A DNA stretch of 64,000 nucleotides from a virus (Duplodnaviria; Heunggongvirae; Uroviricota; Caudoviricetes), in IMG/VR virus record IMGVR_UViG_3300012153_000089, positions 1 to 64,000 of that record, one strand, 5' to 3'. The notes under the pieces are model-generated. The model searched no databases and had not been told where the DNA came from. It worked only from the letters and a program-made list of their open reading frames with translations. Positions 1 to 64,000 of the stretch are shown one piece after another. A program made the position numbers and the translations under genes. How positions within the stretch are numbered: the first letter of the stretch is position 1; every line of letters begins with the position of its first letter.

Positions 1-1635
1 TTATATATACTTTCTTATATCAAACTCAATCTTTTCTCCCGTGTTTTCTAAGCTATAAGAGCTATCTCCGTCAAATCTTACATCAACAATAGGCTGATTT
101 TTTTCTCCGGTTCTTACTATAAGTTTATCGATCATGTTTAATACTTCTTCTTTTTCATATAACTTCTTAATTTCTTGTTCATTGATTTTTACAATTTTCT
201 CTTCTATTTGTTCTACCTGCTCCATTATGTTTTCATTAGATTGCGAATAGTTTTTGATCTCTTTTTTAGTGTTAACTATTTCTTTCTCTATCTTTTCACT
301 TTCAATGTCTAGTGTTTCTTTTTCAAATACTCCATCTAAATACAACTCTAAAAGTTTTTTCTTCTTGATTTCCAGTGATGATAAAGTACTATTTAAATCT
401 TTACTTTTATCAATATCTTGTTTATCAATTGACTCTACTAATAGATCTCTCTGTTTCTTTAGTGAACTGACCCTTGTCTCTTTATCTTTAACAAACATCT
501 CATAGTAACCGCCGCACTGGAGTGCCTGAAGATAATAATCTATCTCACTATAATTGACATTGGGATTGTCACAAAAATCTCTCCCCTTTGTCTTCTTGGT
601 TTTACAATTATAATACCTTCTTCCCTTATCAATATTGCTTGTATATACAGATCCGCATTTCTCACAGTAAATTAGTCCAGCATACTCAGTTATGCCTTTA
701 TATATCCCCTTTTGAATGATATGATTCACTTTGCTTATTTTGATATTTTGGACAGTCAAAAATAACTCCTTAGAGACAATTGGGGGTATGCGATCTTCTG
801 TGACAATCCATTCCTCTTTGGGTTTAATTGTTGAATATGTTTTCTTGTTAAAAACCACACCAGAATCATATTTATTTCTTGCCAATGTTCCCATGTATTT
901 CTCATTGGAGATCATTCTTTTAATCATTGAAGGAGAAAACTCTTTGTCTTTACGTGTGTAGTATTTTTTATCGTTCAATACATTTATAATTCTTCTTACT
1001 CCTAATCCTTTAGAATATAAGTTGAATATTTCGAGAACTATTTTAGCTTCTTTTTCATTTACGGTTAGTGAATTTGATTTCGGATGATAATCATATCCAA
1101 ACAAATTGCTGGCTCCAAATATCCTACCCCGCTGAGCAGACTCTCTCAGACCGAATCTTACTTTCTTTGATTTATCTATGGAGTCTTGTTGGTCAAAATT
1201 GAGAAATAAATTTAACATAAACTCTTTATCCGAACTATCAAAAAGCAAATCTATGTCTAGAAATTTTACATATACTTTGTTTTTGAGTAGCTCTCTAAGA
1301 ATATCTATAACCATAACGTTCCTTGCAAATCTACTAGTATTCTTAACAAGTATGACATCAAACTTTGGTTGTACACTTTGATCTATTTCGAAAACACTTC
1401 TGCTTTTTGTAACCTTGGTTTCAATTAGTCCAGCATCAGCCAACATTCTGGTAAAATGTTCCCGCTTGGTGAGACTTGTCCCTGTAATTCCTCTGTCAGC
1501 ATAGATATCGACCAATTCCATTGTTTCGCTTCTTCCCACTTCTCGTTCGAAAAATTGCTTTTGATTCTCGAAACTATTCTCTTGGTCTTTTGATGATGTA
1601 CTTACACGGCAATACGCAACTACTCTTTGTTTCAA
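1..1635 (-). CDS. large serine recombinase (phage integrase type)
   Basis: 544 aa. N-terminal resolvase/invertase catalytic domain (VAYCRVSTSSKDQ with catalytic Ser), recombinase domain, Cys-rich zinc ribbon (CEKCG...CKTKKTKGRDFCDNP) and C-terminal coiled coil. Stop codon at window bases 1-3. Confidence 0.9.
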   Translation of the reverse strand: MKQRVVAYCRVSTSSKDQENSFENQKQFFEREVGRSETMELVDIYADRGITGTSLTKREHFTRMLADAGLIETKVTKSRSVFEIDQSVQPKFDVILVKNTSRFARNVMVIDILRELLKNKVYVKFLDIDLLFDSSDKEFMLNLFLNFDQQDSIDKSKKVRFGLRESAQRGRIFGASNLFGYDYHPKSNSLTVNEKEAKIVLEIFNLYSKGLGVRRIINVLNDKKYYTRKDKEFSPSMIKRMISNEKYMGTLARNKYDSGVVFNKKTYSTIKPKEEWIVTEDRIPPIVSKELFLTVQNIKISKVNHIIQKGIYKGITEYAGLIYCEKCGSVYTSNIDKGRRYYNCKTKKTKGRDFCDNPNVNYSEIDYYLQALQCGGYYEMFVKDKETRVSSLKKQRDLLVESIDKQDIDKSKDLNSTLSSLEIKKKKLLELYLDGVFEKETLDIESEKIEKEIVNTKKEIKNYSQSNENIMEQVEQIEEKIVKINEQEIKKLYEKEEVLNMIDKLIVRTGEKNQPIVDVRFDGDSSYSLENTGEKIEFDIRKYI

Positions 1636-1662
1636 TATTAAGTTCTCCTCTCATATAAAGAA

Positions 1663-1709
1663 TCGCATGACTCAAGTGATATAGTTTATTATACCACAAA
1701 GTCATGCGA
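1663..1709 (-). promoter_or_regulatory. recombinase promoter (extended -10 TGGTATAAT) bracketed by a perfect 10-bp inverted repeat TCGCATGACT / AGTCATGCGA (27-bp spacer)
   Basis: inverted-repeat arms at 1663-1672 and 1700-1709. The -10 (plus attatacca, 1690-1698) lies in the spacer. A variant of the conserved AT element (GAGTGTTATTTTTTTATT) follows. Confidence 0.5.
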
Positions 1710-1793
1710 GTGTTATTTTTTTATTTAACTGATTTAACTAAAAATTCGTATTTTACTCCATTCAAATGAGCGATAAATTTGACGTTTTTCCTT

Positions 1794-2345
1794 TTACTCT
1801 TTTCCATATGTATTTATTGCCTCCATTATAAAGTCTTTTAAGTGATAGTGCCATCTCGTTCTAGGTTTATATCCTTTAATCTCGATTCCTATCTCATCGC
1901 ATATTGCTATTGAAATACTACTTTTATTTACTTTGCTTCTATATGTATGTTCCTTGATTTGATTCTGAGCTATGTTTTGATACTTCAAAAACTCTTCTAT
2001 ATGTATAAAGTACACTTTATTATCTGGCTCACGGAAATTCATTATGAAACCTGATATAACACCATCATATGTATTTGCTTCATTTAGTTTATCGATCTGA
2101 TGTTGCTTAATTACACTTTCTTGGAAGCTGATCGACTTATCCTTTGTTGATTTAAGTTCTAGTGTAAAAAGGTGGCTGTCCGCAAACATCATACAGTCAT
2201 AGTCATTCTTAGTTACCCTCACTCTGTTACGAAGATCTGGTGGAATAAAAGTGTCTTTCAAACGTGTAAAGAAGATCTTTTCTGCTCCTTGTGCTGCCGA
2301 CTTCTGAAAATCTTCTTCAAAAACCTTACCTAGATTTGTAGCCAA
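1794..2345 (-). CDS. recU: RecU-like Holliday-junction resolvase (PD-(D/E)xK nuclease)
   Basis: 183 aa. Segment NDYDCMMFADSHLFTLELKSTKDK...DGVISGFIMNF parallels B. subtilis RecU DYNGIYKGRYIDFEAKET...DGICFVIISAF. TTG start. Confidence 0.55.
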   Translation of the reverse strand: MATNLGKVFEEDFQKSAAQGAEKIFFTRLKDTFIPPDLRNRVRVTKNDYDCMMFADSHLFTLELKSTKDKSISFQESVIKQHQIDKLNEANTYDGVISGFIMNFREPDNKVYFIHIEEFLKYQNIAQNQIKEHTYRSKVNKSSISIAICDEIGIEIKGYKPRTRWHYHLKDFIMEAINTYGKE

Positions 2346-2360
2346 TCAATCATTCCTCTC

Positions 2361-2489
2361 TTATTTACCTTCTTGTTTATCAACTAGTAGCTGATTTAGT
2401 ACTGTATCAATTACTTCTTTATATTCTTCATTGGTCAATCTACGTCCAATAATCTGTTCAATCTTTGACTTACTAAACTTGTTCTCCAT
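2361..2489 (-). CDS. small hypothetical protein (42 aa, below ORF-track cutoff)
   Basis: ATG start preceded by GGAGGA at 7 nt spacing. Lies between polymerase and RecU-like genes. Coordinates approximate. Confidence 0.4.
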   Translation of the reverse strand: MENKFSKSKIEQIIGRRLTNEEYKEVIDTVLNQLLVDKQEGK

Positions 2490-2500
2490 TTACAATCCTC

Positions 2501-5500
2501 CTATACTTTAACTCTCTCTTGGGAGACTTTAATGTTCCCCTTATTATCAATCTTATCGATAAGCATTGTAGTATGCCTCACATTTGAATCCTTATATCTA
2601 TATGGTCTAAACTGTGATCCTCTTCGATATCCATGTAAAACAAGTTTATTCCCACGAGTAAACCAACTTTTCTCAAGAATCTCTTTTGAACCGTCAGACT
2701 TGGGTCTTGATACTTGCTTATTGTAGTTCGCAAATGCCCCATCATAATACTTAACTGTGACTACTCCATCCACCGTTAATAATGTAACTGTATTTTTATT
2801 CTTGTCTTTATCTAATACAGTTCCTGCTATTGTACTAAGCTTAAACTTAGGTCTGCTTCCGTAGCGCGATTCTATTGTTCCAACTACAACTGGGTCTTCA
2901 GGTAATTCTCCGTAATTAGTGATGCCATATCTCTCATTATCAATATCTTTAAGTTCATGTTCAGTATAGTAAAATGATAGTGAGTCCATTTCCCATTTAC
3001 TAATTGATCCATCTGCATATGTATTCCATTCATTCTGATACATCTTTTTATTGAACATTTCTAAGGCTCCTTCAGTAGCCAACCATTCCTTGATCCCTTC
3101 CATTTTCTTATCGTATTCCTTTTTGAAGGTTGACTCTTTAATGACTGGGAAGTTATTACTATACTCAACAATTCCCTCACCAGAAAAGTGTTCATAGTAG
3201 TATGGTGTAGAGACTTTATCAAGGACATAGAATTTTTCTTTGTCTCTCTTGATGAATACTCTTTTCATTACATATTTTCTAAAGTTGAAAGTCTTACTGT
3301 ATTTCTCCATGCCCTCCGGTATTAATTTGTTTTCAATAACAGCGTTGAGGTTTTGAAGATTGAGTTTGGTTTTCGGTGTGTACAGTAATGCAATAAAATC
3401 TTTCATAATCTCTATTCTGGAGCCATATTCCTCAAAGCACCCCGCCTTGATCAATTGAATAACTTGAGATTTCTTTATTGCAGAAGTCTTATACATTCGC
3501 TCAATGAAATCGTTAAAGTTTAAATATGGTCTATTCTTAATGATACTTTGTACCACTTCATCTCCAATACCATTGATACCTTTTAAACCGAATATAATCT
3601 GATCATTGTCTATATCAGGTTCAAATCCGAATCCTGCTTTATTGATGCTAGGCAAACCAATTCTCACACCTCTTGCTTGCATGTTACCGATAGCCGCTGC
3701 AATTTTACCGTAATTTGTTGATTGCGATTTATGGTCTTCTTCTTCACCATCATCATCAATTGAAGCTGAGTTTACTGTTAAGCAAGCCGTTCTCCAATAT
3801 ATTGGATCATAATTAATATTAAGATTGGCTTCTTGTAACGCTATAACTGAGTATGCTAAGGTGTGTAGCACTGAAAATGAATATGATAATTGTCTTGTTA
3901 TTTGTACATTCCAAACATAATCTAAAATTTCTTTTCTGATCCCTAAAGCCTCTCCATCACAAAAGAATTGCTCTTTGATTTCTTGTAGAGACTTCTTCAT
4001 TTGCTTTGGTTTAGCGATACTTTTTCTCAGTTTGTTGGCACTTTTAATATCAAAATTAGCAATACTACTATCCATTGATATCAACATTACGGATTCCTGA
4101 GTATCTGCTACACCATTTAACTTCAATAGATGTTTTTCCATAATTTTAATTTCATCATTATTCAAACCGTAATCGTGCATTTCTTTGTACCATAGATCAA
4201 TGTTATTTTTGTGTTTAACAAAAGTGTCAATCGGAGATTCCCCATGGTCACTTAGTAGTCGCATCAATGAATTAGCCGCTGCCAACTCAATAAGATTGGT
4301 CGGTTTAACTTTTTTTACTGTTTCGATTCCAATTTCAGTTGAAAATTGAAAAAGATCAGTTATACTATCTGAACCAATAAGATCGTAAACTCTCTGATTC
4401 TCAATATCTATAACGTTAGGATGTAAATACTTATTGTATGTATTTCTTATGCTACCTTGCCATTCCATAAGATTATTCTTGATTAATTTATCCATGGTTA
4501 CTCTAATCTTATCCAGAGCTTCAATTGTCAACAGATCAAACTTCATATTAGAAACAGCTTCACAATCTTCCAGTGATAACTGAGTGACGTGTGTCCCATT
4601 AGGTGCTGTCATCATAGCATTCGTTTTGTGGTATTCTTCATTAAACACAATAACTCCACTAGCATGAATGCTGCGTTTGTTGATTAATCCTTCTATTTTC
4701 ATTGAAACCTGAAGCCAATTTTCATGTTTATTGATTTCATCAACAAATTCTTTTACAGGTTTTCGTTCTTCTTCTTCATTCCCATAAAGACAGTCACTTA
4801 ATGTCCAGTTACTCCCACGCTCAAAAGGAATCAATCCAGATACATACATTGCTGTATCACTATCAACGCCCAAGCCCCTAGCTGCTGTTTGAACTGCTGA
4901 TTTGGATGCCTCTGTACCAAAAGTACATACTTGCAACACCCGATTTTCGCCAAAGTATTTCTTCAATTGTCTGAAAATTTGATTACGTTTAGCTGCTTCT
5001 GTATCTATATCCACATCCGGGAATTCGGGGCGTTCTGATGTTAAATGTCTCCAATGGGGCATTTCAATACCGTACTCCAGTGGGTTTATTTGTGTAATAC
5101 CCAACAAAAAACAAATCAAATAGCCAGCAGCAGAGCCACGAGAAGGCCCAACTAAACTGTTACCGCAATCGTCATCCCACATTACATTGACAATTTCTCG
5201 TACTGTAATGTAATAACTCGCAATAGATTGATTTAGATTCTCAGAGATTTTCCACAGTTCACCCAATTCTGTGTCAATCCGATTTGCTACTTCATGTAAC
5301 TTCTCTTTGCTATATGTATTGTAAGGGAGGAGTTCGTAAAATCCGTCTTCAATTAACTTAACAATATATCTGTCTTGGTCATTTGATGCGTGAGCCATCT
5401 TATTGATATATTCATACTTATTGTAAATCGATCTGAATAAACCTCTGAGTTGAAAATCGGGCAATTCAATTTTTGGAATGACTGTTGGTTTAAGAATCGT

Positions 5501-6445
5501 GTATTCTTGAATTTTTTCTCCTATTCTAACTGTATTGTCGAGAGCTCTTTTGACCACATCATGACTAAGATAGCTTAAACGTTCGTTGATCTCTTCATGA
5601 TTCTGTACAAATGTAGCTTCATAGAAGGCATCAACCTCTCTTTCACCTTCTTTTGCATTAAGGAATGCTTTATGAACGATTCTGTCTTCAGGTCTAAGAT
5701 AATGACTATCTGTTGTAACTATGTATTCAAGCCCAAACTTCTCAGCTAATTTAAGTAATTCCTTATTACAATAAATTTGTTCTTCACTATAAGCGGGTTG
5801 CAGTTCAAGATAAAAATCCTCTTTTCCAAATACATCTAAGCACCAATCTGTAAAGTCACACACTTTTTTATAAGCAACTTTTGCTTTATCTGTTTCCCCA
5901 GCGTCTAGATGGTGCTTCATTTCCAGTAATCCAATACAGTGAGGTGAACCAAGACATGCACTTGAAGCAATTAAATGACCGGGATCTTCATTAATAACTG
6001 ATTTAAGGAAGTCTTTAACTGTAGGAGTCCTTAGCATTGGCCCCGTAAAATATGATTGTCCCCAAGCTACCGAACTCATATATCGAAGCTGCTCATGCCC
6101 AATTTCATCCTTGGCTAAGAGAATGAAATGTGGGAATTTAGTTCGCCCACCAGATTTATAGTTGTCCCTAACTTCTTCAAGGCTATCTACTAGATAGATT
6201 TCATTACCGAGAATGAGCTTAAAGTCTTTATCAATCTTTCCTTTTTCCTTTAGTTTCTCTGTTGCTTGGATTGCTTTTACATGTGACGATACAGATTCAT
6301 GCTCTGTAAATGCCACACCCTTATGCCCCATATCGTGTACTGTTTGGATTAATTCTTCAACTCTGTTGGTGGTGTCCCTGAGCTTAAGATTAGAGCCCCT
6401 ATCGCTATGATTGTGAAGTAGTATCGAATTGCATTGATTACACAA
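2501..6445 (-). CDS. dnaE: DNA polymerase III alpha subunit (DnaE-type replicative polymerase)
   Basis: 1314 aa. N-terminal PHP domain (ILLHNHSDRGSNL...AFTEHESV) followed by polymerase core. TTG start with GGGAGGTG SD. Confidence 0.9.
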   Translation of the reverse strand: MCNQCNSILLHNHSDRGSNLKLRDTTNRVEELIQTVHDMGHKGVAFTEHESVSSHVKAIQATEKLKEKGKIDKDFKLILGNEIYLVDSLEEVRDNYKSGGRTKFPHFILLAKDEIGHEQLRYMSSVAWGQSYFTGPMLRTPTVKDFLKSVINEDPGHLIASSACLGSPHCIGLLEMKHHLDAGETDKAKVAYKKVCDFTDWCLDVFGKEDFYLELQPAYSEEQIYCNKELLKLAEKFGLEYIVTTDSHYLRPEDRIVHKAFLNAKEGEREVDAFYEATFVQNHEEINERLSYLSHDVVKRALDNTVRIGEKIQEYTILKPTVIPKIELPDFQLRGLFRSIYNKYEYINKMAHASNDQDRYIVKLIEDGFYELLPYNTYSKEKLHEVANRIDTELGELWKISENLNQSIASYYITVREIVNVMWDDDCGNSLVGPSRGSAAGYLICFLLGITQINPLEYGIEMPHWRHLTSERPEFPDVDIDTEAAKRNQIFRQLKKYFGENRVLQVCTFGTEASKSAVQTAARGLGVDSDTAMYVSGLIPFERGSNWTLSDCLYGNEEEERKPVKEFVDEINKHENWLQVSMKIEGLINKRSIHASGVIVFNEEYHKTNAMMTAPNGTHVTQLSLEDCEAVSNMKFDLLTIEALDKIRVTMDKLIKNNLMEWQGSIRNTYNKYLHPNVIDIENQRVYDLIGSDSITDLFQFSTEIGIETVKKVKPTNLIELAAANSLMRLLSDHGESPIDTFVKHKNNIDLWYKEMHDYGLNNDEIKIMEKHLLKLNGVADTQESVMLISMDSSIANFDIKSANKLRKSIAKPKQMKKSLQEIKEQFFCDGEALGIRKEILDYVWNVQITRQLSYSFSVLHTLAYSVIALQEANLNINYDPIYWRTACLTVNSASIDDDGEEEDHKSQSTNYGKIAAAIGNMQARGVRIGLPSINKAGFGFEPDIDNDQIIFGLKGINGIGDEVVQSIIKNRPYLNFNDFIERMYKTSAIKKSQVIQLIKAGCFEEYGSRIEIMKDFIALLYTPKTKLNLQNLNAVIENKLIPEGMEKYSKTFNFRKYVMKRVFIKRDKEKFYVLDKVSTPYYYEHFSGEGIVEYSNNFPVIKESTFKKEYDKKMEGIKEWLATEGALEMFNKKMYQNEWNTYADGSISKWEMDSLSFYYTEHELKDIDNERYGITNYGELPEDPVVVGTIESRYGSRPKFKLSTIAGTVLDKDKNKNTVTLLTVDGVVTVKYYDGAFANYNKQVSRPKSDGSKEILEKSWFTRGNKLVLHGYRRGSQFRPYRYKDSNVRHTTMLIDKIDNKGNIKVSQERVKV

Positions 6446-6600
6446 TTGTTTGAAGCACCTCCCATTTCATTTCTTGATCAAATATTAATTTCACATTTTA
6501 TTTTATTATAAACAGCTACACTCTTATCACCTTCTTTAGGTAGTATACTGGTGATTCAACAACATACTACTGGTTCGATACTCGTCACAATCTATGTATA

Positions 6601-6616
6601 GTAGGCCGAAGCCTAC
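6601..6616 (-). other. stable hairpin (GTAGGC-UUCG-GCCUAC on the transcript) immediately 3' of the parR-like stop
   Basis: Perfect 6-bp stem with UUCG tetraloop. No U-tract follows, so it is an RNA-stability or processing hairpin rather than a clear intrinsic terminator. Confidence 0.35.
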
Positions 6617-6617
6617 A

Positions 6618-6899
6618 TTAAAATGATTCGAACAATTCTTCCAACTTTTCCTCATATAGCTCTGTATCCTCTGATTGTTCTTGTTCCGGTTCACTCTGAA
6701 TAATGAATTCAACAGTTCCTTCATTAGTTGGACGGTTCAAATAAGTGTTGTGTGAGTAAGGCGTACTACCAAAGAACAGTAACCTAAGCGCTCTCCTTAC
6801 GACATCGCTCTTATCTTCATGTGGAGGTAGGTTTTTCCAAGCTTCGCGTAGATCTTCATCTTTAATCGGTCTTAATCTTGCTCTTGCCGCTATTTCCAT
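6618..6899 (-). CDS. ParR-like adaptor / small DNA-binding partner of the actin-like ATPase
   Basis: 93 aa, basic N-terminus (MEIAARARLRPIK) and acidic C-terminus. Start overlaps the ParM-like stop by 10 nt, indicating translational coupling. The call rests on position. Confidence 0.4.
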   Translation of the reverse strand: MEIAARARLRPIKDEDLREAWKNLPPHEDKSDVVRRALRLLFFGSTPYSHNTYLNRPTNEGTVEFIIQSEPEQEQSEDTELYEEKLEELFESF

Positions 6900-7834
6900 G
6901 ATTTTTTACCTATCTTCCCGTATCCTCTCACTTGAGCCAACTGATCCATCAAGACTTTGTTAGGTAAATCTAAGTAATCAAAGATATAACGAGCAGCTCC
7001 ACCAGCAATTAAATATATGTCAAATTCCGTATTCAGACTTTCAATTTCATTCTTAATCTGTAAAGCTAAAGATTTAAATGCTCTTCTAATCAAAGGAACA
7101 ATGTTGTGCCCTTGGTATTTACCTGAGATCACGTATGGGTCTAATTCGTAAATTGCAGGAGTATGTCCAGTTAATTTTTGTATGTAAGTTTGCAGTAGTG
7201 TGTAGGCTTTCTCAACCCCAACCAATACACTTTTTGACTCTTTCATTATTGTTGACTTATCAAAACCCAATAAGTTTAGAGTGTAAAACCCCAAGTCTGC
7301 CGTAAGTATTTTTTTCTTTGCTTCTTTTAATCTGATGATCTTTCCATCGTCGTCTAGCAAATAATCCATTGTAATACCCAAACCCTGTGGAACCGTCTTG
7401 CACCTTTCAACGATGGGTTGTACTGGGTAACTCTTCCCTTTACCCTTGCGAATTTTATATTCTCCTTGATCGGCTAAGCCAAGTAGTTTTTCCTCGAATG
7501 GAGCTTTTTGTGTGAAGTAAAAGTTAATGGGTAGCCCACTGACCAAATTCACTTTATCTTTTTTTGCTAAGTATCCCAAAGTGGTCTTCATAACAACATC
7601 GCTAGTTTCGGCTTCAGCCTTTTTGTTGTTTAGTGAGAAGTACTTTATGTCACTGAATTCTAGTGCAACATTCCCCACAAATAGTTCATCATTATAGACG
7701 AAATGATCTGATTTAATATTTTGATCAAACATGTCTTTTGCTTCTCCTACTATTGTGGGCTGACGATAAAATTTTCCGTCTCTTTCTGCTTTGGTCCATT
7801 TAAAACCCAGATCTAAGTTCAGTATATTGCTCAA
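6890..7834 (-). CDS. actin-like segregation ATPase (ParM/Alp/StbA family)
   Basis: 314 aa. Actin-fold motifs LDLGFKWTKA (phosphate 1), ILTADLGFYTLNL (phosphate 2) and IYLIAGGAARYI (adenosine). TTG start with GAGGAGG SD. Confidence 0.75.
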   Translation of the reverse strand: MSNILNLDLGFKWTKAERDGKFYRQPTIVGEAKDMFDQNIKSDHFVYNDELFVGNVALEFSDIKYFSLNNKKAEAETSDVVMKTTLGYLAKKDKVNLVSGLPINFYFTQKAPFEEKLLGLADQGEYKIRKGKGKSYPVQPIVERCKTVPQGLGITMDYLLDDDGKIIRLKEAKKKILTADLGFYTLNLLGFDKSTIMKESKSVLVGVEKAYTLLQTYIQKLTGHTPAIYELDPYVISGKYQGHNIVPLIRRAFKSLALQIKNEIESLNTEFDIYLIAGGAARYIFDYLDLPNKVLMDQLAQVRGYGKIGKKSWK

Positions 7835-7858
7835 AGTGATACAACCTCCTCTAAAGTC

Positions 7859-7907
7859 ATGTACACATTGGTTCCTATCTTAGATAGTTTGGTATATCTG
7901 TGTACAT
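7859..7907 (-). promoter_or_regulatory. nested palindromic site in the parM leader (candidate ParR operator / parC-like site)
   Basis: ATGTACACA (7859-7867) pairs with TGTGTACAT (7899-7907) as perfect 9-bp inverted repeats. They enclose a second palindrome CTATCTtAGATAG (7875-7887). Located 25-73 nt upstream of the parM start, downstream of promoter copy 1. Confidence 0.45.
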
Positions 7908-7927
7908 TTGTAGCCTCTATAAGAATG

Positions 7928-7974
7928 ATTGTATCATCTAATTTTTAATTTGTATAGTGTTATTTTATTATTAT
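7928..7974 (-). promoter_or_regulatory. sigma-A-like promoter (TATACA-17-TGaTACAAT) with conserved upstream element, copy 1
   Basis: Plus-strand AGTGTTATTTTATTATTA at 7957-7974. On the gene strand this element abuts the -35. The extended -10 TGnTACAAT lies at 7928-7936. Confidence 0.5.
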
Positions 7975-8096
7975 ATAAATGAATAATGCTATATTTAACA
8001 CCGACAATAACAATGCCAAATACATAACGAAATATATCTCTATGACACTTTTCAAATACTTCTTCTTGTGAATCTTATTAATTATCCGCTTAAGCA
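7961..8096 (-). CDS. 45-aa peptide, basic N-terminus and hydrophobic C-terminus (possible small membrane or toxin-like peptide)
   Basis: MLKRIINKIHKKKYLKSVIEIYFVMYLALLLSVLNIALFIYIIIK. GGAAGGAG SD 10 nt upstream. The stop overlaps the conserved promoter element. Coordinates approximate. Confidence 0.3.
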
Positions 8097-8133
8097 TGTC
8101 TCACTAGCTCCTTCCTGTAAAATTGATGTTTCA

Positions 8134-8625
8134 TCAGGAATTGCTCTTCATAAAAGCCTTATGTTTCAAGGATAATTCAATTAACCATTCTTCATTGTTG
8201 CATTTTTCTGTTCGTGTATCCAAGGCAAGGTCAATCATTGAACGTATTTGATCTCCATCAAGAACAACATCATCAACTTCCACATCGCAATAGAAATTCA
8301 CATTTTCATGAAACTTACCGGGATTATCGATACTATTCAATTTGTTTTCTATGTATAGTTCTAAGTTTATTTTTGCTTCAGGATATTCTTTCTTAATCAT
8401 ACCAACTGCTTCATGATATGTGAGCCTCCTTAAGTGATCTCCATCAAATTGAAAGTAAAGAATGAAACTATTAAAGTGAAGCCGTCTTAGTATGTAGTCG
8501 TATGTTACAGTTTTCTGATCGAAGATGTATTCTATTTTTAATGGTTTATCTTTAAATGTTGGATAGAATACTCTTAAATGTTTATCAAAAAGCTTAAACA
8601 AATCTTTATCGTTTAGTTTGATCAT
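8134..8625 (-). CDS. hypothetical protein (163 aa)
   Basis: co-directional ORF in the packed early-gene array, no domain recognised. Confidence 0.5.
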   Translation of the reverse strand: MIKLNDKDLFKLFDKHLRVFYPTFKDKPLKIEYIFDQKTVTYDYILRRLHFNSFILYFQFDGDHLRRLTYHEAVGMIKKEYPEAKINLELYIENKLNSIDNPGKFHENVNFYCDVEVDDVVLDGDQIRSMIDLALDTRTEKCNNEEWLIELSLKHKAFMKSNS

Positions 8626-8805
8626 ATGTATTTACCTTCCTATTAATATGGATCGTTCTCGGTCTGGTAATATTCTATGCCGTAGTTTAGCTGCCATTCG
8701 GTCAATTTTACTATGTATTTGTCATACTTCTCTTTGGGAATTATGCCATGTTTGTACTTAAAATTGATTCTGTTTATTGATTAAAAAAGCTCATCTCATG
8801 CTCAC

Positions 8806-9051
8806 CTACTTTAACCAGTAATTCTTACGTATGTTCTCAATTACTTTTTCAGAAACTTCTTGAATCCACAATTCATATTTTTCAGTAAATGTTTTTAAAT
8901 CATCAACCGTATTCCACTTCTGTCCTAATAACTCATACTGGAAGAATACTCCTAGCATAAAATGAGTATCACAATGTTCATCATATTTAACTTCGTTATC
9001 GCAATACTTACATTTCACTTTTATGTATACTCCCCTCTCTTTGAAATGCAT
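8806..9051 (-). CDS. hypothetical zinc-ribbon protein (81 aa)
   Basis: CKYCDN...HCDTH Cys/His cluster. Confidence 0.5.
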   Translation of the reverse strand: MHFKERGVYIKVKCKYCDNEVKYDEHCDTHFMLGVFFQYELLGQKWNTVDDLKTFTEKYELWIQEVSEKVIENIRKNYWLK

Positions 9052-9054
9052 CTT

Positions 9055-9543
9055 TTACAAAGAATCATTCAATTCTTTTAGTTGGTTAATTACATCATGC
9101 ATGTACCAATACAAGTCACTTATTTCCTCAGACTTGTGCCCATCAAGAAAAATCCAATAACACTCATTTTCATACGCCACATTGACAGCTCGAACACTAT
9201 AGATTTTATGCCATCCGAGATGCTTTTCCTTTAATCCACCATTTTGTTCTATGTATTGTTTAAACGCTTCATTAAACTGTTCATAACATTCAATAGCTTG
9301 AGTCATATTCTCAAATCCCATGTATCCCTCGACTCCGACATGATACTGATCTTTGTCTGAGCACCAAACCTTGTCTTTCCAAACACTAAAGTCGTCACCT
9401 TGCCAATCAAACACTTCCTCTGCGTGTCCATTGCTTGCTGCTTCATCGAACTTTCCCTGTCTGTAAGCTTCGTTATAATAACTTTGTCTGATTGGTTCCA
9501 TTTCTTCTGAGTAGAAAAGTTCTTTTAGTTCCGAATTATCCAT
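9055..9543 (-). CDS. hypothetical protein (162 aa)
   Basis: packed co-directional ORF, no domain recognised. Confidence 0.5.
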   Translation of the reverse strand: MDNSELKELFYSEEMEPIRQSYYNEAYRQGKFDEAASNGHAEEVFDWQGDDFSVWKDKVWCSDKDQYHVGVEGYMGFENMTQAIECYEQFNEAFKQYIEQNGGLKEKHLGWHKIYSVRAVNVAYENECYWIFLDGHKSEEISDLYWYMHDVINQLKELNDSL

Positions 9544-9820
9544 TCACATCTTCCTCTCCGAAATATTCTTTAATCGCCTTATCAATATAACTTTTTCCAA
9601 TATTTAATGCATAATGCCTATTGAATACTGTTTGGTATACTAGAGGACATATTTTCTTTTTGATTTTTACATTGTGACTATGAAATAATCCGATTCCTTC
9701 AATCCACTCTGAATTATTTTTATATGTGATTTTATATGTAATTTCATCACGCACATAGTACTTAATGATTTTATTTCTGCTCAAGATGTTCCTCTTTTCT
9801 ATGTAAAATATAAGTTTCAT
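9536..9820 (-). CDS. hypothetical protein (94 aa)
   Basis: 8-nt overlap with downstream ORF, no domain recognised. Confidence 0.45.
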   Translation of the reverse strand: MKLIFYIEKRNILSRNKIIKYYVRDEITYKITYKNNSEWIEGIGLFHSHNVKIKKKICPLVYQTVFNRHYALNIGKSYIDKAIKEYFGEEDVNG

Positions 9821-9832
9821 TAAAACTATGTA

Positions 9833-10486
9833 TTATGCAAATGCTGGAGCTAATTTCTTCACACTACTTTTAAAATATTGATGCGCGGCCTGTCTCGTTA
9901 CATTCATTTCTCTGCCAATATCAGAAATACTCATACCATCGAAAAAATACTTACGAGACACAATCTTCTCTTTTGGGGTTAATTTACGTTCAATATGTCC
10001 ACTTAGTACATTGTCAAACATAGAGTCTTCAACAGCAATCAAGTCAAGATGACTATCGTCTGCCAATATTTCCGACAATAATTTTTCGCTGTCTCCAGAG
10101 TTTGTCTTGTAAAGATTGTTATCCATACTAATGCTGCTATATTTGCTACGACACTTCATACCTTTTGCTCTGGCATTTGCTGAGAACTCCCTTACAACCA
10201 CCTTTGCTAAATAAGTGGAGAATTTAATATTCTTAGAGTGGTCATATGTATCATAAGCTTTTATTAGTCCAACCATCCCCATACTAACTAACTCATCTGG
10301 TTCTTCATGTGAGCCGCTAGTTAACGTCTTGTTAGCCAATTTGACTACAAAATGCATGTTGTTTTTGATAATTTTGTCTTTTAATTCTTTGTCTCCTGTC
10401 TCTTTTGCTAGTTTAATCATTTCTTCATTGTTAAAATTTACGATACGCTTCTCCAGTTTGATGCTTATTTTCATTGTCTCCACCAT
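9833..10486 (-). CDS. sigma-70 family RNA polymerase sigma factor (SigF/SigG-like, phage-encoded)
   Basis: 217 aa. Region 2 (DELVSMGMVGLIKAYDTYDHSKNIKFSTYLAKVVVREF) and region 4.2 HTH (MSISDIGREMNVTRQAAHQYFKSSVKKL). Confidence 0.8.
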   Translation of the reverse strand: MVETMKISIKLEKRIVNFNNEEMIKLAKETGDKELKDKIIKNNMHFVVKLANKTLTSGSHEEPDELVSMGMVGLIKAYDTYDHSKNIKFSTYLAKVVVREFSANARAKGMKCRSKYSSISMDNNLYKTNSGDSEKLLSEILADDSHLDLIAVEDSMFDNVLSGHIERKLTPKEKIVSRKYFFDGMSISDIGREMNVTRQAAHQYFKSSVKKLAPAFA

Positions 10487-10644
10487 TGACTACATGTTTA
10501 ATGTAGTATCTTTCTTTTGTATTGTTGATTTAAATGACACTTCAAAGTAAAATTAATCCTGCAAGGGTAAATTAGATGGTGGATCGTATGAAGAGTCGTT
10601 CCTTAATTGGAGCGATTTCTTTTTTTCTTCTTAAAACAAGTGTT

Positions 10645-10661
10645 TTATTTAAACTGCTATG
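10645..10661 (-). promoter_or_regulatory. variant copy of the conserved AT-rich element (AAGTGTTTTATTTAAAC), copy 8
   Basis: overlaps the stop of the GHKL ATPase gene and lies upstream of the sigma-factor gene. Confidence 0.35.
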
Positions 10662-12486
10662 CCAGTGCCAAACCATCAATCAGACAGTCGTACAAGTCAT
10701 TCGGTCTTTCAATGTCATCAAAATTCATAAGACTTACCGCACGTACAATTTCTTTCAGATTCATTAGCAAAAACTTGTAGTCGTGAATATCTAGATTCTC
10801 ATCGCTACTTTCTCTTAGTTTGCTGTCATTAATAATTGATCTGTCCACGTATACTTTATTATTTATGTAATCGTGTGCAGCAACAAATTCATCTTCAATC
10901 TTTTCTATTGTATGATTGAGCACTTCAATATTGGTTTGCTTAATAACCATGACATCACCAATAGCAAATACATTTCGACTAAAACCAACCATACGACTTA
11001 TCATATCAAGCAACATTAAAGCTCTACTTTCTTTTAAACTCAATCTAGTATTTGAGATCGATGCTTTAATTAATGTGTTCTCTGTTAGTTGAGAAATATG
11101 AACAATATTTTGATCTTCACCTATTGCCTCTAGTATACTGCTTTCAAGTTTGTTTCTAGATACGATCACTTTTAGTTTGTAATGTTCAGCAATTTTAAAC
11201 TTTTTCTCATGTTCAACAATTTGATCAAATGACAACCAAAAGACAGGTTCCGATCCGAAGTCAATTTGCTGTCCTTTTCGTTCCTCGATTCTTTCTTCAT
11301 CAATCTCTGGTTTACTATAACCACCCGACGACCCCTCATATCCCGACCATGATCTAATCCCTTTTGCACTGGGAGCTAGATTTTTAACCTCTTGTTCAAA
11401 CTCAATTTCATGATGATTTGACTCAGATTGCCTTGCTGCTTCTGATCTGATAAATACCTCAAATTGATTAACATTTTTAATATCAGGATTTTTGCGTTTT
11501 GCCAATGCGATGCCTTGTAGATATTTAGAATCTGCATCGTCTACTGTATTGAATATAAGAAAGGTCATTTGACTTTTAAGTTTGTGCTTATCTGCGTTCC
11601 AAGAAATTGCATCGATATGTGAATCTATGTATTTTTGTTCTCCATTTAAAAAGCTTTCATTAGAAAGTTGTTTGATATGCTCTCTTACTTCCTTAAGGAA
11701 AAATTCAAACTTGTCATCCCTGACAATATCTTTACGATCTGGAGAGGTTAGATTTAGCGTTTTATCATTGATGTGTAAATCGCCTTTCACATAGTAGAAG
11801 TTTTCAAGTTTAGTTACCAACCTACCTTTATAGAACACTTTTAGGTCTTGACTGAATCCTGAATTCAATGCGATCCAACCTTGAATATTGTTCGATTCAA
11901 TCACACTAGAAAACACACTGCCATCCGTATCTGTCAAATTCTTTTTCGGTTGAAGCTTACCGTCACAGTGGATATCTAACTCATGAATATATTTACCCAG
12001 CAACTCAACTCGTTCGCGGATCAATGATGGCTGAACTTCTGTAAAATCAAAATTGTTAAGTATCAATTTAAAACCTTCATATGTATTGTCTGTATCGGTT
12101 ACTTCTATGTTTGTTTTATTATTCTGAATCATCTCGCCAACATTAAAGACAATATGTTTATTTCCCGTAAACACTTCAATATGATCGCTCACAGTAATGT
12201 TGCTGAAGAATCCCATTCCAAACGGCGACTCTGATTTTTGAATATCTTCATTCCACTCTGACTCAGCGATTGAAAATAGGGCTTGTGGATTGGCTAGTGC
12301 TTGACCATTATTTTCAATCGTAACTTTCTTGTTGTAGTAGTCTATTGTTACATGAACCTCAGTAGCTTTGGCTCGTTGAGCGTTCTGAATATCTTCATCA
12401 AGGAATGACAGCTTGTCCTTGAATGTACTCTGTCGTAGCAGTTTTAATTGGTTAATTACATTAACCTTTACTTGAACATTACTCAA
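10657..12486 (-). CDS. GHKL-superfamily ATPase domain protein (MutL/MORC/Hsp90-type HATPase fold), 609 aa
   Basis: N-terminal Bergerat-fold motifs: DIQNAQRAKA (N box), VTIENNGQAL (G1), SPFGMGFFS (G2), EVFTG. The remaining ~450 aa are unrecognised. No TOPRIM, so not a GyrB/topoisomerase. Confidence 0.6.
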   Translation of the reverse strand: MSNVQVKVNVINQLKLLRQSTFKDKLSFLDEDIQNAQRAKATEVHVTIDYYNKKVTIENNGQALANPQALFSIAESEWNEDIQKSESPFGMGFFSNITVSDHIEVFTGNKHIVFNVGEMIQNNKTNIEVTDTDNTYEGFKLILNNFDFTEVQPSLIRERVELLGKYIHELDIHCDGKLQPKKNLTDTDGSVFSSVIESNNIQGWIALNSGFSQDLKVFYKGRLVTKLENFYYVKGDLHINDKTLNLTSPDRKDIVRDDKFEFFLKEVREHIKQLSNESFLNGEQKYIDSHIDAISWNADKHKLKSQMTFLIFNTVDDADSKYLQGIALAKRKNPDIKNVNQFEVFIRSEAARQSESNHHEIEFEQEVKNLAPSAKGIRSWSGYEGSSGGYSKPEIDEERIEERKGQQIDFGSEPVFWLSFDQIVEHEKKFKIAEHYKLKVIVSRNKLESSILEAIGEDQNIVHISQLTENTLIKASISNTRLSLKESRALMLLDMISRMVGFSRNVFAIGDVMVIKQTNIEVLNHTIEKIEDEFVAAHDYINNKVYVDRSIINDSKLRESSDENLDIHDYKFLLMNLKEIVRAVSLMNFDDIERPNDLYDCLIDGLALA

Positions 12487-13023
12487 TTAATTGTCCTCCT
12501 TTTTGGGAGAAAACATATCAACCGCATCCACAACATCTAATTCATATTTTTCATTTTTGTAAAGTTGAGCTACACCTTCATTCATTAAAATACTCTTTTC
12601 CCACATGAGTAGTTTAGCGTTGTCTTTTTGTAATCCCTTAATCATATTATCGTTGCTATACATCTTACTCCTAATTGACTCGACAACTAAACCAGCACTC
12701 TTTTTAGCGTTTCTATTGACCAGATACTTTTCACCCCGATATCCCCTAGGAATATGAAGTTTGTCTGTTTCATCATAAAGACAAAACTCTTCCTTCGTTA
12801 CTTCTTTGGCATCATCTACCATCATTACAAAACTCATTCGATCCTCAATACCATTTACCAGATACCATTGTTCATTATTATCAAACTCCTTCGTAATGCT
12901 GTTACTCCAATATGTATCGAAAGCCCACATAAGTCCATTCTCACTCATAGCCGTATGCACAATTCCATGCCTACAACCTGTGCTGCTATTATCAACCCTA
13001 TAAATCGCTTTTTCTTGAATCAT
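12487..13023 (-). CDS. hypothetical protein (178 aa), directly upstream of and abutting the GHKL ATPase gene
   Basis: stop abuts the GHKL start, no domain recognised. Confidence 0.5.
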   Translation of the reverse strand: MIQEKAIYRVDNSSTGCRHGIVHTAMSENGLMWAFDTYWSNSITKEFDNNEQWYLVNGIEDRMSFVMMVDDAKEVTKEEFCLYDETDKLHIPRGYRGEKYLVNRNAKKSAGLVVESIRSKMYSNDNMIKGLQKDNAKLLMWEKSILMNEGVAQLYKNEKYELDVVDAVDMFSPKKEDN

Positions 13024-13379
13024 TTCATCTCTCCTAATTTGATTGTAGGATTTAACACTGTCAACAAATCTTCAATCTTAACATGCGAATATCTAGCGGC
13101 TTCATATCTTGCTGCTCTCCAAGTGTCTTCATCTATTTCTTTGTCCCTAAACTCTGCAACTATCTTATTCATGAAACGTTTAGCATTTCGATTTATATCA
13201 GTGTACTCAACTGTACTCAATGGTATCGCACTCTGAATTTTCTCATTGAATCCAGAGCAGATTCGTCTATCATAAATTTCAGTCTGATAATAATATTCAA
13301 GCCACTTAACAAATGCATGTTCATAGTGCACTTGGCTTGGTGAAGCGAATATCTCATAATATTCACGATGAAAGTCCAT
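13020..13379 (-). CDS. hypothetical protein (119 aa)
   Basis: 4-nt overlap with downstream gene. Confidence 0.5.
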   Translation of the reverse strand: MDFHREYYEIFASPSQVHYEHAFVKWLEYYYQTEIYDRRICSGFNEKIQSAIPLSTVEYTDINRNAKRFMNKIVAEFRDKEIDEDTWRAARYEAARYSHVKIEDLLTVLNPTIKLGEMK

Positions 13380-13436
13380 GATTCGATCTCCTTTCTCTGT
13401 AAAACAGGTATTTCATACAGAAAATTCTTGGTTTTC

Positions 13437-13844
13437 TTAATTGACGACTTTACTTTTAGCAAATTCAAGTTCCCTAACTTGGTTAGACCAGTACTCAACT
13501 TTGTATCTGGCATATTCTAGCTCATATTCTTCACGAAGAACTTCTTCTTTTTCTTCGATACTTTCCAGATAATCGATCATTTTTTTAATATCATTTACCC
13601 CACCATGTACCCAGTAGCTATTGTAGATTTCCTCAATCTCACATGCGATTTCAAGTGGAGTCTGATCTTCCACATTAATGCAATCTTTTTCGATATCAAC
13701 TAAGAATGATTTCCATAAATCTTTAGCATCTTCTCGTTCAATTACGAAGTAATATCTTCCACTTTCCTCTGATGAACCCAGTGTATAACGCCCTTGTTGA
13801 TATGATACTGTTACAAAGTTCTTTTTAGGTTTTTGAATAGTCAT
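13437..13844 (-). CDS. hypothetical protein (135 aa)
   Basis: contains DIKKMIDYLESI, a segment shared with the next gene. Confidence 0.5.
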   Translation of the reverse strand: MTIQKPKKNFVTVSYQQGRYTLGSSEESGRYYFVIEREDAKDLWKSFLVDIEKDCINVEDQTPLEIACEIEEIYNSYWVHGGVNDIKKMIDYLESIEEKEEVLREEYELEYARYKVEYWSNQVRELEFAKSKVVN

Positions 13845-13867
13845 TGTTTAACATTCTCCTTTTTATC

Positions 13868-14158
13868 TTATTGTTGTTCAGTAGTATCATCTTTCATCGC
13901 TTCCCATAGAGCATCAACCAATTCCTTTCCTTCGTAGTGCTCATCAGTAATAAGTACAATATTCCACTTCCCATCTATAATACTTTTGCCAATTGTCACT
14001 TCATCTAAATAGTCAATCATCTTACCGATATCCATTTTCTTGTGATGGTAATAAGCCCAATCTTTGCGAGGTACAATTTCATTAAAGAAAGAGTAAAATT
14101 GTTCTTCTGTAACTTCTTTAGCTTGCTTTGGGGTTATGTGATATTTCATCTCAACCAA
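13868..14158 (-). CDS. hypothetical protein (96 aa)
   Basis: contains DIGKMIDYLDEV, shared with the neighbouring gene. Confidence 0.5.
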   Translation of the reverse strand: MVEMKYHITPKQAKEVTEEQFYSFFNEIVPRKDWAYYHHKKMDIGKMIDYLDEVTIGKSIIDGKWNIVLITDEHYEGKELVDALWEAMKDDTTEQQ

Positions 14159-14391
14159 CCTATGTAAGAGATTAGTGCATCGGTGAATGTGCTACCATAA
14201 CTCATTTGGTGCATAATCCAGCCTATATCCTTATCCTTCTTTTGTAGAGTGAATAGCCCTCTGAATTCCTCATCTGTTAATTCTAAATTAAATTTATTGG
14301 CGTACTCTTTAACTTGTTTGAAGTGCCATTCTGTCCTTTCATTCCTCACTAGCTCGTCTGCTAGATGTTCGTATTCAATTACGTAAATCAT
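14146..14391 (-). CDS. hypothetical protein (81 aa)
   Basis: packed ORF. Confidence 0.45.
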   Translation of the reverse strand: MIYVIEYEHLADELVRNERTEWHFKQVKEYANKFNLELTDEEFRGLFTLQKKDKDIGWIMHQMSYGSTFTDALISYIGWLR

Positions 14392-14738
14392 CTATACTCT
14401 TCTCCCCAATCTTCTTCTGTTACTGTTCTCAAAGATTCTATCAATATGTATTCTTGTTCTTTGTCGAGTTTCATTTCAACTTCTTCTGGATACTCATCTT
14501 CCGCATACTCGAACGACTGCTTGTGAAACTCAACGTCTTCAATGTGCCAAAGTTTATCGTTTGGAGTTGCATTTGCTTTACGGCAACTTCGATATACGCT
14601 CAAATACAAATGATCGCTTAATTTAATCTTTAGTCGCCCACATGCACATCCGCCCTCAGCATCAAAATTCAACGTCCTATCTTTAATATTACTTATAATG
14701 TTTTGAAAGTAACCTTCTTTAATTCTTAGCATTGACAT
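14388..14738 (-). CDS. hypothetical protein (116 aa)
   Basis: packed ORF. Confidence 0.5.
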   Translation of the reverse strand: MSMLRIKEGYFQNIISNIKDRTLNFDAEGGCACGRLKIKLSDHLYLSVYRSCRKANATPNDKLWHIEDVEFHKQSFEYAEDEYPEEVEMKLDKEQEYILIESLRTVTEEDWGEEYR

Positions 14739-14747
14739 TCCTCCTAA

Positions 14748-14990
14748 TTAAGCATTGATTACATATACGTAAGTCCATTCACCGTACTCATGTTTGTCTG
14801 TTTTAAAATTGTAACTTCTCTTAATTTCTCTCACTAAATATTTTTTGCGTGTAAAGTTTTCCTTATCTCCAAATTCAAGTATCTCTCCAATACGAGGAAT
14901 GTTGCTGCTTGGAATCTCAGTGAGAAGTAAATCACAATTATCATAATCTGAATATCCGTTCGTTCCACTCTTAACCATTACATAAAACAT
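14748..14990 (-). CDS. hypothetical protein (80 aa)
   Basis: packed ORF with GAGGAG SD upstream. Confidence 0.5.
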   Translation of the reverse strand: MFYVMVKSGTNGYSDYDNCDLLLTEIPSSNIPRIGEILEFGDKENFTRKKYLVREIKRSYNFKTDKHEYGEWTYVYVINA

Positions 14991-15023
14991 TTTATTACAC
15001 TCCTCTATTAATTTTTGATCAAA

Positions 15024-15389
15024 CTAGACTTTCACAGAAATTTTCTCATTAATATGTACTTCAAGTTCTTCGAGTTTTTCAAGACTCATCAGTTTTAATT
15101 TAGTATTTAAACTCTTTAGCAATTCTTCTTTTTGTTTTGCTCTTTCCACTGCCAGCCAATATTGACTTGCGCTCAAATATGCTTTATAAAAGAACGGCAT
15201 TTCTGAAGCAGTCAATGTCTTCTTGTCGAGGCGTAATAGGTAACTCCCTCCTTTTTTCGTTGCATAGACACTTGTCTTATTGATTTTCTCTATAATATAT
15301 TCATCTACTCCGGGCTCTGTTTTATAAAAACTTGAACTGTTAATCCAAAGAGATTGTCCAATTTCCAACTCTGTTCTTATTTGATTCAT
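15024..15389 (-). CDS. hypothetical protein (121 aa)
   Basis: packed ORF. Confidence 0.5.
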   Translation of the reverse strand: MNQIRTELEIGQSLWINSSSFYKTEPGVDEYIIEKINKTSVYATKKGGSYLLRLDKKTLTASEMPFFYKAYLSASQYWLAVERAKQKEELLKSLNTKLKLMSLEKLEELEVHINEKISVKV

Positions 15390-15811
15390 TATTTAACCTC
15401 CAAAAGTTCAGGATTGTCTTTGATGTTTCCAATAACCTCATACTTGATTACAGATGGGTCACTCTCACTTTTGAGCCAGCTAAGTGCATTCATACCGCAA
15501 TCTATCCATGGTTCCAAGTCAAATGCAGGATAACCTCGTTCCGCCCCGTATTCAACTACTCCAATGTAATGCTCTTTGTCTATGTAATTAGTGTCAAAGG
15601 TGATTTTTATAATACTGCCTTCACACATCTTTTTACCATTACTATCGTCAATTCCTATATTGCGATCAGATAAATCAAAAGCTCTATTCACAATCTCATT
15701 TAGAACCATATTTAAAGCTGATTGACCTTCTGAATCCAATTCCACTCGCTCACTATTGATCCATTGAATAAGCTTGTCTGCATCGATCAACTTTTCTTCT
15801 CTATTGTTCAT
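15389..15811 (-). CDS. hypothetical protein (140 aa)
   Basis: packed ORF. Confidence 0.5.
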   Translation of the reverse strand: MNNREEKLIDADKLIQWINSERVELDSEGQSALNMVLNEIVNRAFDLSDRNIGIDDSNGKKMCEGSIIKITFDTNYIDKEHYIGVVEYGAERGYPAFDLEPWIDCGMNALSWLKSESDPSVIKYEVIGNIKDNPELLEVK

Positions 15812-15825
15812 CTATGTTTCCTCCC

Positions 15826-16272
15826 CTACATGACATATGGCACAAGATCATTAAGTGATTCTTTCAGGTTATCGATGCAATCTTTCATGCTATGGCTTAA
15901 GTAGCACGGCTCTTGCCGATAGTCAGCGTATGCGTAAATGACATTGTGCACTGAGTACGTGTATCCTCTTAGTTCAATAAACATACGGACGCGTTCATAT
16001 GGATCTGCTTCTTGCTCAATCTTACGTTCCTTCGCCCGGCGCTCATATTCCGTGATGCAAGCCGATTCAACGGTCTCCATATCCCCGCATTCATCCAAGC
16101 TAATTACAATATAGTGAGGAACCACCTTGTACTGCTTGCCACATTCCGTGCACTTTGGAGCTGTGAACTCGTACATGCCATCAACTACTTCCGGTTTATC
16201 AAAGTCTGCATTTTCAAATACGATGAATCCTTTGCAATCAGTTACGTTGCAGTGATGTGCTTCAATTGACAT
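15826..16272 (-). CDS. hypothetical zinc-ribbon protein (148 aa)
   Basis: CNVTDC...CTECG Cys pairs. Confidence 0.5.
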   Translation of the reverse strand: MSIEAHHCNVTDCKGFIVFENADFDKPEVVDGMYEFTAPKCTECGKQYKVVPHYIVISLDECGDMETVESACITEYERRAKERKIEQEADPYERVRMFIELRGYTYSVHNVIYAYADYRQEPCYLSHSMKDCIDNLKESLNDLVPYVM

Positions 16273-16312
16273 TTGCTATATCCTCCTCGATATTTTTGAT
16301 AAAATTAGATTT

Positions 16313-16507
16313 TCACTTACTCTTCAGACTAATTACTGCTTCCCATTCACCCTTGCGTTCTTCGTCTGTCATTCCACAGCTGTTCATGGAAGCATAGTGT
16401 GACCCAAACCATTTAATTTCGAGCGTATCTGAAGAATATCTCTTCCCTTGATTCGATATCACCGTAAATCCATTTGCACTGTACTGAGCTGCTTGCAATA
16501 AGTTCAT
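16313..16507 (-). CDS. hypothetical protein (64 aa)
   Basis: packed ORF. Confidence 0.4.
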   Translation of the reverse strand: MNLLQAAQYSANGFTVISNQGKRYSSDTLEIKWFGSHYASMNSCGMTDEERKGEWEAVISLKSK

Positions 16508-16559
16508 ATCAGTTATATCTCCTCATTTTTGATAATTATCATTCGCTGTTATATGTATT

Positions 16560-16940
16560 TTAGATAAGAATTTCTTCGACTCTAATCCCCCATCCATCTC
16601 GATAGGACTCATTTTCGTCATCTATTCTTCCAACATTCTTTACAATTTTGCTTATTTTACTTTCCATTTGCGTAGCACTTAAAGATTGATGTAGACGCTG
16701 AATTTTTGCTAATTCATGTTTAATAACTCTTCTTTCCCTTAAAACTTTTTGAAGTTCCTTATATTTCTTAAATCCTACCGAAGCGTTAAAATTATTCGTC
16801 TCAATATCATGATAAATATTTGACACTTTTTTATCATATTCAGACTGTAGCGCTATTAAGGACTCATAATCTTCTTTCATTTTATTGATGGTTTCAATAA
16901 GAACATTTCCGTATTTAACTGCTAAACACATTGTTAACAA
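16560..16940 (-). CDS. hypothetical coiled-coil protein (126 aa)
   Basis: packed ORF. Confidence 0.5.
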   Translation of the reverse strand: MLTMCLAVKYGNVLIETINKMKEDYESLIALQSEYDKKVSNIYHDIETNNFNASVGFKKYKELQKVLRERRVIKHELAKIQRLHQSLSATQMESKISKIVKNVGRIDDENESYRDGWGIRVEEILI

Positions 16941-16982
16941 CTCCTTGTTATATGTATTATATATTTTTATAAAAGACGGCTT

Positions 16983-17171
16983 TCACTTAAATATGTCGTC
17001 TGCTACTGCTGCGGAAAAAAGTATAAACATGATTGACGCTATCAAATACTCGAAACGATAATTCTTTGCGTGTGGGTTCTTAGCGTGAATATATGTATTA
17101 GCACAAAAACTCACTAGAGACGCGATAGCCAACACAACAAAAATAGTGAATGCAGTCCAATTTAGTATCAT
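16983..17171 (-). CDS. small 2-TM membrane protein (62 aa)
   Basis: hydrophobic segments FTIFVVLAIASLVSF and LIASIMFILFSAAV. Confidence 0.4.
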   Translation of the reverse strand: MILNWTAFTIFVVLAIASLVSFCANTYIHAKNPHAKNYRFEYLIASIMFILFSAAVADDIFK

Positions 17172-17455
17172 ATAACAACTTTTCCTTCTAATCGATCATA
17201 TGCAGCCTTAACTCGTTCTGAAACTTCTATGTATGAATTTTTGTTTTGATATAGATCAATAACCTCACCATTTTCAACGATAAAACGATTATAGTAGTAT
17301 TGAATATGCTTCTTATTGTCTTCAATCCTTACTACTTGTCCAAGTTTCACACACTTTATAATCTTATATCTCACTTCCTCAAACGAATCACAACTCAGAT
17401 AGCTCTTCATGCACAGTTGACTGTACTTATCAATTACACTTGATTTAATTTTCAT
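17168..17455 (-). CDS. hypothetical protein (95 aa)
   Basis: packed ORF. Confidence 0.5.
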   Translation of the reverse strand: MKIKSSVIDKYSQLCMKSYLSCDSFEEVRYKIIKCVKLGQVVRIEDNKKHIQYYYNRFIVENGEVIDLYQNKNSYIEVSERVKAAYDRLEGKVVI

Positions 17456-17472
17456 ATGTATTTATGTTCCTC

Positions 17473-17622
17473 CTATTGTTCATAACGTTCATCGATATAG
17501 GTATAACAGAGCTCTCGTTCTTTGGCATCTTTACCTGCTTCGAAGCACATCTTCCTGTGTGCCTCACGAACGCCTTCAAAGGATTTACACCAGAATAGAT
17601 ATTGGATTAGTTTGTTAAGCAT
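17473..17622 (-). CDS. small hypothetical protein (probably ~49 aa from an internal Met; the longest ORF extends to 17733)
   Basis: the long ORF overlaps the CPBP gene by 100 nt out of frame, so it is trimmed to an internal start. Confidence 0.3.
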   Translation of the reverse strand: MLNKLIQYLFWCKSFEGVREAHRKMCFEAGKDAKERELCYTYIDERYEQ

Positions 17623-17630
17623 ATGTATGA

Positions 17631-18152
17631 TCACCCTTTCAGCGACATAATTAGTATTGATATAAAATTGAATGCTGCATGACTTATTATTGGAACTATG
17701 AGACTGTTGCTTTTGTTGTAATACCAGCACCACAAGAATCCAATAAATACATAGCCTAAAAATGCTGCTGGATTGAAATGTGGAATTGCGAATAATATTG
17801 AGCTGATTAATGCTGATACCTTAAATCCTAATTTGTGATTGAGTCGTTTAAATATGAATCCTCTACATATGTACTCTTCTATGATGGGGCTGAATGTTAC
17901 ACTGTAGATATATACCACTGGGACAGAAATTGGTGTATCTAGTATCGTAGCCGTTTCAAAATATTTACTTGTCAAAGAATTGACAATGTTAAATCCAATA
18001 AAAGCAAACATTGTTGAGTAAAATAAATTTTCAAGATTATTTCTTAAATTAAATCTGTTTAATTCTTCAATTATCTTGTTCCGTTGCTTGACTATAAGCC
18101 ACCCCAACATTATCGGTGGTAAAATTACCAATGCCAATTTAAAGATTATCAA
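17631..18152 (-). CDS. CPBP-family intramembrane metalloprotease (CAAX protease / Abi family)
   Basis: 173 aa, multi-TM. Motifs EEYICRGF (EExxxR), FAIPH (FxxxH) and HAAFN (HxxxN). Confidence 0.7.
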   Translation of the reverse strand: MIIFKLALVILPPIMLGWLIVKQRNKIIEELNRFNLRNNLENLFYSTMFAFIGFNIVNSLTSKYFETATILDTPISVPVVYIYSVTFSPIIEEYICRGFIFKRLNHKLGFKVSALISSILFAIPHFNPAAFLGYVFIGFLWCWYYNKSNSLIVPIISHAAFNFISILIMSLKG

Positions 18153-18180
18153 TCACCTTCTCTAACATATAATCCCTCCT

Positions 18181-18216
18181 AAAAGAAAAAGTACAGGTTC
18201 TCTTTAACCTGTACTT
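18181..18216 (-). terminator. rho-independent terminator (AAGUACAGGUU-loop-AACCUGUACUU followed by UUUUUCUUUU)
   Basis: perfect 11-bp stem and 6-nt loop on the gene strand, followed by a T-tract. Lies between dfrA and the CPBP gene. Confidence 0.7.
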
Positions 18217-18260
18217 AGTCTAACATCTATTTTATTGATAATCAAGTGTTATTTTATCAT
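18217..18260 (-). promoter_or_regulatory. conserved element plus sigma-A-like hexamers (TTGATT-17-TAGACT), copy 2
   Basis: plus-strand AAGTGTTATTTTATCAT at 18244-18260, immediately 3' of the dfrA stop. Confidence 0.45.
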
Positions 18261-18261
18261 T

Positions 18262-18759
18262 TTAAATTCTTTTCATTATTCTTCTTTTTATAGTGTATAC
18301 AACACCGTTTTCTCCGATTGCCTCAATTATTTCTTCTTTATCCACACTCCATACTTTTTGATCAAGTTGAGGAAAGTAACTATCACCTTCGAACTTTGCC
18401 TGAATCTCATTTAGATACAATAGATCAACAAGATGAAGAGACTGTTCATATATAGAGCTGCCACCGATTACAAATGTCTCTTTACCAGTATCTATTGCAT
18501 ATCGCAATGCATCTTCAATATAGTTAACAACTATCCCATTGCTAACAATGTAATTCTGGTCTGAAGTGATAATGATATTAGTTCGATTCGGCAAAACTTT
18601 ACCTATAGACTCATAAGTGCGCCTTCCCATGATAACATTTGCATTCATTGTAATCCTCTTAAAGTATTGCAGATCCCAAGGAATATGCCAAGGCAGCTTT
18701 CCACTATTACCGATTAAACGATTCTGATCCATAGCAACAATTAATGAAAGTTTACTCAT
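18262..18759 (-). CDS. dfrA: dihydrofolate reductase
   Basis: 165 aa. [48 protein letters not shown] parallels E. coli FolA. ATGA overlap with thyA. Confidence 0.8.
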
Positions 18760-19550
18760 ACTGCAATTGGAGCCTTAATGCCCGGATGATGCTGATAGTT
18801 CTCAAACTCAAAATCTTCAAACTTATAATTAAAAATAGAATCCGGTTTACGTTTGATTGTCAGCTTAGGTAACGCATAAGGTTCGCGCTCCATTTGAGTT
18901 TTTACCTGCTCAACATGGTTGGAATAGATGTGAACATCCCCACCAGACCAGATGAAATCACCCACCTCAAGGTCACATTGCTGGGCAATCATATGTGTCA
19001 GCAGCGCATAGCTGGCAATGTTAAATGGTAAACCGAGAAACGTATCCACGGAACGCATCGTAAGCATACATGATAATTTACCTTCTGCAACGTAAAACTG
19101 AAACGCGAAATGACAGGGTGGCAATTTCATATTATTGATCTCAGACACATTCCATGCGCTTACCAGATGACGGCGCGAATCCGGGTTGTTTTTAATCGAT
19201 TCAATAACCGCAGCGATTTGATCTACTCTCTCCCCGTTCGGTGCTTCCCATGAACGCCACTGTGAGCCATACACTGGCCCTAAGTCACCATTTTCATCTG
19301 CCCAATCATCCCAAATCTTCACACCATTTTCTTTCAGATAGGATATATTCGTATCTCCGCTCAAGAACCATAATAGTTCATGTATGACTGATTTCAGATG
19401 GATTCGTTTGGTTGTTACCAGCGGGAACCCTTCGGATAAATCATAACGGAGTTGTCTGCCAAATACAGATACTGTGCCAGTTCCAGTACGGTCTCCCTTG
19501 TGTACACCATTGACCATTATGTCTTGTATTAAATCGAGATAGTTTTTCAT
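18756..19550 (-). CDS. thyA: thymidylate synthase, ThyA type
   Basis: 264 aa, near-collinear with E. coli ThyA ([27 protein letters not shown] catalytic Cys, [10 protein letters not shown], ends PIAV). Resembles phage thyP3-type genes. Confidence 0.95.
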
Positions 19551-19570
19551 GTTTATGTCTCCTTTAGTTA

Positions 19571-19600
19571 AATTAAAAAGGCAGTGGAATAACCACCGCC
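19571..19600 (-). terminator. rho-independent terminator (GGCGGUGG-uuauu-CCACUGCC followed by UUUUUAAUUU)
   Basis: 8-bp stem with one G.U pair, then a T-tract. Only ~20 nt before the thyA RBS, so thyA-dfrA is probably expressed by read-through or attenuation. Confidence 0.6.
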
Positions 19601-19607
19601 ATATATA

Positions 19608-20132
19608 TTAATTAAATCTCATTGTTCCCAAATCAATCTGACGCTTAATTTCTTCTTCAATCTTCGGTTCTGGTGCTTCCCATCCATCAGGTTTAATTAC
19701 TTTACCAACCCCATTGTAGCGAGGCAATCCGTCAGAGAAGAGTTTCTGCATGTTGGCATTATGCACAATGTCAAAAATCTCATCAGGAATAACTGATGTC
19801 TCAACTAGTCCACCTTCGGCAAAGTATTTAATGTCTATCAGCGCATCAACCTGTCCAATCAGACGATCTTCAGGAAATGGTTTCGTTAATTGCTTATCGT
19901 ATGTATCGTAAATTGAATTAATAAGATTGTGTACAAATTCATTGAACTTTAATTTGTCGCCATCGGATGATGCATATAGAAGTTCTACAACTTCTTCCAT
20001 GATAAAGTTAGCCCTATTTGTTACTAATTTATCATCCAGTGGTATCGGTACATCTGGTGCTGGACAATTGAATGCCTTTTGAAACTCTCTAACTTTTTCA
20101 AAGTTTGTTTTTTGCTTATTAGTGTCCGTCAT
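19608..20132 (-). CDS. all-alpha NTP pyrophosphohydrolase (MazG/HisE-like)
   Basis: 174 aa. EExxEL-type metal-binding motif (ANFIMEEVVELL) and a later acidic cluster (QVDALID). Confidence 0.5.
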   Translation of the reverse strand: MTDTNKQKTNFEKVREFQKAFNCPAPDVPIPLDDKLVTNRANFIMEEVVELLYASSDGDKLKFNEFVHNLINSIYDTYDKQLTKPFPEDRLIGQVDALIDIKYFAEGGLVETSVIPDEIFDIVHNANMQKLFSDGLPRYNGVGKVIKPDGWEAPEPKIEEEIKRQIDLGTMRFN

Positions 20133-20164
20133 ATGTAAGTTTATTGCTCCCTTAATTAGATATT

Positions 20165-21196
20165 TTACAAATCGTCAAATCCGTTATCATCGCCAACTTT
20201 ACCATAGTTGCGTGATTTAGCCTCAAAGAAATCGGTCTTAGTTGAATTCAAAGCTTCATCTGAAAATGGCTTAATCCAAGGCATACAGTTCACATCTACA
20301 CCTTCATACAACTTCTCCATACCCATCAACTTCAGACGTTTATTTGCAGTGTATTTGATGTAATCACTCAACTCATCCAGATCGATACTCTGAATGTCTT
20401 TTAGAGTATAATAACCCCAATTGGTTTCAAGTTTAACTGCTTGATCAATCGTGTTATACACATACTCCATGTTCTCAGATGTGTTCAGTTCAGGGAAGTC
20501 CACCAGCAACTGTTTGTACACTTCAGCGAAGAAGTAGCAGTGTTGGTTTTCATCTCTTTGGATATAAGAGACCATCTGACTAGTCGCCATCATTTTCTGA
20601 TCACGAGCCAGATTGTAGAAAAATGCAAAGGTACTGTAGAAGAAGATGCCTTCAAGAATCAAATCAGCAACCATTGACTTAAAGAATGTTTGTGGATTAG
20701 GATTGTCTCGAAACTCTTGATAAATATCTGAAATAAATTGATTACGCTCAAGCAATACAGGATCATGCTTCCAGTACTCGAAGATTTCTTTCTGCTCTTG
20801 ATCAGACACAATTGAGGATAGAACATAGGAATAAGACTGATTATGTACAACTTCTTGTTGCCCAATGATTGCAGAGATTGCTTCCAATGATGAATCTGTA
20901 AAATACCTTTTTACATCACCAACAAACATTGTTTGCATTGAGTCCAATACTGCAAGCAGAGAAATGTTAATTTTGAATGTGTCCTGTTCAACTTTACTAA
21001 GTTGAGTAAATTGGGAAGCGTCTTTAGACATGGGAATCTCGTCTGCAATCCAATGATTGAGTAGCAATACTTTGTATAGTTTATACATGTGGGGCATTCG
21101 AATATCATTCCAGTTAAGAATACCCGAACTTTCCCCCTCAATAATACGTGTTGACTTATTTGGTGCTTCTGTGTTAAAAATTTTCTGAATTTTCAA
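20165..21196 (-). CDS. nrdF: ribonucleotide reductase class Ib small subunit NrdF
   Basis: ferritin-like R2 subunit ending in acidic DDL tail. The ORF track calls TTG at 21244, overlapping nrdE. A better start is TTG at 21196 preceded by AAGGAGA at 8 nt. Confidence 0.9.
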   Translation of the reverse strand: MKIQKIFNTEAPNKSTRIIEGESSGILNWNDIRMPHMYKLYKVLLLNHWIADEIPMSKDASQFTQLSKVEQDTFKINISLLAVLDSMQTMFVGDVKRYFTDSSLEAISAIIGQQEVVHNQSYSYVLSSIVSDQEQKEIFEYWKHDPVLLERNQFISDIYQEFRDNPNPQTFFKSMVADLILEGIFFYSTFAFFYNLARDQKMMATSQMVSYIQRDENQHCYFFAEVYKQLLVDFPELNTSENMEYVYNTIDQAVKLETNWGYYTLKDIQSIDLDELSDYIKYTANKRLKLMGMEKLYEGVDVNCMPWIKPFSDEALNSTKTDFFEAKSRNYGKVGDDNGFDDL

Positions 21197-21215
21197 GTAT
21201 GTATTCTCCTTATAT

Positions 21216-23546
21216 TTAACTAGCGCATGACTCGCAACCTTCAATTGTTAAAGCTTGACTTCTAATATAATAAGTAGCTTTCATGCCAGCTTTCCAAGCA
21301 TGAAGGTGTAATTCTAGGAACTCAGTTGCTTTGATATCCGGGCGAACATACAGATTGAAACTTTGACCTTGGTCAATGTGTCGCTGACGAGCTGCTGCCA
21401 TATCAATACTAGAGTGCTGATCAACGTTAAAAGCTGTCTTATAAAACCATATTGTTTTTTCACTTAAATCTGGTGCTGGATTAGCAATCTTATATGTAGT
21501 TTTTTCTTCATATGAAATCAATTCATATAGTGGATCAATAGATGCGGTTGAGCCAGCAATAATTGATGTAGATCCATTAGGAGCAATGGCAAACATCCAC
21601 GCATTACGTACTCCATTTTCTCTGACCTGAGATTGTAGCTGCTTCCACATGTCAGTGGTTACAAATTTACCTTCTCTGTTGCCAGAAACATAATCGCGCT
21701 TAACAAAGTATTCACCTGTGTCCCAGTCGGAACCTTTGAATTTAGGATAATGTCCTTTTTCCTTGGACAGCTCCATACTGGCTTTCACGAGCAAATAGTT
21801 AATTTTTTCATACAAGTTATCGTTATAAGTGACTGCTTCTTCCGATTCCCAACGAATGCCTTCAAGAGCAAGCAGGTGATGGAGTCCGAATGTTCCCAGA
21901 CCAATGGCTCTATATTGTGCATTTGTATATTGAGCTTGCAACACATCGATATTATTGATATCAATTACATTGTCTAGCAAACGAGTTTGAATTGGAACAA
22001 GTCGTTCAAGAACATTGTCTGGCACTGCTCTAGACAGATTAATTGAATTGAGATTACAAACAACAAAGTCGCCGGGAATTTTAGAGACAATAATACGAGT
22101 TTGACCGTCTTTAGTTACCAACTCTTCTTTTTCAATCACAGTAGGGGATTGATTCTGCATAATCTCTGTACAAAGATTCGAAGAAAATATCATTCCATGT
22201 ACACTGTTAGTGTTTGCGCGATTCACTGTATCACGATAGAACATATATGGTGTTCCAGTCTCTAATTGAGATTTCATTACACGCTTCATAATATCAATTG
22301 CCTGAACAGTGATTCTCTGTAGTAAAGGATGATTTACTGCTTCTTCATATTTTTCTCTGAAGGTTCCTCTGCCCAATTCCTCGTCATAGAAGTCTTCCAA
22401 TCCAAGTGATCGTCCATCGCTATCTTTCCAACCCATAATAGACTTTACTTCATGTGGACAGAACAGACTCCATTCTCCTCGACTCTCAACTCTTTCCATG
22501 AACAAATCAGGAAGGCAGACACCATGGAAGATGTCGTGTGCTCTCATTCGTTCATCGCCATTATTGAGTTTCAGATCAAGAAAAGCTAAAATGTCACGAT
22601 GGAACACATCTAAGTAAACCGCTACAGCGCCTTTGCGGGTTCCTAATTGGTCAACACTCACAGCAGTATTATTTAGTTGGCGAATCCAAGGTACTACCCC
22701 TGAACTGGTGTTTTTGTGACCACGAATATCAGATCCTCTAGCTCGAACTTTGCCTAGATAAACTCCAATTCCTCCACCAGTTTTACTAAGTCGTGCTACA
22801 TCTGTATTAGAGTCAAAGATACCCTCCAGTGAATCATCTACTGTATCAATAAAACAACTAGACAATTGACCAGCAACCTTTTTACCAGCATTGGATAGTG
22901 TAGGTGTAGCAGCCGTCATATATAGATTACTCATAGCCCAATAAGCGTCTTTGACTAGATCCATACGTTTGTCTTCAGGTTCTTTGTGCATCAAGTACAT
23001 TGCGATAACCATATATCTCTGTTGTGGAAGTTCCATTAGTTTCCCATCAAAATCATGTGTCAAGTATCGCTCTGTTAGAGTAAGTAATCCAATGTAATCG
23101 AACAGTAAATCATGTTCTGGATTTATGTATTCACCTAGTTCTTCAATTTGTTCCTTTGAATAGCACGAGAGTAGTTCTTCCCTGAAGATCCCCTTTTCGA
23201 CCAATGTTTGAATCAGAGGATAAAACGAACCGTATGGCTCATCAACATAGGACTTATATTTCCGATTGTTTGCGGCCTTTTTGTAGAGCTTTGTCAGTAG
23301 TCCTCTTGCAGCAACAAACTTCCAGTCTGATTCTTCTTTCGTGATCAAATCTAGAGCTGTCATCGAGAATGCTTCACTGATCTCTTCCGCTGTTACCTCG
23401 TCACGTCTTAGTTTACTATTAACACCTTTGACTAACTTTGCCTTATCTAATTCAAATCCACTCATTACTCTATCTGCATATGTATTAATTCTGTTCTCAT
23501 CAAACGCTAGTTGTCTATTATTCGGTTTGTTTACTAATCGGGGCAT
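21216..23546 (-). CDS. nrdE: ribonucleotide reductase class Ib large subunit NrdE
   Basis: NrdE motifs PTLSNAG, LSSCFI, NLCTEI, C-terminal CESCAS. The ORF track calls TTG at 23564. The ATG at 23546 has an AAAGTGAGGA SD. Confidence 0.9.
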   Translation of the reverse strand: MPRLVNKPNNRQLAFDENRINTYADRVMSGFELDKAKLVKGVNSKLRRDEVTAEEISEAFSMTALDLITKEESDWKFVAARGLLTKLYKKAANNRKYKSYVDEPYGSFYPLIQTLVEKGIFREELLSCYSKEQIEELGEYINPEHDLLFDYIGLLTLTERYLTHDFDGKLMELPQQRYMVIAMYLMHKEPEDKRMDLVKDAYWAMSNLYMTAATPTLSNAGKKVAGQLSSCFIDTVDDSLEGIFDSNTDVARLSKTGGGIGVYLGKVRARGSDIRGHKNTSSGVVPWIRQLNNTAVSVDQLGTRKGAVAVYLDVFHRDILAFLDLKLNNGDERMRAHDIFHGVCLPDLFMERVESRGEWSLFCPHEVKSIMGWKDSDGRSLGLEDFYDEELGRGTFREKYEEAVNHPLLQRITVQAIDIMKRVMKSQLETGTPYMFYRDTVNRANTNSVHGMIFSSNLCTEIMQNQSPTVIEKEELVTKDGQTRIIVSKIPGDFVVCNLNSINLSRAVPDNVLERLVPIQTRLLDNVIDINNIDVLQAQYTNAQYRAIGLGTFGLHHLLALEGIRWESEEAVTYNDNLYEKINYLLVKASMELSKEKGHYPKFKGSDWDTGEYFVKRDYVSGNREGKFVTTDMWKQLQSQVRENGVRNAWMFAIAPNGSTSIIAGSTASIDPLYELISYEEKTTYKIANPAPDLSEKTIWFYKTAFNVDQHSSIDMAAARQRHIDQGQSFNLYVRPDIKATEFLELHLHAWKAGMKATYYIRSQALTIEGCESCAS

Positions 23547-23597
23547 TAAAATCCTCACTTTCAAATGTCTCTATCTTTGTAAAAGAACTATTTTGTA

Positions 23598-23837
23598 TTA
23601 ATAGTCAATACTTATTACTGACAACCTATCGCCAACATCCATCACATATCCTTGCTTAAAGAATCGTCCAATAGCATACTCTACAGCTACTTTCTTCATC
23701 TCATTAATTGTGATTTCATTGTCTCCTACCATCTCAACACAATCTTCTTCGTCTACATTGACTGAAAACTCAACCTCTTCTGTATCATTCTTGGCAAACT
23801 TACGTTCTAGTGTTACTTCAAACTGCACCATCATCAC
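23598..23837 (-). CDS. hypothetical acidic protein (79 aa)
   Basis: upstream of nrdE. It is not NrdI or NrdH (no flavodoxin fold, no CxxC). Confidence 0.45.
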   Translation of the reverse strand: MMMVQFEVTLERKFAKNDTEEVEFSVNVDEEDCVEMVGDNEITINEMKKVAVEYAIGRFFKQGYVMDVGDRLSVISIDY

Positions 23838-23864
23838 CTCCTTGAATTAGTCACTATTGATCTA

Positions 23865-24041
23865 ATCAACTCTATAATGGAACTTACCAATTGTGAGATT
23901 GTATTTTCCGAGATATAAACATATGTATGATTCTCTTTCGTTTTCTCCCCACTCATCATTAGTGTTGAAATTCATACCAATAAGAAAGGTTCCTTTATCG
24001 TAACAATGCCATTCAGATCTCCATCCAAACTTTGAGTACAT
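23865..24041 (-). CDS. small hypothetical protein (58 aa, below cutoff)
   Basis: ATG with GGAG SD. Coordinates approximate. Confidence 0.35.
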
Positions 24042-24061
24042 TTTGACAACTCCTATGTATT

Positions 24062-24310
24062 TTACTTACTCGATCTGGTGTGAAACACTACTCGGCTAAA
24101 CTCATTCCAAGCGTTACTCCACACCTCTTCTCCGTACTTGTCATATTCCTTAAACTGCTCTCTTCCTATATACTGCTTCAACTTCTTGCTTACATAACTA
24201 TCTTCGTGTAATTTAACTTCATTATCTGTGTCGACATCTTCTTTAAAACATTCAATCAACACTCTGGATAGGCTCAAAGTTGCTTCGTTTAATTGTGCTA
24301 CCTTTTCCAC
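24062..24310 (-). CDS. hypothetical protein (82 aa)
   Basis: packed ORF. Confidence 0.45.
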   Translation of the reverse strand: MEKVAQLNEATLSLSRVLIECFKEDVDTDNEVKLHEDSYVSKKLKQYIGREQFKEYDKYGEEVWSNAWNEFSRVVFHTRSSK

Positions 24311-24492
24311 CCCTTATCCTTCATTTTTTGCATTGCTAAGAATGTTTTTACTTCAAAATACTCTTTAACTGATTGTTCCATATTGTTTGTTTTGAGATGT
24401 TGTCGATCAATAGCCATATTCAAAGCTTCCAAACTTTTGTTTAACTTATCTAGCGAATCCTGAAGCTTACTATTTCTATTCATCTTCAACAC
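24298..24492 (-). CDS. hypothetical protein (61-64 aa)
   Basis: downstream of promoter copy 3. AGAGGTG SD before the internal ATG. Confidence 0.45.
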   Translation of the reverse strand: MLKMNRNSKLQDSLDKLNKSLEALNMAIDRQHLKTNNMEQSVKEYFEVKTFLAMQKMKDKGWKR

Positions 24493-24519
24493 CTCTTCTT
24501 AGTTGTTGTCTACTTCTTT

Positions 24520-24565
24520 AGTATATTTCACAATAAATTATTAGTCAATGTTATTTTATCATTTA
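24520..24565 (-). promoter_or_regulatory. conserved element plus sigma-A promoter (TTGACT-17-TATACT), copy 3
   Basis: plus-strand CAATGTTATTTTATCATT, immediately 3' of the 24574 gene stop. Confidence 0.55.
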
Positions 24566-24573
24566 TAAATTAT

Positions 24574-24954
24574 TTATTCTCTTGGTGATAGATTAAATTT
24601 AATACTACCAAACAATGTACTATTTGCGCTCCCGGTAAAGTTATCCAATACATGCTCATTCTCTTTGTCTGTGTGTTCAATAATCAATACATTGTACTTC
24701 TCATCATAATGCATACCACCCAATTTAAACTGTACGGGAATATTCTGTGATGAAGCTGCTGTTGTGATTGCTTGAACCAGATCTGACTCATGTTTCTCTC
24801 TAATTGTCTTATATGTCCCAGAAGGTAGGGTAAGTGTATATGCAGTACCATCAACACTGAATGTGAAAATATTGTTACTAGTTGTAATTGTGACCTGCTT
24901 ATTGATGTCAACAGATCCCCACACTTGTTGTCCATATTTAGCTATTATGTCCAT
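24574..24954 (-). CDS. hypothetical protein (126 aa)
   Basis: packed ORF. Confidence 0.5.
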   Translation of the reverse strand: MDIIAKYGQQVWGSVDINKQVTITTSNNIFTFSVDGTAYTLTLPSGTYKTIREKHESDLVQAITTAASSQNIPVQFKLGGMHYDEKYNVLIIEHTDKENEHVLDNFTGSANSTLFGSIKFNLSPRE

Positions 24955-25030
24955 CTCCTCTATTGATTTTATGTATTTAGTTTATTTTAGTTCTATTTGT
25001 CTCTAACCAATTCTAAATAAAAGGTACATT

Positions 25031-25678
25031 TCACTGAATTTTCTCAACTAAAACTCCACGCTGTTCTATACGATAATTCCCAAAATTTGAATTAAGGGCA
25101 ATCTTATATATTTCTCCATCTATGTATGCATCAAATAAAGGGTACATTTTTATACCGCCAAATAACTCCATTACTATAGTGTTGGGATTTAATATGCTAT
25201 ATTCAGTTTTAATCTCGAATTCGGTCGTTATGTATTGATGATTTTCATAACAATAAAAGTCGCCAACATCTACGCTTTCCAACCTGAAGCATTTAAACTC
25301 ACCTAAGCCAGCCTTTTGGAGCTCTTTCGATAACTCATCTATTGTGTACATACTATATTTTTTAGGCTTCTTGGCATATTCCTGTTCCAATCTTCTCGCC
25401 TTTTTTAATGCCTCTTCCCTTACAATATCTTCTCTAGAGTACTCTTTAAGATGGAAGCTTGTAATTGTTGAAGGAACCTTAAAACCATACTCTTCTGCTA
25501 AAAACTGACTCAGTTCTTTAGGGCTATTAACTCTTTGTTTTTCCTCAATAATTTTCTTACACATTAATTCGAATTCTTCAGTAGAATATTTCTGATCTGA
25601 AACCATGTAATAATCATCATAGTCGATATCCCATATACCGCAGCTTACATTATACAAATATAGTTCGCTCAAATTCAT
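25031..25678 (-). CDS. hypothetical protein (215 aa)
   Basis: packed ORF. Confidence 0.5.
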   Translation of the reverse strand: MNLSELYLYNVSCGIWDIDYDDYYMVSDQKYSTEEFELMCKKIIEEKQRVNSPKELSQFLAEEYGFKVPSTITSFHLKEYSREDIVREEALKKARRLEQEYAKKPKKYSMYTIDELSKELQKAGLGEFKCFRLESVDVGDFYCYENHQYITTEFEIKTEYSILNPNTIVMELFGGIKMYPLFDAYIDGEIYKIALNSNFGNYRIEQRGVLVEKIQ

Positions 25679-25703
25679 TTCACCTCTCTATCAAATGTGC
25701 ATT

Positions 25704-25907
25704 TCATTCAGAATCTTCATCCTCTACTTGAATTAAGGATTCAATATATCTGTCAGATACCTCAATCAACTCACTCCAGTGACCATCCTTATTGTCTTTC
25801 AGAAAATCATTTCTGGTTCCAATCAAAACAGCAGTTGCAGACATACCACTTTCTCTTAATGCTTGAATAAGAGCAAATTCCTCTTGATTGTAATCGCATG
25901 TAATCAT
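25704..25907 (-). CDS. hypothetical protein (67 aa)
   Basis: packed ORF. Confidence 0.4.
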   Translation of the reverse strand: MITCDYNQEEFALIQALRESGMSATAVLIGTRNDFLKDNKDGHWSELIEVSDRYIESLIQVEDEDSE

Positions 25908-25918
25908 TTATGTATCTC

Positions 25919-26134
25919 CTATACCTCATATCGTTTGACTGTTTCTTTAACATGAGTAACTTCAAAAGTATCAAATCCTGAACGTTTCACTTCTTTGGCA
26001 ATGATATTGGGAGATGGCAAACTCTCATGGTGTGTCTTGATAACCTTTGCCTGATAACCATTTAAAGCAACATCTTCAGCATTCATCATTTCTAGTACAT
26101 AGTACTCTTCTGTTGCTACATCGTATGGTTTCAC
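25919..26134 (-). CDS. hypothetical protein (71 aa)
   Basis: packed ORF. Confidence 0.4.
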   Translation of the reverse strand: MKPYDVATEEYYVLEMMNAEDVALNGYQAKVIKTHHESLPSPNIIAKEVKRSGFDTFEVTHVKETVKRYEV

Positions 26135-26145
26135 ATAATCCCCCC

Positions 26146-26352
26146 CTATTCGTTACGTGCAATTCCAGCATTAGCCCAGAATACGACTTGTTCAAGATTT
26201 GTCATTGCCAATGATTTCTCACGACTATTTGGGACTGATTCTTCCAAAAGATATGCCAATTCTTTTGCTGCATTTCGGATTTGTTCATACTTTTGAGGCT
26301 GTCCTTCTTTTGGAGAATGGTAAGAAAAGTTGTTTTCAATTTGTGGATTCAT
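26146..26352 (-). CDS. hypothetical protein (68 aa)
   Basis: packed ORF. Confidence 0.4.
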   Translation of the reverse strand: MNPQIENNFSYHSPKEGQPQKYEQIRNAAKELAYLLEESVPNSREKSLAMTNLEQVVFWANAGIARNE

Positions 26353-26384
26353 ATGTATATCTCCCTTATGTTTATTATTATGAA

Positions 26385-26537
26385 ATTAAACTGCTTCACC
26401 TAAGTCTTTGAGTTCTTGTTTAATCGCATCTAAATCATCTTCAGCTTCTTCAATGCGGCGTTCATATGCTCTAATTGCATCCTGTAAATCATAGTATTGA
26501 TCCCATAACTCATCGATTTTGATTTCTTCATTTGTCA
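26385..26537 (-). CDS. small hypothetical coiled-coil protein (about 50 aa, below cutoff)
   Basis: ATG with GGGGGA SD. Coordinates approximate. Confidence 0.35.
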
Positions 26538-26609
26538 TATTTAAATCCCCCATATTCTTGATAAAATTTGACTTTCACGGACATTTTCACTTCCAAAAAC
26601 CCTTATGTA

Positions 26610-26990
26610 TCAACGTTTTTCTGACTTCTCTTTATGACAATATTTACAAATCATATTATCTTCTTCTGTTGAGTACATTTCTTCTCCTGCGTATCTATCT
26701 TCACAAACTTGGCAGTCGTATTTAATATAATGTAGTGGATTATATCCAGACCAAGTTTCCCCTAAATGTTCTGCAACCTGAGTAACAGAGTTTGAGTCAA
26801 TATCAATCTTTGTAATTTCTCCTTCTTCGATGGTTCCATATACTTCACTATGCTTTCCAAGGATCTCACCAAAGTACGCTTCTTTCCCAATCGCATACTC
26901 AACTTCGCTTTCAGTAGCAACAAACAATCCTTCAACTTCACCTTGACGACCACAATCCCAATTAAACTTGTATAGATACTTTTCTTCCAT
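26610..26990 (-). CDS. hypothetical Cys-rich protein (126 aa)
   Basis: CQVCED...CKYCH. Confidence 0.5.
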   Translation of the reverse strand: MEEKYLYKFNWDCGRQGEVEGLFVATESEVEYAIGKEAYFGEILGKHSEVYGTIEEGEITKIDIDSNSVTQVAEHLGETWSGYNPLHYIKYDCQVCEDRYAGEEMYSTEEDNMICKYCHKEKSEKR

Positions 26991-27012
26991 TTACTCCACC
27001 TCTGCTATGTAT

Positions 27013-27408
27013 TTAGATAGTTTCAATATTGATTCCTAAGTTCTTAGCCACTTCAACTACATCTGTACTTACTTTCTCTTTCACTAAATCCCATCCGTAC
27101 AATGTCACACCATAATATGCGTCTGAGACATCTGCTTCTTCATCGTGAATGTTTCCACGTAGCCTAATCATTTTCTCTTTAAATGTCTCCTGCCCAATCA
27201 CGTTGAACTCATTATCATAAACATCAAAGATTTCTTCATCTGCTTCGTGATAGCTATATCCACTGTAGATACTATTGTCATTAATTCTCGGTTCAGATTT
27301 CAACCACTTATATACTTCTTCATCTGAAGCTGCAAATAAATATGTAACAATTCCTTCTTCGCTACCTTTAGGTGCAAAGTGTTCAAACTTAATCTTGTAC
27401 AGGTTCAC
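27013..27408 (-). CDS. hypothetical protein (131 aa)
   Basis: packed ORF. Confidence 0.5.
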   Translation of the reverse strand: MNLYKIKFEHFAPKGSEEGIVTYLFAASDEEVYKWLKSEPRINDNSIYSGYSYHEADEEIFDVYDNEFNVIGQETFKEKMIRLRGNIHDEEADVSDAYYGVTLYGWDLVKEKVSTDVVEVAKNLGINIETI

Positions 27409-27443
27409 TCATTTTTCTCCTTTCTTTTGAAATACGCCTTTCA

Positions 27444-27728
27444 TCAACCTTCAAAATAACCAACAACTTCATATGATGCATTCATGTTGCTAAACGTCAG
27501 TGGCACTATACCATACAATTCTGAGCCATCTTCGTTGCAGTAACTTACTGCTCCTGAATCGCGCACTATGTACCATTCTTCATTGGCAAAACAAGCTTTG
27601 GCTATTTGATGATCTTTGAGAGTACCCAATAACTGTTCGAACCTCATTCTGCTTTCTACTTTTTTGTTAAACAATAAATACTCATTTTTATTGTTTTCTA
27701 TGTATTTCATTGTCTCTTTAATGCCCAC
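27444..27728 (-). CDS. hypothetical protein (94 aa)
   Basis: packed ORF. Confidence 0.5.
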   Translation of the reverse strand: MGIKETMKYIENNKNEYLLFNKKVESRMRFEQLLGTLKDHQIAKACFANEEWYIVRDSGAVSYCNEDGSELYGIVPLTFSNMNASYEVVGYFEG

Positions 27729-27758
27729 TCATTTACCTCCTACCTATTAGAAATCCAT

Positions 27759-28205
27759 CTACCGACAAATGTCCAGATACTTCTTGATAAAGTCAATAAG
27801 TACATCAACGTCTTTCTCTGTTGTTTGTTCATTAATTACGAATTTATCAACGTCAATAAATTTACTGTAATCTCCACCACCATGATATTCATCTGCAACC
27901 AAAATTTTTAATTGAAGATTGTTGGTTATCTTGAGCAGGTGAATATCGCTACCTTCTGAGATTGGGAAGTCAATCTCACGTTTGTCGATTTTATTTTCTT
28001 CTATGTACTCATTAATGGAATAAAGCACATCTTCCGATGTTTCCTCGTTAAAGTAGGAATTATATCCGGGCATTTTATCTCTAAAGTAGGCGCTAAGCTT
28101 ATTATTCAGTTCAGTACGATTTCGTTCTACTGTTCCATCCATTGAAGCAACAAAACCAGCATTTTCAGCTTCCCGTAGATAATACCAATCGGCATATTTT
28201 TTCAT
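27759..28205 (-). CDS. hypothetical protein (148 aa)
   Basis: packed ORF. Confidence 0.5.
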   Translation of the reverse strand: MKKYADWYYLREAENAGFVASMDGTVERNRTELNNKLSAYFRDKMPGYNSYFNEETSEDVLYSINEYIEENKIDKREIDFPISEGSDIHLLKITNNLQLKILVADEYHGGGDYSKFIDVDKFVINEQTTEKDVDVLIDFIKKYLDICR

Positions 28206-28249
28206 TTACATTTTCCTCTCTTTATGAAATCTCACATTTATCAAATTAG

Positions 28250-28582
28250 TTATGTAGTTAAAAGAAAAGTAATTTTTAACGGTATATCTTCCAAATCGTC
28301 AGAGTATCCAAATCCAACTGCTGGACAATATGATTTAAACACATATGACTCATTCTCGTAGGTTATTAGCTCTAAATTTACTGTACTATTTTTTATGTCA
28401 GCAAAAACGTTTCCCACATCGCCACATAGCTGCTCACCGGGAAAATATAGAGAAATTGATCCGTTACTAGTATCACTCATTTCTTTTACTAATACGTCAT
28501 TGTATGAAGCTAGAATCACTTTTTCATTAGGTAATATCTTATTCTCTTTCATGATAAATACTTGTGCTCTCTTAAAATTCAT
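28250..28582 (-). CDS. hypothetical protein (110 aa)
   Basis: packed ORF. Confidence 0.5.
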   Translation of the reverse strand: MNFKRAQVFIMKENKILPNEKVILASYNDVLVKEMSDTSNGSISLYFPGEQLCGDVGNVFADIKNSTVNLELITYENESYVFKSYCPAVGFGYSDDLEDIPLKITFLLTT

Positions 28583-28631
28583 TTTAGTTGCCTCTTTTCT
28601 TGATCAAATATATCTTCACAAGGTTTACTAC

Positions 28632-28823
28632 CTACTCAGATTCTTCAAGTTCATCAATCTGTATGTTCAACTGATCAATCTCACTGTCCAATTCAGCAAC
28701 AGTTGCTGTCATCAATGCTATTGTTTGCTTTAGTTTATCTCTCTTTTCAACCTTAGACCCTAATTCATCGATAAGATTTTCTATAAGTGCATCCTTGTCT
28801 TTCATGTCATTCATGTCATTCAC
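28632..28823 (-). CDS. small coiled-coil protein (63 aa)
   Basis: downstream of the SPFH gene. Confidence 0.4.
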   Translation of the reverse strand: MNDMNDMKDKDALIENLIDELGSKVEKRDKLKQTIALMTATVAELDSEIDQLNIQIDELEESE

Positions 28824-28872
28824 CCTTTCTCAAAATCACTTGAGTCATTTGGGGAGATAACCTCCCCATTAA

Positions 28873-29730
28873 TTATTTAACCTCTTCGGCCTTAGTGGTC
28901 GGCAGTTGAATCATTGGAGTATTAGATCCACTTACATAGGGAAGTGCTCCATCCCATTTCTTAATTGTTTCATATTGAACGAGTTGATTAGAGAGTGACT
29001 GCTGAAGCTCTTTATTTGCTTTAGCTTGACCTTCTGCCTCAATCAATAGTTTGTCTGCATTACCTTGTGCCTCTACTCTTTTACGGTCTGCTTCTTTCTT
29101 GGCAATTTCTAGCTCAGTCGTTTTACGTTCCAGTTCTTGAGAAGCTTCCACACGTTTATCAATTGCTTCTTGAGTCTTAGCATCTGGCTGAGGAACGCCC
29201 ACGGTTACGTTTGATACGATAAAGCCCAACTCTTTAACATCATCGGCAAAACGTTGCTGAACATCTACTCCCGCTTCAGAAGACTTTTCACCATAAACAT
29301 CAATTACTGTAAACTTAGAGATCCCTTTGCGAGCTGCATCACGGAATCGTGTTTTGAGATATGTATCTTCAATTTCTTGAATGCCAATTGGCCCAAATGT
29401 GTTAAAAATGGATGACACCTTGCTTGGCTCTACTTGGTAGTTATAAGCAAAATCAATCGTGATGTTTTTACCGTCAGATGTAGCAATTTGAATATCTTTA
29501 TATTCTACTGTTTGAATTCGAATTGGATATTTAGTTACTTTATCAAACGCGCCAACCAACTTCCATCCTTGGCTTAGTGTACTGTCCTTCACACCTCCAT
29601 TTGGTGAATATACGACACCGACATATCCATTAGGAATTCTTGTTACAAAGAAACTCAGTAGCACTACTCCCAGAACAATAGCCAATCCAACCGCAACTGC
29701 TCCTACCTTAAATGTCTTTAGATTTTTCAT
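28873..29730 (-). CDS. SPFH / band-7 family membrane protein (HflK/C-, prohibitin-, flotillin-like)
   Basis: 285 aa. N-terminal TM helix, SPFH core, and a C-terminal coiled coil (ELEIAKKEADRKRVEAQGNADKLLIEAEGQAKAN) typical of HflK/C. Confidence 0.8.
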   Translation of the reverse strand: MKNLKTFKVGAVAVGLAIVLGVVLLSFFVTRIPNGYVGVVYSPNGGVKDSTLSQGWKLVGAFDKVTKYPIRIQTVEYKDIQIATSDGKNITIDFAYNYQVEPSKVSSIFNTFGPIGIQEIEDTYLKTRFRDAARKGISKFTVIDVYGEKSSEAGVDVQQRFADDVKELGFIVSNVTVGVPQPDAKTQEAIDKRVEASQELERKTTELEIAKKEADRKRVEAQGNADKLLIEAEGQAKANKELQQSLSNQLVQYETIKKWDGALPYVSGSNTPMIQLPTTKAEEVK

Positions 29731-29866
29731 TTACTTTCTCCTCTTGTTTAAATTTATTGTATTTATTAATGACTTTACTTCCTACTTTAGTGAATACAGG
29801 GAACATTAATGTCCACAAACCGAAGCCTAAGATAAAGATTAGTATGAGTCCTCCAATTAACGGCAT
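29708..29866 (-). CDS. 52-aa single-TM peptide overlapping the SPFH gene start (below cutoff)
   Basis: MPLIGGLILIFILGFGLWTLMFPVF... Strong AGAGGAGG SD at 7 nt. 23-nt out-of-frame overlap with the SPFH start. Coordinates approximate. Confidence 0.45.
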   Translation of the reverse strand: MPLIGGLILIFILGFGLWTLMFPVFTKVGSKVINKYNKFKQEEKVNEKSKDI

Positions 29867-29878
29867 GCCTTTCCTCCT

Positions 29879-30064
29879 CTATGGATGAATCCAAGCATGA
29901 ATTTCATCTGCACGAAGCAACTCACAAAGTTGATTTAAATTACATCTACGCTTAACCGCATCCCACATAAAACCCTTATAGCCAAACTCTTTCTCGCAAA
30001 ATTCCACAGCTTCATCTACTTCTGTAAAAGTCTTCTCTTCATTCTCCAAATCGATAATCAACAT
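29879..30064 (-). CDS. hypothetical protein (61 aa)
   Basis: packed ORF. Confidence 0.4.
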   Translation of the reverse strand: MLIIDLENEEKTFTEVDEAVEFCEKEFGYKGFMWDAVKRRCNLNQLCELLRADEIHAWIHP

Positions 30065-30066
30065 AC

Positions 30067-30234
30067 TTAATTCTCCCCTGTGTATAGTTTACTAATTTCA
30101 TATTGGTCGTGAATAATATCTAATGCTTCCTGTAGACCAAGAATTTCACCTTCGTGTGCTGCGGGATCTGATTCTTTATAATAGTTAAGCGTAATTTCAA
30201 TTTCCTCTTTGATCTTCTCAATCAATTCATGCAT
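30067..30234 (-). CDS. small hypothetical protein (55 aa, below cutoff)
   Basis: ATG start. Coordinates approximate. Confidence 0.3.
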   Translation of the reverse strand: MHELIEKIKEEIEITLNYYKESDPAAHEGEILGLQEALDIIHDQYEISKLYTGEN

Positions 30235-30248
30235 CTATGTATCTCCTT

Positions 30249-30443
30249 CTACTTTTTTATAGTACTATCGCATACAAACTTTTCACATGCTTCATCTTGC
30301 ATCTCAACCCAAAAATCGTGTGTTTTTGCCATGCACATTCCTTCGCCTTCTAAGTATCCATGCGTTTGATTATCCTTATAGTTAATACAAAATTCACATT
30401 TTGAGCCATACTCCCTGCACCACTTACACTTGCATTTCTTCAA
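30249..30443 (-). CDS. Cys-rich small protein (64 aa), paralog of 60101..60289
   Basis: shared pattern C.FCI.YKD..T.G...GEG.C. Confidence 0.5.
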   Translation of the reverse strand: MKKCKCKWCREYGSKCEFCINYKDNQTHGYLEGEGMCMAKTHDFWVEMQDEACEKFVCDSTIKK

Positions 30444-30480
30444 TTCTCACAACCTCCTATATCTCTGTGAATCCACTATT

Positions 30481-31002
30481 TTACTTAAACTTGAAAAATC
30501 TTTTGATTGCAAGATACCCCACAAATTGCATTATTGTCTTAACAACCACTTGACCAAGAATCGCATATCCTACTGCCTCCCATGGGATAAATCCAGCCCC
30601 AATTGGTGATAGACCGATGATTACAAACAATCCAGAGTCGATTATGCCTCCCACAGTTCCACTTAACAAAACTCTCTTCTCAAACGAGCATTTAAGTCTA
30701 GTAAATACTTCCGTATCAAACGTTTCTGAGAAAATAAATGTAATTGCACTTGCAAATACAATCCATAGAGTGTCACCCAATAGCCAAGAAGTTAATGCGG
30801 ATAACAATAATGCTATAAAGATGATATAGTATGTATTTTTACGACCATATTTTTGCTGTACTAAATCTCTAAGAATAAATGTAGCCCCAATAAATATTGT
30901 TCCCATTGGTACAATAAACTTCCAAAGTACAATAGGACTGAAACTTGCTGTAACTACGTTTGCAACGATAATGGCTAAAATATAAAGTAAAATTCTAATC
31001 AT
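30481..31002 (-). CDS. YhhQ/COG1738-like membrane protein (putative queuosine-precursor preQ0/preQ1 transporter)
   Basis: 173 aa, 5-6 TM helices. FIGATFILRDLVQ and TVGGIIDSGLFVI parallel E. coli YhhQ FPFIFLATDLTVR and GNVSDTLAFFFI. Confidence 0.55.
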   Translation of the reverse strand: MIRILLYILAIIVANVVTASFSPIVLWKFIVPMGTIFIGATFILRDLVQQKYGRKNTYYIIFIALLLSALTSWLLGDTLWIVFASAITFIFSETFDTEVFTRLKCSFEKRVLLSGTVGGIIDSGLFVIIGLSPIGAGFIPWEAVGYAILGQVVVKTIMQFVGYLAIKRFFKFK

Positions 31003-31012
31003 TTAATGCCTC

Positions 31013-31825
31013 CTAAATCGCTTCAATTATTTTTTTAGCTTTATGCATATTTTCTATGGTTAAGTCTGCTGGATGATAATCTACGAATTTCTGTTGTTTG
31101 TTATAAGTCTTAACCCACCTCTCTTGATCAACATCAATAACACTGCCCATAGTGGACATAATCTCGAAAGAGGAAGTATCGCAACTAATATTCAGTAGAT
31201 CAACGTCTACTCCAATGACTTCTAAAACTTCTTTTATGTATGCTACTTCTTTTAAAACACTGAATGTACCAACTCCGAAAATATGAACGTCTTTAACTTT
31301 AGATTTGCTGATAATGGGCAGTCCAATTTTAATAGCATCCAATAGTTTGAACTTTATCTCATTCACTCTTCCTGACATTGCCACTCCGCCCAGCCCAATA
31401 CAATCTTCTGGTGAAGCTATTTTTAATGTTTCAACCAAACATTCAATGTATTCCTTTGTTGTTGCGCCCTGAATCATGAGTACTAATTGCCTTGGGTTCA
31501 ACTCTTCACGTTTAGAAACTAAGTATTTATTGGCCTCAATTGTATCTTCAACGTTTCCAATGTGGTCATAAGCAACAATTCTCTCACAAATCATGCCAAC
31601 CTTGCTCTCAAGTTTCAGTTGTCGTTCTAGTGCTTCCTCAACTGTTATGCGCTTATCTTTGTCAGTATCCTGAAAAGCGCCGCTATCCATCAAGATTTTC
31701 GTTTCAGGGTTCCTGATAGTAATGCCTTTATACTTTGGATTCAAGCAGACACTTTGCGTGATGAATTCAGTGTTTAGTTCCTTGGTATTTAGTTTGTCAT
31801 TGCATTTTGATAAATATAGTCTCAA
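31013..31825 (-). CDS. dpdA: TGT-family transglycosylase, DpdA-like (putative DNA-guanine transglycosylase for 7-deazaguanine insertion)
   Basis: 270 aa. Catalytic-Asp motif ILMDSGAFQD (cf. tRNA-guanine transglycosylase LTDSGGFQ), GLGGVAMSG and HIFGVG motifs. No C-terminal Zn subdomain. Short, phage-type length. Confidence 0.6.
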   Translation of the reverse strand: MRLYLSKCNDKLNTKELNTEFITQSVCLNPKYKGITIRNPETKILMDSGAFQDTDKDKRITVEEALERQLKLESKVGMICERIVAYDHIGNVEDTIEANKYLVSKREELNPRQLVLMIQGATTKEYIECLVETLKIASPEDCIGLGGVAMSGRVNEIKFKLLDAIKIGLPIISKSKVKDVHIFGVGTFSVLKEVAYIKEVLEVIGVDVDLLNISCDTSSFEIMSTMGSVIDVDQERWVKTYNKQQKFVDYHPADLTIENMHKAKKIIEAI

Positions 31826-31829
31826 CTAA

Positions 31830-32258
31830 TCACTCTCCGATGTTGTTTTTAAACCAAGACAACTGCTGACCAATACCCAATCCTTTTAAGGGGATATTGA
31901 CCTTAATGCCTTGTTGCTCAAGCAATGGAACCAAATATTTTCTATACTTGTCTCCTGCATAAATTGAGATTTCTACCTCACTACTCTCTCCGATATTATC
32001 AATAATCTGTTGGTATACATTTTTTGACCATGAAATAATCTGTTCTTTTGAAAGATCATTTAGGGTGTAATTGTATGGATCGATACTTGTTTCTGGATCA
32101 AGAAGCTCATGTAGTGCACTAAGAATATAATATTGATCATGGTGTTTCTCTGAGTATTTTCTTGCTTTCTTAAATAGGTCTCCAATGTATAGATCTTTTG
32201 CTGCTACATTCTCGGACAATTTGTTCTTTCCACAACTAATTAGTGCTATTGATTTCAT
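31830..32258 (-). CDS. hypothetical protein (142 aa) upstream of and nearly abutting dpdA-like
   Basis: MKSIALISCGKNK... 5-nt gap to dpdA suggests a co-operonic partner. Function unknown. Confidence 0.5.
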   Translation of the reverse strand: MKSIALISCGKNKLSENVAAKDLYIGDLFKKARKYSEKHHDQYYILSALHELLDPETSIDPYNYTLNDLSKEQIISWSKNVYQQIIDNIGESSEVEISIYAGDKYRKYLVPLLEQQGIKVNIPLKGLGIGQQLSWFKNNIGE

Positions 32259-32312
32259 TTTTACACCTCTTTAATTTTTTGATGAAACAGTTCTTTCTTG
32301 GACTTCTATGTA

Positions 32313-32567
32313 TTAAAATGTTGTACATCCCTTACGATATCTCTTGCCTTTATATTTGAATCGCGCGATGAATGTACGAACTAGAATTAATCCTTCATTC
32401 ACACGCTCAATCACAATTACACCCTTTTCAGTCATCCATCTTAATTTTCCTTGTACATTTGGAATGGAGGATATCATCTTAATGAGATATCCCACCCCAA
32501 CATTGCTTTGCTCGCATCTTACCCGTGCATGATCACTGACTTTGATTCTTACTTTTTGCTTGCTCAT
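32313..32567 (-). CDS. hypothetical protein (84 aa)
   Basis: packed ORF. Confidence 0.45.
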   Translation of the reverse strand: MSKQKVRIKVSDHARVRCEQSNVGVGYLIKMISSIPNVQGKLRWMTEKGVIVIERVNEGLILVRTFIARFKYKGKRYRKGCTTF

Positions 32568-32572
32568 ATGTA

Positions 32573-32794
32573 TTACCGTTTGTTGGACTTGCGTTGTGTA
32601 CGTTGTTTCTTAAACTTAGTCAACACAGATCCTTCCTTCCGACCATTTTCTGCTGGTTTAACATATTGGAACGTGAAGCCCTTTTTCGCTGCCTGTTGTT
32701 TCGCTGCAATGACTGCACCTAGATAGTCTGTTGGTAGGTTGTCGATTACCACGCTTTGATTACTGTTGTTAGTTGCAATTCCGTAAAATTTCAT
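32573..32794 (-). CDS. hypothetical basic protein (73 aa)
   Basis: Lys/Arg-rich C-terminus. Confidence 0.4.
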   Translation of the reverse strand: MKFYGIATNNSNQSVVIDNLPTDYLGAVIAAKQQAAKKGFTFQYVKPAENGRKEGSVLTKFKKQRTQRKSNKR

Positions 32795-32831
32795 ATGTAT
32801 ATATCTCCATTCGTTTAAGTATTATATTTGT

Positions 32832-34349
32832 TTAGTTTACTTCTTGATAATCCTCAATGAATAATTGGCATGTCTTAATTACTTTCTTCTTTGGTCGATA
32901 CTGAGTCCACATGTTCATATTAAGTGAACCTACAGCTTCAACTTCTATGAATACTGGTACTTGGTCGTAATACTCTTCATCTGTTTTAAACTTCATCAAT
33001 TGTAATTTTCCACAATCAATCTTTACTGTGTTATTGGTCTTGCCCATCAATTTCTTATCAGAGATGAACAAGTCTTTGATTAAGAATGTTCCGGGCTTGA
33101 AGTTATTGCCTGAATAACGATAAAACTCTGTAAGATAGTTGATTAGATTTTCATTAACACAATCAGCACTAAACTCTAAATCGTAATATATAGTGTCGTC
33201 CGGTACAAAGTCTTGAAGTTTGGAGTTGAGTTCAAGTCGAAGCAATTCAAGATGAGTTATTGATACACCCACACCACCTGCGCCATCGTGTCCTGCGGCA
33301 TAAATCACATTCTCACAAGTCTTTAATAATTCCAGCATCGAAAAGTCATCTAATCCCCTGAAGCTTCCTGAGTATGTATCTTCGTCATCTCCAAAACCCA
33401 ACACAATTGCTGGTCTGTTATACTTCTTCGAAATCTCTTGTGCCACTAGACCATTCAGTCCTCTTCCAACAGTAGGATCAAAAACTATAATCACCTTGTC
33501 GGTTTCACAAAGTCCCGTTTTCATTGCTTCAGTGGCTTCTGACTGGACAAGTTTGCGGTTTTCATTTAGTTTGATTAGTTCTTTAACATATCCCTTAGTT
33601 TCTGGCGTAGTTTTGTCGCACATCAGAAAGTCTATTCCCAATTTTATATTGTCGGCTCTCGTTGCTGCTGTTACTGCTGGACTAGCACCATACAAGAAAT
33701 CTGTCGAGGTGAGATTTTTCAAGTCTGAATTCATCGCTTCGAACAATAGCTTCATACCTTCATGTCGTAATCCTTTGAGTGACACTTTTGCAAAATATCT
33801 ATTCTCCATTTCCTTCATGCACATAACATCTGCCATTAAAGCGAATCCCGGCAAATCGCTCAACTCAAGCGAGTATCGAGTATCCATATAATCATCTATT
33901 ACTTGGCACACTTTATATACCAGCAGCCCACCTGAAGCATTCTTATTTGGGTACTCACATCCTATTTGTTGAGGATTCACTAAAATACAGTATGGATTCT
34001 CTACATCAACTGAATGATGATCTATAACTAGACAATCAATACCTTTATCAACTAGCACTTTTAATGGCTCTACATCATTACTACTGCTATCTACTGCTAT
34101 GTATAAGTCTGTATCATCTTCAATTTGGTCGATGATGAATTTAGAGCCGTGTCCTTGGCTACGTTCAACATATTTGATCTGAACATTATCAGTGAACCTT
34201 AGTAGGATTTTATATAGTATCACCGTCGAAGAAATTCCATCAAAATCCACGTCTGCATAAATCATAATCTTCTCACCGTTCTTAATTGCTCTTACAATGC
34301 GTTCAACCAATTTATCTATATTCTTTAGTAGATATGGACTATGTACCAC
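32832..34349 (-). CDS. recJ: RecJ-like single-strand DNA exonuclease (DHH/DHHA1 phosphoesterase)
   Basis: DHH motif I (IMIYADVDFDGISS), motif III (VIDHH), and a GHDGAGG DHHA1 region. GTG start as called. The in-frame upstream 40 codons also look RecJ-like (see findings). Confidence 0.8.
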   Translation of the reverse strand: MVHSPYLLKNIDKLVERIVRAIKNGEKIMIYADVDFDGISSTVILYKILLRFTDNVQIKYVERSQGHGSKFIIDQIEDDTDLYIAVDSSSNDVEPLKVLVDKGIDCLVIDHHSVDVENPYCILVNPQQIGCEYPNKNASGGLLVYKVCQVIDDYMDTRYSLELSDLPGFALMADVMCMKEMENRYFAKVSLKGLRHEGMKLLFEAMNSDLKNLTSTDFLYGASPAVTAATRADNIKLGIDFLMCDKTTPETKGYVKELIKLNENRKLVQSEATEAMKTGLCETDKVIIVFDPTVGRGLNGLVAQEISKKYNRPAIVLGFGDDEDTYSGSFRGLDDFSMLELLKTCENVIYAAGHDGAGGVGVSITHLELLRLELNSKLQDFVPDDTIYYDLEFSADCVNENLINYLTEFYRYSGNNFKPGTFLIKDLFISDKKLMGKTNNTVKIDCGKLQLMKFKTDEEYYDQVPVFIEVEAVGSLNMNMWTQYRPKKKVIKTCQLFIEDYQEVN

Positions 34350-34732
34350 ATCAGAGAGTGGATTAAGAAACTCATCAATATTTTCAATTCCGTTTATCTT
34401 GGCTAACTTTGAGTATGTATTATCATATGACTCAAACGGAATTTTAGGTAGTTTTTGTTTCCACGCTATGGCAAAATCACACCTTTCAACATTTTATTGA
34501 ATGACTATTTTGAATTTTTCAGGTAATGCAATATTCTCATTATCATTCATCCAACTACTCGTCAACCACTTGTCTACCAATCCTGTCTGTTTGTTGATGA
34601 TTTTGATATTTACTTTTCTCAAATCAATCACTCCTCAGAAATTAGTTAAGCAGCAGTTCCAAAACCCTTGCGTTTACTGGCTTTTTTGATCTGTATTTCT
34701 TGATGAAAGAGCAGTTTCATTTAAACCTTAAA

Positions 34733-34945
34733 TTACCACCAATATCGGTCTGTTTCATCTGAATATTCGCCCATCTTGCAATAACGCTGATAGTGATCCC
34801 AATTATCCAAATCTAGTCCTTGCTTTTTGGCATCCTCATAATCCTCATCTGAATATGGCTTCGTTGGATCGCCACCACACAACGATAATTCTTCAATGCT
34901 GCTTCTTTGAATCAATTGATTGATAATATCTTCCGTTGAATTCAT
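34733..34945 (-). CDS. hypothetical protein (70 aa)
   Basis: packed ORF. Confidence 0.4.
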   Translation of the reverse strand: MNSTEDIINQLIQRSSIEELSLCGGDPTKPYSDEDYEDAKKQGLDLDNWDHYQRYCKMGEYSDETDRYWW

Positions 34946-34972
34946 ATTCAGTTCTCCTTTAAATCGAATTTC

Positions 34973-35299
34973 TTACCACTTAACACTTGGAAGCTTATGT
35001 AGCTTTCTTACATATCTTTTGACTAGCCAGTAGCTGATTGGATCGCGAATCTTCATACCCTTATCTTCAAACTTGATGATGCTTGCATGAAAATAACATT
35101 TAGCTTCTTCATTTTCGAAACTCTTTGGATGAGACTTCAGCCGTTTCCATTCGTATTTATTCCAGTTCTCTTTAAATTTCTTGTAGCTTCCCCATCCAGA
35201 TCTCTGCGTGTCGCCATTGGTCATAGAGATATGACCTAACCAAGGCACACAGGGAATTGAAATTAGTGCGTAAATAATCAAGCAGGCTGCAATTAACAT
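34973..35299 (-). CDS. hypothetical membrane-anchored protein (108 aa)
   Basis: N-terminal TM helix. Confidence 0.45.
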   Translation of the reverse strand: MLIAACLIIYALISIPCVPWLGHISMTNGDTQRSGWGSYKKFKENWNKYEWKRLKSHPKSFENEEAKCYFHASIIKFEDKGMKIRDPISYWLVKRYVRKLHKLPSVKW

Positions 35300-35338
35300 T
35301 TACATTCTCTCCTTTTGTAAGTAAAAGTATATTTTCTT

Positions 35339-35566
35339 TCACATTTCAATTACACCAGCATTTGAAATGTGAAGTACTCTGATATATGTACCCTCACTAT
35401 TTTGGCGGGTATTCCTATAGAGCTTGGCTACTCCAATCACTTCTTCTTTATCTAAATATATTCTACTTTGGAAAACATCGTTGATAAGCTGCCCTTTGTT
35501 ATTCAAGTACCCCTTATCTCGTACTCCAATGACATAAACCTCTTCTTTGGTATTTGTAATATGCAT
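35339..35566 (-). CDS. hypothetical protein (75 aa)
   Basis: AAAGGAGAG SD. Confidence 0.5.
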   Translation of the reverse strand: MHITNTKEEVYVIGVRDKGYLNNKGQLINDVFQSRIYLDKEEVIGVAKLYRNTRQNSEGTYIRVLHISNAGVIEM

Positions 35567-35591
35567 TTAAAACTCTCCTTTAAGTAGTATT

Positions 35592-35777
35592 TTAGTTAAA
35601 AAACTCTTTCAATTCTCTGATGCCATCTTGAAGCTTGCGTAGATTGTCATAAACGTCATCTTCAATTAGTTCCTTGTCAGGAAGATTTTCAAACACTTCA
35701 TTCCAACTGATAATTTGCAACTCATGCAATGCCTTACCCATCTCTGTAATAGTTTCTTTTGCTTCTCGAATGTTCAT
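35592..35777 (-). CDS. hypothetical protein (61 aa; the long ORF to 35924 is trimmed to Met50)
   Basis: internal ATG at 35777 has an AAAGGAG SD at 9 nt and removes the overlap with the next gene. Confidence 0.45.
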   Translation of the reverse strand: MNIREAKETITEMGKALHELQIISWNEVFENLPDKELIEDDVYDNLRKLQDGIRELKEFFN

Positions 35778-35799
35778 ATGTATTTCTCCTTTTAATTTG

Positions 35800-36090
35800 T
35801 TATAGTACTTCTGGAACCAAAGTGTAAAATGTATCAAAATTATCAATCTTGGCATAGTCAACAAATCCATCTGGGAATAAAAGTTTATACCTTGGAACAG
35901 TCTGCGATCTAGTAGATGTATCAATAGTAACTACACCTGAAATTAGTGGACTTCCTCCATGCTTACTGTGGAATGCTTTCAGTGTCCAAAGTGCATTGTT
36001 GACCTCGTAACCGTATTTCTCAGCAATATCTGAACCCATAAGGGGTTCTCTAGGAACTACTCTAACAATTCCTTCATTCATACTCATCAC
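35800..36090 (-). CDS. hypothetical protein (96 aa)
   Basis: packed ORF. Confidence 0.5.
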   Translation of the reverse strand: MMSMNEGIVRVVPREPLMGSDIAEKYGYEVNNALWTLKAFHSKHGGSPLISGVVTIDTSTRSQTVPRYKLLFPDGFVDYAKIDNFDTFYTLVPEVL

Positions 36091-36146
36091 TCTCCTATTC
36101 TATGACAATCATATTTAATCAGATATTCATTCTCTTTTGGATAATT

Positions 36147-36326
36147 TCCAAATCGTCCATAGTGATAATTTCTCTGTAATAATATTCAGGAGTAATTTTC
36201 ACTAACCCTTCAGCTAATTCCCAACTCAATTCCTTCCCTATTACATCTCCGTTGATTGTTTCATCTTGCCATTCAACCACTGCATATTTTGTATCCACAT
36301 ATGAGCCTCCTTTCTCTAAGAAACTC
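36147..36326 (-). CDS. small hypothetical protein (59 aa, GTG start, below cutoff)
   Basis: AAAGGAGG SD 7 nt before the GTG. Coordinates approximate. Confidence 0.35.
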
Positions 36327-36340
36327 TTCTTTTACTTGCT

Positions 36341-36769
36341 TTAGTTACTATTATATAGAACCATTATTTCTTTAAGATTCTTGATTTCAGAACTCCATCT
36401 TTCGTCTTTATTCCTCTCTTGAATGTTTTTTATTTCCAGTGGGATTTGAGCAACACCCTCTTCTACAATCCTATTCCAAGTCTTGTTTATTGGTAATGTC
36501 ACAATCCCATACTCCGTATAGCTCACTGTTTTTTGCATTGCAAGCGCAACCTTCATTGCTGTTTCGGCGTTTCTTGTATATTTTTGCTTGCCGAAATATT
36601 CTACAAGTCTAGCTGAAACCATTTCTTTTCTTTGATTAAAATCTTCAAATGACCACCATAGATTATCAATTGCAAAAGCATGAATAATTCGATATTGATC
36701 TTTTGTTTTCAAAATATAAATCCCATTATCAGCACTCATTAACACTTCTCCTTTTCTTATGAAATTCAA
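36341..36769 (-). CDS. hypothetical protein (142 aa)
   Basis: packed ORF. Confidence 0.5.
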   Translation of the reverse strand: MNFIRKGEVLMSADNGIYILKTKDQYRIIHAFAIDNLWWSFEDFNQRKEMVSARLVEYFGKQKYTRNAETAMKVALAMQKTVSYTEYGIVTLPINKTWNRIVEEGVAQIPLEIKNIQERNKDERWSSEIKNLKEIMVLYNSN

Positions 36770-36782
36770 ATTTTACTTAGAT

Positions 36783-37064
36783 TCAATTCTCGTCTTGATC
36801 GCTATTGCTTTCTACAATCATCCAATCTTCTGCAAAAATGTCCATCTGTGATGGAAACCAAGGTGCAAACTTATTGTTCGCAGTTTTTATTTCTATGTAA
36901 GGTACATGTTCAAAGTCACTGCTATTGCCATCACTTGAGAATGGCGAAGATGGTGGAGTAACCTTATGCAACCACACTCCTTTTTCAACCCATCCTTCGC
37001 GCGCTACCATATTCCAATCATCTTTCTTCATATAATCAATCGCTTGACCAAAATTCATTTGCAA
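36783..37064 (-). CDS. DUF2829-type small phage protein (candidate Tad2-like anti-Thoeris sponge)
   Basis: 93 aa. N-terminus MNFGQAIDYMKKDDWNMVAREGW matches the characteristic MxFGEAlxalKxGkkvaRxGW signature of this family, from memory. Confidence 0.45.
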   Translation of the reverse strand: MQMNFGQAIDYMKKDDWNMVAREGWVEKGVWLHKVTPPSSPFSSDGNSSDFEHVPYIEIKTANNKFAPWFPSQMDIFAEDWMIVESNSDQDEN

Positions 37065-37121
37065 TACTCTCTCTCCTGTTCTTTATGAAATCCAACCTTT
37101 ATAACATATTACGTTATTTTA

Positions 37122-37370
37122 TTATTTATTGAGTTTGAAAAATTCTTTTTTGCAACAAATCCAGAACGAAAAGTTTTCTTTTCCGTTGTCATCTACTATG
37201 TATGTTTCACTATCAATGCTCGCATTCTTTGCATATTTCTTAACTTTCATCTCGTAGAGTTTTCCAATGGTTACTGGCATTTCCCTAAGCTTGGCTAATA
37301 TTTTGACATGTGTTGCCTCCTCACTGGAGTCAATTTTCATCAAATCAGATTCGCTTATTGCAGCATACAT
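37122..37370 (-). CDS. hypothetical protein (82 aa)
   Basis: first gene after promoter copy 4. Confidence 0.5.
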   Translation of the reverse strand: MYAAISESDLMKIDSSEEATHVKILAKLREMPVTIGKLYEMKVKKYAKNASIDSETYIVDDNGKENFSFWICCKKEFFKLNK

Positions 37371-37399
37371 TTAACCATCCCTTTCGATCTGATAATTTT

Positions 37400-37443
37400 A
37401 TTATAAACTTATATTACAGTAAGTCAAGTGTTATTTTATTATT
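37400..37443 (-). promoter_or_regulatory. conserved element plus sigma-A promoter (TTGACT-16-TATAAT), copy 4
   Basis: plus-strand AAGTGTTATTTTATTATT at 37426-37443. Confidence 0.6.
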
Positions 37444-37475
37444 TATTATTCCAATGAAAACTATATTTTATCTGC

Positions 37476-37631
37476 TTATACATCAGTCAAAATATCCATC
37501 ATCTTTTCAATGTCCTCATCATTCAAACCGTTAACCTCTTTCCAATCCTTGACCATAAACTTTAAAGGTGGACACTCTAGATCCCACCAAGATAGAAAGC
37601 TAAGTTGTTCAAGCTGCTTTACAGTAAACAT
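37476..37631 (-). CDS. small hypothetical protein (about 51 aa, below cutoff)
   Basis: MFTVKQLEQLSFLSWWDLECPP... Coordinates approximate. Confidence 0.35.
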   Translation of the reverse strand: MFTVKQLEQLSFLSWWDLECPPLKFMVKDWKEVNGLNDEDIEKMMDILTDV

Positions 37632-37645
37632 TTAACATCTCCTAA

Positions 37646-38581
37646 TTAAACTCTAATTTTGTATTTGTCTTCATGTACCATTTTCGTGAAAAATTCAATG
37701 CCATGGTCTATTGGGGCATCTTTCTCTCCCATTACACCTGTATTTTTACTAGCAAATAAACAGTATATATTGTCTCGCAATACAAACTTCCTAGCTTCGT
37801 CTTTGATCTCATCACTAGTTACGTTATTATCGAATGCCAATACAATCTCTACACCCAAACGTTCCAACTTTAGCACTTGAGTTTCACTTAGTTCATGCCC
37901 ACCAATGCTAACACTATTTTTAATTCCATAACTCCACGCTTTCTGGACACTTTTTTCAGCCTCAAATACATAGACACGTCCAGTAGACTTAATGTGCTCA
38001 TATGTCTTATCAAGTCCGTATAAGATTAGGCTTTTAGGAGTAGGCACAGGATACCAATACTTTGAGATTTTCAGCTTCTCATAGTCTAATGTCGTCCTTC
38101 CCTTTACTCCAACTAGAGAGCCAAGATCATCTCTTACAGGTATGGTTATGCAGTTGTCATTGAGTGAGTATCCCACTTCAAATAACCGTTGTGTTTCACA
38201 TGATATCCCCTCCTCTAAGAACTTCCAATTTGGCATTGATATGTACATGTTTAAAACTGATTCGTCTATTCTACGTAGTGGAACTTCATCTTTGTCCTCT
38301 GTTTTTGGTTCGATTGAGTCCAAGAAGGATAGTATGGGATCTACCTCTTCTTTCGTGTACTTGTAATCTGAGTAATAGCTGTACCCACACACATCGCAGA
38401 TATAGTACATTGCTTTTGAAAACGATATGTCTTTGTAATGCTGCACAAGAGTTATTATATCCGCTGGTTTTGGTAGGGTGTCTGTATAACAATTAACTAA
38501 AAGTGAATCAGTGAACACTTGTAAACTTGAAGGATTGTCCCCTCCCGGTCTTGTAGAGCGTATTTCACTATGGTCTGACAT
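37646..38581 (-). CDS. dnaG: DnaG-like DNA primase (TOPRIM domain)
   Basis: RNA-polymerase domain segment ITIPVRDDLGSLVGVKGRTT. TOPRIM domain VYVFEAEKSVQKAWSYGIKNSVSIGG...VEIVLAFDNN. Directly downstream of the helicase gene. Confidence 0.75.
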   Translation of the reverse strand: MSDHSEIRSTRPGGDNPSSLQVFTDSLLVNCYTDTLPKPADIITLVQHYKDISFSKAMYYICDVCGYSYYSDYKYTKEEVDPILSFLDSIEPKTEDKDEVPLRRIDESVLNMYISMPNWKFLEEGISCETQRLFEVGYSLNDNCITIPVRDDLGSLVGVKGRTTLDYEKLKISKYWYPVPTPKSLILYGLDKTYEHIKSTGRVYVFEAEKSVQKAWSYGIKNSVSIGGHELSETQVLKLERLGVEIVLAFDNNVTSDEIKDEARKFVLRDNIYCLFASKNTGVMGEKDAPIDHGIEFFTKMVHEDKYKIRV

Positions 38582-38689
38582 TCTATCATTGATATGACAC
38601 CCTAGAGAGATTAAAATATCAGCAACTTTATTGTCTCGTATTATGTTGTCCTTTAAAGTTTGAGCATCAATTTTATATCACCTCTCGGA

Positions 38690-40177
38690 TTAATCCTTAT
38701 TCAAAGCCTTACGTAAATTTGCAACCTCTTTTTCAGTCTTAAGCTTTTTGTTCTCTTTCTTGAGTTGCTTAAGTTCTTTCTCTCCTTGCGATGGAACCAA
38801 GTACCCTTTTTCAATCCACAAGTTCTTCCCTTTATCTACTTCAAAACAAAGGATATCCTTGTCTTTACCGCCACGGTTCTTATCAATTACTACCATATAA
38901 TAGTTGATATGCATTTCTAATTGTGTTGTGGACTCTCCGATAAACGGGTCATTCGGGTTATATATCACGAATTTATCATACTGATCTCGTGAAATTGGCT
39001 TTGCCATCATTAATGAGTCTGCGACGTGTTTGATGTGCTTGCCGTTTGCAATAGCTTGGCTGGTGAGCATATCATTGAACAAACTGTCATCTGTCAATTG
39101 AAAAGTCGACCAAACAGGAATATCCTCAGTACTTGCAACCTCTTTTAACATATCGGCAGTTCTCACGAAAGTCATCCAGTCGTGATCCGGTGCTTTCATC
39201 GTGTCATAAATAATCAACTGACAGTTTCTCAGTTTATGGCGTTTGATTTGTCTTTTCAGAGTGTTTTCGTCATACTTGTTCAACTCCAAAAAGTATATCT
39301 TACTGTTTGCTTTTATGTATTGTGCTGCTTCTTTAACAATCTCTTTTTCGTCTTTATTTAGGGTTCCTGTGACTATTTTTGTCTCATCGATTCCATCAAT
39401 CCCTTTTCTCTTCATCTGGATATCAAACCCAAACTCGGGATTATTGAGAACGCAACTGATTTGCATTCCTAACCATTCAGCTTCATCTTGTTCATTTACA
39501 AGAACCAACACAGGGATCTGTAATTTTATGCCCAAATAGCATGCTATTTTACTTGTTGTGCGACTCTTTCCGCATCCACTATGCATTCCAAAAAGATTGA
39601 ACTTCTTACCACGAAGTCCTCGCAAAAGTCCATTGATAATAGAAAATGGAATTGGGACTCCAACATCTGGTGTTAATTCCCACTCTTCAATCTTATCTGG
39701 CATATTGTGTCCCAAGATAATACTATCTTCAACACCACCGATCACTGTACCAATGGTATTAATCTGATATTCCATTCCCTTAATAATGTCTTCTGTGCTT
39801 ATCTTGTCAAAGTCTTTTCTACCCATTAACTTCTGAACTGGGAATCCTTTTCTTTCAAATTCTCGTAACAATGAGTACTTCTTCAGTTTTTCATAATAAG
39901 TAGGGAAGTCATCTAAATCAACCAACTTCATAATCCTATCTATATATTTGTAACCTTTGAGATACTCATACTTTGCTTTTCTGTCTGTATCTGAATTCAT
40001 GTAGATGTTTATTTTCACTTCATTAATTTCTGTTCCAGCATGTTGACTATATAAATCCACAAGGGAATCATACAAAAACTTATTTGATGCTTGGTTGAAA
40101 TCATAATTAGACTTAATGAGCTCACTATAATCTAGAAATAAATCGGGATTTAGGTACATGCTGCCCACAATAAGCAT
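38690..40177 (-). CDS. dnaB: DnaB-family replicative DNA helicase
   Basis: 495 aa. Walker A LFGMHSGCGKSRT and a DnaB-like N-terminal domain. Confidence 0.85.
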   Translation of the reverse strand: MLIVGSMYLNPDLFLDYSELIKSNYDFNQASNKFLYDSLVDLYSQHAGTEINEVKINIYMNSDTDRKAKYEYLKGYKYIDRIMKLVDLDDFPTYYEKLKKYSLLREFERKGFPVQKLMGRKDFDKISTEDIIKGMEYQINTIGTVIGGVEDSIILGHNMPDKIEEWELTPDVGVPIPFSIINGLLRGLRGKKFNLFGMHSGCGKSRTTSKIACYLGIKLQIPVLVLVNEQDEAEWLGMQISCVLNNPEFGFDIQMKRKGIDGIDETKIVTGTLNKDEKEIVKEAAQYIKANSKIYFLELNKYDENTLKRQIKRHKLRNCQLIIYDTMKAPDHDWMTFVRTADMLKEVASTEDIPVWSTFQLTDDSLFNDMLTSQAIANGKHIKHVADSLMMAKPISRDQYDKFVIYNPNDPFIGESTTQLEMHINYYMVVIDKNRGGKDKDILCFEVDKGKNLWIEKGYLVPSQGEKELKQLKKENKKLKTEKEVANLRKALNKD

Positions 40178-40234
40178 CTCAGTTCCTAAATCCTCAATTT
40201 TGGAAACTTCTTCTGAGATAATCCCACCACCTTA

Positions 40235-40855
40235 TTAGTCAAACAATGTTGTTAAATCTAATTTTTCTTCACTTTCTTTAATCCTTTTGTTTTGTGCGTT
40301 ACTGATGATTTTATTTACTTCTTTCATTGAATCCACATGATTCATCAATATTTCTGTTTCGGCTTTATGCTTAGAAGACTTACTCCCATCTCTAAGGCAA
40401 TTCTCAATGTTGTTTCTTACAATAGCAAAACAATATTTTAGTTCACTCATCAAATTCTTAAACTCTTTATTCCCTTTTGCCCATTCAATTTTCTCAGCGC
40501 AGTATTCGTATGTATTCTCAATTGTTTTATAGGTGATTCCCTCTTTATAACGTTTACTCACCCTACCAAACAATACTGAATCATTCCTGAGTTCTTGAAT
40601 GTATGGATAGAAAGTATTAGGGATGGTATTCACGCTATTCAGTTTATGTATTTTTACTATAGCCTCAGCTAAACAGTCCAATTCTTTTCTTTCTTTGGCT
40701 TTGAAATCTTTGTCTTTTAAATACTTATCATGACAATACTCTAAGTGATAATATCGCTTATCTTCTTCATATTTCATATCTTCCTTCTGCCCATACTGAG
40801 TACAGATAGGACACTTAACTGGTCTAGCCAGTTTACTCACCTCCTTAGAATACAA
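40235..40855 (-). CDS. hypothetical zinc-finger protein (206 aa), between the ligase and helicase genes
   Basis: CPICTQYG...YCHDKY. Possible replication accessory or loader, but no ATPase motif. Confidence 0.5.
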   Translation of the reverse strand: MYSKEVSKLARPVKCPICTQYGQKEDMKYEEDKRYYHLEYCHDKYLKDKDFKAKERKELDCLAEAIVKIHKLNSVNTIPNTFYPYIQELRNDSVLFGRVSKRYKEGITYKTIENTYEYCAEKIEWAKGNKEFKNLMSELKYCFAIVRNNIENCLRDGSKSSKHKAETEILMNHVDSMKEVNKIISNAQNKRIKESEEKLDLTTLFD

Positions 40856-41672
40856 AACTTTCGAACTCAGGCAATCTCAACAAATTGTTTTTGGTATATC
40901 CTCTATGCTTAACTACACACTTGATGACAGGATCAATATAGACTGTATCCTCAGTTTCGCTTTTCTTGAGTTGTTGGAATACTTTGTATCCAGCTTTGCG
41001 TTCGTTTGCTCCTACAGCTAAAGTCATAACACCGACTATTTGTTTTCCGTCTGACAGAAGCCAGCCAAATTCATTTGTCTTGTATCCAGCAATGTAGTAT
41101 TCGCCTATTTCATAGGCAATTACCTTTAACCACTTATCAGAACGTTTATCGATCTCATACTTTGAGCGAATATCTTTTAAAACTACCCCTTCAAGCTTTT
41201 GCTCCTTAGCGACGTTAAAGTATTCAATTCCATTTCCTTTTATAAAAATGGATTTTGCATAGTAATCATTGTCTGTGAAGGCATTAGACAGTATTTCTTT
41301 GCGTTCTATGAGAGGTTTGGAGGTCACACTTTTTCCTTCAAAATTAATAATATCGAATGCACAGAAAGTGACTTTGTGCTTACTCTTCTTTGACATGAAC
41401 CGCTCCATGACAGATTCAAAACTTGGTTTACCATCTGAGTCAGTTACGATTAGTTCTCCATCAAGCGTTGTCCCTTTTCTTATTGGTATATTATCAACCA
41501 ACTCAGGAAACTTAGAAGTGACATCGTTATTGTGTCTTGTATAGATTTTTACTTTATCTCTGTAGTCAATGATAAGACGTATACCATCGAGTTTAAGCTC
41601 TGTTATATGCAAATCACTATTAAAAGGCTTATTATTTGGTGCTTTGTATAGCAACATTGGAGAAGTAAACAT
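40845..41672 (-). CDS. lig: ATP-dependent DNA ligase
   Basis: ligase motif I KLDGIR (ELKLDGIRLII). Probable start at Met5 (ATG 41672) with a GGGTGA SD. Confidence 0.75.
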   Translation of the reverse strand: MFTSPMLLYKAPNNKPFNSDLHITELKLDGIRLIIDYRDKVKIYTRHNNDVTSKFPELVDNIPIRKGTTLDGELIVTDSDGKPSFESVMERFMSKKSKHKVTFCAFDIINFEGKSVTSKPLIERKEILSNAFTDNDYYAKSIFIKGNGIEYFNVAKEQKLEGVVLKDIRSKYEIDKRSDKWLKVIAYEIGEYYIAGYKTNEFGWLLSDGKQIVGVMTLAVGANERKAGYKVFQQLKKSETEDTVYIDPVIKCVVKHRGYTKNNLLRLPEFESFVF

Positions 41673-41895
41673 ATTATCACCCATTTAAGTATATCAAACA
41701 GGTGTTTGTATTTTCAGCGGTAATATATGTATCGTTTTAGATATAAATTTACTCACTTTTCTCACAAACTTCTGAATCTTCCTTTTCGCTATCTTTACTT
41801 TTATAGTGCTTCAATATGTCGTCTACTGTTTTAAATTCTAGCTCCACTTACAATCAATCCAATCTTTGCTTAATCTTCTTTTTTAATATCTATTC

Positions 41896-42114
41896 TTAAT
41901 TGTATGGATTTCCAACTACAGTTTTATATTCTCCTTTATCAATATCATAGCTAATCCATGTATCACTTTCCTCATCTGGACTATCGATTTGACCTAAAGT
42001 TGGACAATACCCTTGGTCACCATATACTTTAATGAATACACCAGTTTCTTTTGTAATTTGATTTAATCTATCCAGAAATAATCTCATATTATTATCCATA
42101 TTAACCTCCCTCAT
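41896..42114 (-). CDS. hypothetical protein (72 aa)
   Basis: packed ORF. Confidence 0.4.
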   Translation of the reverse strand: MREVNMDNNMRLFLDRLNQITKETGVFIKVYGDQGYCPTLGQIDSPDEESDTWISYDIDKGEYKTVVGNPYN

Positions 42115-42179
42115 ACTCTCTTATTCTCTCGATATCGACCATATTCTAATCCAATATCTTGATGAAACTGTACTTTTAC

Positions 42180-43016
42180 TTACTCTTCATTGTCAGATGA
42201 TGCTGCCCCTTCTCCATCAAAAACCTGATCAATTACTTCAGATATCCATTCAGTACTAATAACAAAGTCAGGCTTAACTGATTGAATTTTAATTTGCTCA
42301 ATAATATCTCTAAACAAAGTCAAATCTACTCCAGTCAATTGTTCTTCTAGGACATTTGCATCGTCTAGTTTCAGCTCACCACATTGTAAGATCATCTTTA
42401 AGTATTGTCCTGCGTTGATACTCCAACCTCGTTGTATGTATTTTCTCGATCTAATAACAGATGCTAATGGATATTTTGAGCCAACATATTTTAATTCTTT
42501 GGTTACTATTGACTCAAGTGCTTTTTGTGGTAAGACCAATTCGTTCTTATGTGGGATGAAGTAACATGTACAATGAACGTAGTCATAATTCTTATGTATC
42601 TCTTCAGGGTTTCCATAAAATCTATTTACCAATTGAACATCGTCCGAAAGAGTGATTGCATTAGACGATACGAAGACTGGTAGATATCCTTCTTTGTATT
42701 TTGCTCCTGCTACTCCTGCACTTGGCACAATAACTCTAATTCTATTTTCTTTCTCTTCAACCTTAACATCGTAGTGGTTGTTGGTTCTCTTATTGAATTT
42801 TTTAGCGTAATACTCTGTTACCTTCTTACATGATTCTTTATCCATGAAATAGTAATCATAGTCATTTGGTTCTTCGTCAAGCAGTAGCGATACAATAGCT
42901 CCTCCGGTAATAAAAGACTTTTCGTTGACAATCTTTACGATTGACTCATCATCGATAGAACCAATAAAGTCTCTGTGGGCATCTTGCAGCTTACGTTTAA
43001 TTGTTTTTAAATTCAT
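42180..43016 (-). CDS. predicted nucleotidyltransferase-fold protein (278 aa)
   Basis: ITGGAIVSLLLDEEPNDYDYYF fits the pol-beta NTase signature hG[GS]x(9-13)DhD. Weak call. Confidence 0.35.
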   Translation of the reverse strand: MNLKTIKRKLQDAHRDFIGSIDDESIVKIVNEKSFITGGAIVSLLLDEEPNDYDYYFMDKESCKKVTEYYAKKFNKRTNNHYDVKVEEKENRIRVIVPSAGVAGAKYKEGYLPVFVSSNAITLSDDVQLVNRFYGNPEEIHKNYDYVHCTCYFIPHKNELVLPQKALESIVTKELKYVGSKYPLASVIRSRKYIQRGWSINAGQYLKMILQCGELKLDDANVLEEQLTGVDLTLFRDIIEQIKIQSVKPDFVISTEWISEVIDQVFDGEGAASSDNEE

Positions 43017-43050
43017 ATATGTATTTAATTCCTCCTAAATGGATCTTATT

Positions 43051-43359
43051 TTAGATATTTTTACACATCTTATTGCCTCTTAATCTTATAGCATTTTCAC
43101 TCAATTTCGGAGCAATGGGAGTGATCTTTCCTCCACTGTCATATCTCCAACCATCTCTACCTGTACCTTCACAGTCAGGACATTTATTTCTTGGATATCC
43201 CCATGTATATTCTTCATAACTATACTCATATTCGTATCCAGAGCCATCGCAGTGGGGACACTTTGGAAGACTGTCTAATATGTATTCTTCACTTTCAAGA
43301 TACTCTCTTCCCATTTTATCGAAGTAATTCTTTACTGCTTTTTTAGTTTTACGCGACAA
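43051..43359 (-). CDS. DnaJ-type zinc-finger (CxxCxGxG x2) small protein
   Basis: CPHCDGSG and CPDCEGTG. TTG start as called. The upstream in-frame region with a strong SD suggests a longer product (see findings). Confidence 0.5.
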   Translation of the reverse strand: MSRKTKKAVKNYFDKMGREYLESEEYILDSLPKCPHCDGSGYEYEYSYEEYTWGYPRNKCPDCEGTGRDGWRYDSGGKITPIAPKLSENAIRLRGNKMCKNI

Positions 43360-43449
43360 CCATTCAATGTCGAATGTGTTGCGTTCATGATACTTCCAGT
43401 GCTTATCTATGTATCTTGTATAGTTAATGACTTTCCCTCCTTTATATTC

Positions 43450-43494
43450 ATCTTATCATGCAATAAAATTAAATTCAAGTGTTATTTTATTATT
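43450..43494 (-). promoter_or_regulatory. conserved element plus sigma-A-like promoter (TTGAAT-17-TAAGAT), copy 5
   Basis: plus-strand AAGTGTTATTTTATTATT at 43477-43494, overlapping the stop of the HTH gene. Confidence 0.5.
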
Positions 43495-43774
43495 AATAAT
43501 GATTTATTTCAATCTTTATATCTAACGCCAACGCCAACTTAATCAACACTTCAATACTTGGAATATCATCATCCTTGGCTAAATAAATGATAGATTTCTC
43601 GCTAACCTGTGCTTTCAAAGCGAGATCAGCACTACTAATTTCCTCATCTTGTTGCTTTCTAAGAATAGCTACGGTAAGTTTAGCTGACAATGAGATCATC
43701 TTTTTTCTAACTTCTGAAGCATAATCGAGTGACTCTTTAATTTCAGTCCATCTTTTATGGTTTATGTCTATCAT
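43493..43774 (-). CDS. XRE-family HTH transcriptional regulator
   Basis: 93 aa. HTH segment ISSADLALKAQVSEKSIIYLAKDD. Confidence 0.65.
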   Translation of the reverse strand: MIDINHKRWTEIKESLDYASEVRKKMISLSAKLTVAILRKQQDEEISSADLALKAQVSEKSIIYLAKDDDIPSIEVLIKLALALDIKIEINHY

Positions 43775-43799
43775 TTCTCATCCTCATTTCAATATGAAA

Positions 43800-44054
43800 T
43801 CAACCTTTTACGAACACCTTTGGTGAGATACTTGCAGCATCACAATAAGTTTTAACTGTCTCAAAATCCTCAATCTCGAAATGGTTTCCAAATTGAATAT
43901 CTGCCCACTTAAACAGCAATGTTGGTTCGGTAAACCGTTCTTCCCATTCTGAGTCATCTATGACACTTCTGAATACATGATTGCCCTTCTTAGATTTTCT
44001 ATGTAAAAAATACCTTCCTGTTTTCTTCTCGATAACCAAGTTCACTCTTTGCAA
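43800..44054 (-). CDS. hypothetical protein (84 aa)
   Basis: packed ORF upstream of the HTH gene. Confidence 0.45.
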   Translation of the reverse strand: MQRVNLVIEKKTGRYFLHRKSKKGNHVFRSVIDDSEWEERFTEPTLLFKWADIQFGNHFEIEDFETVKTYCDAASISPKVFVKG

Positions 44055-44096
44055 ATATTTTCACCTCCTTACTTGTGCTACTTTTTGGATTGCAAT

Positions 44097-44303
44097 TTAA
44101 GTTCTTCTCATGGACTGTATTTGATGTTGAATTTTTAAAGCAATCTTTTCGATTTCTGCTGCCTGCTCTTCCATGAGTTTCAATCTATTTGATACACGAT
44201 TACCTGATCGATTTCTATGTATGGCATAATGATCCAATTTCTCTTTGTGATCGTGTAAATCATCCATTAGCGCATAAAGTTCTTTGGTTTTTTTATTGGG
44301 CAT
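44097..44303 (-). CDS. hypothetical coiled-coil protein (68 aa)
   Basis: conserved leader element upstream. Confidence 0.45.
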   Translation of the reverse strand: MPNKKTKELYALMDDLHDHKEKLDHYAIHRNRSGNRVSNRLKLMEEQAAEIEKIALKIQHQIQSMRRT

Positions 44304-44535
44304 CGTGATTCATCTCATTCCTGTGAAAGTAAACTTTTATCATACTTCAGGTTCGATTACATTATTGGACGGGAATGCAGTCTTACATTTACTGCAAGTA
44401 ACCATCTCAATTACATCTGCTATATCTCCATTTGGATATTGTAATACTTCATACCCAGCATACTCCACTTCAGTTGACCTACATTCTGGACATTCTAACA
44501 ACAAAATAATGCCTCCTTAAATCATTCAAAAATAT

Positions 44536-44823
44536 TCATCTTTTCTCATAACGAATTAACTTTTCAATTATATCAGAAAGCATCATTTTAAACTCTATAG
44601 AGCTGTTTCTTATCGTTAAGAATTGTTCGTCTAATCTCTTATTATATATAAGTACATTAATTTCCTTGAGTAATAAAGTATCTTTCCTCTTATCTTTGAA
44701 TATTGGATCTGCTTTCAGAAGGCTAGGGACTCTGCTTATCTGTTCTAGTGAAAGTACATCAAATAAATCCATTAATTCAATACTTCCATCTTTTTGTAAT
44801 TTCACAGACAAAGTTGCATTCAA
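44536..44823 (-). CDS. hypothetical protein (95 aa)
   Basis: packed ORF. Confidence 0.45.
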   Translation of the reverse strand: MNATLSVKLQKDGSIELMDLFDVLSLEQISRVPSLLKADPIFKDKRKDTLLLKEINVLIYNKRLDEQFLTIRNSSIEFKMMLSDIIEKLIRYEKR

Positions 44824-44859
44824 GTCTACACCCCATTTCTATGTAAAAGGAAAATTTGA

Positions 44860-45372
44860 TTAAGAATTCATTAGCCACTCGAATTGGGGACTTAAATATT
44901 CTCTATAATTAAACCTATCAAAAAACATCAATTGCTCATGAGGAAGAAGTTCATTGCTAACCATATGCTTTATTAGATATGTCTTATATCGAGCTTTAAA
45001 TTCATCAAATTCTAATCCTGACCAAATTGCGGCAATCTTCAAGAACCTGTTGATACTCTTTTTATCATCATATGGGAAGTTAACATATACCACGCGAGTT
45101 CTGTCTTTTCGAATATAATAACAATCAAGATATGGATCAAACTGCTTAAATAGTTTACTGCTTTGAGTCTGTTTTCTCATAAAATTATATGTACCTAGAT
45201 TGTAAAGGTTGGGCAATTCGAAATCGAACACCTCTGAGCCAATTCTCTGTAATGCTCTTGAGATTGGCATTAGGTTTGTTCCATAGTCATTCGCTTTAAG
45301 TGCCAGTTCTTCTCCAAATGCACAGTTAGATAATAAAAACAGCGCATAGGAACATTCTTGTATATTTTTCAT
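44860..45372 (-). CDS. hypothetical protein (170 aa)
   Basis: packed ORF. Confidence 0.5.
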   Translation of the reverse strand: MKNIQECSYALFLLSNCAFGEELALKANDYGTNLMPISRALQRIGSEVFDFELPNLYNLGTYNFMRKQTQSSKLFKQFDPYLDCYYIRKDRTRVVYVNFPYDDKKSINRFLKIAAIWSGLEFDEFKARYKTYLIKHMVSNELLPHEQLMFFDRFNYREYLSPQFEWLMNS

Positions 45373-45635
45373 TGGTTATCCTCTTTATAATTCTTGGGTT
45401 TAACATTCGCAAAATATAAAATCAAAATTAAATAAAATCCTAAATATGAGTAAGCAAGTCCAGCCCCTTCATTCCATGGACTCCATTCATAGATAACAAA
45501 GAGTGGACATAAAAATAGCGAAAACATTAGTCCAACCACAATAGCTCTAATAATATTGCTATCTTTGTTTAAACGTAGCATTCTATCTAGCGCTATTGCT
45601 GATACTATAAATAACAATATTAAGAACCAAGTCAT
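45369..45635 (-). CDS. membrane protein (88 aa, 3 TM)
   Basis: hydrophobic segments. GTGAGGTGA SD. Confidence 0.5.
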   Translation of the reverse strand: MTWFLILLFIVSAIALDRMLRLNKDSNIIRAIVVGLMFSLFLCPLFVIYEWSPWNEGAGLAYSYLGFYLILILYFANVKPKNYKEDNQ

Positions 45636-45675
45636 ACTTATTCACCTCACTTTTGATAGAATATTTGTTTTATCT

Positions 45676-46032
45676 TTAATCAAAAAGCAAACGAGCAATT
45701 TCAACCAACTTCTTCTTTTTGACTACAGTCATTTCCTTGTCTCTATACAATAGATCACATCTTAAAAATTCTTCGCTGGTTAGTTCAATTACCTTCGGTT
45801 CAGGAATCTTCACACTTTCAGCAGAAATGGCTACACCAGTAATGACCCAATCAATAGTTACATTATAAAGGCTACACAGCTTAGCCAAAGATTGATAGTC
45901 TGGTTCACTAGTCCCAACTTCATATCCACTAAGGGTTTTGTTATTGATTCCGATTTTTTCATAAACCTCAATCTGTGTAAGATTTATATGCTTTCTTGCT
46001 TTCTTTAGTCTCTCACCGATGGCATGATCCAT
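45676..46032 (-). CDS. XRE-family HTH transcriptional regulator (Cro/CI-like)
   Basis: 118 aa. HTH ERLKKARKHINLTQIEVYEKIGINNKTLSGYE. Confidence 0.7.
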   Translation of the reverse strand: MDHAIGERLKKARKHINLTQIEVYEKIGINNKTLSGYEVGTSEPDYQSLAKLCSLYNVTIDWVITGVAISAESVKIPEPKVIELTSEEFLRCDLLYRDKEMTVVKKKKLVEIARLLFD

Positions 46033-46048
46033 AATAGCCCCCAGTTAT

Positions 46049-46768
46049 TTAATTTATTTTAATCATATCAGTGTACAGCAACCTCTGATTATTTGGTAAC
46101 ACAAAGTCATGATGAAAATGTCCAAAGTACCACTGCTTAAATTCAGCCTTCTGCTCTATACCATAAAAATAAGGATGCATTTCATCACGATCCATTCTGA
46201 TGTTACAACGCTGCTCAATATACTCTAGTGATGTAGTGGAGCACGTATGTGTTAATATGTAGTCTACTTTCCAGTCATGTTTCTCTAAATTCTTCAAACC
46301 TTCCACATATTCCTCTTGAGATGGCATCTCACGACTCCACCATGACTTTCCTTCCTTGCGATACTCTTTGTCGTGTGAAGCAGCTCCACCAAACGTAAAG
46401 AACTTTTTACCCTCAATCTCAAACACTTGACCACGCATCAAGTGAATAACGCTGTCGTTAATTCTATGTACCTTGCCGCCATTCCTAATCTCCACCGGAT
46501 ACTCTTCAAGTAAATCAAAGTTCTCATGGTTACCATCAATAAACAACGTTGTGAAGGGCTTAGTCTTGTCTAACCACTTGAGCCAGTACTGATCCTCTTT
46601 GCTTCCATCCCATATCAGCCCGAAGTCGCCAGCAATTATAACATAATCATTCTTAGTTAGTTGCTTTTGTTGTGGAAAGTTCTTTGTGTTGAATCGCTTA
46701 TTTACGCTAATTGTTCCGTGGATGTCTCCAGTGATATAGATACTTATACTTCTCATTCCTTTCTGCAC
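46049..46768 (-). CDS. calcineurin-like metallophosphoesterase
   Basis: motifs GDIHG, IIAGDFG, DGNHE, GHFH. Confidence 0.75.
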   Translation of the reverse strand: MQKGMRSISIYITGDIHGTISVNKRFNTKNFPQQKQLTKNDYVIIAGDFGLIWDGSKEDQYWLKWLDKTKPFTTLFIDGNHENFDLLEEYPVEIRNGGKVHRINDSVIHLMRGQVFEIEGKKFFTFGGAASHDKEYRKEGKSWWSREMPSQEEYVEGLKNLEKHDWKVDYILTHTCSTTSLEYIEQRCNIRMDRDEMHPYFYGIEQKAEFKQWYFGHFHHDFVLPNNQRLLYTDMIKIN

Positions 46769-46771
46769 TAA

Positions 46772-46954
46772 TTAAATATGACTGTAAATCTCCGTTTTAT
46801 TCCTACATTTATTACACACTAGATGTATTCCACCCCAGCCACCGCTCGTATCTGAATATCCAATATCGTTGTCTATAATTACTTCCTTGCTTTCACACTT
46901 ATTGCAAATAATCATAAAGTTTGGGTACATTTGTTCTTCAAGATCTTGCTCCAT
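46772..46954 (-). CDS. zinc-ribbon small protein (60 aa)
   Basis: CNKCES...CNKCRN. Confidence 0.45.
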   Translation of the reverse strand: MEQDLEEQMYPNFMIICNKCESKEVIIDNDIGYSDTSGGWGGIHLVCNKCRNKTEIYSHI

Positions 46955-46986
46955 TTAACATTCTCCTTTCCTGTGAAAGTCATATT

Positions 46987-47202
46987 TTATGGGGTTTTGC
47001 TGTTCTTTAATTTCAAAAAACAATCATCACAAAAATTAACTTTAGCCTGTGTTCCAGCTAAAACTATTACATCGTCATAGGGAAACTGGAGCCTTTTTTG
47101 ATCCTCAATCAGTATCCCCCTTTTGCAAAAATTACAACTTCCCTCTTCTTTTACCGATGATCTAAATAAATCCATACTACACTCCCTTTTAATCAAACTC
47201 AC
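46987..47202 (-). CDS. Cys-rich small protein (71 aa)
   Basis: CNFCKRG...CDDCF. Confidence 0.45.
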   Translation of the reverse strand: MSLIKRECSMDLFRSSVKEEGSCNFCKRGILIEDQKRLQFPYDDVIVLAGTQAKVNFCDDCFLKLKNSKTP

Positions 47203-47213
47203 ATTTCATCTAT

Positions 47214-47378
47214 ACTACCTCTTCATCTCACGTAAAAGTAAATCGCTCATTTTATGTGTTTCTGATACTAACACAGATATTGCCTCCTCTAAATGTAAAT
47301 CATGCTTATTTATCAGTTCTAATAAATAAAAAGATAGTTCTAGTTTAGCTTGATTTAGAATCTGCTCTCTTTCAGTCA
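47214..47378 (-). CDS. small hypothetical protein (54 aa, below cutoff)
   Basis: AAAGGGTGA SD at 8 nt. Coordinates approximate. Confidence 0.35.
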
Positions 47379-47428
47379 TTTTACTGTCACCCTTTCTTCT
47401 TGTTTTAGCTCTCCATAAAAGATTCGTT

Positions 47429-47611
47429 TTACTTGGACTCTAATTTTTCTTCCAGTTCACTAATTCTCTCTTCAAGTTTTTCTATATATTCTGCCATGTC
47501 TTGAATGAATTCACACATCTTTTTAGCATCTCCAACATATAGATGTGTGTCTCTGTGATAATCGTCCAAGTCATACCTCTTGTACCGTTCAACTTCTTCT
47601 GTAATATTCAT
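47429..47611 (-). CDS. hypothetical protein (60 aa)
   Basis: packed ORF. Confidence 0.4.
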   Translation of the reverse strand: MNITEEVERYKRYDLDDYHRDTHLYVGDAKKMCEFIQDMAEYIEKLEERISELEEKLESK

Positions 47612-47647
47612 GCTCTCACTCCTCTTTTCATAATCAAACTACTCTTT

Positions 47648-47806
47648 ATTTTTTATCTGTACCTTGAATCACAGAAGGCTTGATGAATAGCAATTGGTTC
47701 CTCTTTGTTGTAGTCCTTGATTTCTTCAGATTCTTTACCTAGGATTATAGGTCTTGTAATAACAGCGTCTCTCACTACCTTTTTTAATACTTTGATTTCA
47801 TTCATT
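47648..47806 (-). CDS. small hypothetical protein (52 aa, below cutoff)
   Basis: AAGGGG SD. Conserved leader element GTCTTTCACGGAGAAAGG. Coordinates approximate. Confidence 0.35.
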
Positions 47807-47858
47807 TTTAATTTTCCCCTTTCTCCGTGAAAGACTAATTTTACTTTCTCTTATTACC

Positions 47859-47886
47859 ATTATAATCCTTTAATCATCCTGTTCAA
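47859..47886 (-). promoter_or_regulatory. sigma-A promoter TTGAAC-16-TATAAT
   Basis: hexamers read on the gene strand. Lies between element copy 6 (47952-47969) and the small gene at 47806. Confidence 0.5.
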
Positions 47887-48000
47887 CACAATATCGTATG
47901 TATAAAAGAACTGCGTCTCTTGTCGTTAACAACATATAACTTTTTATTTGTTAATGTTATTTTATTATCTTTATTCTTAAAAGTCAAGTAACAAATCACT

Positions 48001-48438
48001 TCATGTCTTAGTTAAATCTATTTTCATGTAGTCAGCCAACATAACTAATACATCTGTTCTAACCCTGCTCATTAGTGGATTCATTTGATGCTGATATTTA
48101 CGGATTGAGTAGGAAATAAACAAATTGTCTTTAGTTCTTCTCTGTTCGATAATTTTAATGTCACGGTCTCTTAGTGTTTTCTTCAGCTCATATATATCAG
48201 CGGTTATTCTATCTTGTAATGCACTCAAATATGATTTTAATTCTTTTTTTAATATGACACTGCTCTCATCTATCCTCTTCTTGTCTTCCTCTATTACATC
48301 TAACAGTAATGGCATCTCAGCGTATTTTTTCACCAACTCCAACTCTTCAGCACTTTGTTTCATTATTCTAATCCTCCTCCCGATAATCTGACAGCAACTA
48401 AACTCTTTATGTCGATCCATTCGTGCCCATTTTCCCAT
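48001..48438 (-). CDS. hypothetical coiled-coil protein (145 aa)
   Basis: packed ORF. Confidence 0.5.
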   Translation of the reverse strand: MGKWARMDRHKEFSCCQIIGRRIRIMKQSAEELELVKKYAEMPLLLDVIEEDKKRIDESSVILKKELKSYLSALQDRITADIYELKKTLRDRDIKIIEQRRTKDNLFISYSIRKYQHQMNPLMSRVRTDVLVMLADYMKIDLTKT

Positions 48439-48713
48439 TCGATTCTAATCTTCTTTCCTAACTCATTAACCTTTGAAACAATCCCACTTACAGCTCGTTT
48501 CGAATTCGATTCAAAAATCTCAAAGTACGCTTCTTCAGTATATCTATATGATATTCCTATGTTTTGATAAATTACTTCCCATTCGTCCTCGTGTAGAAGT
48601 GGTTTAGTTAAATCGTTATCTCTTGAACGATGTTCAATGATTCTTTCTTTATGTTGTGGCAGCATCATACGACTTGATTCCCACAGCCCATTTGCCTCCA
48701 GCTTTTTGCTCAT
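48363..48713 (-). CDS. yolD: YolD-like protein (partner of the Y-family polymerase)
   Basis: 116 aa, immediately downstream of and overlapping the uvrX-like gene, as in the B. subtilis uvrX-yolD and yqjW-yqjX pairs. The call rests on synteny and size. Confidence 0.55.
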   Translation of the reverse strand: MSKKLEANGLWESSRMMLPQHKERIIEHRSRDNDLTKPLLHEDEWEVIYQNIGISYRYTEEAYFEIFESNSKRAVSGIVSKVNELGKKIRIEWENGHEWIDIKSLVAVRLSGGGLE

Positions 48714-49951
48714 TTATAGTGCCCCCCAATTTTATTTGATCTGTCGATGGCCTGACCAGCAGAGGTAATTGAACTTGCTCTAAGTATGGCTATGTCGCCA
48801 TATCGATCCTTGATGTCATCCATTACCTTATCAATTGCTCTCTTCTGTTCTTGGTCATCAAATAAAGACAGTTGATAAGTCTCAGCATTGGAGAGGTTGG
48901 ACAAAGATACCCCAACTCGTCTTACAGGTTGACCGTCCCAATGATGTCGGAATATTTGTTTAGCTATCTTACACACATCAACTGTTATGTTTGTGGGATC
49001 TTGAAGTTTAACCTGTCTGCTGAATCCGGTTGGATGATCAAAATCTGCACCAGATAAACTCATCGTGACCACGCTACCCATCAACCCCTTTTTCCGGGCA
49101 CGTCTGCAAACCTCAGTACAGATGTCTTGAATGACTACTTCAATCTCCCAAGCTTCAGAATAATCCCTAGGCAGCGTCATACCGTTCCCTATATCCTTTT
49201 GTACACTATGAGTATTAATTGTTACTGGAGAGTCATCCAGTCCATTTGCTACTCTCCAAATAACCTCTCCGTTTACGCCCCATTTGCTTCTCAATTTGGA
49301 CAGAGGTGTATCGGCAAGCTGTTTTATTGTTCGAATTCCCATTTTCCATAAATGTTTTTCCATCCTAGAACCAATACCCCACATATCCCGGATTGGCTTA
49401 TCACCTATGCGCTGGTGAAGCTCCTCTTTTTTAAGAAAGAATACTCCACCTTCAATTTTCTTCGCGATCATATCACAGCAAAGCTTACTCATCACCTTGT
49501 TGGTTGATATACCTGCTCTTGCATAGACTCCCGTTTCATTGTAAATCTTGTCTTGAATCTGCTTTGCTAAATCAATGGGATCATTGCCAAAAAGGTGTAG
49601 TGATCCTGACACGTCCGCGAAAAGTTCGTCGATGCTATAGGGTTCCACTAAGTCAGTAAACTCCTCAATAATGGACATAATTTGAGTTGAAACTTCGATG
49701 TATTCCTGCATATGCGGTCTTACGATAATCAGTTCAGGACACTTTTGAAGTGACTGCCATAATGGTTCAGCGGTTGACACGCCTTTTGCTTTAGCTAAAG
49801 GACATGCAGCAAGTATTATTCCCGATCGTCTTGCTGGATCTCCTGCAACTGCCAATGGTTTGTCTTTATATTGTGGCATTTTAGCCTTTTCAACACTGGC
49901 ATAAAACGACTGCATGTCAATTAACATTATAGTCCGCTCTTTTTTAGCCAT
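48710..49951 (-). CDS. uvrX: Y-family (UmuC/DinB/UvrX-like) translesion DNA polymerase
   Basis: IMLIDMQSFYASVE hallmark. Probable start MAKKERTIML (ATG 49951, GGGAGTGA SD). The ORF-track start at 50005 lies inside the LexA box. Confidence 0.85.
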   Translation of the reverse strand: MAKKERTIMLIDMQSFYASVEKAKMPQYKDKPLAVAGDPARRSGIILAACPLAKAKGVSTAEPLWQSLQKCPELIIVRPHMQEYIEVSTQIMSIIEEFTDLVEPYSIDELFADVSGSLHLFGNDPIDLAKQIQDKIYNETGVYARAGISTNKVMSKLCCDMIAKKIEGGVFFLKKEELHQRIGDKPIRDMWGIGSRMEKHLWKMGIRTIKQLADTPLSKLRSKWGVNGEVIWRVANGLDDSPVTINTHSVQKDIGNGMTLPRDYSEAWEIEVVIQDICTEVCRRARKKGLMGSVVTMSLSGADFDHPTGFSRQVKLQDPTNITVDVCKIAKQIFRHHWDGQPVRRVGVSLSNLSNAETYQLSLFDDQEQKRAIDKVMDDIKDRYGDIAILRASSITSAGQAIDRSNKIGGHYK

Positions 49952-49976
49952 TATTCTCACTCCCGTATTCATATAA

Positions 49977-49989
49977 GAACATTTGTTTG
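49977..49989. promoter_or_regulatory. LexA (Cheo) box GAACATTTGTTTG
   Basis: 7 of 8 matches to the GAAC-N4-GTTC core, upstream of uvrX-like. Confidence 0.5.
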
Positions 49990-50005
49990 TATTAGTATTA
50001 TACAC

Positions 50006-50019
50006 CGAACAGACGTTCT
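50006..50019. promoter_or_regulatory. LexA (Cheo) box CGAACAGACGTTCT overlapping the uvrX promoter
   Basis: perfect GAAC-N4-GTTC with flanking C and T. Sits in the spacer of a TTGCAT...TATAAT promoter. Confidence 0.65.
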
Positions 50020-50115
50020 TTATGCAACAGGAAATTTTTATAAGCGACTTTAATCATCTAGAGGTATAATGAACTTTGAGAAATTAACTATATTACACGG
50101 GGAGAGTTTTAAAAT

Positions 50116-50601
50116 ATGAAGGATAAAGTAAGAGGCTTAGTTGTTGGTATTCTGATTGGTTCAACAATTACAGGCGCAACAGCTTTTGCAGCAAGTGGGA
50201 CATCGATTAAGGCAGTAATTCAGAAGGTTAACTTATATGTAGATGGGACAAAGAAAACAACAGCAAACGCGATTACATACAATAACACTACATATGTACC
50301 AGTTAGAAGTATGAGCAGTGCATTGGGGCAAAACGTAGCTTTAAGCGATAATAACCTTTATATCGGGAAGATTCCTAAGTTAAACATTACAGAAAAAGAA
50401 GCAGTCAAACTTGTTAAGAACAAATATGGCTACAACAGTTCATATTTGATTGTTGAAGTTGACAATGAAGTAGATAATCAATATGTTGTTCATGTTTATG
50501 AAATAGTTATTGATGATGAGAAAACTGGAGAAGGTCATACAGCAACATATGGTTGGTATTATGTCGATAAATCAAGCGGGAAAATATCATCAATGTTCTA
50601 A
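50116..50601 (+). CDS. secreted protein with copper-amine-oxidase-N (stalk) and PepSY-like domains; moron on the opposite strand
   Basis: signal peptide MKDKVRGLVVGILIGSTITGATAFA-ASG, stalk-domain segment LYVDGTKK...YVPVRSMSSALG, and its own TATAAT promoter and terminator. Confidence 0.6.
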   Translation: MKDKVRGLVVGILIGSTITGATAFAASGTSIKAVIQKVNLYVDGTKKTTANAITYNNTTYVPVRSMSSALGQNVALSDNNLYIGKIPKLNITEKEAVKLVKNKYGYNSSYLIVEVDNEVDNQYVVHVYEIVIDDEKTGEGHTATYGWYYVDKSSGKISSMF

Positions 50602-50602
50602 A

Positions 50603-50636
50603 CAAAAAAAGGGCTCTTTAATGAGCCCCTTCTTTG
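50603..50636. terminator. bidirectional rho-independent terminator (GGGCTC-tttaat-GAGCCC flanked by A- and T-tracts)
   Basis: sits between the convergent genes at 50116..50601 (+) and 50658..50882 (-). Confidence 0.7.
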
Positions 50637-50657
50637 TAAAACTTGTCTTTCATCAAA

Positions 50658-50882
50658 TCATAGAAACTCAACTGCCTTGACAATTCGATTAACGATATCA
50701 AGTGGAGTAAATCGATGTCCATCATCTGAAACATAGAAAACTCCTTTTCCTGCTTGTGTAGCAATTGCTGTCAAAACAACCTCGCCTTGAGTGAAGGATG
50801 GATATCCATAAACGAATAACCCCACTACTTTAATTTTCGTACCCACAGCGCGCTCGTTTAAAAGATCTTCTAGTTTTTTCAT
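50658..50882 (-). CDS. hypothetical protein (74 aa)
   Basis: AGAGGAG SD. Confidence 0.5.
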   Translation of the reverse strand: MKKLEDLLNERAVGTKIKVVGLFVYGYPSFTQGEVVLTAIATQAGKGVFYVSDDGHRFTPLDIVNRIVKAVEFL

Positions 50883-51388
50883 CAGTATCGCTCCTCTTTT
50901 TTTAATATCTTAATCTTATACTCTTTACAGGTGTTCAACAAAGCAGTCAGAAGTAAGTCTAATTAGAATCATAAAAGGAGAAACATAATAGTACACTTTT
51001 ATCTATATTAATCTTAGAATTTAGCCAATTTTCGCATGAAAGCGTCCATTTTTGCCTTAACCGTTAAATCTATATGTAATATCTAATTCAAAGTCATGCT
51101 GCGGTTTCAAATTGTAAAGCGTCTTGCCTACTTTACGTACATGTCTACAGCAATTACCTGTCTCTCCTCTAAATAATATTGAATCGTTGTAGCACTGCAA
51201 TTAAAACAAATGATATCATCATCACATAAAAATATGCCTTATGCGAAAATTTTGATTTGTTAGTGAAACTTATAAAACGGCTCGGTAGATATATTAACAC
51301 CATCGTTCCCAACATACCTAAGGCTGCATTGAAGAAATTAATCAGAATCTATATCTCCTTTCTCTTCGAAATGTTCATTTTATCAAAA

Positions 51389-51616
51389 TCAACGCATGTC
51401 TTCGCGCTGCTCAATATATCCTTTGAAATACTCCCAATTTCTATCTAATTCATTTATATTGTTGGATATGTATCTCTCTGCAACTCCATCTTCAACAAGT
51501 CCCTGATCAGACATTTGAAACATTATCTCAATTTTGCTCACCATCTCTAAAAAATTTTGAGCATATCCTTTTGCATGATTTAGTCGATATTGATTCAGAC
51601 CATGTTTACCTTTCAT
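51389..51616 (-). CDS. hypothetical protein (75 aa)
   Basis: packed ORF. Confidence 0.45.
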   Translation of the reverse strand: MKGKHGLNQYRLNHAKGYAQNFLEMVSKIEIMFQMSDQGLVEDGVAERYISNNINELDRNWEYFKGYIEQREDMR

Positions 51617-51649
51617 TGGCTGTCTTCTTCCTCTCTTAGCGTTTTTTGT

Positions 51650-51817
51650 TTAAACTAAAGCATTGATAATACTCTTGGCAACTTCTGAAATGCAAACAGG
51701 ACAAATATGGTGTGGTTTTTCTTTATCACTGAGACCCAATATAAACATTGCTTCTTGTCCACATTCGCAATATTCACCTGTTCCTCTGGGTGGATCGACA
51801 ACATATATATTTCTCAT
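51650..51817 (-). CDS. zinc-ribbon small protein (about 55 aa, below cutoff)
   Basis: CECGQEA...CPVC. Coordinates approximate. Confidence 0.35.
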   Translation of the reverse strand: MRNIYVVDPPRGTGEYCECGQEAMFILGLSDKEKPHHICPVCISEVAKSIINALV

Positions 51818-51841
51818 AGATTTCTCCTTAAAATATGTATT

Positions 51842-52195
51842 TCATTCAATTACTGATATCTTAATCTCTTTTCCTTTTAGACGATCTAGAATTACCCCAA
51901 TTGAAGTGCTTCCAATAATGTGATCTGTAACAATGCCTCTTGAAGGTGTAACTTTACCTGTGTACTGAACATTACCTGAGAAATCTTCGTCATCAATGAC
52001 TATGGATTTTCCATTTTGTTTATCCAGCTCATTTGCCACTTGATTAAATTCATTGGCGATACTTCTGAGATCCCCGGCACTCCATGTGTTATTCGTTAAA
52101 CTAATCTTGCTAACAAGTCGATGTGGGAATCCTGTTTGTTTTACTATTTTTCCTTTTATAAATCTACCCTCAACTTTAATCTCATTACTAAACAA
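51842..52195 (-). CDS. hypothetical protein (about 117 aa; start uncertain)
   Basis: the long ORF to 52288 overlaps the upstream gene. GAGGAGG SD precedes ATG 52204 and TTG 52195. Confidence 0.45.
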   Translation of the reverse strand: MFSNEIKVEGRFIKGKIVKQTGFPHRLVSKISLTNNTWSAGDLRSIANEFNQVANELDKQNGKSIVIDDEDFSGNVQYTGKVTPSRGIVTDHIIGSTSIGVILDRLKGKEIKISVIE

Positions 52196-52775
52196 GCGCA
52201 GCATCCTCCTCAGATACCCATTCAAGATAATTGGTATGATTTCGATCCTTCTTATGTTTGAAGCCCAACTTCTCCAAAACATAATCATAGAAAGGCTTAT
52301 AGTTATAGTTGTCAGTTCTGATATCTTTAGTTAAGTATGGTGACGTATCAGAAGGGTGCTTATAATAATGAACCCTTAAATAATATCGTTCCCCATAATT
52401 ATCTCCTCCAAGTACTCTTATACACAATACAGCATATTTATTTTCTGATTGAGGAATCCAAACGTAGTGATGAGAATGAAAACTACCATCTGGATCATTT
52501 CTTAACTTCTCAATCTGATAAAGACATTCATCTCTAACTTCATATGTATATCGTTCATTGTCAGGAGCATAGTTAAAACTCTTCGGGATTTCGTATTGAA
52601 CACCATTAATATCTACTGTTTTAAGTTTACTATTTAATCGTCGTTCTTCCTCTTCAATCTTATGCTTTAACTTGTACATTTCTTCACTAATACCCTTTTT
52701 TGCTGTTTTGCTATTTACATTTCCGTAATCCATTTTTGCTTGTTCGTACTCGTTCTTCATTTCTACTAGCTCCAT
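52188..52775 (-). CDS. hypothetical protein (195 aa)
   Basis: N-terminal coiled coil, His-rich segment SFHSHHY. Confidence 0.5.
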   Translation of the reverse strand: MELVEMKNEYEQAKMDYGNVNSKTAKKGISEEMYKLKHKIEEEERRLNSKLKTVDINGVQYEIPKSFNYAPDNERYTYEVRDECLYQIEKLRNDPDGSFHSHHYVWIPQSENKYAVLCIRVLGGDNYGERYYLRVHYYKHPSDTSPYLTKDIRTDNYNYKPFYDYVLEKLGFKHKKDRNHTNYLEWVSEEDAALV

Positions 52776-52808
52776 TTTCTGCCTCCTTATTGTTCTCTTT
52801 GAATTTGA

Positions 52809-53063
52809 TTAGATCAACTCAACAATGATTTTTCGAATGGCTTTTGGCTCCAAACAATCTCCATAGAAGTCCCATGAAGTATTTTCATCCATTAATTCAT
52901 TAAACATGTGTTCTGCAAACTCTCTCTCCATTTTCTCAGCTTGATAGAAATAATCCTGTTTAAATGATCCTACATGGATATCAGTGTCTGACTCTTGTGT
53001 AAATTGAACAAATTCACCATTTTTCAGTTCAATCAAAAATTTCTCAACTTTCATATATGCCAA
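52809..53063 (-). CDS. hypothetical acidic protein (84 aa)
   Basis: packed ORF. Confidence 0.45.
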   Translation of the reverse strand: MAYMKVEKFLIELKNGEFVQFTQESDTDIHVGSFKQDYFYQAEKMEREFAEHMFNELMDENTSWDFYGDCLEPKAIRKIIVELI

Positions 53064-53154
53064 TCTCCCTTATACTCTTATTTTCTCTCATTTACTGCAT
53101 CATTCATTGACTGATTTCTTTATGAAACACGCATTTCGTATGCTTTCTACTTTT

Positions 53155-53460
53155 CTATTCATTGACATTAAGACTTATAGAATGTGATCCATAGCCATCA
53201 TCTCTGAGCACTGCCTCTTCGAATACTCCTCCGTCATGTATCTCGTTGGTGTCACACCATATCTCAACGATCTTTCTGCCTTTAAACTTATTTAATTTTG
53301 TCCATACTTCTCTCGTATCGGTATCTGTAGTAATTCGGCAACCATCATCACATGATGTTATATTTATAATTTGTAAATTATTCATATGTTCATTTTCTGG
53401 CGGTAACGATATTTGTCTAAATCCAGATTGATAGATAAAGAATAGCGGTTTCTCAGTCAT
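53155..53460 (-). CDS. hypothetical protein (101 aa)
   Basis: packed ORF. Confidence 0.45.
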   Translation of the reverse strand: MTEKPLFFIYQSGFRQISLPPENEHMNNLQIINITSCDDGCRITTDTDTREVWTKLNKFKGRKIVEIWCDTNEIHDGGVFEEAVLRDDGYGSHSISLNVNE

Positions 53461-53509
53461 TGTTATCTCCTCTTTCTAATTGAAATAGACCTTTCATATG
53501 GTATTACAC

Positions 53510-53770
53510 TCAAACTTTATCATGTCGATTTCTCACAAAACAATCTCTTAAACATTTGTTTATTCTGGTCTCAATGTCCAAGTCATTATCTTCCCATTGA
53601 TTTTGATAGATATTTCTCCAACCTATAAACCATTTATACTTTTCAAAAATCTTCAGTTTATAGACGGTTTTATAGTAACTGACTCCACTAATTCTTTGTG
53701 TGTTTACACGTTGTTCTTTAATTTCAAGTCTGTAGTTCTTTCCATTTTCGTTCCAATGTTTTTTGTACAT
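53510..53770 (-). CDS. hypothetical protein (86 aa)
   Basis: packed ORF. Confidence 0.45.
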   Translation of the reverse strand: MYKKHWNENGKNYRLEIKEQRVNTQRISGVSYYKTVYKLKIFEKYKWFIGWRNIYQNQWEDNDLDIETRINKCLRDCFVRNRHDKV

Positions 53771-54143
53771 TTTCTCGTTTCTCCTTTAGTACTGTCATAT
53801 CATATCCAGACTCAATGAATCGAATTGTCTTGTTTCTGTTACAATCATTCCCTAAGTATGTATAAATCTCATCCATATCTTCATAAGTGAAACTTGTCTC
53901 CAAATACTCATTGATGATTGCCCTGAATCTCTTTTGCCAATACAAACTAACTCCCTTGCAGCTTGGTCTTGAAAGCCACGCCAACACTTTTCGCTTAATG
54001 TCAAAATCAGACTCCACATCGCTGAGTAAAAAATAAATATTATTTTTGGGTTCTATGATTAGCTCAAACTTAGAGTTGATGAAACAGTTGGGAGAGTGTC
54101 GTTCTGCAATTCTCATAAACTTTTGAATTTCAAATAGATTCAT
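53724..54143 (-). CDS. hypothetical protein (139 aa)
   Basis: packed ORF. Confidence 0.5.
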   Translation of the reverse strand: MNLFEIQKFMRIAERHSPNCFINSKFELIIEPKNNIYFLLSDVESDFDIKRKVLAWLSRPSCKGVSLYWQKRFRAIINEYLETSFTYEDMDEIYTYLGNDCNRNKTIRFIESGYDMTVLKEKRENVQKTLERKWKELQT

Positions 54144-54149
54144 ATACTC

Positions 54150-54605
54150 TTATGGCTCCCATCTGTACAATGTCACTTCATAATCACTGAACACTTCTTC
54201 AATAATTCCATAAACAACTTTCCAGTTTCCATTAGCTAATCCACAACCAATGTTGTATGGCAATGCAACTGAATAACCAAACTTTTTAGCACGTATTTTC
54301 AATGAATCAAGCGCAGCCCTCAATGCATCATAATCTGTGTATACAATGTTCTTATTTCTTCCGTATGTAGTTTGTCCGAATAAATTTGCTATAACTCTCT
54401 TTTCATTTACCTTAGTCGTCCAACATAGCCCCAGTAATCTATCACCATATTCGTGACATGCTAACTGGTAAAACGGATAAGCATCTGGGTACTTCTGTTT
54501 AATTGCTTTAGCTATTCCTGAGCCCCATACACCCTTTGTATTTGTTTGATGTCCTATAATGTCCTCTGTTGCATTGAGTAAATCTCCATCAATTACTTTT
54601 ATCAT
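54150..54605 (-). CDS. macro-domain protein (ADP-ribose binding or processing)
   Basis: 151 aa. DIIGHQTNTKGVWGSGIAKAI parallels the macro-domain DIIVNAAN...GGGV motif. Confidence 0.7.
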   Translation of the reverse strand: MIKVIDGDLLNATEDIIGHQTNTKGVWGSGIAKAIKQKYPDAYPFYQLACHEYGDRLLGLCWTTKVNEKRVIANLFGQTTYGRNKNIVYTDYDALRAALDSLKIRAKKFGYSVALPYNIGCGLANGNWKVVYGIIEEVFSDYEVTLYRWEP

Positions 54606-54826
54606 TCTAATTCCTCCAATGCTCCTTCTAAGCTTTCGATTTCGCCCCAGCCATATTTATAATAGAAATTCTGACTATTGTCATGACTGTCAATGTATAG
54701 CTCGTAGTAGTCTTCACCTTCTTCGTTGCAGCCATTCGACCACCACAAATCTACAACTTCGTGATTTGTTCTAAAACTTACGATGTGTCTAGTTACTTCT
54801 GGCAGTCCATTCAACTCAATAAACAT
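54602..54826 (-). CDS. hypothetical protein (74 aa)
   Basis: 4-nt overlap with the macro-domain gene. Confidence 0.45.
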   Translation of the reverse strand: MFIELNGLPEVTRHIVSFRTNHEVVDLWWSNGCNEEGEDYYELYIDSHDNSQNFYYKYGWGEIESLEGALEELE

Positions 54827-54855
54827 ATTCTTCTCCTTTCTCCATGAAACGTGCC

Positions 54856-55029
54856 TTTTACTTAGAGTAGTGTATATTTAAAATCTTCAATATTTTCTCT
54901 GCCTCTTCTTCATTATAAAAAGTTGCTACTAGTTGATCCTGTGTGTCATGATCGCGGAAAGTTCCTTCTTTTTCATAAAGTTCGATCTCACCTTTTCTAC
55001 TTATTTCAATAAAATATAAATCATTCATG
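54856..55029 (-). CDS. small hypothetical protein (57 aa, below cutoff)
   Basis: AAGGGTGA SD at 6 nt. Coordinates approximate. Confidence 0.35.
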
Positions 55030-55087
55030 AGCATCACCCTTTTTCATAGTGTTTCTTGCAATGTTATCAAGAGTAGGTGAGATAACT

Positions 55088-55243
55088 AGATGCCTAAAAT
55101 GTCCTCTAAACTAATTTCTCGCTTTCCATTTCCAATAACTATGTAAAACCCGGGGTTGTCTGATTTCTCTTCTACAGTAGCTCCATGTGACTTTGCCAGT
55201 TGAATAATTTCCTCATTAGATAACTCAATCTCATTTTTCACTT
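55088..55243 (-). CDS. small hypothetical protein (51 aa, GTG start, below cutoff)
   Basis: GGAGGT SD at 7 nt. Coordinates approximate. Confidence 0.3.
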
Positions 55244-55284
55244 GGTTACCTCCATTCTAATTTTGATAAAACAGATCTTTTACT

Positions 55285-55755
55285 TCAACTTTCATCTTCA
55301 AGTTCCCAATTTGCTTCGACATAAATATTATATTTTTGGTAGATAGCAACTTGTACCTCTGCTAAAAGTCTTCCTAGCTTTGGATGATCTTCACCAAAGG
55401 TCACAGTAAAGTAAAATAGTCCATTTAACATTTTAAAATTTACTGATTTTGCTCCTTCTATGTTGGCAAACATAGAGGCAACTTTATCAATTTTTGAAGA
55501 GAACTTTTGGCTTTTTATTTTCGCCTTGTTCAACGCTTGAGATGCTCCAACTAATATCTCACACCATTCCTCTAAGATATGTTGAACCCAATATTCTGGA
55601 GGATAGTGTCCAATAAAATCTGGATCTTCTTTTAACATTTCATTAAACGACGACTTATGTACTAAGGGAATAACCAATTCTTTTTCAAGAAGAAGGGTGT
55701 CTTGCATATACTCTATAACGAGATCATCATAAGTTCTTGCTTTTAATTCGCTCAA
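55285..55755 (-). CDS. hypothetical protein (156 aa)
   Basis: TTG start. Confidence 0.5.
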   Translation of the reverse strand: MSELKARTYDDLVIEYMQDTLLLEKELVIPLVHKSSFNEMLKEDPDFIGHYPPEYWVQHILEEWCEILVGASQALNKAKIKSQKFSSKIDKVASMFANIEGAKSVNFKMLNGLFYFTVTFGEDHPKLGRLLAEVQVAIYQKYNIYVEANWELEDES

Positions 55756-55758
55756 ATT

Positions 55759-55914
55759 TTATTCATTCTCCTTTAAGACTCTGAAGATTTCAGGATACAT
55801 ATATATAATCACATCTATTATTTCGATTTGTTTTTTCTTGCTATTTCTACTTATAGCCTCAACACTTTCTCTATTGCCAACTTCTACATTTAATTCTTTA
55901 GCAAGCATCAGCAT
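55759..55914 (-). CDS. small hypothetical protein (about 50 aa, below cutoff)
   Basis: coordinates approximate. Confidence 0.3.
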   Translation of the reverse strand: MLMLAKELNVEVGNRESVEAISRNSKKKQIEIIDVIIYMYPEIFRVLKENE

Positions 55915-55959
55915 CCTTTCAATCCGATCTTGACCCAACTATGTATCGCATCCTCTCTA

Positions 55960-56003
55960 ATAAAAAAGGTGATATAACAACTCGTTAAAGTCATCATATC
56001 ACC
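55960..56003 (-). terminator. terminator-like hairpin (GGUGAUAU...AUAUCACC followed by UUUUUU) overlapping promoter copy 7
   Basis: 8-bp stem, 20-nt loop, T-tract. Confidence 0.45.
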
Positions 56004-56037
56004 ATAATATATAGATGTAAAGTGTTATTTTATCATT
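55993..56037 (-). promoter_or_regulatory. conserved element plus sigma-A promoter (TTTACA-17-TGaTATGAT), copy 7
   Basis: plus-strand AAGTGTTATTTTATCATT at 56019-56037, immediately 3' of the 56039 gene stop. Confidence 0.55.
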
Positions 56038-56038
56038 A

Positions 56039-56551
56039 TTAATTAATTCTAATATGCTTTTTATCCTTTACAAGAAGGACACCTTCAACTGCAATACCAC
56101 TTTTCACATCATTCAATAAAGCTTTACTGTCAATCTTCGGATCTTGAGCTGTCTTGTATTTATCTGGAACCTTTCTGGGGTCAACAATATTGATTGATGG
56201 AGGATTTGTTTGTAGTTTAATTTTAAATGTTCCAGCATGCACTTTCTCAAGATTATTTCTTTGAAGATATTCCTGTAAAAGTTTCTTCAAACGCTCTTGT
56301 TTATTCTCCATATATTTGCGCTTCTTACTAAAACGCTCCTCCTCAAGTTTGTAAGCTGCAATATCTCCTTCGAGATTCCGTACGAACTTTACGATGTTCT
56401 CGCATTTATTCTCAACACCGTCCTCAAGTGCTTCCAATGTGTCTTTGTACATCTCAAAATCATCTTCACCAATTTCTTCGTTCTCCATAGCTGCTTCAAG
56501 ATATTCGGTTAAAAATTTATAGTCCTCAGACAATTTGTAAAGTGATGGCAT
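56039..56551 (-). CDS. hypothetical coiled-coil protein (170 aa)
   Basis: packed ORF. Confidence 0.5.
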   Translation of the reverse strand: MPSLYKLSEDYKFLTEYLEAAMENEEIGEDDFEMYKDTLEALEDGVENKCENIVKFVRNLEGDIAAYKLEEERFSKKRKYMENKQERLKKLLQEYLQRNNLEKVHAGTFKIKLQTNPPSINIVDPRKVPDKYKTAQDPKIDSKALLNDVKSGIAVEGVLLVKDKKHIRIN

Positions 56552-56602
56552 TTAATCTCATCTCCATGCATATTATTTTTAAAAAACGGTGAGGTGGTAT
56601 TT

Positions 56603-56896
56603 GTGAATGCTACTAAAGCACTTCTTTCTGGACTTCCCTTCTTTAAAAGATGTGTCGTTAAAGTACTTACGAAATTGTTCTTCATCAAAATAGTTATCAA
56701 TTTAAATCCTCGTGACCTTGCCAGTCCAAAAGCAGGAAGAATCAAAAATTTTAAAGAATATATCAAAAGTTTGAAACAGGACGGTGTTTCCAAGCATGAT
56801 GCCATAGACTTAATAGAAAATAGGCTCGGGAAAGACAGAATTGAATTCAGCGATATACCTAGACTCGTTTATGATATTTATGACGAAAGTACGTAA
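56603..56896 (+). CDS. hypothetical protein on the plus strand (about 97 aa)
   Basis: GTG start preceded by a strong GGTGAGGTGG SD. Preferred over the low-complexity overlapping minus-strand ORF 56509..56805. Confidence 0.45.
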   Translation: MNATKALLSGLPFFKRCVVKVLTKLFFIKIVINLNPRDLASPKAGRIKNFKEYIKSLKQDGVSKHDAIDLIENRLGKDRIEFSDIPRLVYDIYDEST

Positions 56897-56943
56897 AATC
56901 TATGTTTCATCAATTCTCTGATTCTAGTTTTTCTAATTTTAAA

Positions 56944-57873
56944 TTACTTCACTTCTTCTATGTATCCGTTGTTAATCAAAATTTTAATTACAGATAATGT
57001 TAATAAATGAGACTTATTGTCCACTCTGTACTGTTTCTTGTTTGTGTTAAAACCAACGATGCCTCCACTCCAACTGCTGCTGTTTCTCTTGTTCATTAAG
57101 AATGAATGGATTGAACTTCTACTTTGATAAAAATCAACTTGCTCGTCTCTATTTTTATCAGTGTTATATTCTTTGGTTAGTTTCTTTATGTCAATTACTT
57201 CTGTTCTTGATTCAGGATTGTCAATAAAACCATACTTATTTGTGATTTTGTGGTTTGATCCAAACGGCAAAGATTTGGCACCACATTTGGGACAGCCACT
57301 AGGATAGTAACCATCACCCATTAGAGTCATTTCTTTAGTCATTTCAGATTCTAGCATTTCTTCGTTACATCCATAACAAAGCCTAATGTCATCTTTAAGA
57401 TATTTACCAGGTTTATATTCATTCTTCATAATTTCAATCTTTAAGTTTTTATTTAGGATATAATCAATAATTCTTTCTTTAACTTGATGCTTATTACAAC
57501 AATCCAAGCACATATCTCCGTAACCACTGATTGTAATAAATCCTTCGTTAAACTTCACTCCACTATAAAGAATTGGTTTATTAAAGTTCTTATCTCCCTT
57601 GCTATGATAGCGACTGCTTCTTGGATATGTCTTGTAGTCAGGCTTCTTGTCGCAATAATCACAAGAGCGAATTGATTTATGTGTCCACTTTAATTTCCCA
57701 TTCTTCTCAGACTGTTTGATTATTTCATTCATTACAGGTAAATCAAAACCATATGATGATTCTTTCTTAGCCTCATTAATGACTTTTTGAATCACCTCAG
57801 AAGTATTCCCGTCTAGTTTTAATAGTTCATTTAGTGGTAGTTCGACTTTAAATAACTTTTCGATACTTTTCAA
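56944..57873 (-). CDS. hypothetical Cys-rich protein (309 aa)
   Basis: four CxxC pairs (CDYCD, CLDCC, CYGCN, CPKCG). Confidence 0.55.
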   Translation of the reverse strand: MKSIEKLFKVELPLNELLKLDGNTSEVIQKVINEAKKESSYGFDLPVMNEIIKQSEKNGKLKWTHKSIRSCDYCDKKPDYKTYPRSSRYHSKGDKNFNKPILYSGVKFNEGFITISGYGDMCLDCCNKHQVKERIIDYILNKNLKIEIMKNEYKPGKYLKDDIRLCYGCNEEMLESEMTKEMTLMGDGYYPSGCPKCGAKSLPFGSNHKITNKYGFIDNPESRTEVIDIKKLTKEYNTDKNRDEQVDFYQSRSSIHSFLMNKRNSSSWSGGIVGFNTNKKQYRVDNKSHLLTLSVIKILINNGYIEEVK

Positions 57874-57891
57874 ATCCCTTCTCAGTAAAAT

Positions 57892-58074
57892 TTACATTTC
57901 ATCTCGTCTTGCGGCTATCCAAAACACTATCAATCCTAGGATGGCTATTAGATATCCAAATGGATAAAACGTAATCGTTGTTACTCGTTCTCCAAGGCTA
58001 AGGTTTTTAAGTTTAAATTTAAATAATACGATTTCTTTGCAGTACTCAAACATTTCTTTGGGTTGAAATATCAT
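57892..58074 (-). CDS. small membrane protein (60 aa)
   Basis: C-terminal TM segment GYLIAILGLIVFWIAA. Confidence 0.4.
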   Translation of the reverse strand: MIFQPKEMFEYCKEIVLFKFKLKNLSLGERVTTITFYPFGYLIAILGLIVFWIAARRDEM

Positions 58075-58379
58075 TGTCGCTGGCCTCGAACAAACTTATG
58101 TATGTTAGTCAATTCCTTGAAATTACGACTCAACATCATCTCATCGACTTCATCAATAATCTGGTACATTGCAAATTGATGGTCACTACGCATAGCTGAA
58201 GGGCAATCTAATGTATCTGGAATGGCTGCCCTATGTAATTCTTCACTTTCGGGACAACATTGATCAAAAGCATTCCATAGGCAATATGTATTATTACACT
58301 TCATATATTCACTCCTTAATCCAAAGTTCTTTACGTTTAATTGTAACAACCTTCTTGATCTCCTTATGATGCCATTCAC
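58071..58379 (-). CDS. hypothetical protein (102 aa)
   Basis: packed ORF. Confidence 0.45.
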   Translation of the reverse strand: MNGIIRRSRRLLQLNVKNFGLRSEYMKCNNTYCLWNAFDQCCPESEELHRAAIPDTLDCPSAMRSDHQFAMYQIIDEVDEMMLSRNFKELTNIHKFVRGQRQ

Positions 58380-58824
58380 CGCACCAGTTGCACTTTCTAG
58401 TGTTGTTTACGTATGTATATCTTTCATCTGTTCCTTGTAACCAACCTTTATGTTCTAAGTCAAAGACACATCTGCCAATCTTTTCGTATGTATCAAAGAA
58501 CCAATCTGTAATATCTAGAAAATCTTCTTTTCTCCAAGAACTTAAAGAAAAGAGTTCACAATTACCTTTAAGTAAAACAGTGTTCATGAAGTACCCGCAA
58601 CTTCTATCGCCATAGGGATCGATCATAACCTGTAGCCCGTTTGATAAATTCTTTTTGAAGGGAAGATGTTCTCCATCCCATCTGCTACTATGATGCCAAT
58701 AAATCCTCAATTGGTCTTTTATATGTTTATTATTTTTAATGATCTTGCTGAGAAACTTGTATAAATTCCAACTGTATTTATCCGATTCATTTTTTACTTT
58801 CGGCCTGATATTTTCTAAGTTCAT
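58309..58824 (-). CDS. hypothetical protein (171 aa)
   Basis: conserved leader GACTTTCACGGAGAAAGG directly before the ATG. Confidence 0.5.
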   Translation of the reverse strand: MNLENIRPKVKNESDKYSWNLYKFLSKIIKNNKHIKDQLRIYWHHSSRWDGEHLPFKKNLSNGLQVMIDPYGDRSCGYFMNTVLLKGNCELFSLSSWRKEDFLDITDWFFDTYEKIGRCVFDLEHKGWLQGTDERYTYVNNTRKCNWCGEWHHKEIKKVVTIKRKELWIKE

Positions 58825-58859
58825 TTGCTCATCCTTTCTCCGTGAAAGTCCTCTTTTAT

Positions 58860-59048
58860 TTAATCACGAAATTTAATAAAAAGTACCTCACTAGTGCTGG
58901 TTCCCCAAATACGATCCATAGGCACATACATCTCACAACGATGATCATTGTCTTTTTCAATGGTTACCTCAAATTCTCTGGTACTTTCCTTAACTGTAAT
59001 GTCATAAATATCATTATATTTAACAAATACTTTTACATATGTCTTCAT
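58860..59048 (-). CDS. hypothetical protein (62 aa)
   Basis: packed ORF. Confidence 0.4.
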   Translation of the reverse strand: MKTYVKVFVKYNDIYDITVKESTREFEVTIEKDNDHRCEMYVPMDRIWGTSTSEVLFIKFRD

Positions 59049-59079
59049 TAATATTTCTCCTCATATCATATTAATATTT

Positions 59080-59496
59080 TTATTTTGTTGACTCTAAAGT
59101 CTCATACAGCAACAAAGATTGCTTCAGAACTTCAAAAGCTTCATTGCCAGAAATCTCCCACGGTCTTATTCCTTCGGGTAATGTCTTAACCCCTTCTTTA
59201 AATTGCCACTGCACTCTATATGAACCTTTACTATCATTCACGATTAAAGAATGAAGGAGATCTTCGTTACAAGGATAGTATCTCTTCCCTACCCAAGATG
59301 AACTTCTTCTAATTTGTGATGCTGCTCCACGAGACATAATCAAAATCTCTCCATGTCCAGCACAATTAATGCAGTAACAGTTTTGTCCTCGTTCTTCTAC
59401 TTCCTGAACAGACCATCCATTTGCTCCCCATGAACCATTTTCATTTGTCGCAAAACAAGCAGAACAAAACGTTACCTTCTCATCAAAATCGCTCAT
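59080..59496 (-). CDS. hypothetical Cys-rich protein (138 aa)
   Basis: CSAC...CYCINCAGHG. Confidence 0.5.
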   Translation of the reverse strand: MSDFDEKVTFCSACFATNENGSWGANGWSVQEVEERGQNCYCINCAGHGEILIMSRGAASQIRRSSSWVGKRYYPCNEDLLHSLIVNDSKGSYRVQWQFKEGVKTLPEGIRPWEISGNEAFEVLKQSLLLYETLESTK

Positions 59497-59523
59497 ATCG
59501 CTACTCCTTTCTTTATGAATTTT

Positions 59524-59871
59524 CTATTTCATTTTAAATTTAATTTTTAAATCTTCGACTTCCTTATTGTATTTCATAGTATTTACGACCTCATTGTTTT
59601 CTAAATTCTCCATTTCTTTTAAGTCACGCTCTAAATAAAACAATTTGCTTTTAAGATTAGACATTTCCTTTTTAATTTCAATTTCTTTTTTTGCGTTATC
59701 ACAATCACAGAAGTGGTTAATTTCTTCTTCCCATCTATGGTTATGGGATGATCCAATATCTTTACTTAGTGCCTTATTGCCACAGTAAGCGCAGTAGTTA
59801 ATGTATTGATAACTGCCATAAATGTCTACTTTTTTTCTTTCACCTAAATTAAAGGTTCTTGTTTCGTGCAT
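59524..59871 (-). CDS. hypothetical protein (115 aa)
   Basis: packed ORF. Confidence 0.5.
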   Translation of the reverse strand: MHETRTFNLGERKKVDIYGSYQYINYCAYCGNKALSKDIGSSHNHRWEEEINHFCDCDNAKKEIEIKKEMSNLKSKLFYLERDLKEMENLENNEVVNTMKYNKEVEDLKIKFKMK

Positions 59872-59912
59872 TCTTCATCTTCCTTTCTAAGTAAAATTGC
59901 GACTTCATCAAG

Positions 59913-60086
59913 AATTAATCTTCTTGAACGTATTCAATCTCTTCGTTTAATTCATAATCAAATTCCCATTCAACAACGCCTTCTACATTGAATAGTTCAT
60001 GATCAATCTGTCCAATGATATTGTCTTTATGCTGCAACTCTTCTTCATCAAAAATAATGTATCCTCTGATAATTGCTTTTCTCATA
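59913..60086 (-). CDS. small hypothetical acidic protein (57 aa, below cutoff)
   Basis: AAAGGAGAG SD. Coordinates approximate. Confidence 0.35.
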
Positions 60087-60100
60087 TTCTTTGCTCTCCT

Positions 60101-60289
60101 TTATTGTGACTTTGCTTGGAAACAGTGAAAATCATCATCGCACGAAAAATGCGCTTCGGTTCGAATATTCTTTACTTTACATAAGCCTTCGCCTTGAATC
60201 TTTCCATTTGTATTGTCATCTTTATAATGGATACAGAAATCACAAACCGCTCCAACCATTTCGCATTCTCTATCACAAAATACTGCCAT
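60101..60289 (-). CDS. Cys-rich small protein (62 aa), paralog of 30249..30443
   Basis: CDFCIHYKDDNTNGKIQGEGLC parallels CEFCINYKDNQTHGYLEGEGMC. Confidence 0.5.
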   Translation of the reverse strand: MAVFCDRECEMVGAVCDFCIHYKDDNTNGKIQGEGLCKVKNIRTEAHFSCDDDFHCFQAKSQ

Positions 60290-60595
60290 TTAAGATCGCC
60301 TTCTTTCTGGTTGACAATTCGCTTTCATTTGCTTGATCATATGATCCAATGTGTCTCTTAAAGCTATGGCATCTTCAAGTGAAAAATCCACCCCAGCTCT
60401 ACCAATGTTACCTTTTACAGTTACATAGAATTCGTCATCTTCACCATGCTCTAAGGCATTTTTGGGACTATCATGATTCCAAAACAATTGAAATTCAAAT
60501 CCTTCTTTATTTTCAATCTTCAGTTGTAGCCCCTCTTGATCTAAATATTTTTTACTTGCCATCAAAACTACCTCCTTTCTTTTGAATAAAATCAC
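60290..60595 (-). CDS. hypothetical protein (101 aa)
   Basis: packed ORF. Confidence 0.5.
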   Translation of the reverse strand: MILFKRKEVVLMASKKYLDQEGLQLKIENKEGFEFQLFWNHDSPKNALEHGEDDEFYVTVKGNIGRAGVDFSLEDAIALRDTLDHMIKQMKANCQPERRRS

Positions 60596-61431
60596 GATTG
60601 CATCAATAATTTTTCCTTGTGTTTATTTAATTCAATCTCAATCTCCCTTTTCCCCTTACCCATCAATAGTAATGCAGACACCAGTTTCTCTGCCCTAACT
60701 ATCTTTCTTAAGTCATCTGTACTTAAGTAGTCTCTCGGAGTCTCTTTTTCATCTTCAATCCCGTAAAATTCTCTTAGTCCTTTGGCATCCATATCAAACA
60801 ATACTTTATAAACCAAGTCAGTAAGAACTCCATAGGCAAAACCTTTTTTCATTGTTCCTACATAAAAATTTTTAATCGCATCCGTCAATTGTTTACGTTC
60901 TTGTCTTGCAATTTCGCGCTCCGCTGCCCATTGTATTTGCTCTTTTGTGGAAACTTCTTCGACATTGAGTAGATAATGTCGAATGGACTTTGCAACTCCA
61001 GACTCTGTGAGTAACATACCGATTCTTAATAGTCCACGTCTAGAGATAAGAGTGATTGATGGTGCAGTTTTAAGGTTTCCGTCAAGCTGACGGAGAGCTT
61101 TAAACTCCTTTAACTGCTTGCCTTTTAAAATCCTAATTTCTCCATAGTCATTAAATTCACTGCGGTTTCTACGTATAACAGACTCAATTGCGTCTTTATT
61201 GACCTCGTAGTAATTGGCAGCGAGCTCGATGGTTACTTCTGATGTATCAGGTAAAAACGTAACATATTTAACCTTATCCATAACACTTACTTTAAAAACA
61301 AGATCATCACGCAACGTTCTACTTTCAGTAAGAATCATCTCATTGCGGTCTTTATCTGTAGTATCTACTTCTTTCAATAACCCATCCCCATTTCTAAATG
61401 ATATTCTCATTTCATTAACAATACGATCCAA
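60592..61431 (-). CDS. ORF6N/KilA-N-type domain protein (antirepressor-like)
   Basis: LAANYYEVNKDAIESVIRRNRSEF...LKGKQLKEFK...LISRRGLLRIGMLLTESGVAKSIRHYL resembles ORF6N/Bro-N DNA-binding domains, plus a C-terminal coiled coil. Confidence 0.5.
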   Translation of the reverse strand: MDRIVNEMRISFRNGDGLLKEVDTTDKDRNEMILTESRTLRDDLVFKVSVMDKVKYVTFLPDTSEVTIELAANYYEVNKDAIESVIRRNRSEFNDYGEIRILKGKQLKEFKALRQLDGNLKTAPSITLISRRGLLRIGMLLTESGVAKSIRHYLLNVEEVSTKEQIQWAAEREIARQERKQLTDAIKNFYVGTMKKGFAYGVLTDLVYKVLFDMDAKGLREFYGIEDEKETPRDYLSTDDLRKIVRAEKLVSALLLMGKGKREIEIELNKHKEKLLMQS

Positions 61432-61783
61432 TCTTCCGTCTAACTGTGAATCCCTGTGAATCCAAATACTCGTTCAATTCGCGCGCGCTAATGTTTCCAT
61501 TATATTTACTCTCAATATCTTCAATTAAAATATTTACTGCTTTTTCTGGTTTCTTAAATGGTTCTGTCGGCTCTGAAACTAATATGTATTTTGTAACTCC
61601 ACCATCTAGTTCTTCACTGTGTATTTTATATCCACGAACATATAACTCTTGAATACGTGCATTGTATCGTAAGGCAATCTTGTTTAGTTCTACATTGGTT
61701 ACACCAGAATCTCCAGCTCGTTTTAGGGAAGCAATAATTTTATCTCTTTGTGTCTCTGTTCGTTCTTGAGTCTCTTTATTCAT
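61415..61783 (-). CDS. putative winged-helix/HTH protein (122 aa)
   Basis: VTNVELNKIALRYNARIQELYVRGYKI HTH-like segment. Confidence 0.4.
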   Translation of the reverse strand: MNKETQERTETQRDKIIASLKRAGDSGVTNVELNKIALRYNARIQELYVRGYKIHSEELDGGVTKYILVSEPTEPFKKPEKAVNILIEDIESKYNGNISARELNEYLDSQGFTVRRKIGSYC

Positions 61784-61960
61784 TTATACTCCTTTCTTTT
61801 CTTCCTCTTTCACAACAAATCCTATTTTGTTTTTCTGTTTATAGTATTCCTCAGCAGGTACTTCCTTTTCAGTTGCTCTTCTACATCTCAAACATCTACT
61901 GATTGATCCAGATTCAAATATTTCTCCATCACACTTAATGCATTTCTCGGTCAACATCGC
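61784..61960 (-). CDS. zinc-ribbon small protein (58 aa, below cutoff)
   Basis: CIKCDG...CLRC. Coordinates approximate. Confidence 0.35.
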   Translation of the reverse strand, partial: AMLTEKCIKCDGEIFESGSISRCLRCRRATEKEVPAEEYYKQKNKIGFVVKEEEKKGV

Positions 61961-62232
61961 AACTCTCCTTTCTCCAAGAAAGTTTCATTTTATCAAACCT
62001 GAACAAGAAGCTTGAATTACTTCATCAATTGCTTTTTTGATGTTCATCATATCTTCCATTGTTAGTTTGGAGACACAACTGCTGTCTCCCCAACCATTCA
62101 TTAAAGAAACACCAAATCCATGTTTAGAGTCATAATAAAACTCAATTTCTTCATCCTTGCCTCGGTTAATAAAGCTTACAGTTTTTCATTATTTTTTGCC
62201 CCCTCTTTTTCTCTTCGAAATGCTGATTTCGT

Positions 62233-62586
62233 TTAAATTTCCACTTCAATTTCAAAATCATTTTTATTATAAACTTTAATTGATGACATCAATTTATCTT
62301 CAATCACATTTCCATCTGAAGCAATTTCTTTCTTTTTAAAGTATTCACTTACCATTTCTTTCACTATAAATATCACTTCTTCTTTATTTGAAAGAAACAC
62401 ATTACATCTCTCCAAAAACTCTATTTTTGTTTCCTTTTCTTGCCACCTACGAGCTATGATACAGTCATAGAGTTCTACTTTTTTGAATTTGTTTGGATCT
62501 TTAAATTTAACCTTGAATTTAATTGAGTCAACTTCAAAATTGAAATCTCGTCCCAATCGAATTTTAACCTTTGCTTTAATTTTCAT
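62233..62586 (-). CDS. hypothetical protein (117 aa)
   Basis: packed ORF. Confidence 0.5.
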   Translation of the reverse strand: MKIKAKVKIRLGRDFNFEVDSIKFKVKFKDPNKFKKVELYDCIIARRWQEKETKIEFLERCNVFLSNKEEVIFIVKEMVSEYFKKKEIASDGNVIEDKLMSSIKVYNKNDFEIEVEI

Positions 62587-63127
62587 TTACTTTGCGCTCC
62601 CCCACCAATGAATCAAAATCTAGCTCACTCAAAATCTTCAATAGCCTCTCTACTTTTGGAGCTCTCCACGCTGTCATTGCATATGTATGTGCTTTATTAG
62701 TGTAGTGGTAATGGTTTATCTCTAAATGTCTTTTTGCTTCTGCTTTAGTCAGAAACATCGTGTTTGGAACAATAAACTCTTCTTCCTTTACAAACACTGA
62801 ATCGAAATATCCATCATCATTTAAATTGTGTTCTATGTATTGCCAGAGAAATTCAAAATCATCATTACCTAAATGCCATCTCAATTCATCGTCTATATCT
62901 TCCTCATAGTGTTCCTCAATGAACTCTTTTAAATGGTTAAAGTCTTCAAATACTACATAGTCACCATCGTTGAAAAAATACTGTAACTCACCACTATCAT
63001 AATCTTCATTTCCGGGCGACTTTTTGTAATCCATGATTGTCCAGAAACGTGGTGCTGCTTGACAGTCATTCTCTTGAGTATTTAATTCTGTTTGCAGCTC
63101 TTTTAGAAATTTTAAATCTTCGTTCAT
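62576..63127 (-). CDS. highly acidic hypothetical protein (183 aa)
   Basis: Asp/Glu/aromatic-rich. Confidence 0.5.
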   Translation of the reverse strand: MNEDLKFLKELQTELNTQENDCQAAPRFWTIMDYKKSPGNEDYDSGELQYFFNDGDYVVFEDFNHLKEFIEEHYEEDIDDELRWHLGNDDFEFLWQYIEHNLNDDGYFDSVFVKEEEFIVPNTMFLTKAEAKRHLEINHYHYTNKAHTYAMTAWRAPKVERLLKILSELDFDSLVGERKVNEN

Positions 63128-63354
63128 TCACTGACCTCTCTCTCACTATAGAATTCGATCATTTCATCCCTTATCTCTCTTGTTGCCTCAAGTCGCCCAC
63201 TAATGAATCCTGATAAATGTATTTCTCGCATGAAATCAAGTTCCTCCTTGCAAAAAGTATAATTCATTCCTTTTTCTAAGATAGATATGATCTCTTTGAA
63301 GTTCTCCTCTGCCATACTCATACGCCTCCCTTCTAAGTAAAAGATCGATTTCAT
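63124..63354 (-). CDS. hypothetical protein (76 aa)
   Basis: packed ORF. Confidence 0.45.
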   Translation of the reverse strand: MKSIFYLEGRRMSMAEENFKEIISILEKGMNYTFCKEELDFMREIHLSGFISGRLEATREIRDEMIEFYSEREVSE

Positions 63355-63644
63355 ACACTTACATTCTTTAAATTCATATGATATTTTTTAATTTTAGCTT
63401 TCAGAGATTTGCCTGAGCATTCTCCCGCCCAAGCATAAGGATATGTATTCTGACCCCTTTTAATTAACTCATCTACAGAAAAACTTTTCTTTACCATTAT
63501 GAATTTATCAAAAGCAGGTTCATTGACTCTTTCCCAGAACAATATTTCTTCGCTTGAATCTGATACAGAGTCATAAATCACAAAATCTTCGTGTGGATGA
63601 AGTTCACTTTCCCATTGCTGACCAACCATTAATTTCAAGCGCAA
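63351..63644 (-). CDS. hypothetical protein (97 aa)
   Basis: packed ORF. Confidence 0.5.
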   Translation of the reverse strand: MRLKLMVGQQWESELHPHEDFVIYDSVSDSSEEILFWERVNEPAFDKFIMVKKSFSVDELIKRGQNTYPYAWAGECSGKSLKAKIKKYHMNLKNVSV

Positions 63645-63670
63645 CCTCCTTTCTCAATGAACTCTTTATT

Positions 63671-63994
63671 TTACTGAATCTCTTCTACTTCAGTCTCGGT
63701 AATTTCTCCTTCATCAATTACTGTTACAGTAATTCCATCAACAGGATTTTCCCATTCCTTAGAGTCGAACCCGTAATCCTTAATTCGTACCTTTCCGTAG
63801 CCCTCCAAAAATGTATCAGTTCGTTGTACATTGCGAGCTCTCTGCTCTGCAATCTGTTGTGCATGTTCTTCAAGTGAATTAAATGAATAAAAGGTATCTC
63901 TGAACTCTCGCATCCATTCTTCATTAATTACATTCTCGTCAAGCTCAATTTCATATGTATTAGTTGTAGTAACTTCTACCTTAAACTTTTTCAT
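63671..63994 (-). CDS. hypothetical acidic protein (107 aa)
   Basis: packed ORF. Confidence 0.5.
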   Translation of the reverse strand: MKKFKVEVTTTNTYEIELDENVINEEWMREFRDTFYSFNSLEEHAQQIAEQRARNVQRTDTFLEGYGKVRIKDYGFDSKEWENPVDGITVTVIDEGEITETEVEEIQ

Positions 63995-64000
63995 TTCTTA

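Follow-up and report, generated by a model that had tools for sequence, protein, structure and literature searches.

The window analysed here is a 64,000-nt (64 kb) stretch of phage DNA, in which three adjacent ORFs were considered. All three are present on the minus strand, where the initial annotation had placed them. Starting from the first gene of the trio, they are:

31830..32258, minus strand: DUF6884 protein (DpdC family, YaaA-like fold), 142 aa; candidate enzyme for the dPreQ0 to dADG step
31013..31825, minus strand: probable guanine transglycosylase of the DpdA type, divergent, 270 aa from a TTG start; a TIM barrel with no Zn subdomain
30481..31002, minus strand: predicted 7-deazaguanine precursor (preQ0/preQ1) transporter of the YhhQ/COG1738 family, 173 aa; about six TM segments

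The genes have the structure of an operon, with gaps of 4 nt (142-aa and 270-aa genes) and 10 nt (270-aa and 173-aa genes) and with a Shine-Dalgarno sequence before each of the three starts (AGAGG, GGAGAG and GGAGG). The TGT-like and DUF6884 ORFs, with 76 and 96 homologues at identities as low as ∼30% and with AlphaFold models of pLDDT ∼96 for both, are genuine genes and not chance ORFs. A 225-aa JGI gene model for the TGT-like gene, with the start at Met46, was rejected, as the 45 N-terminal residues that it leaves out show conservation and are modelled with confidence. A scan for promoters and terminators gave no signal above chance; a preQ1 riboswitch, other Rfam families and tRNAs were looked for and none was found. 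The host element of the trio is an SPβ-like temperate phage or prophage of Paenibacillus. Signs of its temperate nature are a serine recombinase (1..1635) and a YorL-like polymerase, and the trio is sited among the phage genes for replication and nucleotide metabolism.

The 270-aa protein had been described as a TGT-fold protein carrying the motif ILMDSGAFQ, and both parts of this description hold: the motif occupies residues 44-52, and the AF2 model (pLDDT 95.7) is a TGT-type (β/α)8 barrel. In a Foldseek search against PDB the best nine matches were TGTs, tRNA TGTs included, and the DpdA structure 7ui4 (probability 1.0, E 1e-7 to 8e-6), while unrelated TIM barrels scored at least 100-fold worse. 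A fold search against BFVD produced 33 viral matches at E ≤1e-3, nearly all to TGT/DpdA proteins of phages, among them DpdA2 of nt-1 and DpdA3 of phiST (14-15% identity). The lack of a Zn subdomain was confirmed as well. The last Cys is residue 215, 54 residues lie beyond D216 and no C-terminal Cys/His cluster is conserved; therefore, a TGT-type Zn site is impossible in this protein. The hallmark of tRNA TGTs, a C-terminal CxCxxC…H zinc site together with a tRNA-binding subdomain, is thus missing.

Across 47 family sequences we observed invariant or near-invariant positions D47-S48-G49, D87, Q119-G120, G146-G147, H181-x-F183-G184 and D216, with the three Asp residues (D47, D87 and D216) invariant; in the AF2 model the conserved residues are all located at the C-terminal ends of barrel strands. 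As judged from the alignment, the three Asp match the three invariant ones described for TGT and DpdA (PMC10164549), which in 7ui4 are D95, D130 and D256, and we propose D47 (in DSGAF), D87 and D216 (in SCDTSS) as putative catalytic residues. One detail of the initial annotation has to be corrected here: DSGAF was taken as the nucleophile region, whereas its Asp is the counterpart of the TGT/DpdA general acid/base and the equivalent of the nucleophile is D216. The motifs run parallel to those of DpdA1 of phage Greed (FLDSGAF, IGG, HAFG and SCDSSSW), and an hhalign comparison of the family with a DpdA1 alignment (probability 79%, E 1.6e-5) aligned D216 with the Asp of SCDSSSW.

The Pfam check suggested earlier for the 270-aa protein came out below threshold: the TGT model (PF01702) matched with E 8.8e-5 and 22.2 bits, under the gathering score of 26.3. 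Yet this is an unfair refutation test. At E ≤0.01 the model matches one of the 47 family members and misses the other 46. Since authentic Queuovirinae DpdA1 proteins are likewise without a precomputed Pfam hit, the TGT gathering score does not define phage DpdA. It is very probable that the 270-aa protein is a DpdA-type DNA transglycosylase; that its substrate is DNA and that the inserted base is preQ0 we infer.

The TGT-like family is represented by 307 cluster representatives among 1.84 billion proteins; it is small and unannotated, and the 270-aa protein is called hypothetical by every database. Searches of GenBank phages with this protein by megablast and tblastn (the latter over 50,697 phage records) produced no match, and the family profile matched no GenBank phage protein. 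Against PDB, a single-sequence search returned spurious matches to designed repeats only, and the family profile matched no PDB sequence, 7ui4 included. The profile meets the phiFN37 and Greed DpdA1 proteins only at motifs and misses the HRTV-29 DpdA, against whose single sequence hhalign was not significant. No DpdA or DpdC model of NCBIfam matches the TGT-like or the DUF6884 protein. When a genome collection was scanned, the single TGT-like protein found no match, and close relatives used as queries led to two Paenibacillus genomes only. By sequence the family did not cluster with any named subfamily (bDpdA, DpdA1-4); it appears to be far from every DpdA tested and, judging by motifs, closest to DpdA1.

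For the 173-aa protein, described earlier as a YhhQ/COG1738-like protein with 5-6 TM segments, curated thresholds were passed for both Pfam Vut_1 (PF02592; E 4e-13, 50.4 bits versus a gathering score of 27.2) and the TIGR00697 'queuosine precursor transporter' equivalog (56.9 versus a cutoff of 50.95). The protein also matches phrog_4899 (E 6e-32), and a hydropathy scan showed about six hydrophobic segments. The same thresholds and about six TM segments characterize the E. coli YhhQ (COG1738) preQ0/preQ1 importer; the 173-aa protein differs in being phage-encoded, a predicted transporter and shorter (the TIGR00697 model has 201 positions). Homologues are present in phages Dp-1, MS1 and the Queuovirinae, and phages with related transporters are known or predicted to have 7-deazaguanine DNA. 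We are confident in predicting a precursor importer.

The absence of queC, queD, queE and folE from the 64 kb, as claimed earlier, was supported by two types of search, both to be read with the window covering no more than roughly one half of an SPβ-like genome. The Pfam scan gave zero matches to QueC/D/E or FolE; it covered the ORFs of 70 aa or more in the window apart from five large ones, namely PolIII-alpha and four that were assigned by eye only (RNR alpha, RNR beta, DnaB and DinB). Probes made from phage QueC/D/E/FolE and used with phmmer matched no window ORF of at least 40 aa, with the five large ORFs included. The Pfam scan, with the same coverage, also gave no match to DndB, ParB_N, SNF2, PLD or DEAD. 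A macro-domain gene guessed by eye at 54150..54605 was dropped for want of Pfam support. The core of the initial reading, a DpdA-like transglycosylase with a YhhQ importer and no preQ0 synthesis in the window, is supported by fold, motifs, curated thresholds and the gene neighbourhoods of relatives.

Where the initial annotation has to be revised is in the number of components. The 142-aa gene was left unassigned and the system was seen as a minimal pair of DpdA and transporter; the gene, however, encodes a full-length DUF6884 protein (PF21818; E 3e-47, 160.6 bits versus a gathering score of 30, profile positions 1-134 of 135), a member of the Pfam family of DpdC. PF21818 represents DpdC in 1720 of 2335 dpd islands. 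DpdC was shown to convert dPreQ0-DNA to dADG-DNA with no need of DpdA/B (PMC10164549). The 142-aa protein was counted as having the YaaA-like 'cantaloupe' fold with the CxxxK and LSAxxG motifs, with Glu where LSAxxG, as defined by Pfam, has Gly. Membership in the family of DpdC makes the module a three-component one and makes dADG a more probable end product than dPreQ0 or dPreQ1; the product in the phage DNA is likely to be a dADG or dPreQ0 modification.

Linkage of the genes is conserved. The trio recurs at five related loci (L002, L003, L006, L010 and L032, the last in Paenibacillus oleatilyticus SM69) and is permuted at another (L008), with the order YhhQ-TGT-DUF6884. At one locus with no YhhQ (L007) we observed the order QueD-QueE-QueC-DUF6884-x-TGT-like-Mom, with a DNA methylase upstream. 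DUF6884 is adjacent to the TGT-like gene in the window and in eight related loci (one permuted); such adjacency was found in 9 of 23 family loci, as compared with 0.2% of GenBank phage records having a DUF6884 gene anywhere. Two viruses whose DpdAs are unrelated, Fusobacterium phage phiFN37 and the halovirus HRTV-29, also have a DUF6884 gene next to DpdA. In two relatives (L022 and P0323) the TGT-like domain is fused to ParB_N and HTH_ParB, the superfamily of DpdB, and in a distant one (L001) it resides among DNA methylases and Lar genes.

We characterize the trio, with a probability of about 0.65, as a three-gene operon with which an SPβ-like temperate Paenibacillus phage modifies its DNA with 7-deazaguanine. 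In the proposed mechanism, the YhhQ-type permease would raise intracellular preQ0, either importing it or adding to the output of the host queuosine pathway. After replication, the DpdA-type transglycosylase would put preQ0 in the place of guanine in the double-stranded DNA of the phage, with D216 serving as the presumed nucleophile, D47 as the general acid/base and D87 as the reader of the base edge. The DUF6884 protein is homologous to DpdC, with a YaaA-like fold of the DNA-binding, base-flipping kind and with Cys-x3-Lys conserved; it may then hydrate the dPreQ0 nitrile in situ to the amide dADG, and DNA modified in this way could withstand restriction. One observation against the DpdA assignment is that the window yielded no gene resembling DpdB/ParB, while bacterial DpdA requires DpdB (PMC10164549). 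Phage DpdAs, on the other hand, do not need DpdB.

The last enzymatic step is the least secure part of this scheme, and the chances that the 142-aa protein is a DpdC-like hydratase appear to be about even. Its chemistry can only be inferred because DUF6884 genes often stand alone, on plasmids and phages lacking DpdA. Equally similar copies (38-44% identity) were found on plasmids beside GIY-YIG or thermonuclease genes and, with no DpdA-like gene nearby, in viruses that are Mu-like, haloarchaeal or of Caulobacter and Bradyrhizobium; none of the plasmid genes examined was in a dpd context. One could suppose, then, that DpdA and YhhQ insert preQ0 or preQ1 and that the DUF6884 protein is no nitrile hydratase but an accessory that binds DNA, flips bases or handles abasic sites, possibly a stand-in for DpdB, or else a general DNA-directed or anti-defence gene travelling with mobile elements. 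We regard this as possible, though well short of even odds. Pfam curators propose DNA repair or base flipping for PF21818, and YfjM binds abasic and RNA-base lesions; the Glu replacing the LSAxxG Gly and the lack of a DpdB-like gene in the window point in the same direction. Yet for DpdC, itself in PF21818, biochemistry shows the conversion of dPreQ0 to dADG independently of DpdA/B. An obligatory cofactor is also hard to reconcile with close relatives of the 270-aa DpdA (L004, L005 and L033, 71-72% identity) from which DUF6884 is missing altogether; an optional tailoring step fits these loci better. The two proteins are not simple substitutes either, as phiFN37 has a ParB-like gene and DUF6884 together.

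A modification operon acting on DNA also has to be weighed against a queuosine-salvage cassette, of the lysogenic-conversion or auxiliary metabolic kind, in which the transporter would feed the host and the TGT-like enzyme would work on tRNA. Automated annotation labels the phiFN37 homologues 'moron, auxiliary metabolic gene' and 'queuosine salvage', the best fold matches in PDB include tRNA TGTs, and the element is temperate, as its serine recombinase and YorL-like polymerase indicate. Such a role is nevertheless very unlikely for a protein with no Zn subdomain or C-terminal tRNA-binding domain, whose relatives are fused to a DNA-binding ParB domain or have DNA methylases, Mom and Lar as neighbours, whose partner family DUF6884/DpdC works on DNA, and whose gene is in a phage replication and nucleotide-metabolism block. 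Least probable of all is that the 270-aa TIM-barrel protein has some unrelated enzyme activity and only a convergent or vestigial likeness to TGT: the sub-threshold Pfam score with its single matching family member, the failure to match any PDB chain by sequence and the low identity to TGT/DpdA structures (11-18%) would agree with it, but authentic DpdA1 shares with it both the DSG(A/G)F motif specific to TGT and the order of the motif chain, fold searches set TGT/DpdA clearly apart from other TIM barrels, and relatives are linked to QueC/D/E and YhhQ.

The proposed modification operon can be compared with several known systems. The bacterial DpdA-DpdB-DpdC module (Salmonella Montevideo; PMC10164549) similarly pairs a TGT-fold DNA transglycosylase with a PF21818/DUF6884 protein, with the predicted path from G to dPreQ0 to dADG, and ∼9% of dpd islands are accompanied by a YhhQ gene. 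The module differs in having the DpdB ATPase and the restriction genes dpdD-K, none of which was found in the window, and in the large Ins8 insertion of bDpdA, which the 270-aa enzyme lacks; to 7ui4 there is a link by fold only, with no detectable sequence similarity. Given carriage by a temperate phage, the role of the operon is presumed to be counter-defence and not self-marking as in the bacterial Dpd restriction system.

The DpdA1 clusters of Queuovirinae (CAjan, Seurat and Greed; PMC6884629, PMC7544227) share with the window a short Zn-less DpdA with the chain DSGAF … GG … HxFG … SCD(S/T)SS and a YhhQ-type transporter, the relationship of the enzymes being remote (hhalign probability 79%, no BLAST match). 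These phages encode FolE, QueD, QueE and QueC, with no DUF6884 detected in the 14-kb cluster stretch, while the window shows the reverse. In phiFN37 (OR492271.1) TGT, DUF6884 and YhhQ are consecutive genes, the transporter is homologous and the DUF6884 protein is 35% identical to that of the window (E 4e-24). Its DpdA, however, is DpdA1-like, matched by the family profile at two short motifs only, there is an additional ParB-like gene, and the genes are arranged differently from the window (ParB-TGT-DUF6884-YhhQ); we found no paper interpreting this gene row. Salmonella phage 7-11 and halovirus HRTV-29 likewise have a DpdA with no preQ0 pathway of their own and use host preQ0; in HRTV-29 DpdA overlaps a DUF6884 gene, for which the published label is 'YaaA' with a role in stress or metabolism. 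Their DpdAs belong to other subfamilies, and the HRTV-29 stretch examined has no transporter.

One could speculate further that the operon represents a DpdB-independent two-enzyme route to dADG-DNA, combining an unnamed DpdA clade with a phage-borne DpdC in a temperate phage, and that the small DUF6884 proteins of phages and plasmids make up a general base-tailoring or counter-defence family of which DpdC was merely the first characterised. Low-level expression from the prophage might, in addition, mark the chromosome of the lysogen. We consider this wider picture rather unlikely.

Modification of DNA with 7-deazaguanines is an active topic in phage-host conflict, and its surveys rest on DpdA, called a signature protein (PMC10516641). 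As the TGT-like family is invisible to Pfam TGT, unannotated and absent by tblastn from the GenBank phage records, such modifications have probably been under-counted, notably in SPβ-type Firmicute temperate phages, a genetic model. A phage DpdC is not reported in the published phage papers that could be searched here; in such papers phage dADG has been ascribed to other routes or to oxidation. The DpdC-family gene observed in DpdA operons of three unrelated viral lineages is a direct, testable candidate for the enzymatic source of phage dADG. Finally, relatives of the operon carry either the transporter or QueD/E/C, and thus offer a clean natural experiment on precursor supply in phages.

Three minus-strand open reading frames were found exactly where the initial annotation had placed them:

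32258→31830 (-), DUF6884 gene, 142 aa, first in the trio
31825→31013 (-), TGT-like gene, 270 aa, with a TTG start 4 nt after the DUF6884 gene
31002→30481 (-), YhhQ-type gene, 173 aa, 10 nt after the 270-aa gene

A Shine-Dalgarno sequence precedes each start, and a scan for promoters and terminators found no signal above chance between the genes; the trio is a compact unit. Most homologues of the TGT-like gene share its TTG start at 31825, which has GGAGAG 7 nt before it. Two 225-aa public gene calls (P0004, P0009) start at Met46, exactly at MDSGAF; we rejected this start, as it drops 45 conserved, confidently modelled residues.

The window is a portion of an SPβ-like temperate phage within a Paenibacillus chromosome. 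Full-length comparison of the window's PolIII-alpha with SPβ YorL gives 55% identity, and further genes include a large serine recombinase, YopX, DHFR, ThyA and a Tad2-like gene. A DUF6884 protein identical to that of the window was found on a 1.73-Mb contig, and the nearest named homologues are from Paenibacillus.

Structure prediction gives clear evidence for a TGT/DpdA fold in the 270-aa protein. The nine best PDB matches of its AlphaFold model (pLDDT 95.7, pTM 0.93) are tRNA-guanine transglycosylases and the DNA preQ0 insertase DpdA (7ui4), with probability 1.0 and E-values of 1e-7 to 8e-6; unrelated TIM barrels start near 8e-4 in the same search. At E <= 1e-3 the model has 33 viral matches in BFVD, nearly all of them phage TGT/DpdA proteins (11-18% identity), including DpdA2 (Vibrio nt-1) and DpdA3 (Cellulophaga phiST) representatives. 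Invariant in the family alignment are D47-S48-G49, D87, G120, G146-G147, H181-x-F183-G184 and D216, each of them modelled at a strand's C-terminal end, which is the location of active sites in TIM barrels. TGT and DpdA enzymes have three invariant aspartates, acting as general acid/base, in base recognition and as nucleophile (PMC10164549); the D47/D87/D216 pattern matches them. The protein has no Zn site, because Cys is absent after residue 215, in agreement with the initial annotation.

The family HMM, run on the 7-deazaguanine cluster of phage Greed, selects exactly the unannotated gene at the DpdA position; its motifs FLDSGAF, ITIGGMVG, LHAFGITS and YSCDSSSW have the counterparts LMDSGAF, IGLGGVAM, VHIFGVGT and ISCDTSSF in the window. 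Profile-profile comparison with a DpdA1 alignment (probability 79%, E 1.6e-5) aligned D216 with the DpdA1 SCD aspartate.

To sequence models the 270-aa protein is hardly visible: its Pfam TGT match stays below the gathering score (E 8.8e-5; 22.2 versus 26.3 bits), and TIGR00449 matched with E 7.7e-5. The window's protein is the only one of 47 family members reaching Pfam TGT. Authentic Queuovirinae DpdA1 proteins likewise have no precomputed Pfam domain; a missed Pfam TGT match is thus nothing unusual for a phage DpdA. The family profile had no match among PDB sequences, nor did tblastn with the 270-aa protein in 50,697 phage records. An exhaustive HMM search of 1.84 billion proteins gave 307 cluster representatives and no more, and a close relative occurs in only 2 of about 185,000 species genomes, both Paenibacillus. 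By sequence, the family appears to be a small DpdA-like clade, clustering with none of the reference DpdAs compared.

The 173-aa protein belongs, as proposed, to the YhhQ family (Pfam Vut_1, 50.4 bits versus a threshold of 27.2; NCBIfam equivalog 'queuosine precursor transporter', 56.9 versus a cutoff of 50.95) and has about six hydrophobic segments. Of the isolated phages that encode a relative, almost all have known or predicted 7-deazaguanine DNA: Dp-1, MS1, Queuovirinae (one annotated 'putative preQ0 transporter') and Vibrio and Rhizobium phages. The reported absence of QueC, QueD, QueE and FolE from the window held for Pfam and for phmmer with phage probes, and neither a preQ1 riboswitch nor a tRNA was found there. 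Judged from this window of about half an SPβ-size genome, the phage likely depends on preQ0 that the host makes or that is imported. Phages with DpdA alone, using host preQ0, are a recognised class, with Salmonella phage 7-11 as the demonstrated case.

The 142-aa gene, previously left unassigned, encodes a full-length member of DUF6884 (PF21818, E 3e-47), a family with CxxxK and LSAxxG motifs that, according to Pfam curators, is YaaA-like, binds DNA and may flip bases (PMC11701544). C9, K13 and L46-S47-A48 are conserved in the 142-aa protein; the Gly of LSAxxG is replaced by Glu. Among 2,335 dpd islands of bacteria, the DpdC protein falls into PF21818 in 1,720 and into PF03883 in 5 (GATOR-GC supplement). 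DpdC turns dPreQ0-DNA into dADG-DNA and needs neither DpdA nor DpdB to do so (PMC10164549). Because equally similar (38-44% identity) stand-alone DUF6884 genes occur without DpdA, on plasmids beside GIY-YIG or thermonuclease genes, we put the probability of DpdC-like chemistry in the 142-aa protein at roughly 0.5. Mu-like, Caulobacter, Bradyrhizobium and other haloarchaeal viruses also have DUF6884 with no DpdA-like gene nearby. The plasmid cases (L037, L038, L039, H83, H94) are from Aromatoleum, Sphingobium, Tolypothrix and haloarchaea, with no dpdA.

The examined loci with a TGT-like gene (21 viral, 2 genome, 1 metagenome) carry these combinations:

DUF6884, TGT-like and YhhQ: window, L002, L003, L006, L010, L032; L008 in permuted order (YhhQ-TGT-DUF6884)
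TGT-like and YhhQ only: L004, L005, L011, L012, L013, L015, L033
DUF6884 and TGT-like only: L007, L009
TGT-like alone: L001, L014, L016, L017, L018, L019, L020, L021, L022

An adjacent DUF6884 gene is present in 9 of 23 family loci, versus any DUF6884 in 0.2% of GenBank phage records (rough binomial about 1e-18, inflated by relatedness of the loci). Some close relatives of the TGT-like gene have no DUF6884, so it is dispensable for the transglycosylase, which fits a tailoring enzyme.

Locus L007 (IMGVR_UViG_3300025000_000061, 2138..7676) is a dense DNA-modification island with no transporter, where QueD-QueE-QueC lie directly upstream of the DUF6884 and TGT-like genes; genes for an N6/N4 DNA methylase, QueD, QueE, QueC, DUF6884, a 73-aa ORF, the TGT-like protein and a Mom-family homologue run in one direction. 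Such make-or-import complementarity with YhhQ would identify the substrate as a preQ0-pathway product. ParB_N and HTH_ParB domains (the superfamily of DpdB) are fused to the TGT-like domain in L022 (5854..8592) and P0323, which argues for DNA as the probable substrate; the 900-1,050-aa fusions also include P0311, likewise with ParB_N and HTH_ParB, and P0320, with DUF3102 in their place. A weak QueF-like gene lies just upstream of the L022 fusion; in the long fusions P0310, P0338, P0360 and P0391 the partner regions have no Pfam match. The L001 gene is surrounded by DNA methylases and Lar genes.

DUF6884 also recurs independently beside other DpdAs:

Fusobacterium phage phiFN37 (L036 1215..3524 = OR492271.1 71539..73848): consecutive ParB-like, TGT (267 aa, DpdA1-like motifs), DUF6884 and YhhQ genes; second ParB-like copy 1 kb downstream
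Halorubrum tailed virus 29 (HRTV-29, genus Dpdavirus; L025 4001..5126), gp32-gp33: DUF6884 gene annotated 'peroxide stress protein YaaA', overlapping the DpdA gene by 8 nt

The phiFN37 and window DUF6884 proteins share 35% identity (E 4e-24). Together with the bacterial dpdABC islands, this makes four distinct DpdA lineages that have DUF6884 alongside. The published HRTV-29 description treats the gene as a YaaA stress or metabolic gene, grouped with unrelated metabolic genes. In phiFN37, an isolated phage, it is annotated as hypothetical, and our literature search found no paper discussing it.

The trio's predicted working resembles that of DpdA and DpdC in the bacterial Dpd modification module, and its transporter has a counterpart in the YhhQ of Queuovirinae clusters. 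Unlike the bacterial module, the trio has neither DpdB nor restriction genes, its DpdA is of a distinct, much shorter clade, and it resides in a temperate Firmicute phage of the SPβ-like type. Within the searchable phage literature we found no report of DpdA paired with a DpdC-family protein.

Several other genes of the window were noticed:

6890..7834 (-), actin-like (ALP_N) segregation protein
10657..12486 (-), HATPase_c_3 protein, 609 aa, after a sigma-factor gene
17631..18152 (-), Rce1-like CAAX protease
28873..29866 (-), SPFH/Band-7 protein (PF01145, E 9e-32), overlapped by a 52-aa membrane ORF
32313..32794 (-), two small ORFs (84 and 73 aa) between a RecJ-like gene and the trio
36783..37064 (-), 93-aa protein with a Tad2-like Thoeris anti-defence domain (PF11195, E 5e-18)

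The Tad2-like gene is a putative second counter-defence gene in the trio's early region. Some 750 nt separate the trio from the SPFH/Band-7 gene downstream, which also has homologues in L002 and L004. The two small ORFs have no family match; they are conserved in L005, where roughly 5.5 kb separates them from the TGT-like gene.

Follow-up and report, generated by a model that had tools for sequence, protein, structure and literature searches.

Probable initiation of translation at near-cognate codons in at least six genes of an SPβ-like prophage of a Paenibacillus-type host

The closest described cases of initiation at AUU or AUA concern single or scattered host genes. In Staphylococcus aureus, infC (AUA), cvfC1 (AUU), ccpN (AUA) and citZ (AUA) start at such codons behind extended Shine-Dalgarno (SD) sequences and reach roughly 10–30% of the AUG level in reporter assays and in retapamulin-based ribosome profiling (Ribo-RET); the AUA start of ccpN is also conserved in B. 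subtilis, and these four sites, spread over regulatory and metabolic genes of the host, are the only ones found in the whole 2.8-Mb genome (Nat Commun 2026, PMC13009471). In Escherichia coli, infC, which encodes IF3, and pcnB have AUU starts (Binns and Masters 2002, as cited in PMC13009471 and PMC2939334). The gene families considered here occur in the same order in SPβ-like phages of Bacillus, such as vB_BsuS-Goe12 (yorH-yorI-yorJ-yorK), and in Geobacillus virus E3. Unlike the prophage described below, Goe12 has annotated ATG starts at yorI, dnaG and yorK, and the E3 primase and helicase start with ATG and most likely GTG, respectively.

The window, which is the whole 64,000-nucleotide stretch of viral DNA analysed here, is part of a large SPβ-like prophage of a Paenibacillus-type host, with 35% GC and roughly 130 genes, and its relatives are located in Paenibacillus chromosomes. 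The gene order, supported by Pfam matches, runs ligase, YorH, helicase, primase, RecJ-like nuclease, RNR, Pol III alpha; this synteny, on a prophage of at least about 130 kb with a Bacillota host, identifies an SPβ-like replication module. Comparison with related prophages indicates that at least six genes of the prophage, all on the minus strand, very probably initiate at codons other than AUG, GUG or UUG. The candidate starts are CUG 40831, AUC 40219, AUU 38671, AUA 34469, AUU 43428 and AUU 51348, and four of the six genes (those for the YorH-like protein, the helicase, the primase and the RecJ-like nuclease) belong to the replication module. Downstream of an in-frame stop or a promoter, each codon is the earliest plausible start, and each is kept in a near-cognate state in related prophages (2 to 13 genomes per gene). 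The original prediction had named three genes with AUA or AUU starts; all three genes stand, the primase with a different start codon, and the extent was underestimated, with CTG 40831, ATC 40219 and ATT 51348 now added and CTG and ATC thereby joining the codons used.

The RecJ-like (YorK-like) DHH exonuclease, which matches Pfam DHH, DHHA1 and RecJ_OB, would be assigned by gene callers to GTG 34349. As had been described, 40 codons (IAWKQKLPKIPFESYDNTYSKLAKINGIENIDEFLNPLSD) lie between TAA 34496–34494 and this GTG, the interval holds no ATG, GTG or TTG, and GAAAGGTGTGAT is found upstream of an in-frame ATA. We re-drew the coding sequence from this ATA (34469–34467; 32832..34469, minus strand, 545 codons). 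The extended SD (34476..34487, minus strand) forms a predicted duplex of −13.9 kcal/mol with the anti-SD, its GGAGG-equivalent core lies 9 nt from the ATA, and its AAAGGwGTGAT is invariant in relatives. The ATA aligns with Met1 of the homologues in Alicyclobacillus phage KKP_3916 (GTG GCG TGG, for ATA GCG TGG in the window) and Bacillus phage PK-3 (ATG). Among 13 genomes, comprising the window and twelve relatives with 58–86% protein identity to it, the start is ATA in 10, ATC in 2 and ambiguous in 1, and ATG was found at this position in none of the clade's genomes. An in-frame stop lies two codons upstream of the start in two relatives (L008 and L019). Within the extension, 26 of 39 third positions are variable versus 16 of 78 first and second positions. 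A single transition at the start, amid these variable third positions, would turn ATA into ATG.

The DnaG/Toprim-type primase (YorJ-like, with Toprim matches) is separated from the helicase gene by two in-frame stops. Upstream of its ATG 38581, the LGCHINDRM segment previously noted is present, in an open frame of 32 codons and not 20. We re-drew this gene from ATT 38671–38669 (37646..38671, minus strand, 341 aa), three codons past an in-frame TGA and 5 nt behind the extended SD GAGAGGTGAT (38677..38686, minus strand; −13.1 kcal/mol). The motif GAGAGGTGATAyAAA is near-invariant in seven of eight genomes, L023 having AGGCAGGTGATCTAAAA, and the start is ATT in all eight. Aligned with ATT GAT GCT, Geobacillus virus E3 has ATG GAT GCT, and Clostridium phage c-st likewise has an ATG in register with the ATT. 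Third positions of the extension vary at 16 of 29 sites versus 3 of 58 for first and second positions. The start proposed originally, ATA 38641 behind AAAGGA (38644/38641), is a weaker site and was displaced by ATT 38671, given the much stronger SD of the latter and its alignment with the E3 ATG.

Canonical-start mini-ORFs overlap both of these codons in the window (TTG ATG, 38670–38665, at the primase ATT; TTG CCA TAG or GTG ATT TTG CCA TAG at the RecJ-like ATA), from which programmed frameshifting might carry ribosomes into the gene frame. We consider such a route extremely improbable. Neither leader has a slippery heptamer, the leaders show no significant structure (folding z = −1.2 to +0.8), and the conserved slippery sequence with stimulatory structure expected of a programmed −1/+1 frameshift is absent from them. 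The RecJ spacer of L008 lacks the TTG and still keeps the ATA, the RecJ-like and primase homologues align in the gene frame from the very first codon, and no such mini-ORF exists for the genes of the Zn-ribbon, YorH-like and membrane proteins.

The DnaB-like replicative helicase shares about 41% identity with its counterpart in Geobacillus E3, and the homology begins upstream of ATG 40177. Its re-drawn coding sequence (38690..40219, minus strand) starts at ATC 40219–40217 behind AAGGTGGTG (40225–40233; −11.5 kcal/mol), a position that is ATT in seven genomes (L006, L008, L009, L011, L013, L020 and L023) and ATC in one. ATT 40222, just before it, is a less likely alternative start. The window sequence by itself cannot fully separate these two codons; L008 and L020 have AAC in place of the first of them, so that the second must be the start. 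Sister prophages carry an unrelated, YorI-type helicase allele that starts with ATA in L010, L019 and L024 and with ATC in L021, the orthologue in Bacillus phage Goe12 having ATG; this allele has converged on a near-cognate start. The YorH-like Zn-finger protein (40235..40831, minus strand, 198 aa), whose orthologues match the Pfam family Phage_SPbeta_YorH, begins at CTG 40831–40829, 8 nt behind TAAGGAGGTGA (−17.0 kcal/mol). Eight genomes have CTG here, and two (L008 and L020) have TTG at exactly this position behind the same SD; the CTG of L006 and L024 directly follows an in-frame stop.

Two small genes outside the module have the same arrangement. For the first, which encodes a CxxC...CxxC Zn-ribbon protein, the original prediction of a call from TTG 43359, with AAAGGAGGG 6 nt before an in-frame ATT 43428 and 23 sense codons following, holds in full. 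Publicly annotated from ATG 43314 with 87 aa (P0121), the gene extends to 125 aa when drawn from ATT 43428–43426 (43051..43428, minus strand), and its SD (43435–43443) has an energy of −13.1 kcal/mol. A candidate sigma-A-type promoter read from the sequence (43450..43478, minus strand; TTGAAT, 17 nt, TGnTAAGAT), whose −35/UP part is a member of repeat family D7, makes this ATT the first codon in the transcript to follow an SD. At the same position L007 has ATC behind AAAGGAGG, and residue 1 is aligned by BLASTP with Met1 (ATG) of a distant homologue, P. peoriae P0122. The second gene encodes a predicted membrane protein of 59 aa (51169..51348, minus strand) from ATT 51348–51346, behind AAAGGAG (51355–51361; −13.5 kcal/mol). 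The start is ATT in all five genomes, and the codon after it varies between CTG and CTA, which excludes CTG as the start. Within the paralogous leader family D1, the ATT shares its register with an ATG in three of four other copies; in the copy at 47807 the ATG is displaced 3 nt further on.

In four of the six cases a same-strand gene ends only 10–24 nt before the start (ligase to YorH-like, YorH-like to helicase, helicase to primase, and a 45-aa ORF to RecJ-like). This resembles the seemingly startless phage genes that follow closely behind an upstream ORF and are expressed by frameshifting or termination-reinitiation. Ribosomes that end the upstream gene might accordingly reinitiate at the AUH or CUG, by termination-reinitiation or 70S scanning, with translation occurring only by coupling and the weak codon tolerated because fresh selection by the 30S subunit is unneeded. 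This account is quite unlikely. The Zn-ribbon and membrane-protein genes lie directly behind promoters with short leaders, so de novo initiation at AUU is needed there, and the SDs are unusually strong at all six starts. In contrast to the phage systems just mentioned, the loci have no slippery site, overlapping stop-start motif or conserved RNA structure, and two of the genes are promoter-proximal. Coupling would in any case leave the start codon non-canonical, and would therefore modify near-cognate initiation and not replace it.

The strength of the SDs was compared with that at canonical genes. The six near-cognate codons lie 5–9 nt after a GGAGG-equivalent core, with SD energies of −11.5 to −17.0 kcal/mol; the mean for five of them, leaving out CTG 40831 (−17.0 kcal/mol), is −13.0 versus −10.1 kcal/mol for 124 canonical genes (Mann-Whitney p = 0.006). 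Of the 59 in-frame ATH or CTG codons upstream of the first canonical start, 4 follow an SD no weaker than −11 kcal/mol, where 0.18 are expected from internal codons (P about 4e-5); a chance origin of these pairs is excluded. The downstream canonical codons of the same genes have energies of −0.4 to −7.2 kcal/mol, the weakest of which (−0.4, −0.9 and −1.5 kcal/mol) amount to no SD. Between the upstream stop or promoter and the conserved N-terminal coding sequence we found no in-frame ATG, GTG or TTG with a usable SD, upstream in-frame GTGs occurring only inside the SD itself. Such embedded GTGs are present in L010, L023, L024 and L025–L027 at spacings of 0–3 nt, and in several relatives they could in principle serve as starts despite that spacing. 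Internal isoleucine codons would show the same interchange of ATA, ATT and ATC; only the stops and promoters lying upstream exclude this reading.

Public calls use the downstream ATG, GTG or TTG, as in the 87-aa Zn-ribbon protein, and place RecJ relatives at 447–551 aa; the upstream segments might accordingly be untranslated in genes that are truncated, mutated or mis-sequenced. This reading is highly improbable and is contradicted by the comparative data. The near-cognate codons and their SDs are shared by up to 13 independent genomes, which rules out sequencing errors and recent lesions alike, and the downstream canonical codons lack an SD. In the extensions checked (RecJ-like, primase, helicase and Zn-ribbon), variation falls mostly on third codon positions, which marks them as translated. 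The short forms would lack conserved parts: the N-terminal helices of RecJ, the primase's Cys/His region, the YorH-like CxxC motif and one half of a transmembrane helix. Orthologue alignment, proposed at the outset as a check, places an ATG or GTG at residue 1 of homologues of the RecJ-like, primase and Zn-ribbon proteins, with homology from residue 1. Of the two options offered originally, near-cognate initiation at AUA or AUU is thus supported by conserved codons and SDs, coding extensions and residue-1 alignment with ATG- or GTG-initiated homologues, and indels, frameshifts or truncations are refuted. These data exclude or disfavour sequencing error, truncation and frameshifting.

Near-cognate initiation in the prophage shares with the S. 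aureus cases an extended SD at fixed short spacing, an AUH start conserved among orthologues, and annotation that misses or truncates the gene. It differs in having at least six sites in 64 kb, four of them in the replication module, and in also using CUG and AUC. The novelty lies in this density and in the clustering within the replication module. A dozen related prophages share the arrangement, and the Paenibacillus prophage clade has replaced the canonical starts of the Goe12 and E3 type with AUH or CUG. A likeness to E. coli infC and pcnB, where an inefficient, IF3-sensitive start is described as limiting translation, holds for the prophage by analogy only; as cited, those are single host genes, infC with a proven autoregulatory loop. 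Gene callers truncate these prophage proteins, and one relative is already annotated at NCBI with an ATC start (P0014).

Mechanistically, the long SD/anti-SD helix would anchor the 30S subunit while fMet-tRNA pairs with two of the three start bases, and the protein would still begin with fMet. Output would be about one order of magnitude below that of AUG and would be set by how strictly IF3 rejects non-canonical starts; by analogy with S. aureus, it may be about 10–30% of the AUG level. The near-cognate starts probably keep these proteins at low levels. Selection may hold the starts weak so that the cell makes little replication protein, or makes it in amounts that depend on its state, which might for instance curb leaky expression in the lysogen; that low or IF3-dependent expression is their purpose we infer purely from the parallel with host genes. 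A further reading, which we regard as unlikely, is that the YorH-like protein, helicase, primase and RecJ-like nuclease, with a few small proteins, form a translational regulon that ties the onset of replication to the start-codon fidelity of the host, through IF3 activity or ribosome state. Were this so, the independent gain of ATA or ATC by the unrelated helicase allele would reflect selection for membership, leaky transcription in the lysogen would lead to hardly any replication protein, and induction, physiological state or a phage factor that relaxes discrimination would turn the whole module on together.

Near-cognate initiation, one of the readings offered in the original prediction for genes whose coding-like sequence continues 5′ of the first canonical start (ATG, GTG or TTG), is supported by comparison with homologues and related prophages. 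Six codons of the ATH (ATA, ATT or ATC) or CTG type, all on the minus strand and three of them in genes beyond those of the original prediction, are very probably true start codons: homologue matches begin at the near-cognate codon, the starts and their Shine-Dalgarno sequences (SDs) are conserved, and the N-terminal extensions vary as coding sequence does. Homologues that use ATG or GTG align at ATA 34469, ATT 38671 and ATT 43428.

The window has a GC content of 35% and carries nearly all of its genes on the minus strand. It contains an SPbeta-like replication and nucleotide-metabolism module in the order ATP-dependent ligase, YorH-like protein, helicase, primase, RecJ-like nuclease, TGT-like protein, RNR large and small subunits, Pol III alpha and ParM-like protein, with a Y-family polymerase gene (48710–49951) upstream of the ligase. 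The TGT-like protein (270 aa; 31013–31825, minus strand) weakly matches queuine tRNA-ribosyltransferase (TGT; E = 9e-5, below the Pfam cut-off) and, judged by this match, may resemble DpdA and act in 7-deazaguanine modification of DNA. In one relative, precomputed Pfam hits place an intein with a LAGLIDADG endonuclease in the gene for the RNR large subunit (L024:14481–15656). A megablast search of the phage collection with the RecJ region gave no match, and because that collection holds no close sequenced relative, the comparison relied on protein-level and IMG/VR searches. Related prophages were taken from IMG/VR and the GTDB genome collection (L006–L013; RecJ identity to the window 67–86%; three sit in Paenibacillus chromosomes) and from exact-protein look-ups (L019–L024; 58–65%).

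The first canonical codon of the RecJ-like ORF is GTG 34349, as predicted. Upstream of it the frame is open for 48 codons, back to a TAA at 34496–34494, with no ATG, GTG or TTG, and within this stretch ATA 34469 stands behind GAAAGGTGTGAT. Matches found by tblastn start at the residue encoded by this ATA, and the window's ATA GCG TGG aligns with GTG GCG TGG at the annotated start in Alicyclobacillus phage KKP_3916 and with the ATG start in Bacillus phage PK-3. Among 13 distinct genomes, the window included, the start is ATA in 10 and ATC in L019 and L021; L023 is ambiguous between a GTG 3 nt and an ATA 9 nt after the SD. The SD and its spacing are retained in all 13, and an in-frame stop lies two codons 5′ of the start in L008 and L019. 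The start is ATG in none of the 13. ATA and ATG are separated by a single transition, and adjacent synonymous sites are near saturation, so the persistent lack of ATG argues that the weakness of this start may itself be under selection. In the protein collection, annotated lengths of RecJ relatives range from 447 to 551 aa, with many differing truncated N-termini, and the NCBI record P0014 is already annotated from an ATC.

For the primase, the ATG at 38581 stands as predicted, with an open frame of 32 codons upstream of it and not 20, but the start proposed at ATA 38641 does not. The best site in the duplex-energy scan is ATT 38671, three codons past an in-frame TGA and behind GAGAGGTGAT (−13.1 kcal/mol), and ATA 38641 was dropped in its favor on the SD score, the homologue alignment and the relatives. 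The window's ATT GAT GCT aligns with ATG GAT GCT in Geobacillus virus E3, and also with an SD-preceded ATG in Clostridium phage c-st; the deposited start of the c-st primase CST059 (L005:1695) lies 16 codons too far downstream, and the upstream SD-preceded ATG fits the N-termini of homologues. Eight genomes share the ATT and its SD without change, and another primase allele, found in L007, L010, L019, L021 and L024, starts with ATG. Variable sites in the primase extension fall at 16 of 29 third codon positions versus 3 of 58 others, and in the RecJ extension at 26 of 39 versus 16 of 78. This concentration at third positions supports translation of the extensions and runs against the view that the upstream regions are non-coding. 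The same pattern, with conservation in up to 13 genomes, is incompatible with sequencing error, recent mutation or pseudogenization, and the alternative reading of indels or truncations was thus not upheld. Ribosomes reading through from upstream genes are an unlikely source of the extensions, since the gap between helicase and primase contains two in-frame stops in every genome compared and two of the six genes are promoter-proximal.

In the DnaB-like helicase gene, homology to the E3 helicase starts upstream of ATG 40177, and the likely GTG start of the E3 protein falls within one codon of an ATT ATC pair in the window. The SD scan and the relatives place the start at ATC 40219 (minus strand). 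ATT 40222 is a less likely choice: L008 and L020 carry AAC at that codon, which points to the second codon of the pair. Seven relatives start with ATT where the window has ATC. As deposited, the E3 helicase E3_0100 (L004:351) starts 16 codons too far downstream, and an upstream SD-preceded GTG fits the homologues' N-termini. In L010, L019, L021 and L024, an unrelated YorI-type helicase, 22–24% identical to the window protein, occupies the same place and starts with ATA in three genomes and ATC in one; the Bacillus phage Goe12 orthologue has an ATG start. Judging from these alleles, the acquisition of a near-cognate start by the unrelated helicase is apparently independent, that is, convergent.

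The YorH-like gene starts at CTG 40831 (minus strand) in the window. Its start is CTG in 8 genomes; L008 and L020 carry a TTG in its place, preceded by the same GGAGGTGAT, and a stop codon directly precedes the CTG in L006 and L024. The gene called from TTG 43359, which encodes a Zn-ribbon protein, does have the predicted ATT at 43428 behind AAAGGAGGG. Residue 1 from this ATT aligns with Met1 (ATG, SD GGAGGT) of a 41%-identical Paenibacillus peoriae protein, and the codon is ATC in L007; a tblastn search against phages gave no match. Public annotation gives this protein 87 aa (P0121) instead of 125 aa. The sixth start, ATT 51348 (minus strand), belongs to a 59-aa membrane protein and was found through the SD scan and relatives. 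It is invariant in 5 genomes, and the following codon is CTG or CTA; the CTA in relatives rules out CTG 51345 as the start.

This last ATT lies in a promoter-leader family, D1, with minus-strand copies at 36298–36338, 47807–47847, 51346–51386, 54824–54864 and 58822–58862, and occupies the register of the ATG in three of the four other copies; in the fourth (47807–47847) the ATG is 3 nt further on. The D1-type unit consists of a −10-like TAAAAG/TAAAAT, ∼6 nt, TTTCnnnGAGAAAGGAG, ∼6 nt and the start codon, and base pairing between its CTTTC…GAAAG halves could hide part of the SD. Further minus-strand copies lie at 61964–61997, 63645–63678, 36745–36781, 59501–59537 and 62208–62238, and the repeated element may be the signature of jointly regulated genes or of a promoter class specific to the phage. 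A second, A/T-rich repeat, D7 (ATAATAAAATAACACTTGAMTT on the minus strand; 37421–37449, 43472–43500 and 56015–56043), includes a −35 hexamer and probably a UP element and presumably represents the promoter copies mentioned in the original prediction. A scan for consensus promoters and terminators showed no enrichment.

Candidate starts were scored by duplex energy with a Bacillus-type anti-SD. An SD of −11 kcal/mol or stronger precedes 4 of 1280 in-frame ATH/CTG codons inside genes versus 4 of 59 upstream of first canonical starts (expected 0.18, P ∼ 4e-5). Mean SD energy is −13.0 kcal/mol at five near-cognate sites and −10.1 kcal/mol at 124 window genes with canonical starts (Mann-Whitney p = 0.006); CTG 40831 (−17.0 kcal/mol), found in a later, more general scan, is outside this comparison. 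At all six sites an extended SD is followed, after a spacer of 5–9 nt, by a near-cognate codon, in a leader with no significant RNA structure (z = −1.2 to +0.8), and this anatomy is kept across related prophages. Another census hit, ATT 57780, has its SD ∼14 nt away, which is too far; that SD is the sole strong one for a 309-aa ORF ending at 56944, which has no SD-preceded canonical start (57780–57873 region). At 18137–18152, TTG ATA ATC (18152/18149/18146) lie 3, 6 and 9 nt after GAAGGTGAT, and either the TTG or one of ATC/ATA could be the start. Five candidates in relatives (L013:12671 CTG, L007:16311 CTG, L008:12859 ATC, L011:12725 ATA and L013:16656 ATA), whose SDs score −10.8 to −16.3 kcal/mol and which lack a canonical start nearby, suggest that the near-cognate habit may reach other genes of the clade.

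Frameshifting from small overlapping ORFs was rejected as the origin of these N-termini, for there is neither a slippery site nor a structure and the mini-ORF is not conserved. No tRNA gene is present in the window, which removes a special tRNA encoded there as the cause. Translational coupling may add to the expression of the four genes that lie close behind another gene, but would leave the identity of the start codon unchanged. In the proposed near-cognate initiation, a long SD/anti-SD helix would position the 30S subunit and so let fMet-tRNA start translation on AUH or CUG, as general knowledge of initiation and the Staphylococcus aureus data suggest, with discrimination by IF3 setting the rate. 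Output would be ∼10–30% of that from an AUG start, going by S. aureus (PMC13009471). Such starts might serve to keep replication proteins at low stoichiometry or to make expression in the lysogen less leaky.

A literature search on phages and SPbeta found no paper describing such a start pattern. Conserved non-canonical starts are, to our knowledge, very rare in Firmicutes. Ribo-RET start mapping in S. aureus identified only four genome-wide (infC, cvfC1, ccpN and citZ), all with an extended SD (PMC13009471), whereas the window has six in 64 kb, four of them in the YorH-like/helicase/primase/RecJ module. Unlike their window counterparts, the annotated yorI, dnaG and yorK starts of Goe12 are all ATG, and the same census of its 50 kb syntenic region returned one false positive and one possible unannotated ORF with an ATA start. 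With this one outgroup region compared, the near-cognate density seems to be characteristic of the Paenibacillus prophage clade. The Goe12 ORF (L029:47017–47232; MT601273.1 ∼107017–107232) has 71 codons, begins 9 nt behind AAGGAGG in a 460-nt annotation gap and may be a non-canonical-start gene in a true SPbeta-like phage.

The mechanism is of a known kind; density, concentration in the replication module, conservation and convergence mark out these genes as a new set within it. Six starts in 64 kb, four within the module, their persistence across diverged prophages and the independent helicase case indicate, at the level of sequence, selection on replication proteins for weak initiation. Because standard gene callers accept only ATG, GTG and TTG, the public versions of these proteins begin at arbitrary codons further downstream and lack conserved N-terminal motifs. 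In the prophages, the influence of extended SDs and IF3 fidelity on expression levels could be studied in several natural genes at once, and they bear on whether temperate phages use weak starts against leaky replication.

What the first reader, a model, noticed from the sequence alone, without database searches (positions are those of the whole stretch)
36783..37064. DUF2829-type small protein: candidate Tad2-like sponge against Thoeris signalling
The 93-aa product begins MNFGQAIDYMKKDDWNMVAREGWVEKGVWLH. This closely matches the N-terminal signature I associate with the DUF2829 family of small phage proteins. To my recollection, the Thoeris anti-defence protein Tad2, which sequesters the gcADPR signal, belongs to this family. 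It is an otherwise unremarkable early gene. If the family assignment is right, it is an anti-defence gene.
Basis: partly seen in the sequence, partly recalled or inferred. Interest (0 to 1): 0.55.

Follow-up and report, generated by a model that had tools for sequence, protein, structure and literature searches.

The report
Tad2-family sponge with altered ligand pocket
This small prophage gene does encode a Tad2-family (DUF2829) protein, a family of phage "sponges" that soak up bacterial immune signals, but two residues that grip the signal's phosphates in characterised relatives are replaced, so its target signal is uncertain.

Summary
The ORF is real. It lies on the minus strand at 36783..37058 (ATG start, 91 aa) or ..37064 (TTG start, 93 aa). 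The family call is correct: Pfam PF11195 "Tad2-like" (formerly DUF2829), E = 1.2e-19, 71 bits against a cutoff of 25, over the full profile. The AlphaFold2 model (pLDDT 87.7) matches only Tad2 structures in the PDB: SPO1 Tad2, ModTad2, SptTad2 and HgmTad2/AcrIIA7. The gene sits in the replication module of an SPβ-like prophage in a Bacillales-type chromosome. That prophage also encodes an Acb2/Tad1-hairpin protein and a Gad2-family protein.

The specific claim that it sequesters gcADPR is not secured. The loop motif `W-N-G` reads `W-V-E` here. In characterised Tad2 proteins that Asn and Gly bind the ligand's diphosphate. Asn is present in 260 of 270 relatives and in all 15 members of the protein's own subfamily. 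T78 of SPO1 Tad2, which contacts the adenine, is Met. The aromatic cage (W23, W67), S70 and D73 are kept.

Most likely it is a signal sponge with changed specificity or affinity. A canonical anti-Thoeris role remains possible, and a decayed copy cannot be excluded. It is a variant of a well-known family and of modest interest.

The parts
36783..37058 (-). Tad2-like (PF11195/DUF2829) coding sequence, 91 aa from the ATG. An alternative TTG start at 37064 gives 93 aa.
   Evidence: ORF list and sequence. Pfam E = 1.2e-19. PDB sequence hits to Tad2 proteins. AF2 model pLDDT 87.7. Foldseek top 24 hits are all Tad2 structures.
37067..37077 (-). Shine-Dalgarno-like AGGAGAGAGAG upstream of both candidate start codons
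   Evidence: Read directly from the sequence.
36984..36992 (-). Codons TGG GTT GAA = W23-V24-E25, the loop that is W-N-G in almost all relatives (N26/G27 of SPO1 Tad2; N22/G23 of HgmTad2)
   Evidence: Sequence. Alignments. Family counts: N in 260/270 and G in 255/270.
36840..36860 (-). Codons for residues 67-73, W-F-P-S-Q-M-D (= W73..D79 of SPO1 Tad2). The second half of the pocket, with Thr replaced by Met at position 72.
   Evidence: Alignments. Family counts.
36783..36809 (-). Codons for the acidic C-terminal tail SNSDQDEN (residues 84-91) plus the stop codon. The tail has no counterpart in relatives and is modelled with low confidence.
   Evidence: Subfamily alignment. pLDDT < 50 for residues 87-91. 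Tail net charge -3.
37400..37427 (-). Sigma-70-like promoter match TTGACT-16-TATAAT (11 of 12), upstream of the 82-aa ORF that precedes the Tad2-like gene. Weak evidence only.
   Evidence: Consensus scan. The total number of sites in the region is not above the shuffled expectation.
37122..37370 (-). Upstream co-directional 82-aa ORF of unknown function, probably in the same transcription unit
   Evidence: No terminator-like site lies between it and the Tad2-like gene.
36341..36739 (-). Downstream co-directional 132-aa ORF of unknown function, starting 44 bases after the Tad2-like stop codon

Best explanation
The gene encodes a Tad2-family protein. By homology this is a small homotetrameric 'sponge', made from a prophage's early/replication gene block, that protects the phage by sequestering a nucleotide-derived immune signal in a pocket formed between two protomers.

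Shown here: family membership, the fold, and retention of the aromatic cage (W23, W67) together with S70 and D73.

Also shown: the polar half of the pocket is remodelled. Asn-Gly has become Val-Glu at residues 24-25, Thr has become Met at 72, Asp has become Asn at 61, and residues 65 and 68 also differ.

Inferred: these changes alter or weaken recognition of the ADP-ribose diphosphate. The protein therefore probably does not bind 3'cADPR (1''-3' gcADPR) in the canonical way. It either binds a different signal or binds 3'cADPR much less tightly.
For: Family and fold:
- Pfam PF11195, 71 bits against a cutoff of 25.
- PDB sequence matches to Tad2/ModTad2 at 4.6e-12 and to SPO1 Gp34.65 at 7e-9.
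- AF2 model pLDDT 87.7.
- The Foldseek top 24 PDB hits are all Tad2 structures (TM 0.62-0.85), and the next hit has E > 1.

Pocket remodelling:
- V24/E25 align to N26/G27 of SPO1 Tad2 and N22/G23 of HgmTad2.
- These residues bind the phosphates (10.1101/2023.05.01.538930; PMC10680739). The W21A/N22A double mutant of HgmTad2 markedly reduces gcADPR binding (PMC10680739).
- N is present in 260/270 relatives and G in 255/270. `WVE` occurs only in this protein.
- All 15 subfamily members (57-72% identical) have `WNG`.
- 6 of the protein's 12 deviations from subfamily-conserved columns fall in the 11 pocket positions taken from the literature (Fisher p = 0.006). The p-value is 0.044 if positions 24 and 25 are left out.

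Not plain decay:
- The ORF is intact and has a ribosome-binding site.
- W23, W67, S70 and D73 are kept.
- Elsewhere in the family, the 8 other non-Asn variants also lack G25 (6/8, p = 9e-8) and T72 (6/8, p = 4e-4), yet all keep W23, W67 and D73.

Counter-defence context:
- The same prophage carries an Acb2/Tad1-hairpin protein (E = 8.7e-23) and a precomputed Gad2-family hit.
Against: - There is no binding or infection data.
- Single substitutions of N26 or G27 have not been tested in the papers I read, so Val/Glu might be tolerated.
- The enrichment test was prompted by seeing V24/E25. It falls to p = 0.15 when only the direct-contact residues of SPO1 Tad2 are used.
- The covariation rests on 8 sequences whose independence is not established.
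- The model is a monomer, so the inter-protomer pocket itself was not modelled.
- The host's defence repertoire could not be examined.
Confidence: 0.45

Rival explanations
1. It is a canonical Tad2: it sequesters 3'cADPR (1''-3' gcADPR) and blocks type I Thoeris despite the substitutions.
For: - Most tested Tad2 homologues inhibit type I Thoeris: 4 of 5 in 10.1101/2023.05.01.538930.
- Most of the ligand contact in SPO1 Tad2 is van der Waals packing against W25 and W73, plus polar contacts from D79. All three are kept here as W23, W67 and D73.
- The host is Bacillales-like. [quoted passage not shown]
- The close relatives are canonical in sequence.
Against: - Asn and Gly, which contact the diphosphate from both protomers, are replaced by Val and Glu. 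The Glu adds negative charge next to a dianionic group.
- The adenine-contacting Thr is Met.
- The protein is unusually acidic, with net charge -9. Only 1.5% of 137 short homologues are that acidic.
- ModTad2 shows that even a `WNG`-bearing Tad2 can fail against type I Thoeris (10.1101/2024.01.03.573942).
Confidence: 0.3
2. It is a decaying or inactive copy: a Tad2-fold protein that no longer binds any signal and is carried passively in the prophage.
For: - It is the most divergent member of its subfamily: 64.5% mean identity against 74% among the others.
- It has the most pocket deviations, 6 against at most 3 in any relative.
- The prophage carries another candidate sponge that could make it redundant.
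Against: - The reading frame is intact, with a ribosome-binding site.
- The invariant fold and cage residues F3, G4, W23, W67, D73, D78 and W79 are all kept.
- The model is confident.
- The identical sequence occurs in three assemblies, so it is not a sequencing error.
Confidence: 0.15
3. It is an AcrIIA7-like anti-CRISPR that binds tracrRNA in a basic groove of the tetramer.
For: AcrIIA7/HgmTad2 has the same fold and is reported to bind tracrRNA (PMC13133391).
Against: - That mechanism needs a positively charged groove formed by K58, K66, K71, K93 and R101 of pdAcrIIA7 (PMC13133391).
- This protein has net charge -9 and pI 4.35.
- By my mapping of that numbering onto the alignment, the residue equivalent to K66 is Glu here, and K93 and R101 lie in the long insertion, which is only 23 residues here.
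- The anti-CRISPR activity is itself disputed (PMC10680739).
Confidence: 0.03

Closest known systems
SPO1 Tad2 (Gp34.65; PDB 8SME/8SMF/8SMG), the founding Thoeris anti-defence 2 protein
   Same: - Same Pfam family and fold, and similar size (about 90 aa).
- 34-40% identity.
- Short insertion after strand beta2 (23 residues here, 24 in SPO1).
- W25, I63, T65, W73, S76 and D79 are all conserved (as W23, I57, T59, W67, S70, D73).
- Encoded by a large Bacillales phage.
   Different: - N26 to V, G27 to E, D67 to N, H71 to A, V74 to F and T78 to M.
- Much more acidic (net -9 against -1).
- An extra acidic C-terminal tail.
- Encoded by an SPβ-like prophage rather than a lytic SPO1-like phage.
ModTad2/MoTad2 (PDB 8V3E, 9EIB), the His-ADPR (type II Thoeris) and cUMP/cCMP (Pycsar) sponge
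   Same: It is the best PDB sequence match (E = 4.6e-12) and has the same fold. It shows that pocket details, not family membership, set the ligand.
   Different: ModTad2 keeps `WNG`. It has extra strands after beta2 that create the second (cUMP) pocket. The window protein has only the short insertion.
HgmTad2/AcrIIA7 (PDB 8KBI-8KBM, 9KZR)
   Same: Same core fold. The gcADPR pocket residues W21, S90 and D93 are equivalent to W23, S70 and D73.
   Different: HgmTad2 has a 41-residue insertion that forms a cyclic-dinucleotide pocket, and a basic groove reported to bind tracrRNA. Both are absent here. N22, G23 and T92 are replaced here.
Rare non-Asn Tad2 variants in public data (P0032, P0041, P0057, P0058, P0074, P0077, P0089, P0111)
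   Same: They lack the loop Asn, usually also the Gly and the Thr, and keep both Trp residues and the Asp. None has been characterised.
   Different: Each has a different replacement (`WRE`, `WEG`, `WVT`, `WLS`, `WEP`, `WKE`, `WEN`, `WDG`). They are at most about 50% identical to the window protein and are not its close relatives.

Membership tests
Pfam PF11195 Tad2-like domain (formerly DUF2829) | Profile HMM score above the curated gathering threshold, over the whole domain | tested here: met
   71 bits against 25, E = 1.2e-19, profile positions 1-73 of 73. 113 bits against a profile built from 107 homologues, and the only such ORF in the window.
Pfam PF11195 Tad2-like domain (formerly DUF2829) | Fold: N-terminal helix followed by an antiparallel sheet with two loop helices | tested here: met
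   AF2 model elements H3-12, E17-20, E29-33, E54-58, E64-66, H71-75, E79-82, pLDDT 87.7. The Foldseek top 24 PDB hits are all Tad2 structures.
Pfam PF11195 Tad2-like domain (formerly DUF2829) | Homotetramer made of two V-shaped dimers | not testable with these tools
   Only a monomer could be modelled. The helix alpha1 residues F3 and G4 are invariant and kept.
Tad2 as a 3'cADPR (gcADPR) sponge inhibiting type I Thoeris | Aromatic cage: W25 and W73 of SPO1 Tad2 | tested here: met
   W23 and W67.
Tad2 as a 3'cADPR (gcADPR) sponge inhibiting type I Thoeris | Ser and Asp of helix alpha3 (S76/D79 in SPO1; S90/D93 in HgmTad2) that contact the ribose hydroxyls | tested here: met
   S70 and D73.
Tad2 as a 3'cADPR (gcADPR) sponge inhibiting type I Thoeris | Asn-Gly after the first Trp (N26/G27 in SPO1; N22/G23 in HgmTad2), binding the diphosphate from both protomers | tested here: not met
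   V24-E25. N occurs in 260/270 relatives, G in 255/270, and in 15/15 subfamily members.
Tad2 as a 3'cADPR (gcADPR) sponge inhibiting type I Thoeris | Thr that hydrogen-bonds the adenine (T78 in SPO1; T92 in HgmTad2) | tested here: not met
   M72. T occurs in 223/270 relatives and M in 5. The close relative P0002 shares the Met.
Tad2 as a 3'cADPR (gcADPR) sponge inhibiting type I Thoeris | Water-coordinating D67 and H71 of SPO1 Tad2 | tested here: inconclusive
   N61 (the family has D in 203/270) and A65. H71 is not conserved in the family, where V predominates (241/270), so this position is not diagnostic.
Tad2 as a 3'cADPR (gcADPR) sponge inhibiting type I Thoeris | Binds 3'cADPR and rescues phage on Thoeris-bearing cells | not testable with these tools
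   Needs biochemistry and infection assays.
Tad2 with a second pocket for cyclic dinucleotides or cUMP (HgmTad2, SptTad2, MoTad2) | Long insertion (35-41 residues) between beta2 and beta5 | tested here: not met
   The insertion is 23 residues, equal to the family median and similar to SPO1 Tad2 (PMC10680739).
AcrIIA7 tracrRNA-binding anti-CRISPR | Positively charged groove (K58, K66, K71, K93, R101 of pdAcrIIA7) | tested here: not met
   Net charge -9 and pI 4.35. By my mapping onto the alignment, the K66 equivalent is E21, and K93 and R101 lie in the insertion that is short here. This test is by sequence only.

The most novel reading that the evidence does not exclude
The `W-V-E` pocket is an adaptation, not damage. 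On this reading the protein is a Tad2 sponge retuned to an immune signal that canonical Tad2 proteins do not bind. The signal could be an ADPR derivative carrying a cationic group that the new Glu could pair with, or a signal not yet described. The protein could then serve as bait to isolate that signal from infected cells, as ModTad2 was used to find His-ADPR.
Probability: 0.25. Interest if true: 0.6.

Novelty: new variant of a known kind. Interest (0 to 1): 0.35.

Why it matters
Tad2 proteins are widespread. The word-indexed profile search found 7,989 proteins, and the exhaustive search found 1,523 cluster representatives. Their ligand range is still being mapped. Sponges with unusual pockets have already led to new immune signals: ModTad2 led to His-ADPR. 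A natural Tad2 that keeps the aromatic cage but swaps the phosphate-binding Asn-Gly for Val-Glu, alongside close `WNG`-bearing relatives, is a ready-made comparison for asking what sets specificity in this pocket. As a gene annotation it is ordinary, because Pfam already names the domain.

Tried and rejected
- **Close phage relatives:** megablast of 35000-39000 against 50,697 phage records found nothing.
- **Neighbouring small ORFs:** Pfam and PHROG scans of ORFs between 34.5 and 37.6 kb gave no informative hit.
- **NCBIfam:** it has no model for this protein, the Acb2-like protein or the Gad2-like protein.
- **Exact look-up of the 91-aa product:** this failed. The 93-aa version and neighbouring proteins were found instead.
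- **Source genome:** it is not among the GTDB representative genomes or IMG/VR. The best relatives there are at most 45% identical. The rest of the host genome could therefore not be screened for Thoeris or other TIR systems.
- **Gad2 and YorH Pfam hits:** the precomputed PF26128 and PF26927 hits could not be reproduced, apparently because the local Pfam copy lacks those models. None of the 70-odd rows listed from tblastn of the Gad2-like protein (82 matching records; 22 not listed) was annotated Gad2.
- **Sequences of tested Tad2 homologues:** the supplementary tables of PMC12393519 are not held. I could not check whether any tested Tad2 has a non-Asn loop.
- **Second Tad2 copy:** rejected. 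The HMM scan of all six frames finds only this ORF.
- **Cyclic-dinucleotide/cUMP second pocket and AcrIIA7-like RNA binding:** both rejected on insertion length and charge.

Full report
**1. Observation**

The coordinates 36783..37064 hold an ORF on the minus strand. The plus-strand translation is broken by stop codons. From the TTG at 37064 the ORF encodes 93 aa beginning MQMNFGQ. An AGGAGAGAGAG ribosome-binding site lies just upstream. Homologues begin at MNFGQ. Public gene calls exist for both lengths. All residue numbers below use the ATG start.

**2. Family and fold**

- Pfam assigns the protein to PF11195, now named "Tad2-like, Thoeris anti-defense 2-like domain". The score is E = 1.2e-19, 71 bits against a gathering cutoff of 25, across the whole 73-position profile.
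- PHROGs places it in two families of unknown function.
- Sequence search of the PDB finds only Tad2 proteins at significant E-values: Tad2/ModTad2 at 4.6e-12, SPO1 Gp34.65 at 7e-9, then SptTad2 and HgmTad2/AcrIIA7.
- An AlphaFold2 model built on 107 homologues has mean pLDDT 87.7. Confidence is low only in the 41-50 loop and the last residues.
- The 24 best Foldseek matches in the PDB are all Tad2-family chains (TM 0.62-0.85). The next match has E > 1.

The family assignment is therefore secure.

**3. Ligand pocket**

*What the literature defines*

- In SPO1 Tad2 the ligand 1''-3' gcADPR is held by W25 and W73, with polar contacts to phosphates and hydroxyls from N26 and D79.
- T78, I63 and T65 contact the adenine. 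Ordered waters are held by N26, D67, H71, W73, S76 and D79 (10.1101/2023.05.01.538930).
- In HgmTad2 the diphosphate is bound by N22 and G23 of both protomers. The mutants W21A/N22A and S90A/T92A/D93A markedly reduce binding (PMC10680739).

*How the window protein maps*

Pairwise, multiple and profile alignments agree on the mapping.

| SPO1 Tad2 residue | Window residue | Status |
|---|---|---|
| W25 | W23 | kept |
| N26 | V24 | changed |
| G27 | E25 | changed |
| I63 | I57 | kept |
| T65 | T59 | kept |
| D67 | N61 | changed |
| H71 | A65 | changed (position not conserved in the family) |
| W73 | W67 | kept |
| V74 | F68 | changed |
| S76 | S70 | kept |
| T78 | M72 | changed |
| D79 | D73 | kept |

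*How unusual this is*

- Among 270 aligned domains, drawn from the exhaustive representative search and the word-indexed profile search, Asn occupies position 24 in 260 and Gly occupies position 25 in 255.
- The motif `WVE` is found only in this protein.
- The protein belongs to a tight subfamily of 15 relatives at 57-72% identity, marked by a conserved TPPSSPFSSD loop. All 15 have `WNG`.
- Against the 58 columns that are at least 80% conserved in those relatives, the window protein deviates at 12. Six of the 12 are among the 11 pocket positions taken from the literature (odds ratio 8.2, Fisher p = 0.006). No relative has more than three such deviations.
- I ran this test after noticing V24/E25, so I repeated it. 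Without positions 24 and 25 the p-value is 0.044. With only the direct-contact residues of SPO1 Tad2 it is 0.15. The enrichment is real but modest.
- The change is not a sequencing artefact. The identical protein is encoded in a 689-kb JGI contig, a 1.73-Mb ENA contig and a 28-kb Logan contig. The ENA contig is 100% identical to the window over 20,795 bases.

**4. Decay or retuning?**

- Leaving this protein aside, eight other family representatives lack the Asn. Six of the eight also lack the Gly (p = 9e-8) and six lack the Thr at position 72 (p = 4e-4). All eight keep both Trp residues and the Asp.
- This looks like a rare alternative polar lining inside a conserved aromatic cage, and the window protein fits it.
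- The numbers are small, and the independence of the eight sequences is not established.
- No solved Tad2 structure has a non-Asn loop.
- I could not obtain the sequences of the 18 Tad2 homologues tested in PMC12393519.
- That study shows the Tad2 family as a whole targets 3'cADPR, His-ADPR, N7-cADPR, cUMP/cCMP and cyclic dinucleotides, often with high specificity. Across the three sponge families tested (Acb2, Tad1, Tad2), 19 of 84 sponge homologues inhibited none of seven systems.

**5. Other known functions of the fold**

- The second pocket, which binds cyclic dinucleotides in HgmTad2 and SptTad2 and cUMP in MoTad2, depends on a long insertion after beta2 (35-41 residues; PMC10680739, PMC12393519). 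Here the insertion is 23 residues, the family median.
- AcrIIA7 is reported to bind tracrRNA in a positively charged groove (PMC13133391). The window protein has net charge -9 and pI 4.35. It is more acidic than all but 1.5% of 137 short homologues. By my mapping onto the alignment, it has Glu at one groove lysine position and lacks the insertion that carries two others.
- Both alternatives are unlikely.

**6. Genomic context**

- All long ORFs in the window are on the minus strand and GC content is about 35%.
- The neighbours are replication and nucleotide-metabolism genes: DnaE-type polymerase, RNR, RecJ-like, DnaB-like, primase-like, ATP-dependent ligase and a Y-family polymerase, plus ThyA and DHFR (precomputed).
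- The DnaB-like helicase is 41% identical to that of Geobacillus virus E3 and about 25% identical to SPβ-group phages. A neighbouring protein carries the SPβ YorH domain (precomputed).
- The left edge of the window is the prophage end. A large serine recombinase (1..1635) is followed, outside the window, by a truncated Mg-chelatase/ComM-like gene and then by MarR, sucC, sucD, dprA, topA and trmFO. That is a Bacillales-type chromosomal arrangement.
- To the right the phage continues for at least 10 kb beyond the window.
- The element is therefore an SPβ-like prophage longer than 74 kb in a Bacillales-like host from a metagenome.
- The Tad2-like gene lies between the primase-like and RecJ-like genes, among small orphan ORFs. 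It is downstream of the best sigma-70-like promoter match in the region (11 of 12). That is weak evidence, because such sites are no commoner here than in shuffled sequence. 'Early gene' is plausible but inferred.

**7. Counter-defence neighbours**

- A 68-aa ORF at 26146..26352 is an Acb2/Tad1-hairpin protein (PF24729, E = 8.7e-23). It is a second candidate sponge.
- The 278-aa ORF at 42180..43016 carries a precomputed Gad2 (anti-Gabija) family hit. I could only confirm it as a widespread phage nucleotidyltransferase-like protein.
- These support a counter-defence role for genes in this block. They also leave room for division of labour between two sponges.

**8. Verdict**

The observation and the family assignment are right. 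The functional inference is only partly supported.

| Reading | Probability |
|---|---|
| Signal sponge with altered specificity or much weaker 3'cADPR binding | 0.45 |
| Canonical type I Thoeris inhibitor | 0.30 |
| Inactive relic | 0.15 |
| AcrIIA7-like RNA binder | 0.03 |
| Something else | remainder |

It is a variant of a well-known family. Any current Pfam-based annotation would already flag it. The pocket variant gives it modest extra interest as a specificity probe or as bait for a possible new ligand.

Noticed in passing
window 26146-26352 (-): A 68-aa ORF is an Acb2/Tad1-hairpin protein (PF24729, E = 8.7e-23, 80.7 bits against a cutoff of 27). It is a second candidate immune-signal sponge in the same prophage. 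It is 77% identical to Paenibacillus larvae phage proteins, some of which are annotated 'phosphomannomutase'.
   Followed up: partly
window 42180-43016 (-): A 278-aa protein has a precomputed Pfam Gad2 (anti-Gabija, PF26128) hit, about 5 kb upstream of the Tad2-like gene and next to the ligase. The local Pfam copy did not reproduce the hit. tblastn shows 35-48% identity to nucleotidyltransferase-like proteins of Lysinibacillus, Bacillus, Vibrio and other phages, and none of the listed rows was annotated Gad2. Validated Gad2 is about 400 aa.
   Followed up: partly
window 30481-32258 (-): Three adjacent genes may form a 7-deazaguanine (queuosine-precursor) DNA-modification or salvage module: a Vut_1/YhhQ-like transporter (30481-31002), a weak TGT-like protein (31013-31825, E = 9e-5, below the cutoff) and a DUF6884 protein (about 31830-32258). 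Such modification is another known anti-restriction strategy.
   Followed up: partly
window 1-1635 (-) and locus L091 10711-20552: The window's left edge is the prophage end. A 544-aa large serine recombinase is followed by a truncated Mg-chelatase/ComM-like gene on the other strand, which may be a split attachment site. Host genes MarR, sucC, sucD, dprA, topA and trmFO come next, in Bacillales order.
   Followed up: partly
proteins P0032, P0041, P0057, P0058, P0074, P0077, P0089, P0111: About 3% of Tad2-family representatives lack the loop Asn. These usually also lack the following Gly and the adenine-contacting Thr, but all keep both Trp residues and the Asp. This may be an uncharacterised pocket type within the family.
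   Followed up: partly
locus L002 3216-3494: The close relative P0003 (70% identical, `WNG` intact) sits between the portal gene and the capsid genes of a podovirus-like contig, not in a replication module. The subfamily therefore moves between unrelated phage backbones.
   Followed up: no
window 36783-36809 (-): The window protein ends in an acidic tail, SNSDQDEN, that no subfamily member shares. The tail is modelled as disordered. Overall the protein has net charge -9.
   Followed up: no
window 6890-7834, 9833-10486, 28873-29730 (all -): The prophage encodes an actin-like ALP_N/MreB-like protein, a sigma-70-family factor (precomputed hit) and an SPFH/Band-7 protein. All are unusual accessory genes for a phage replication region.
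   Followed up: no
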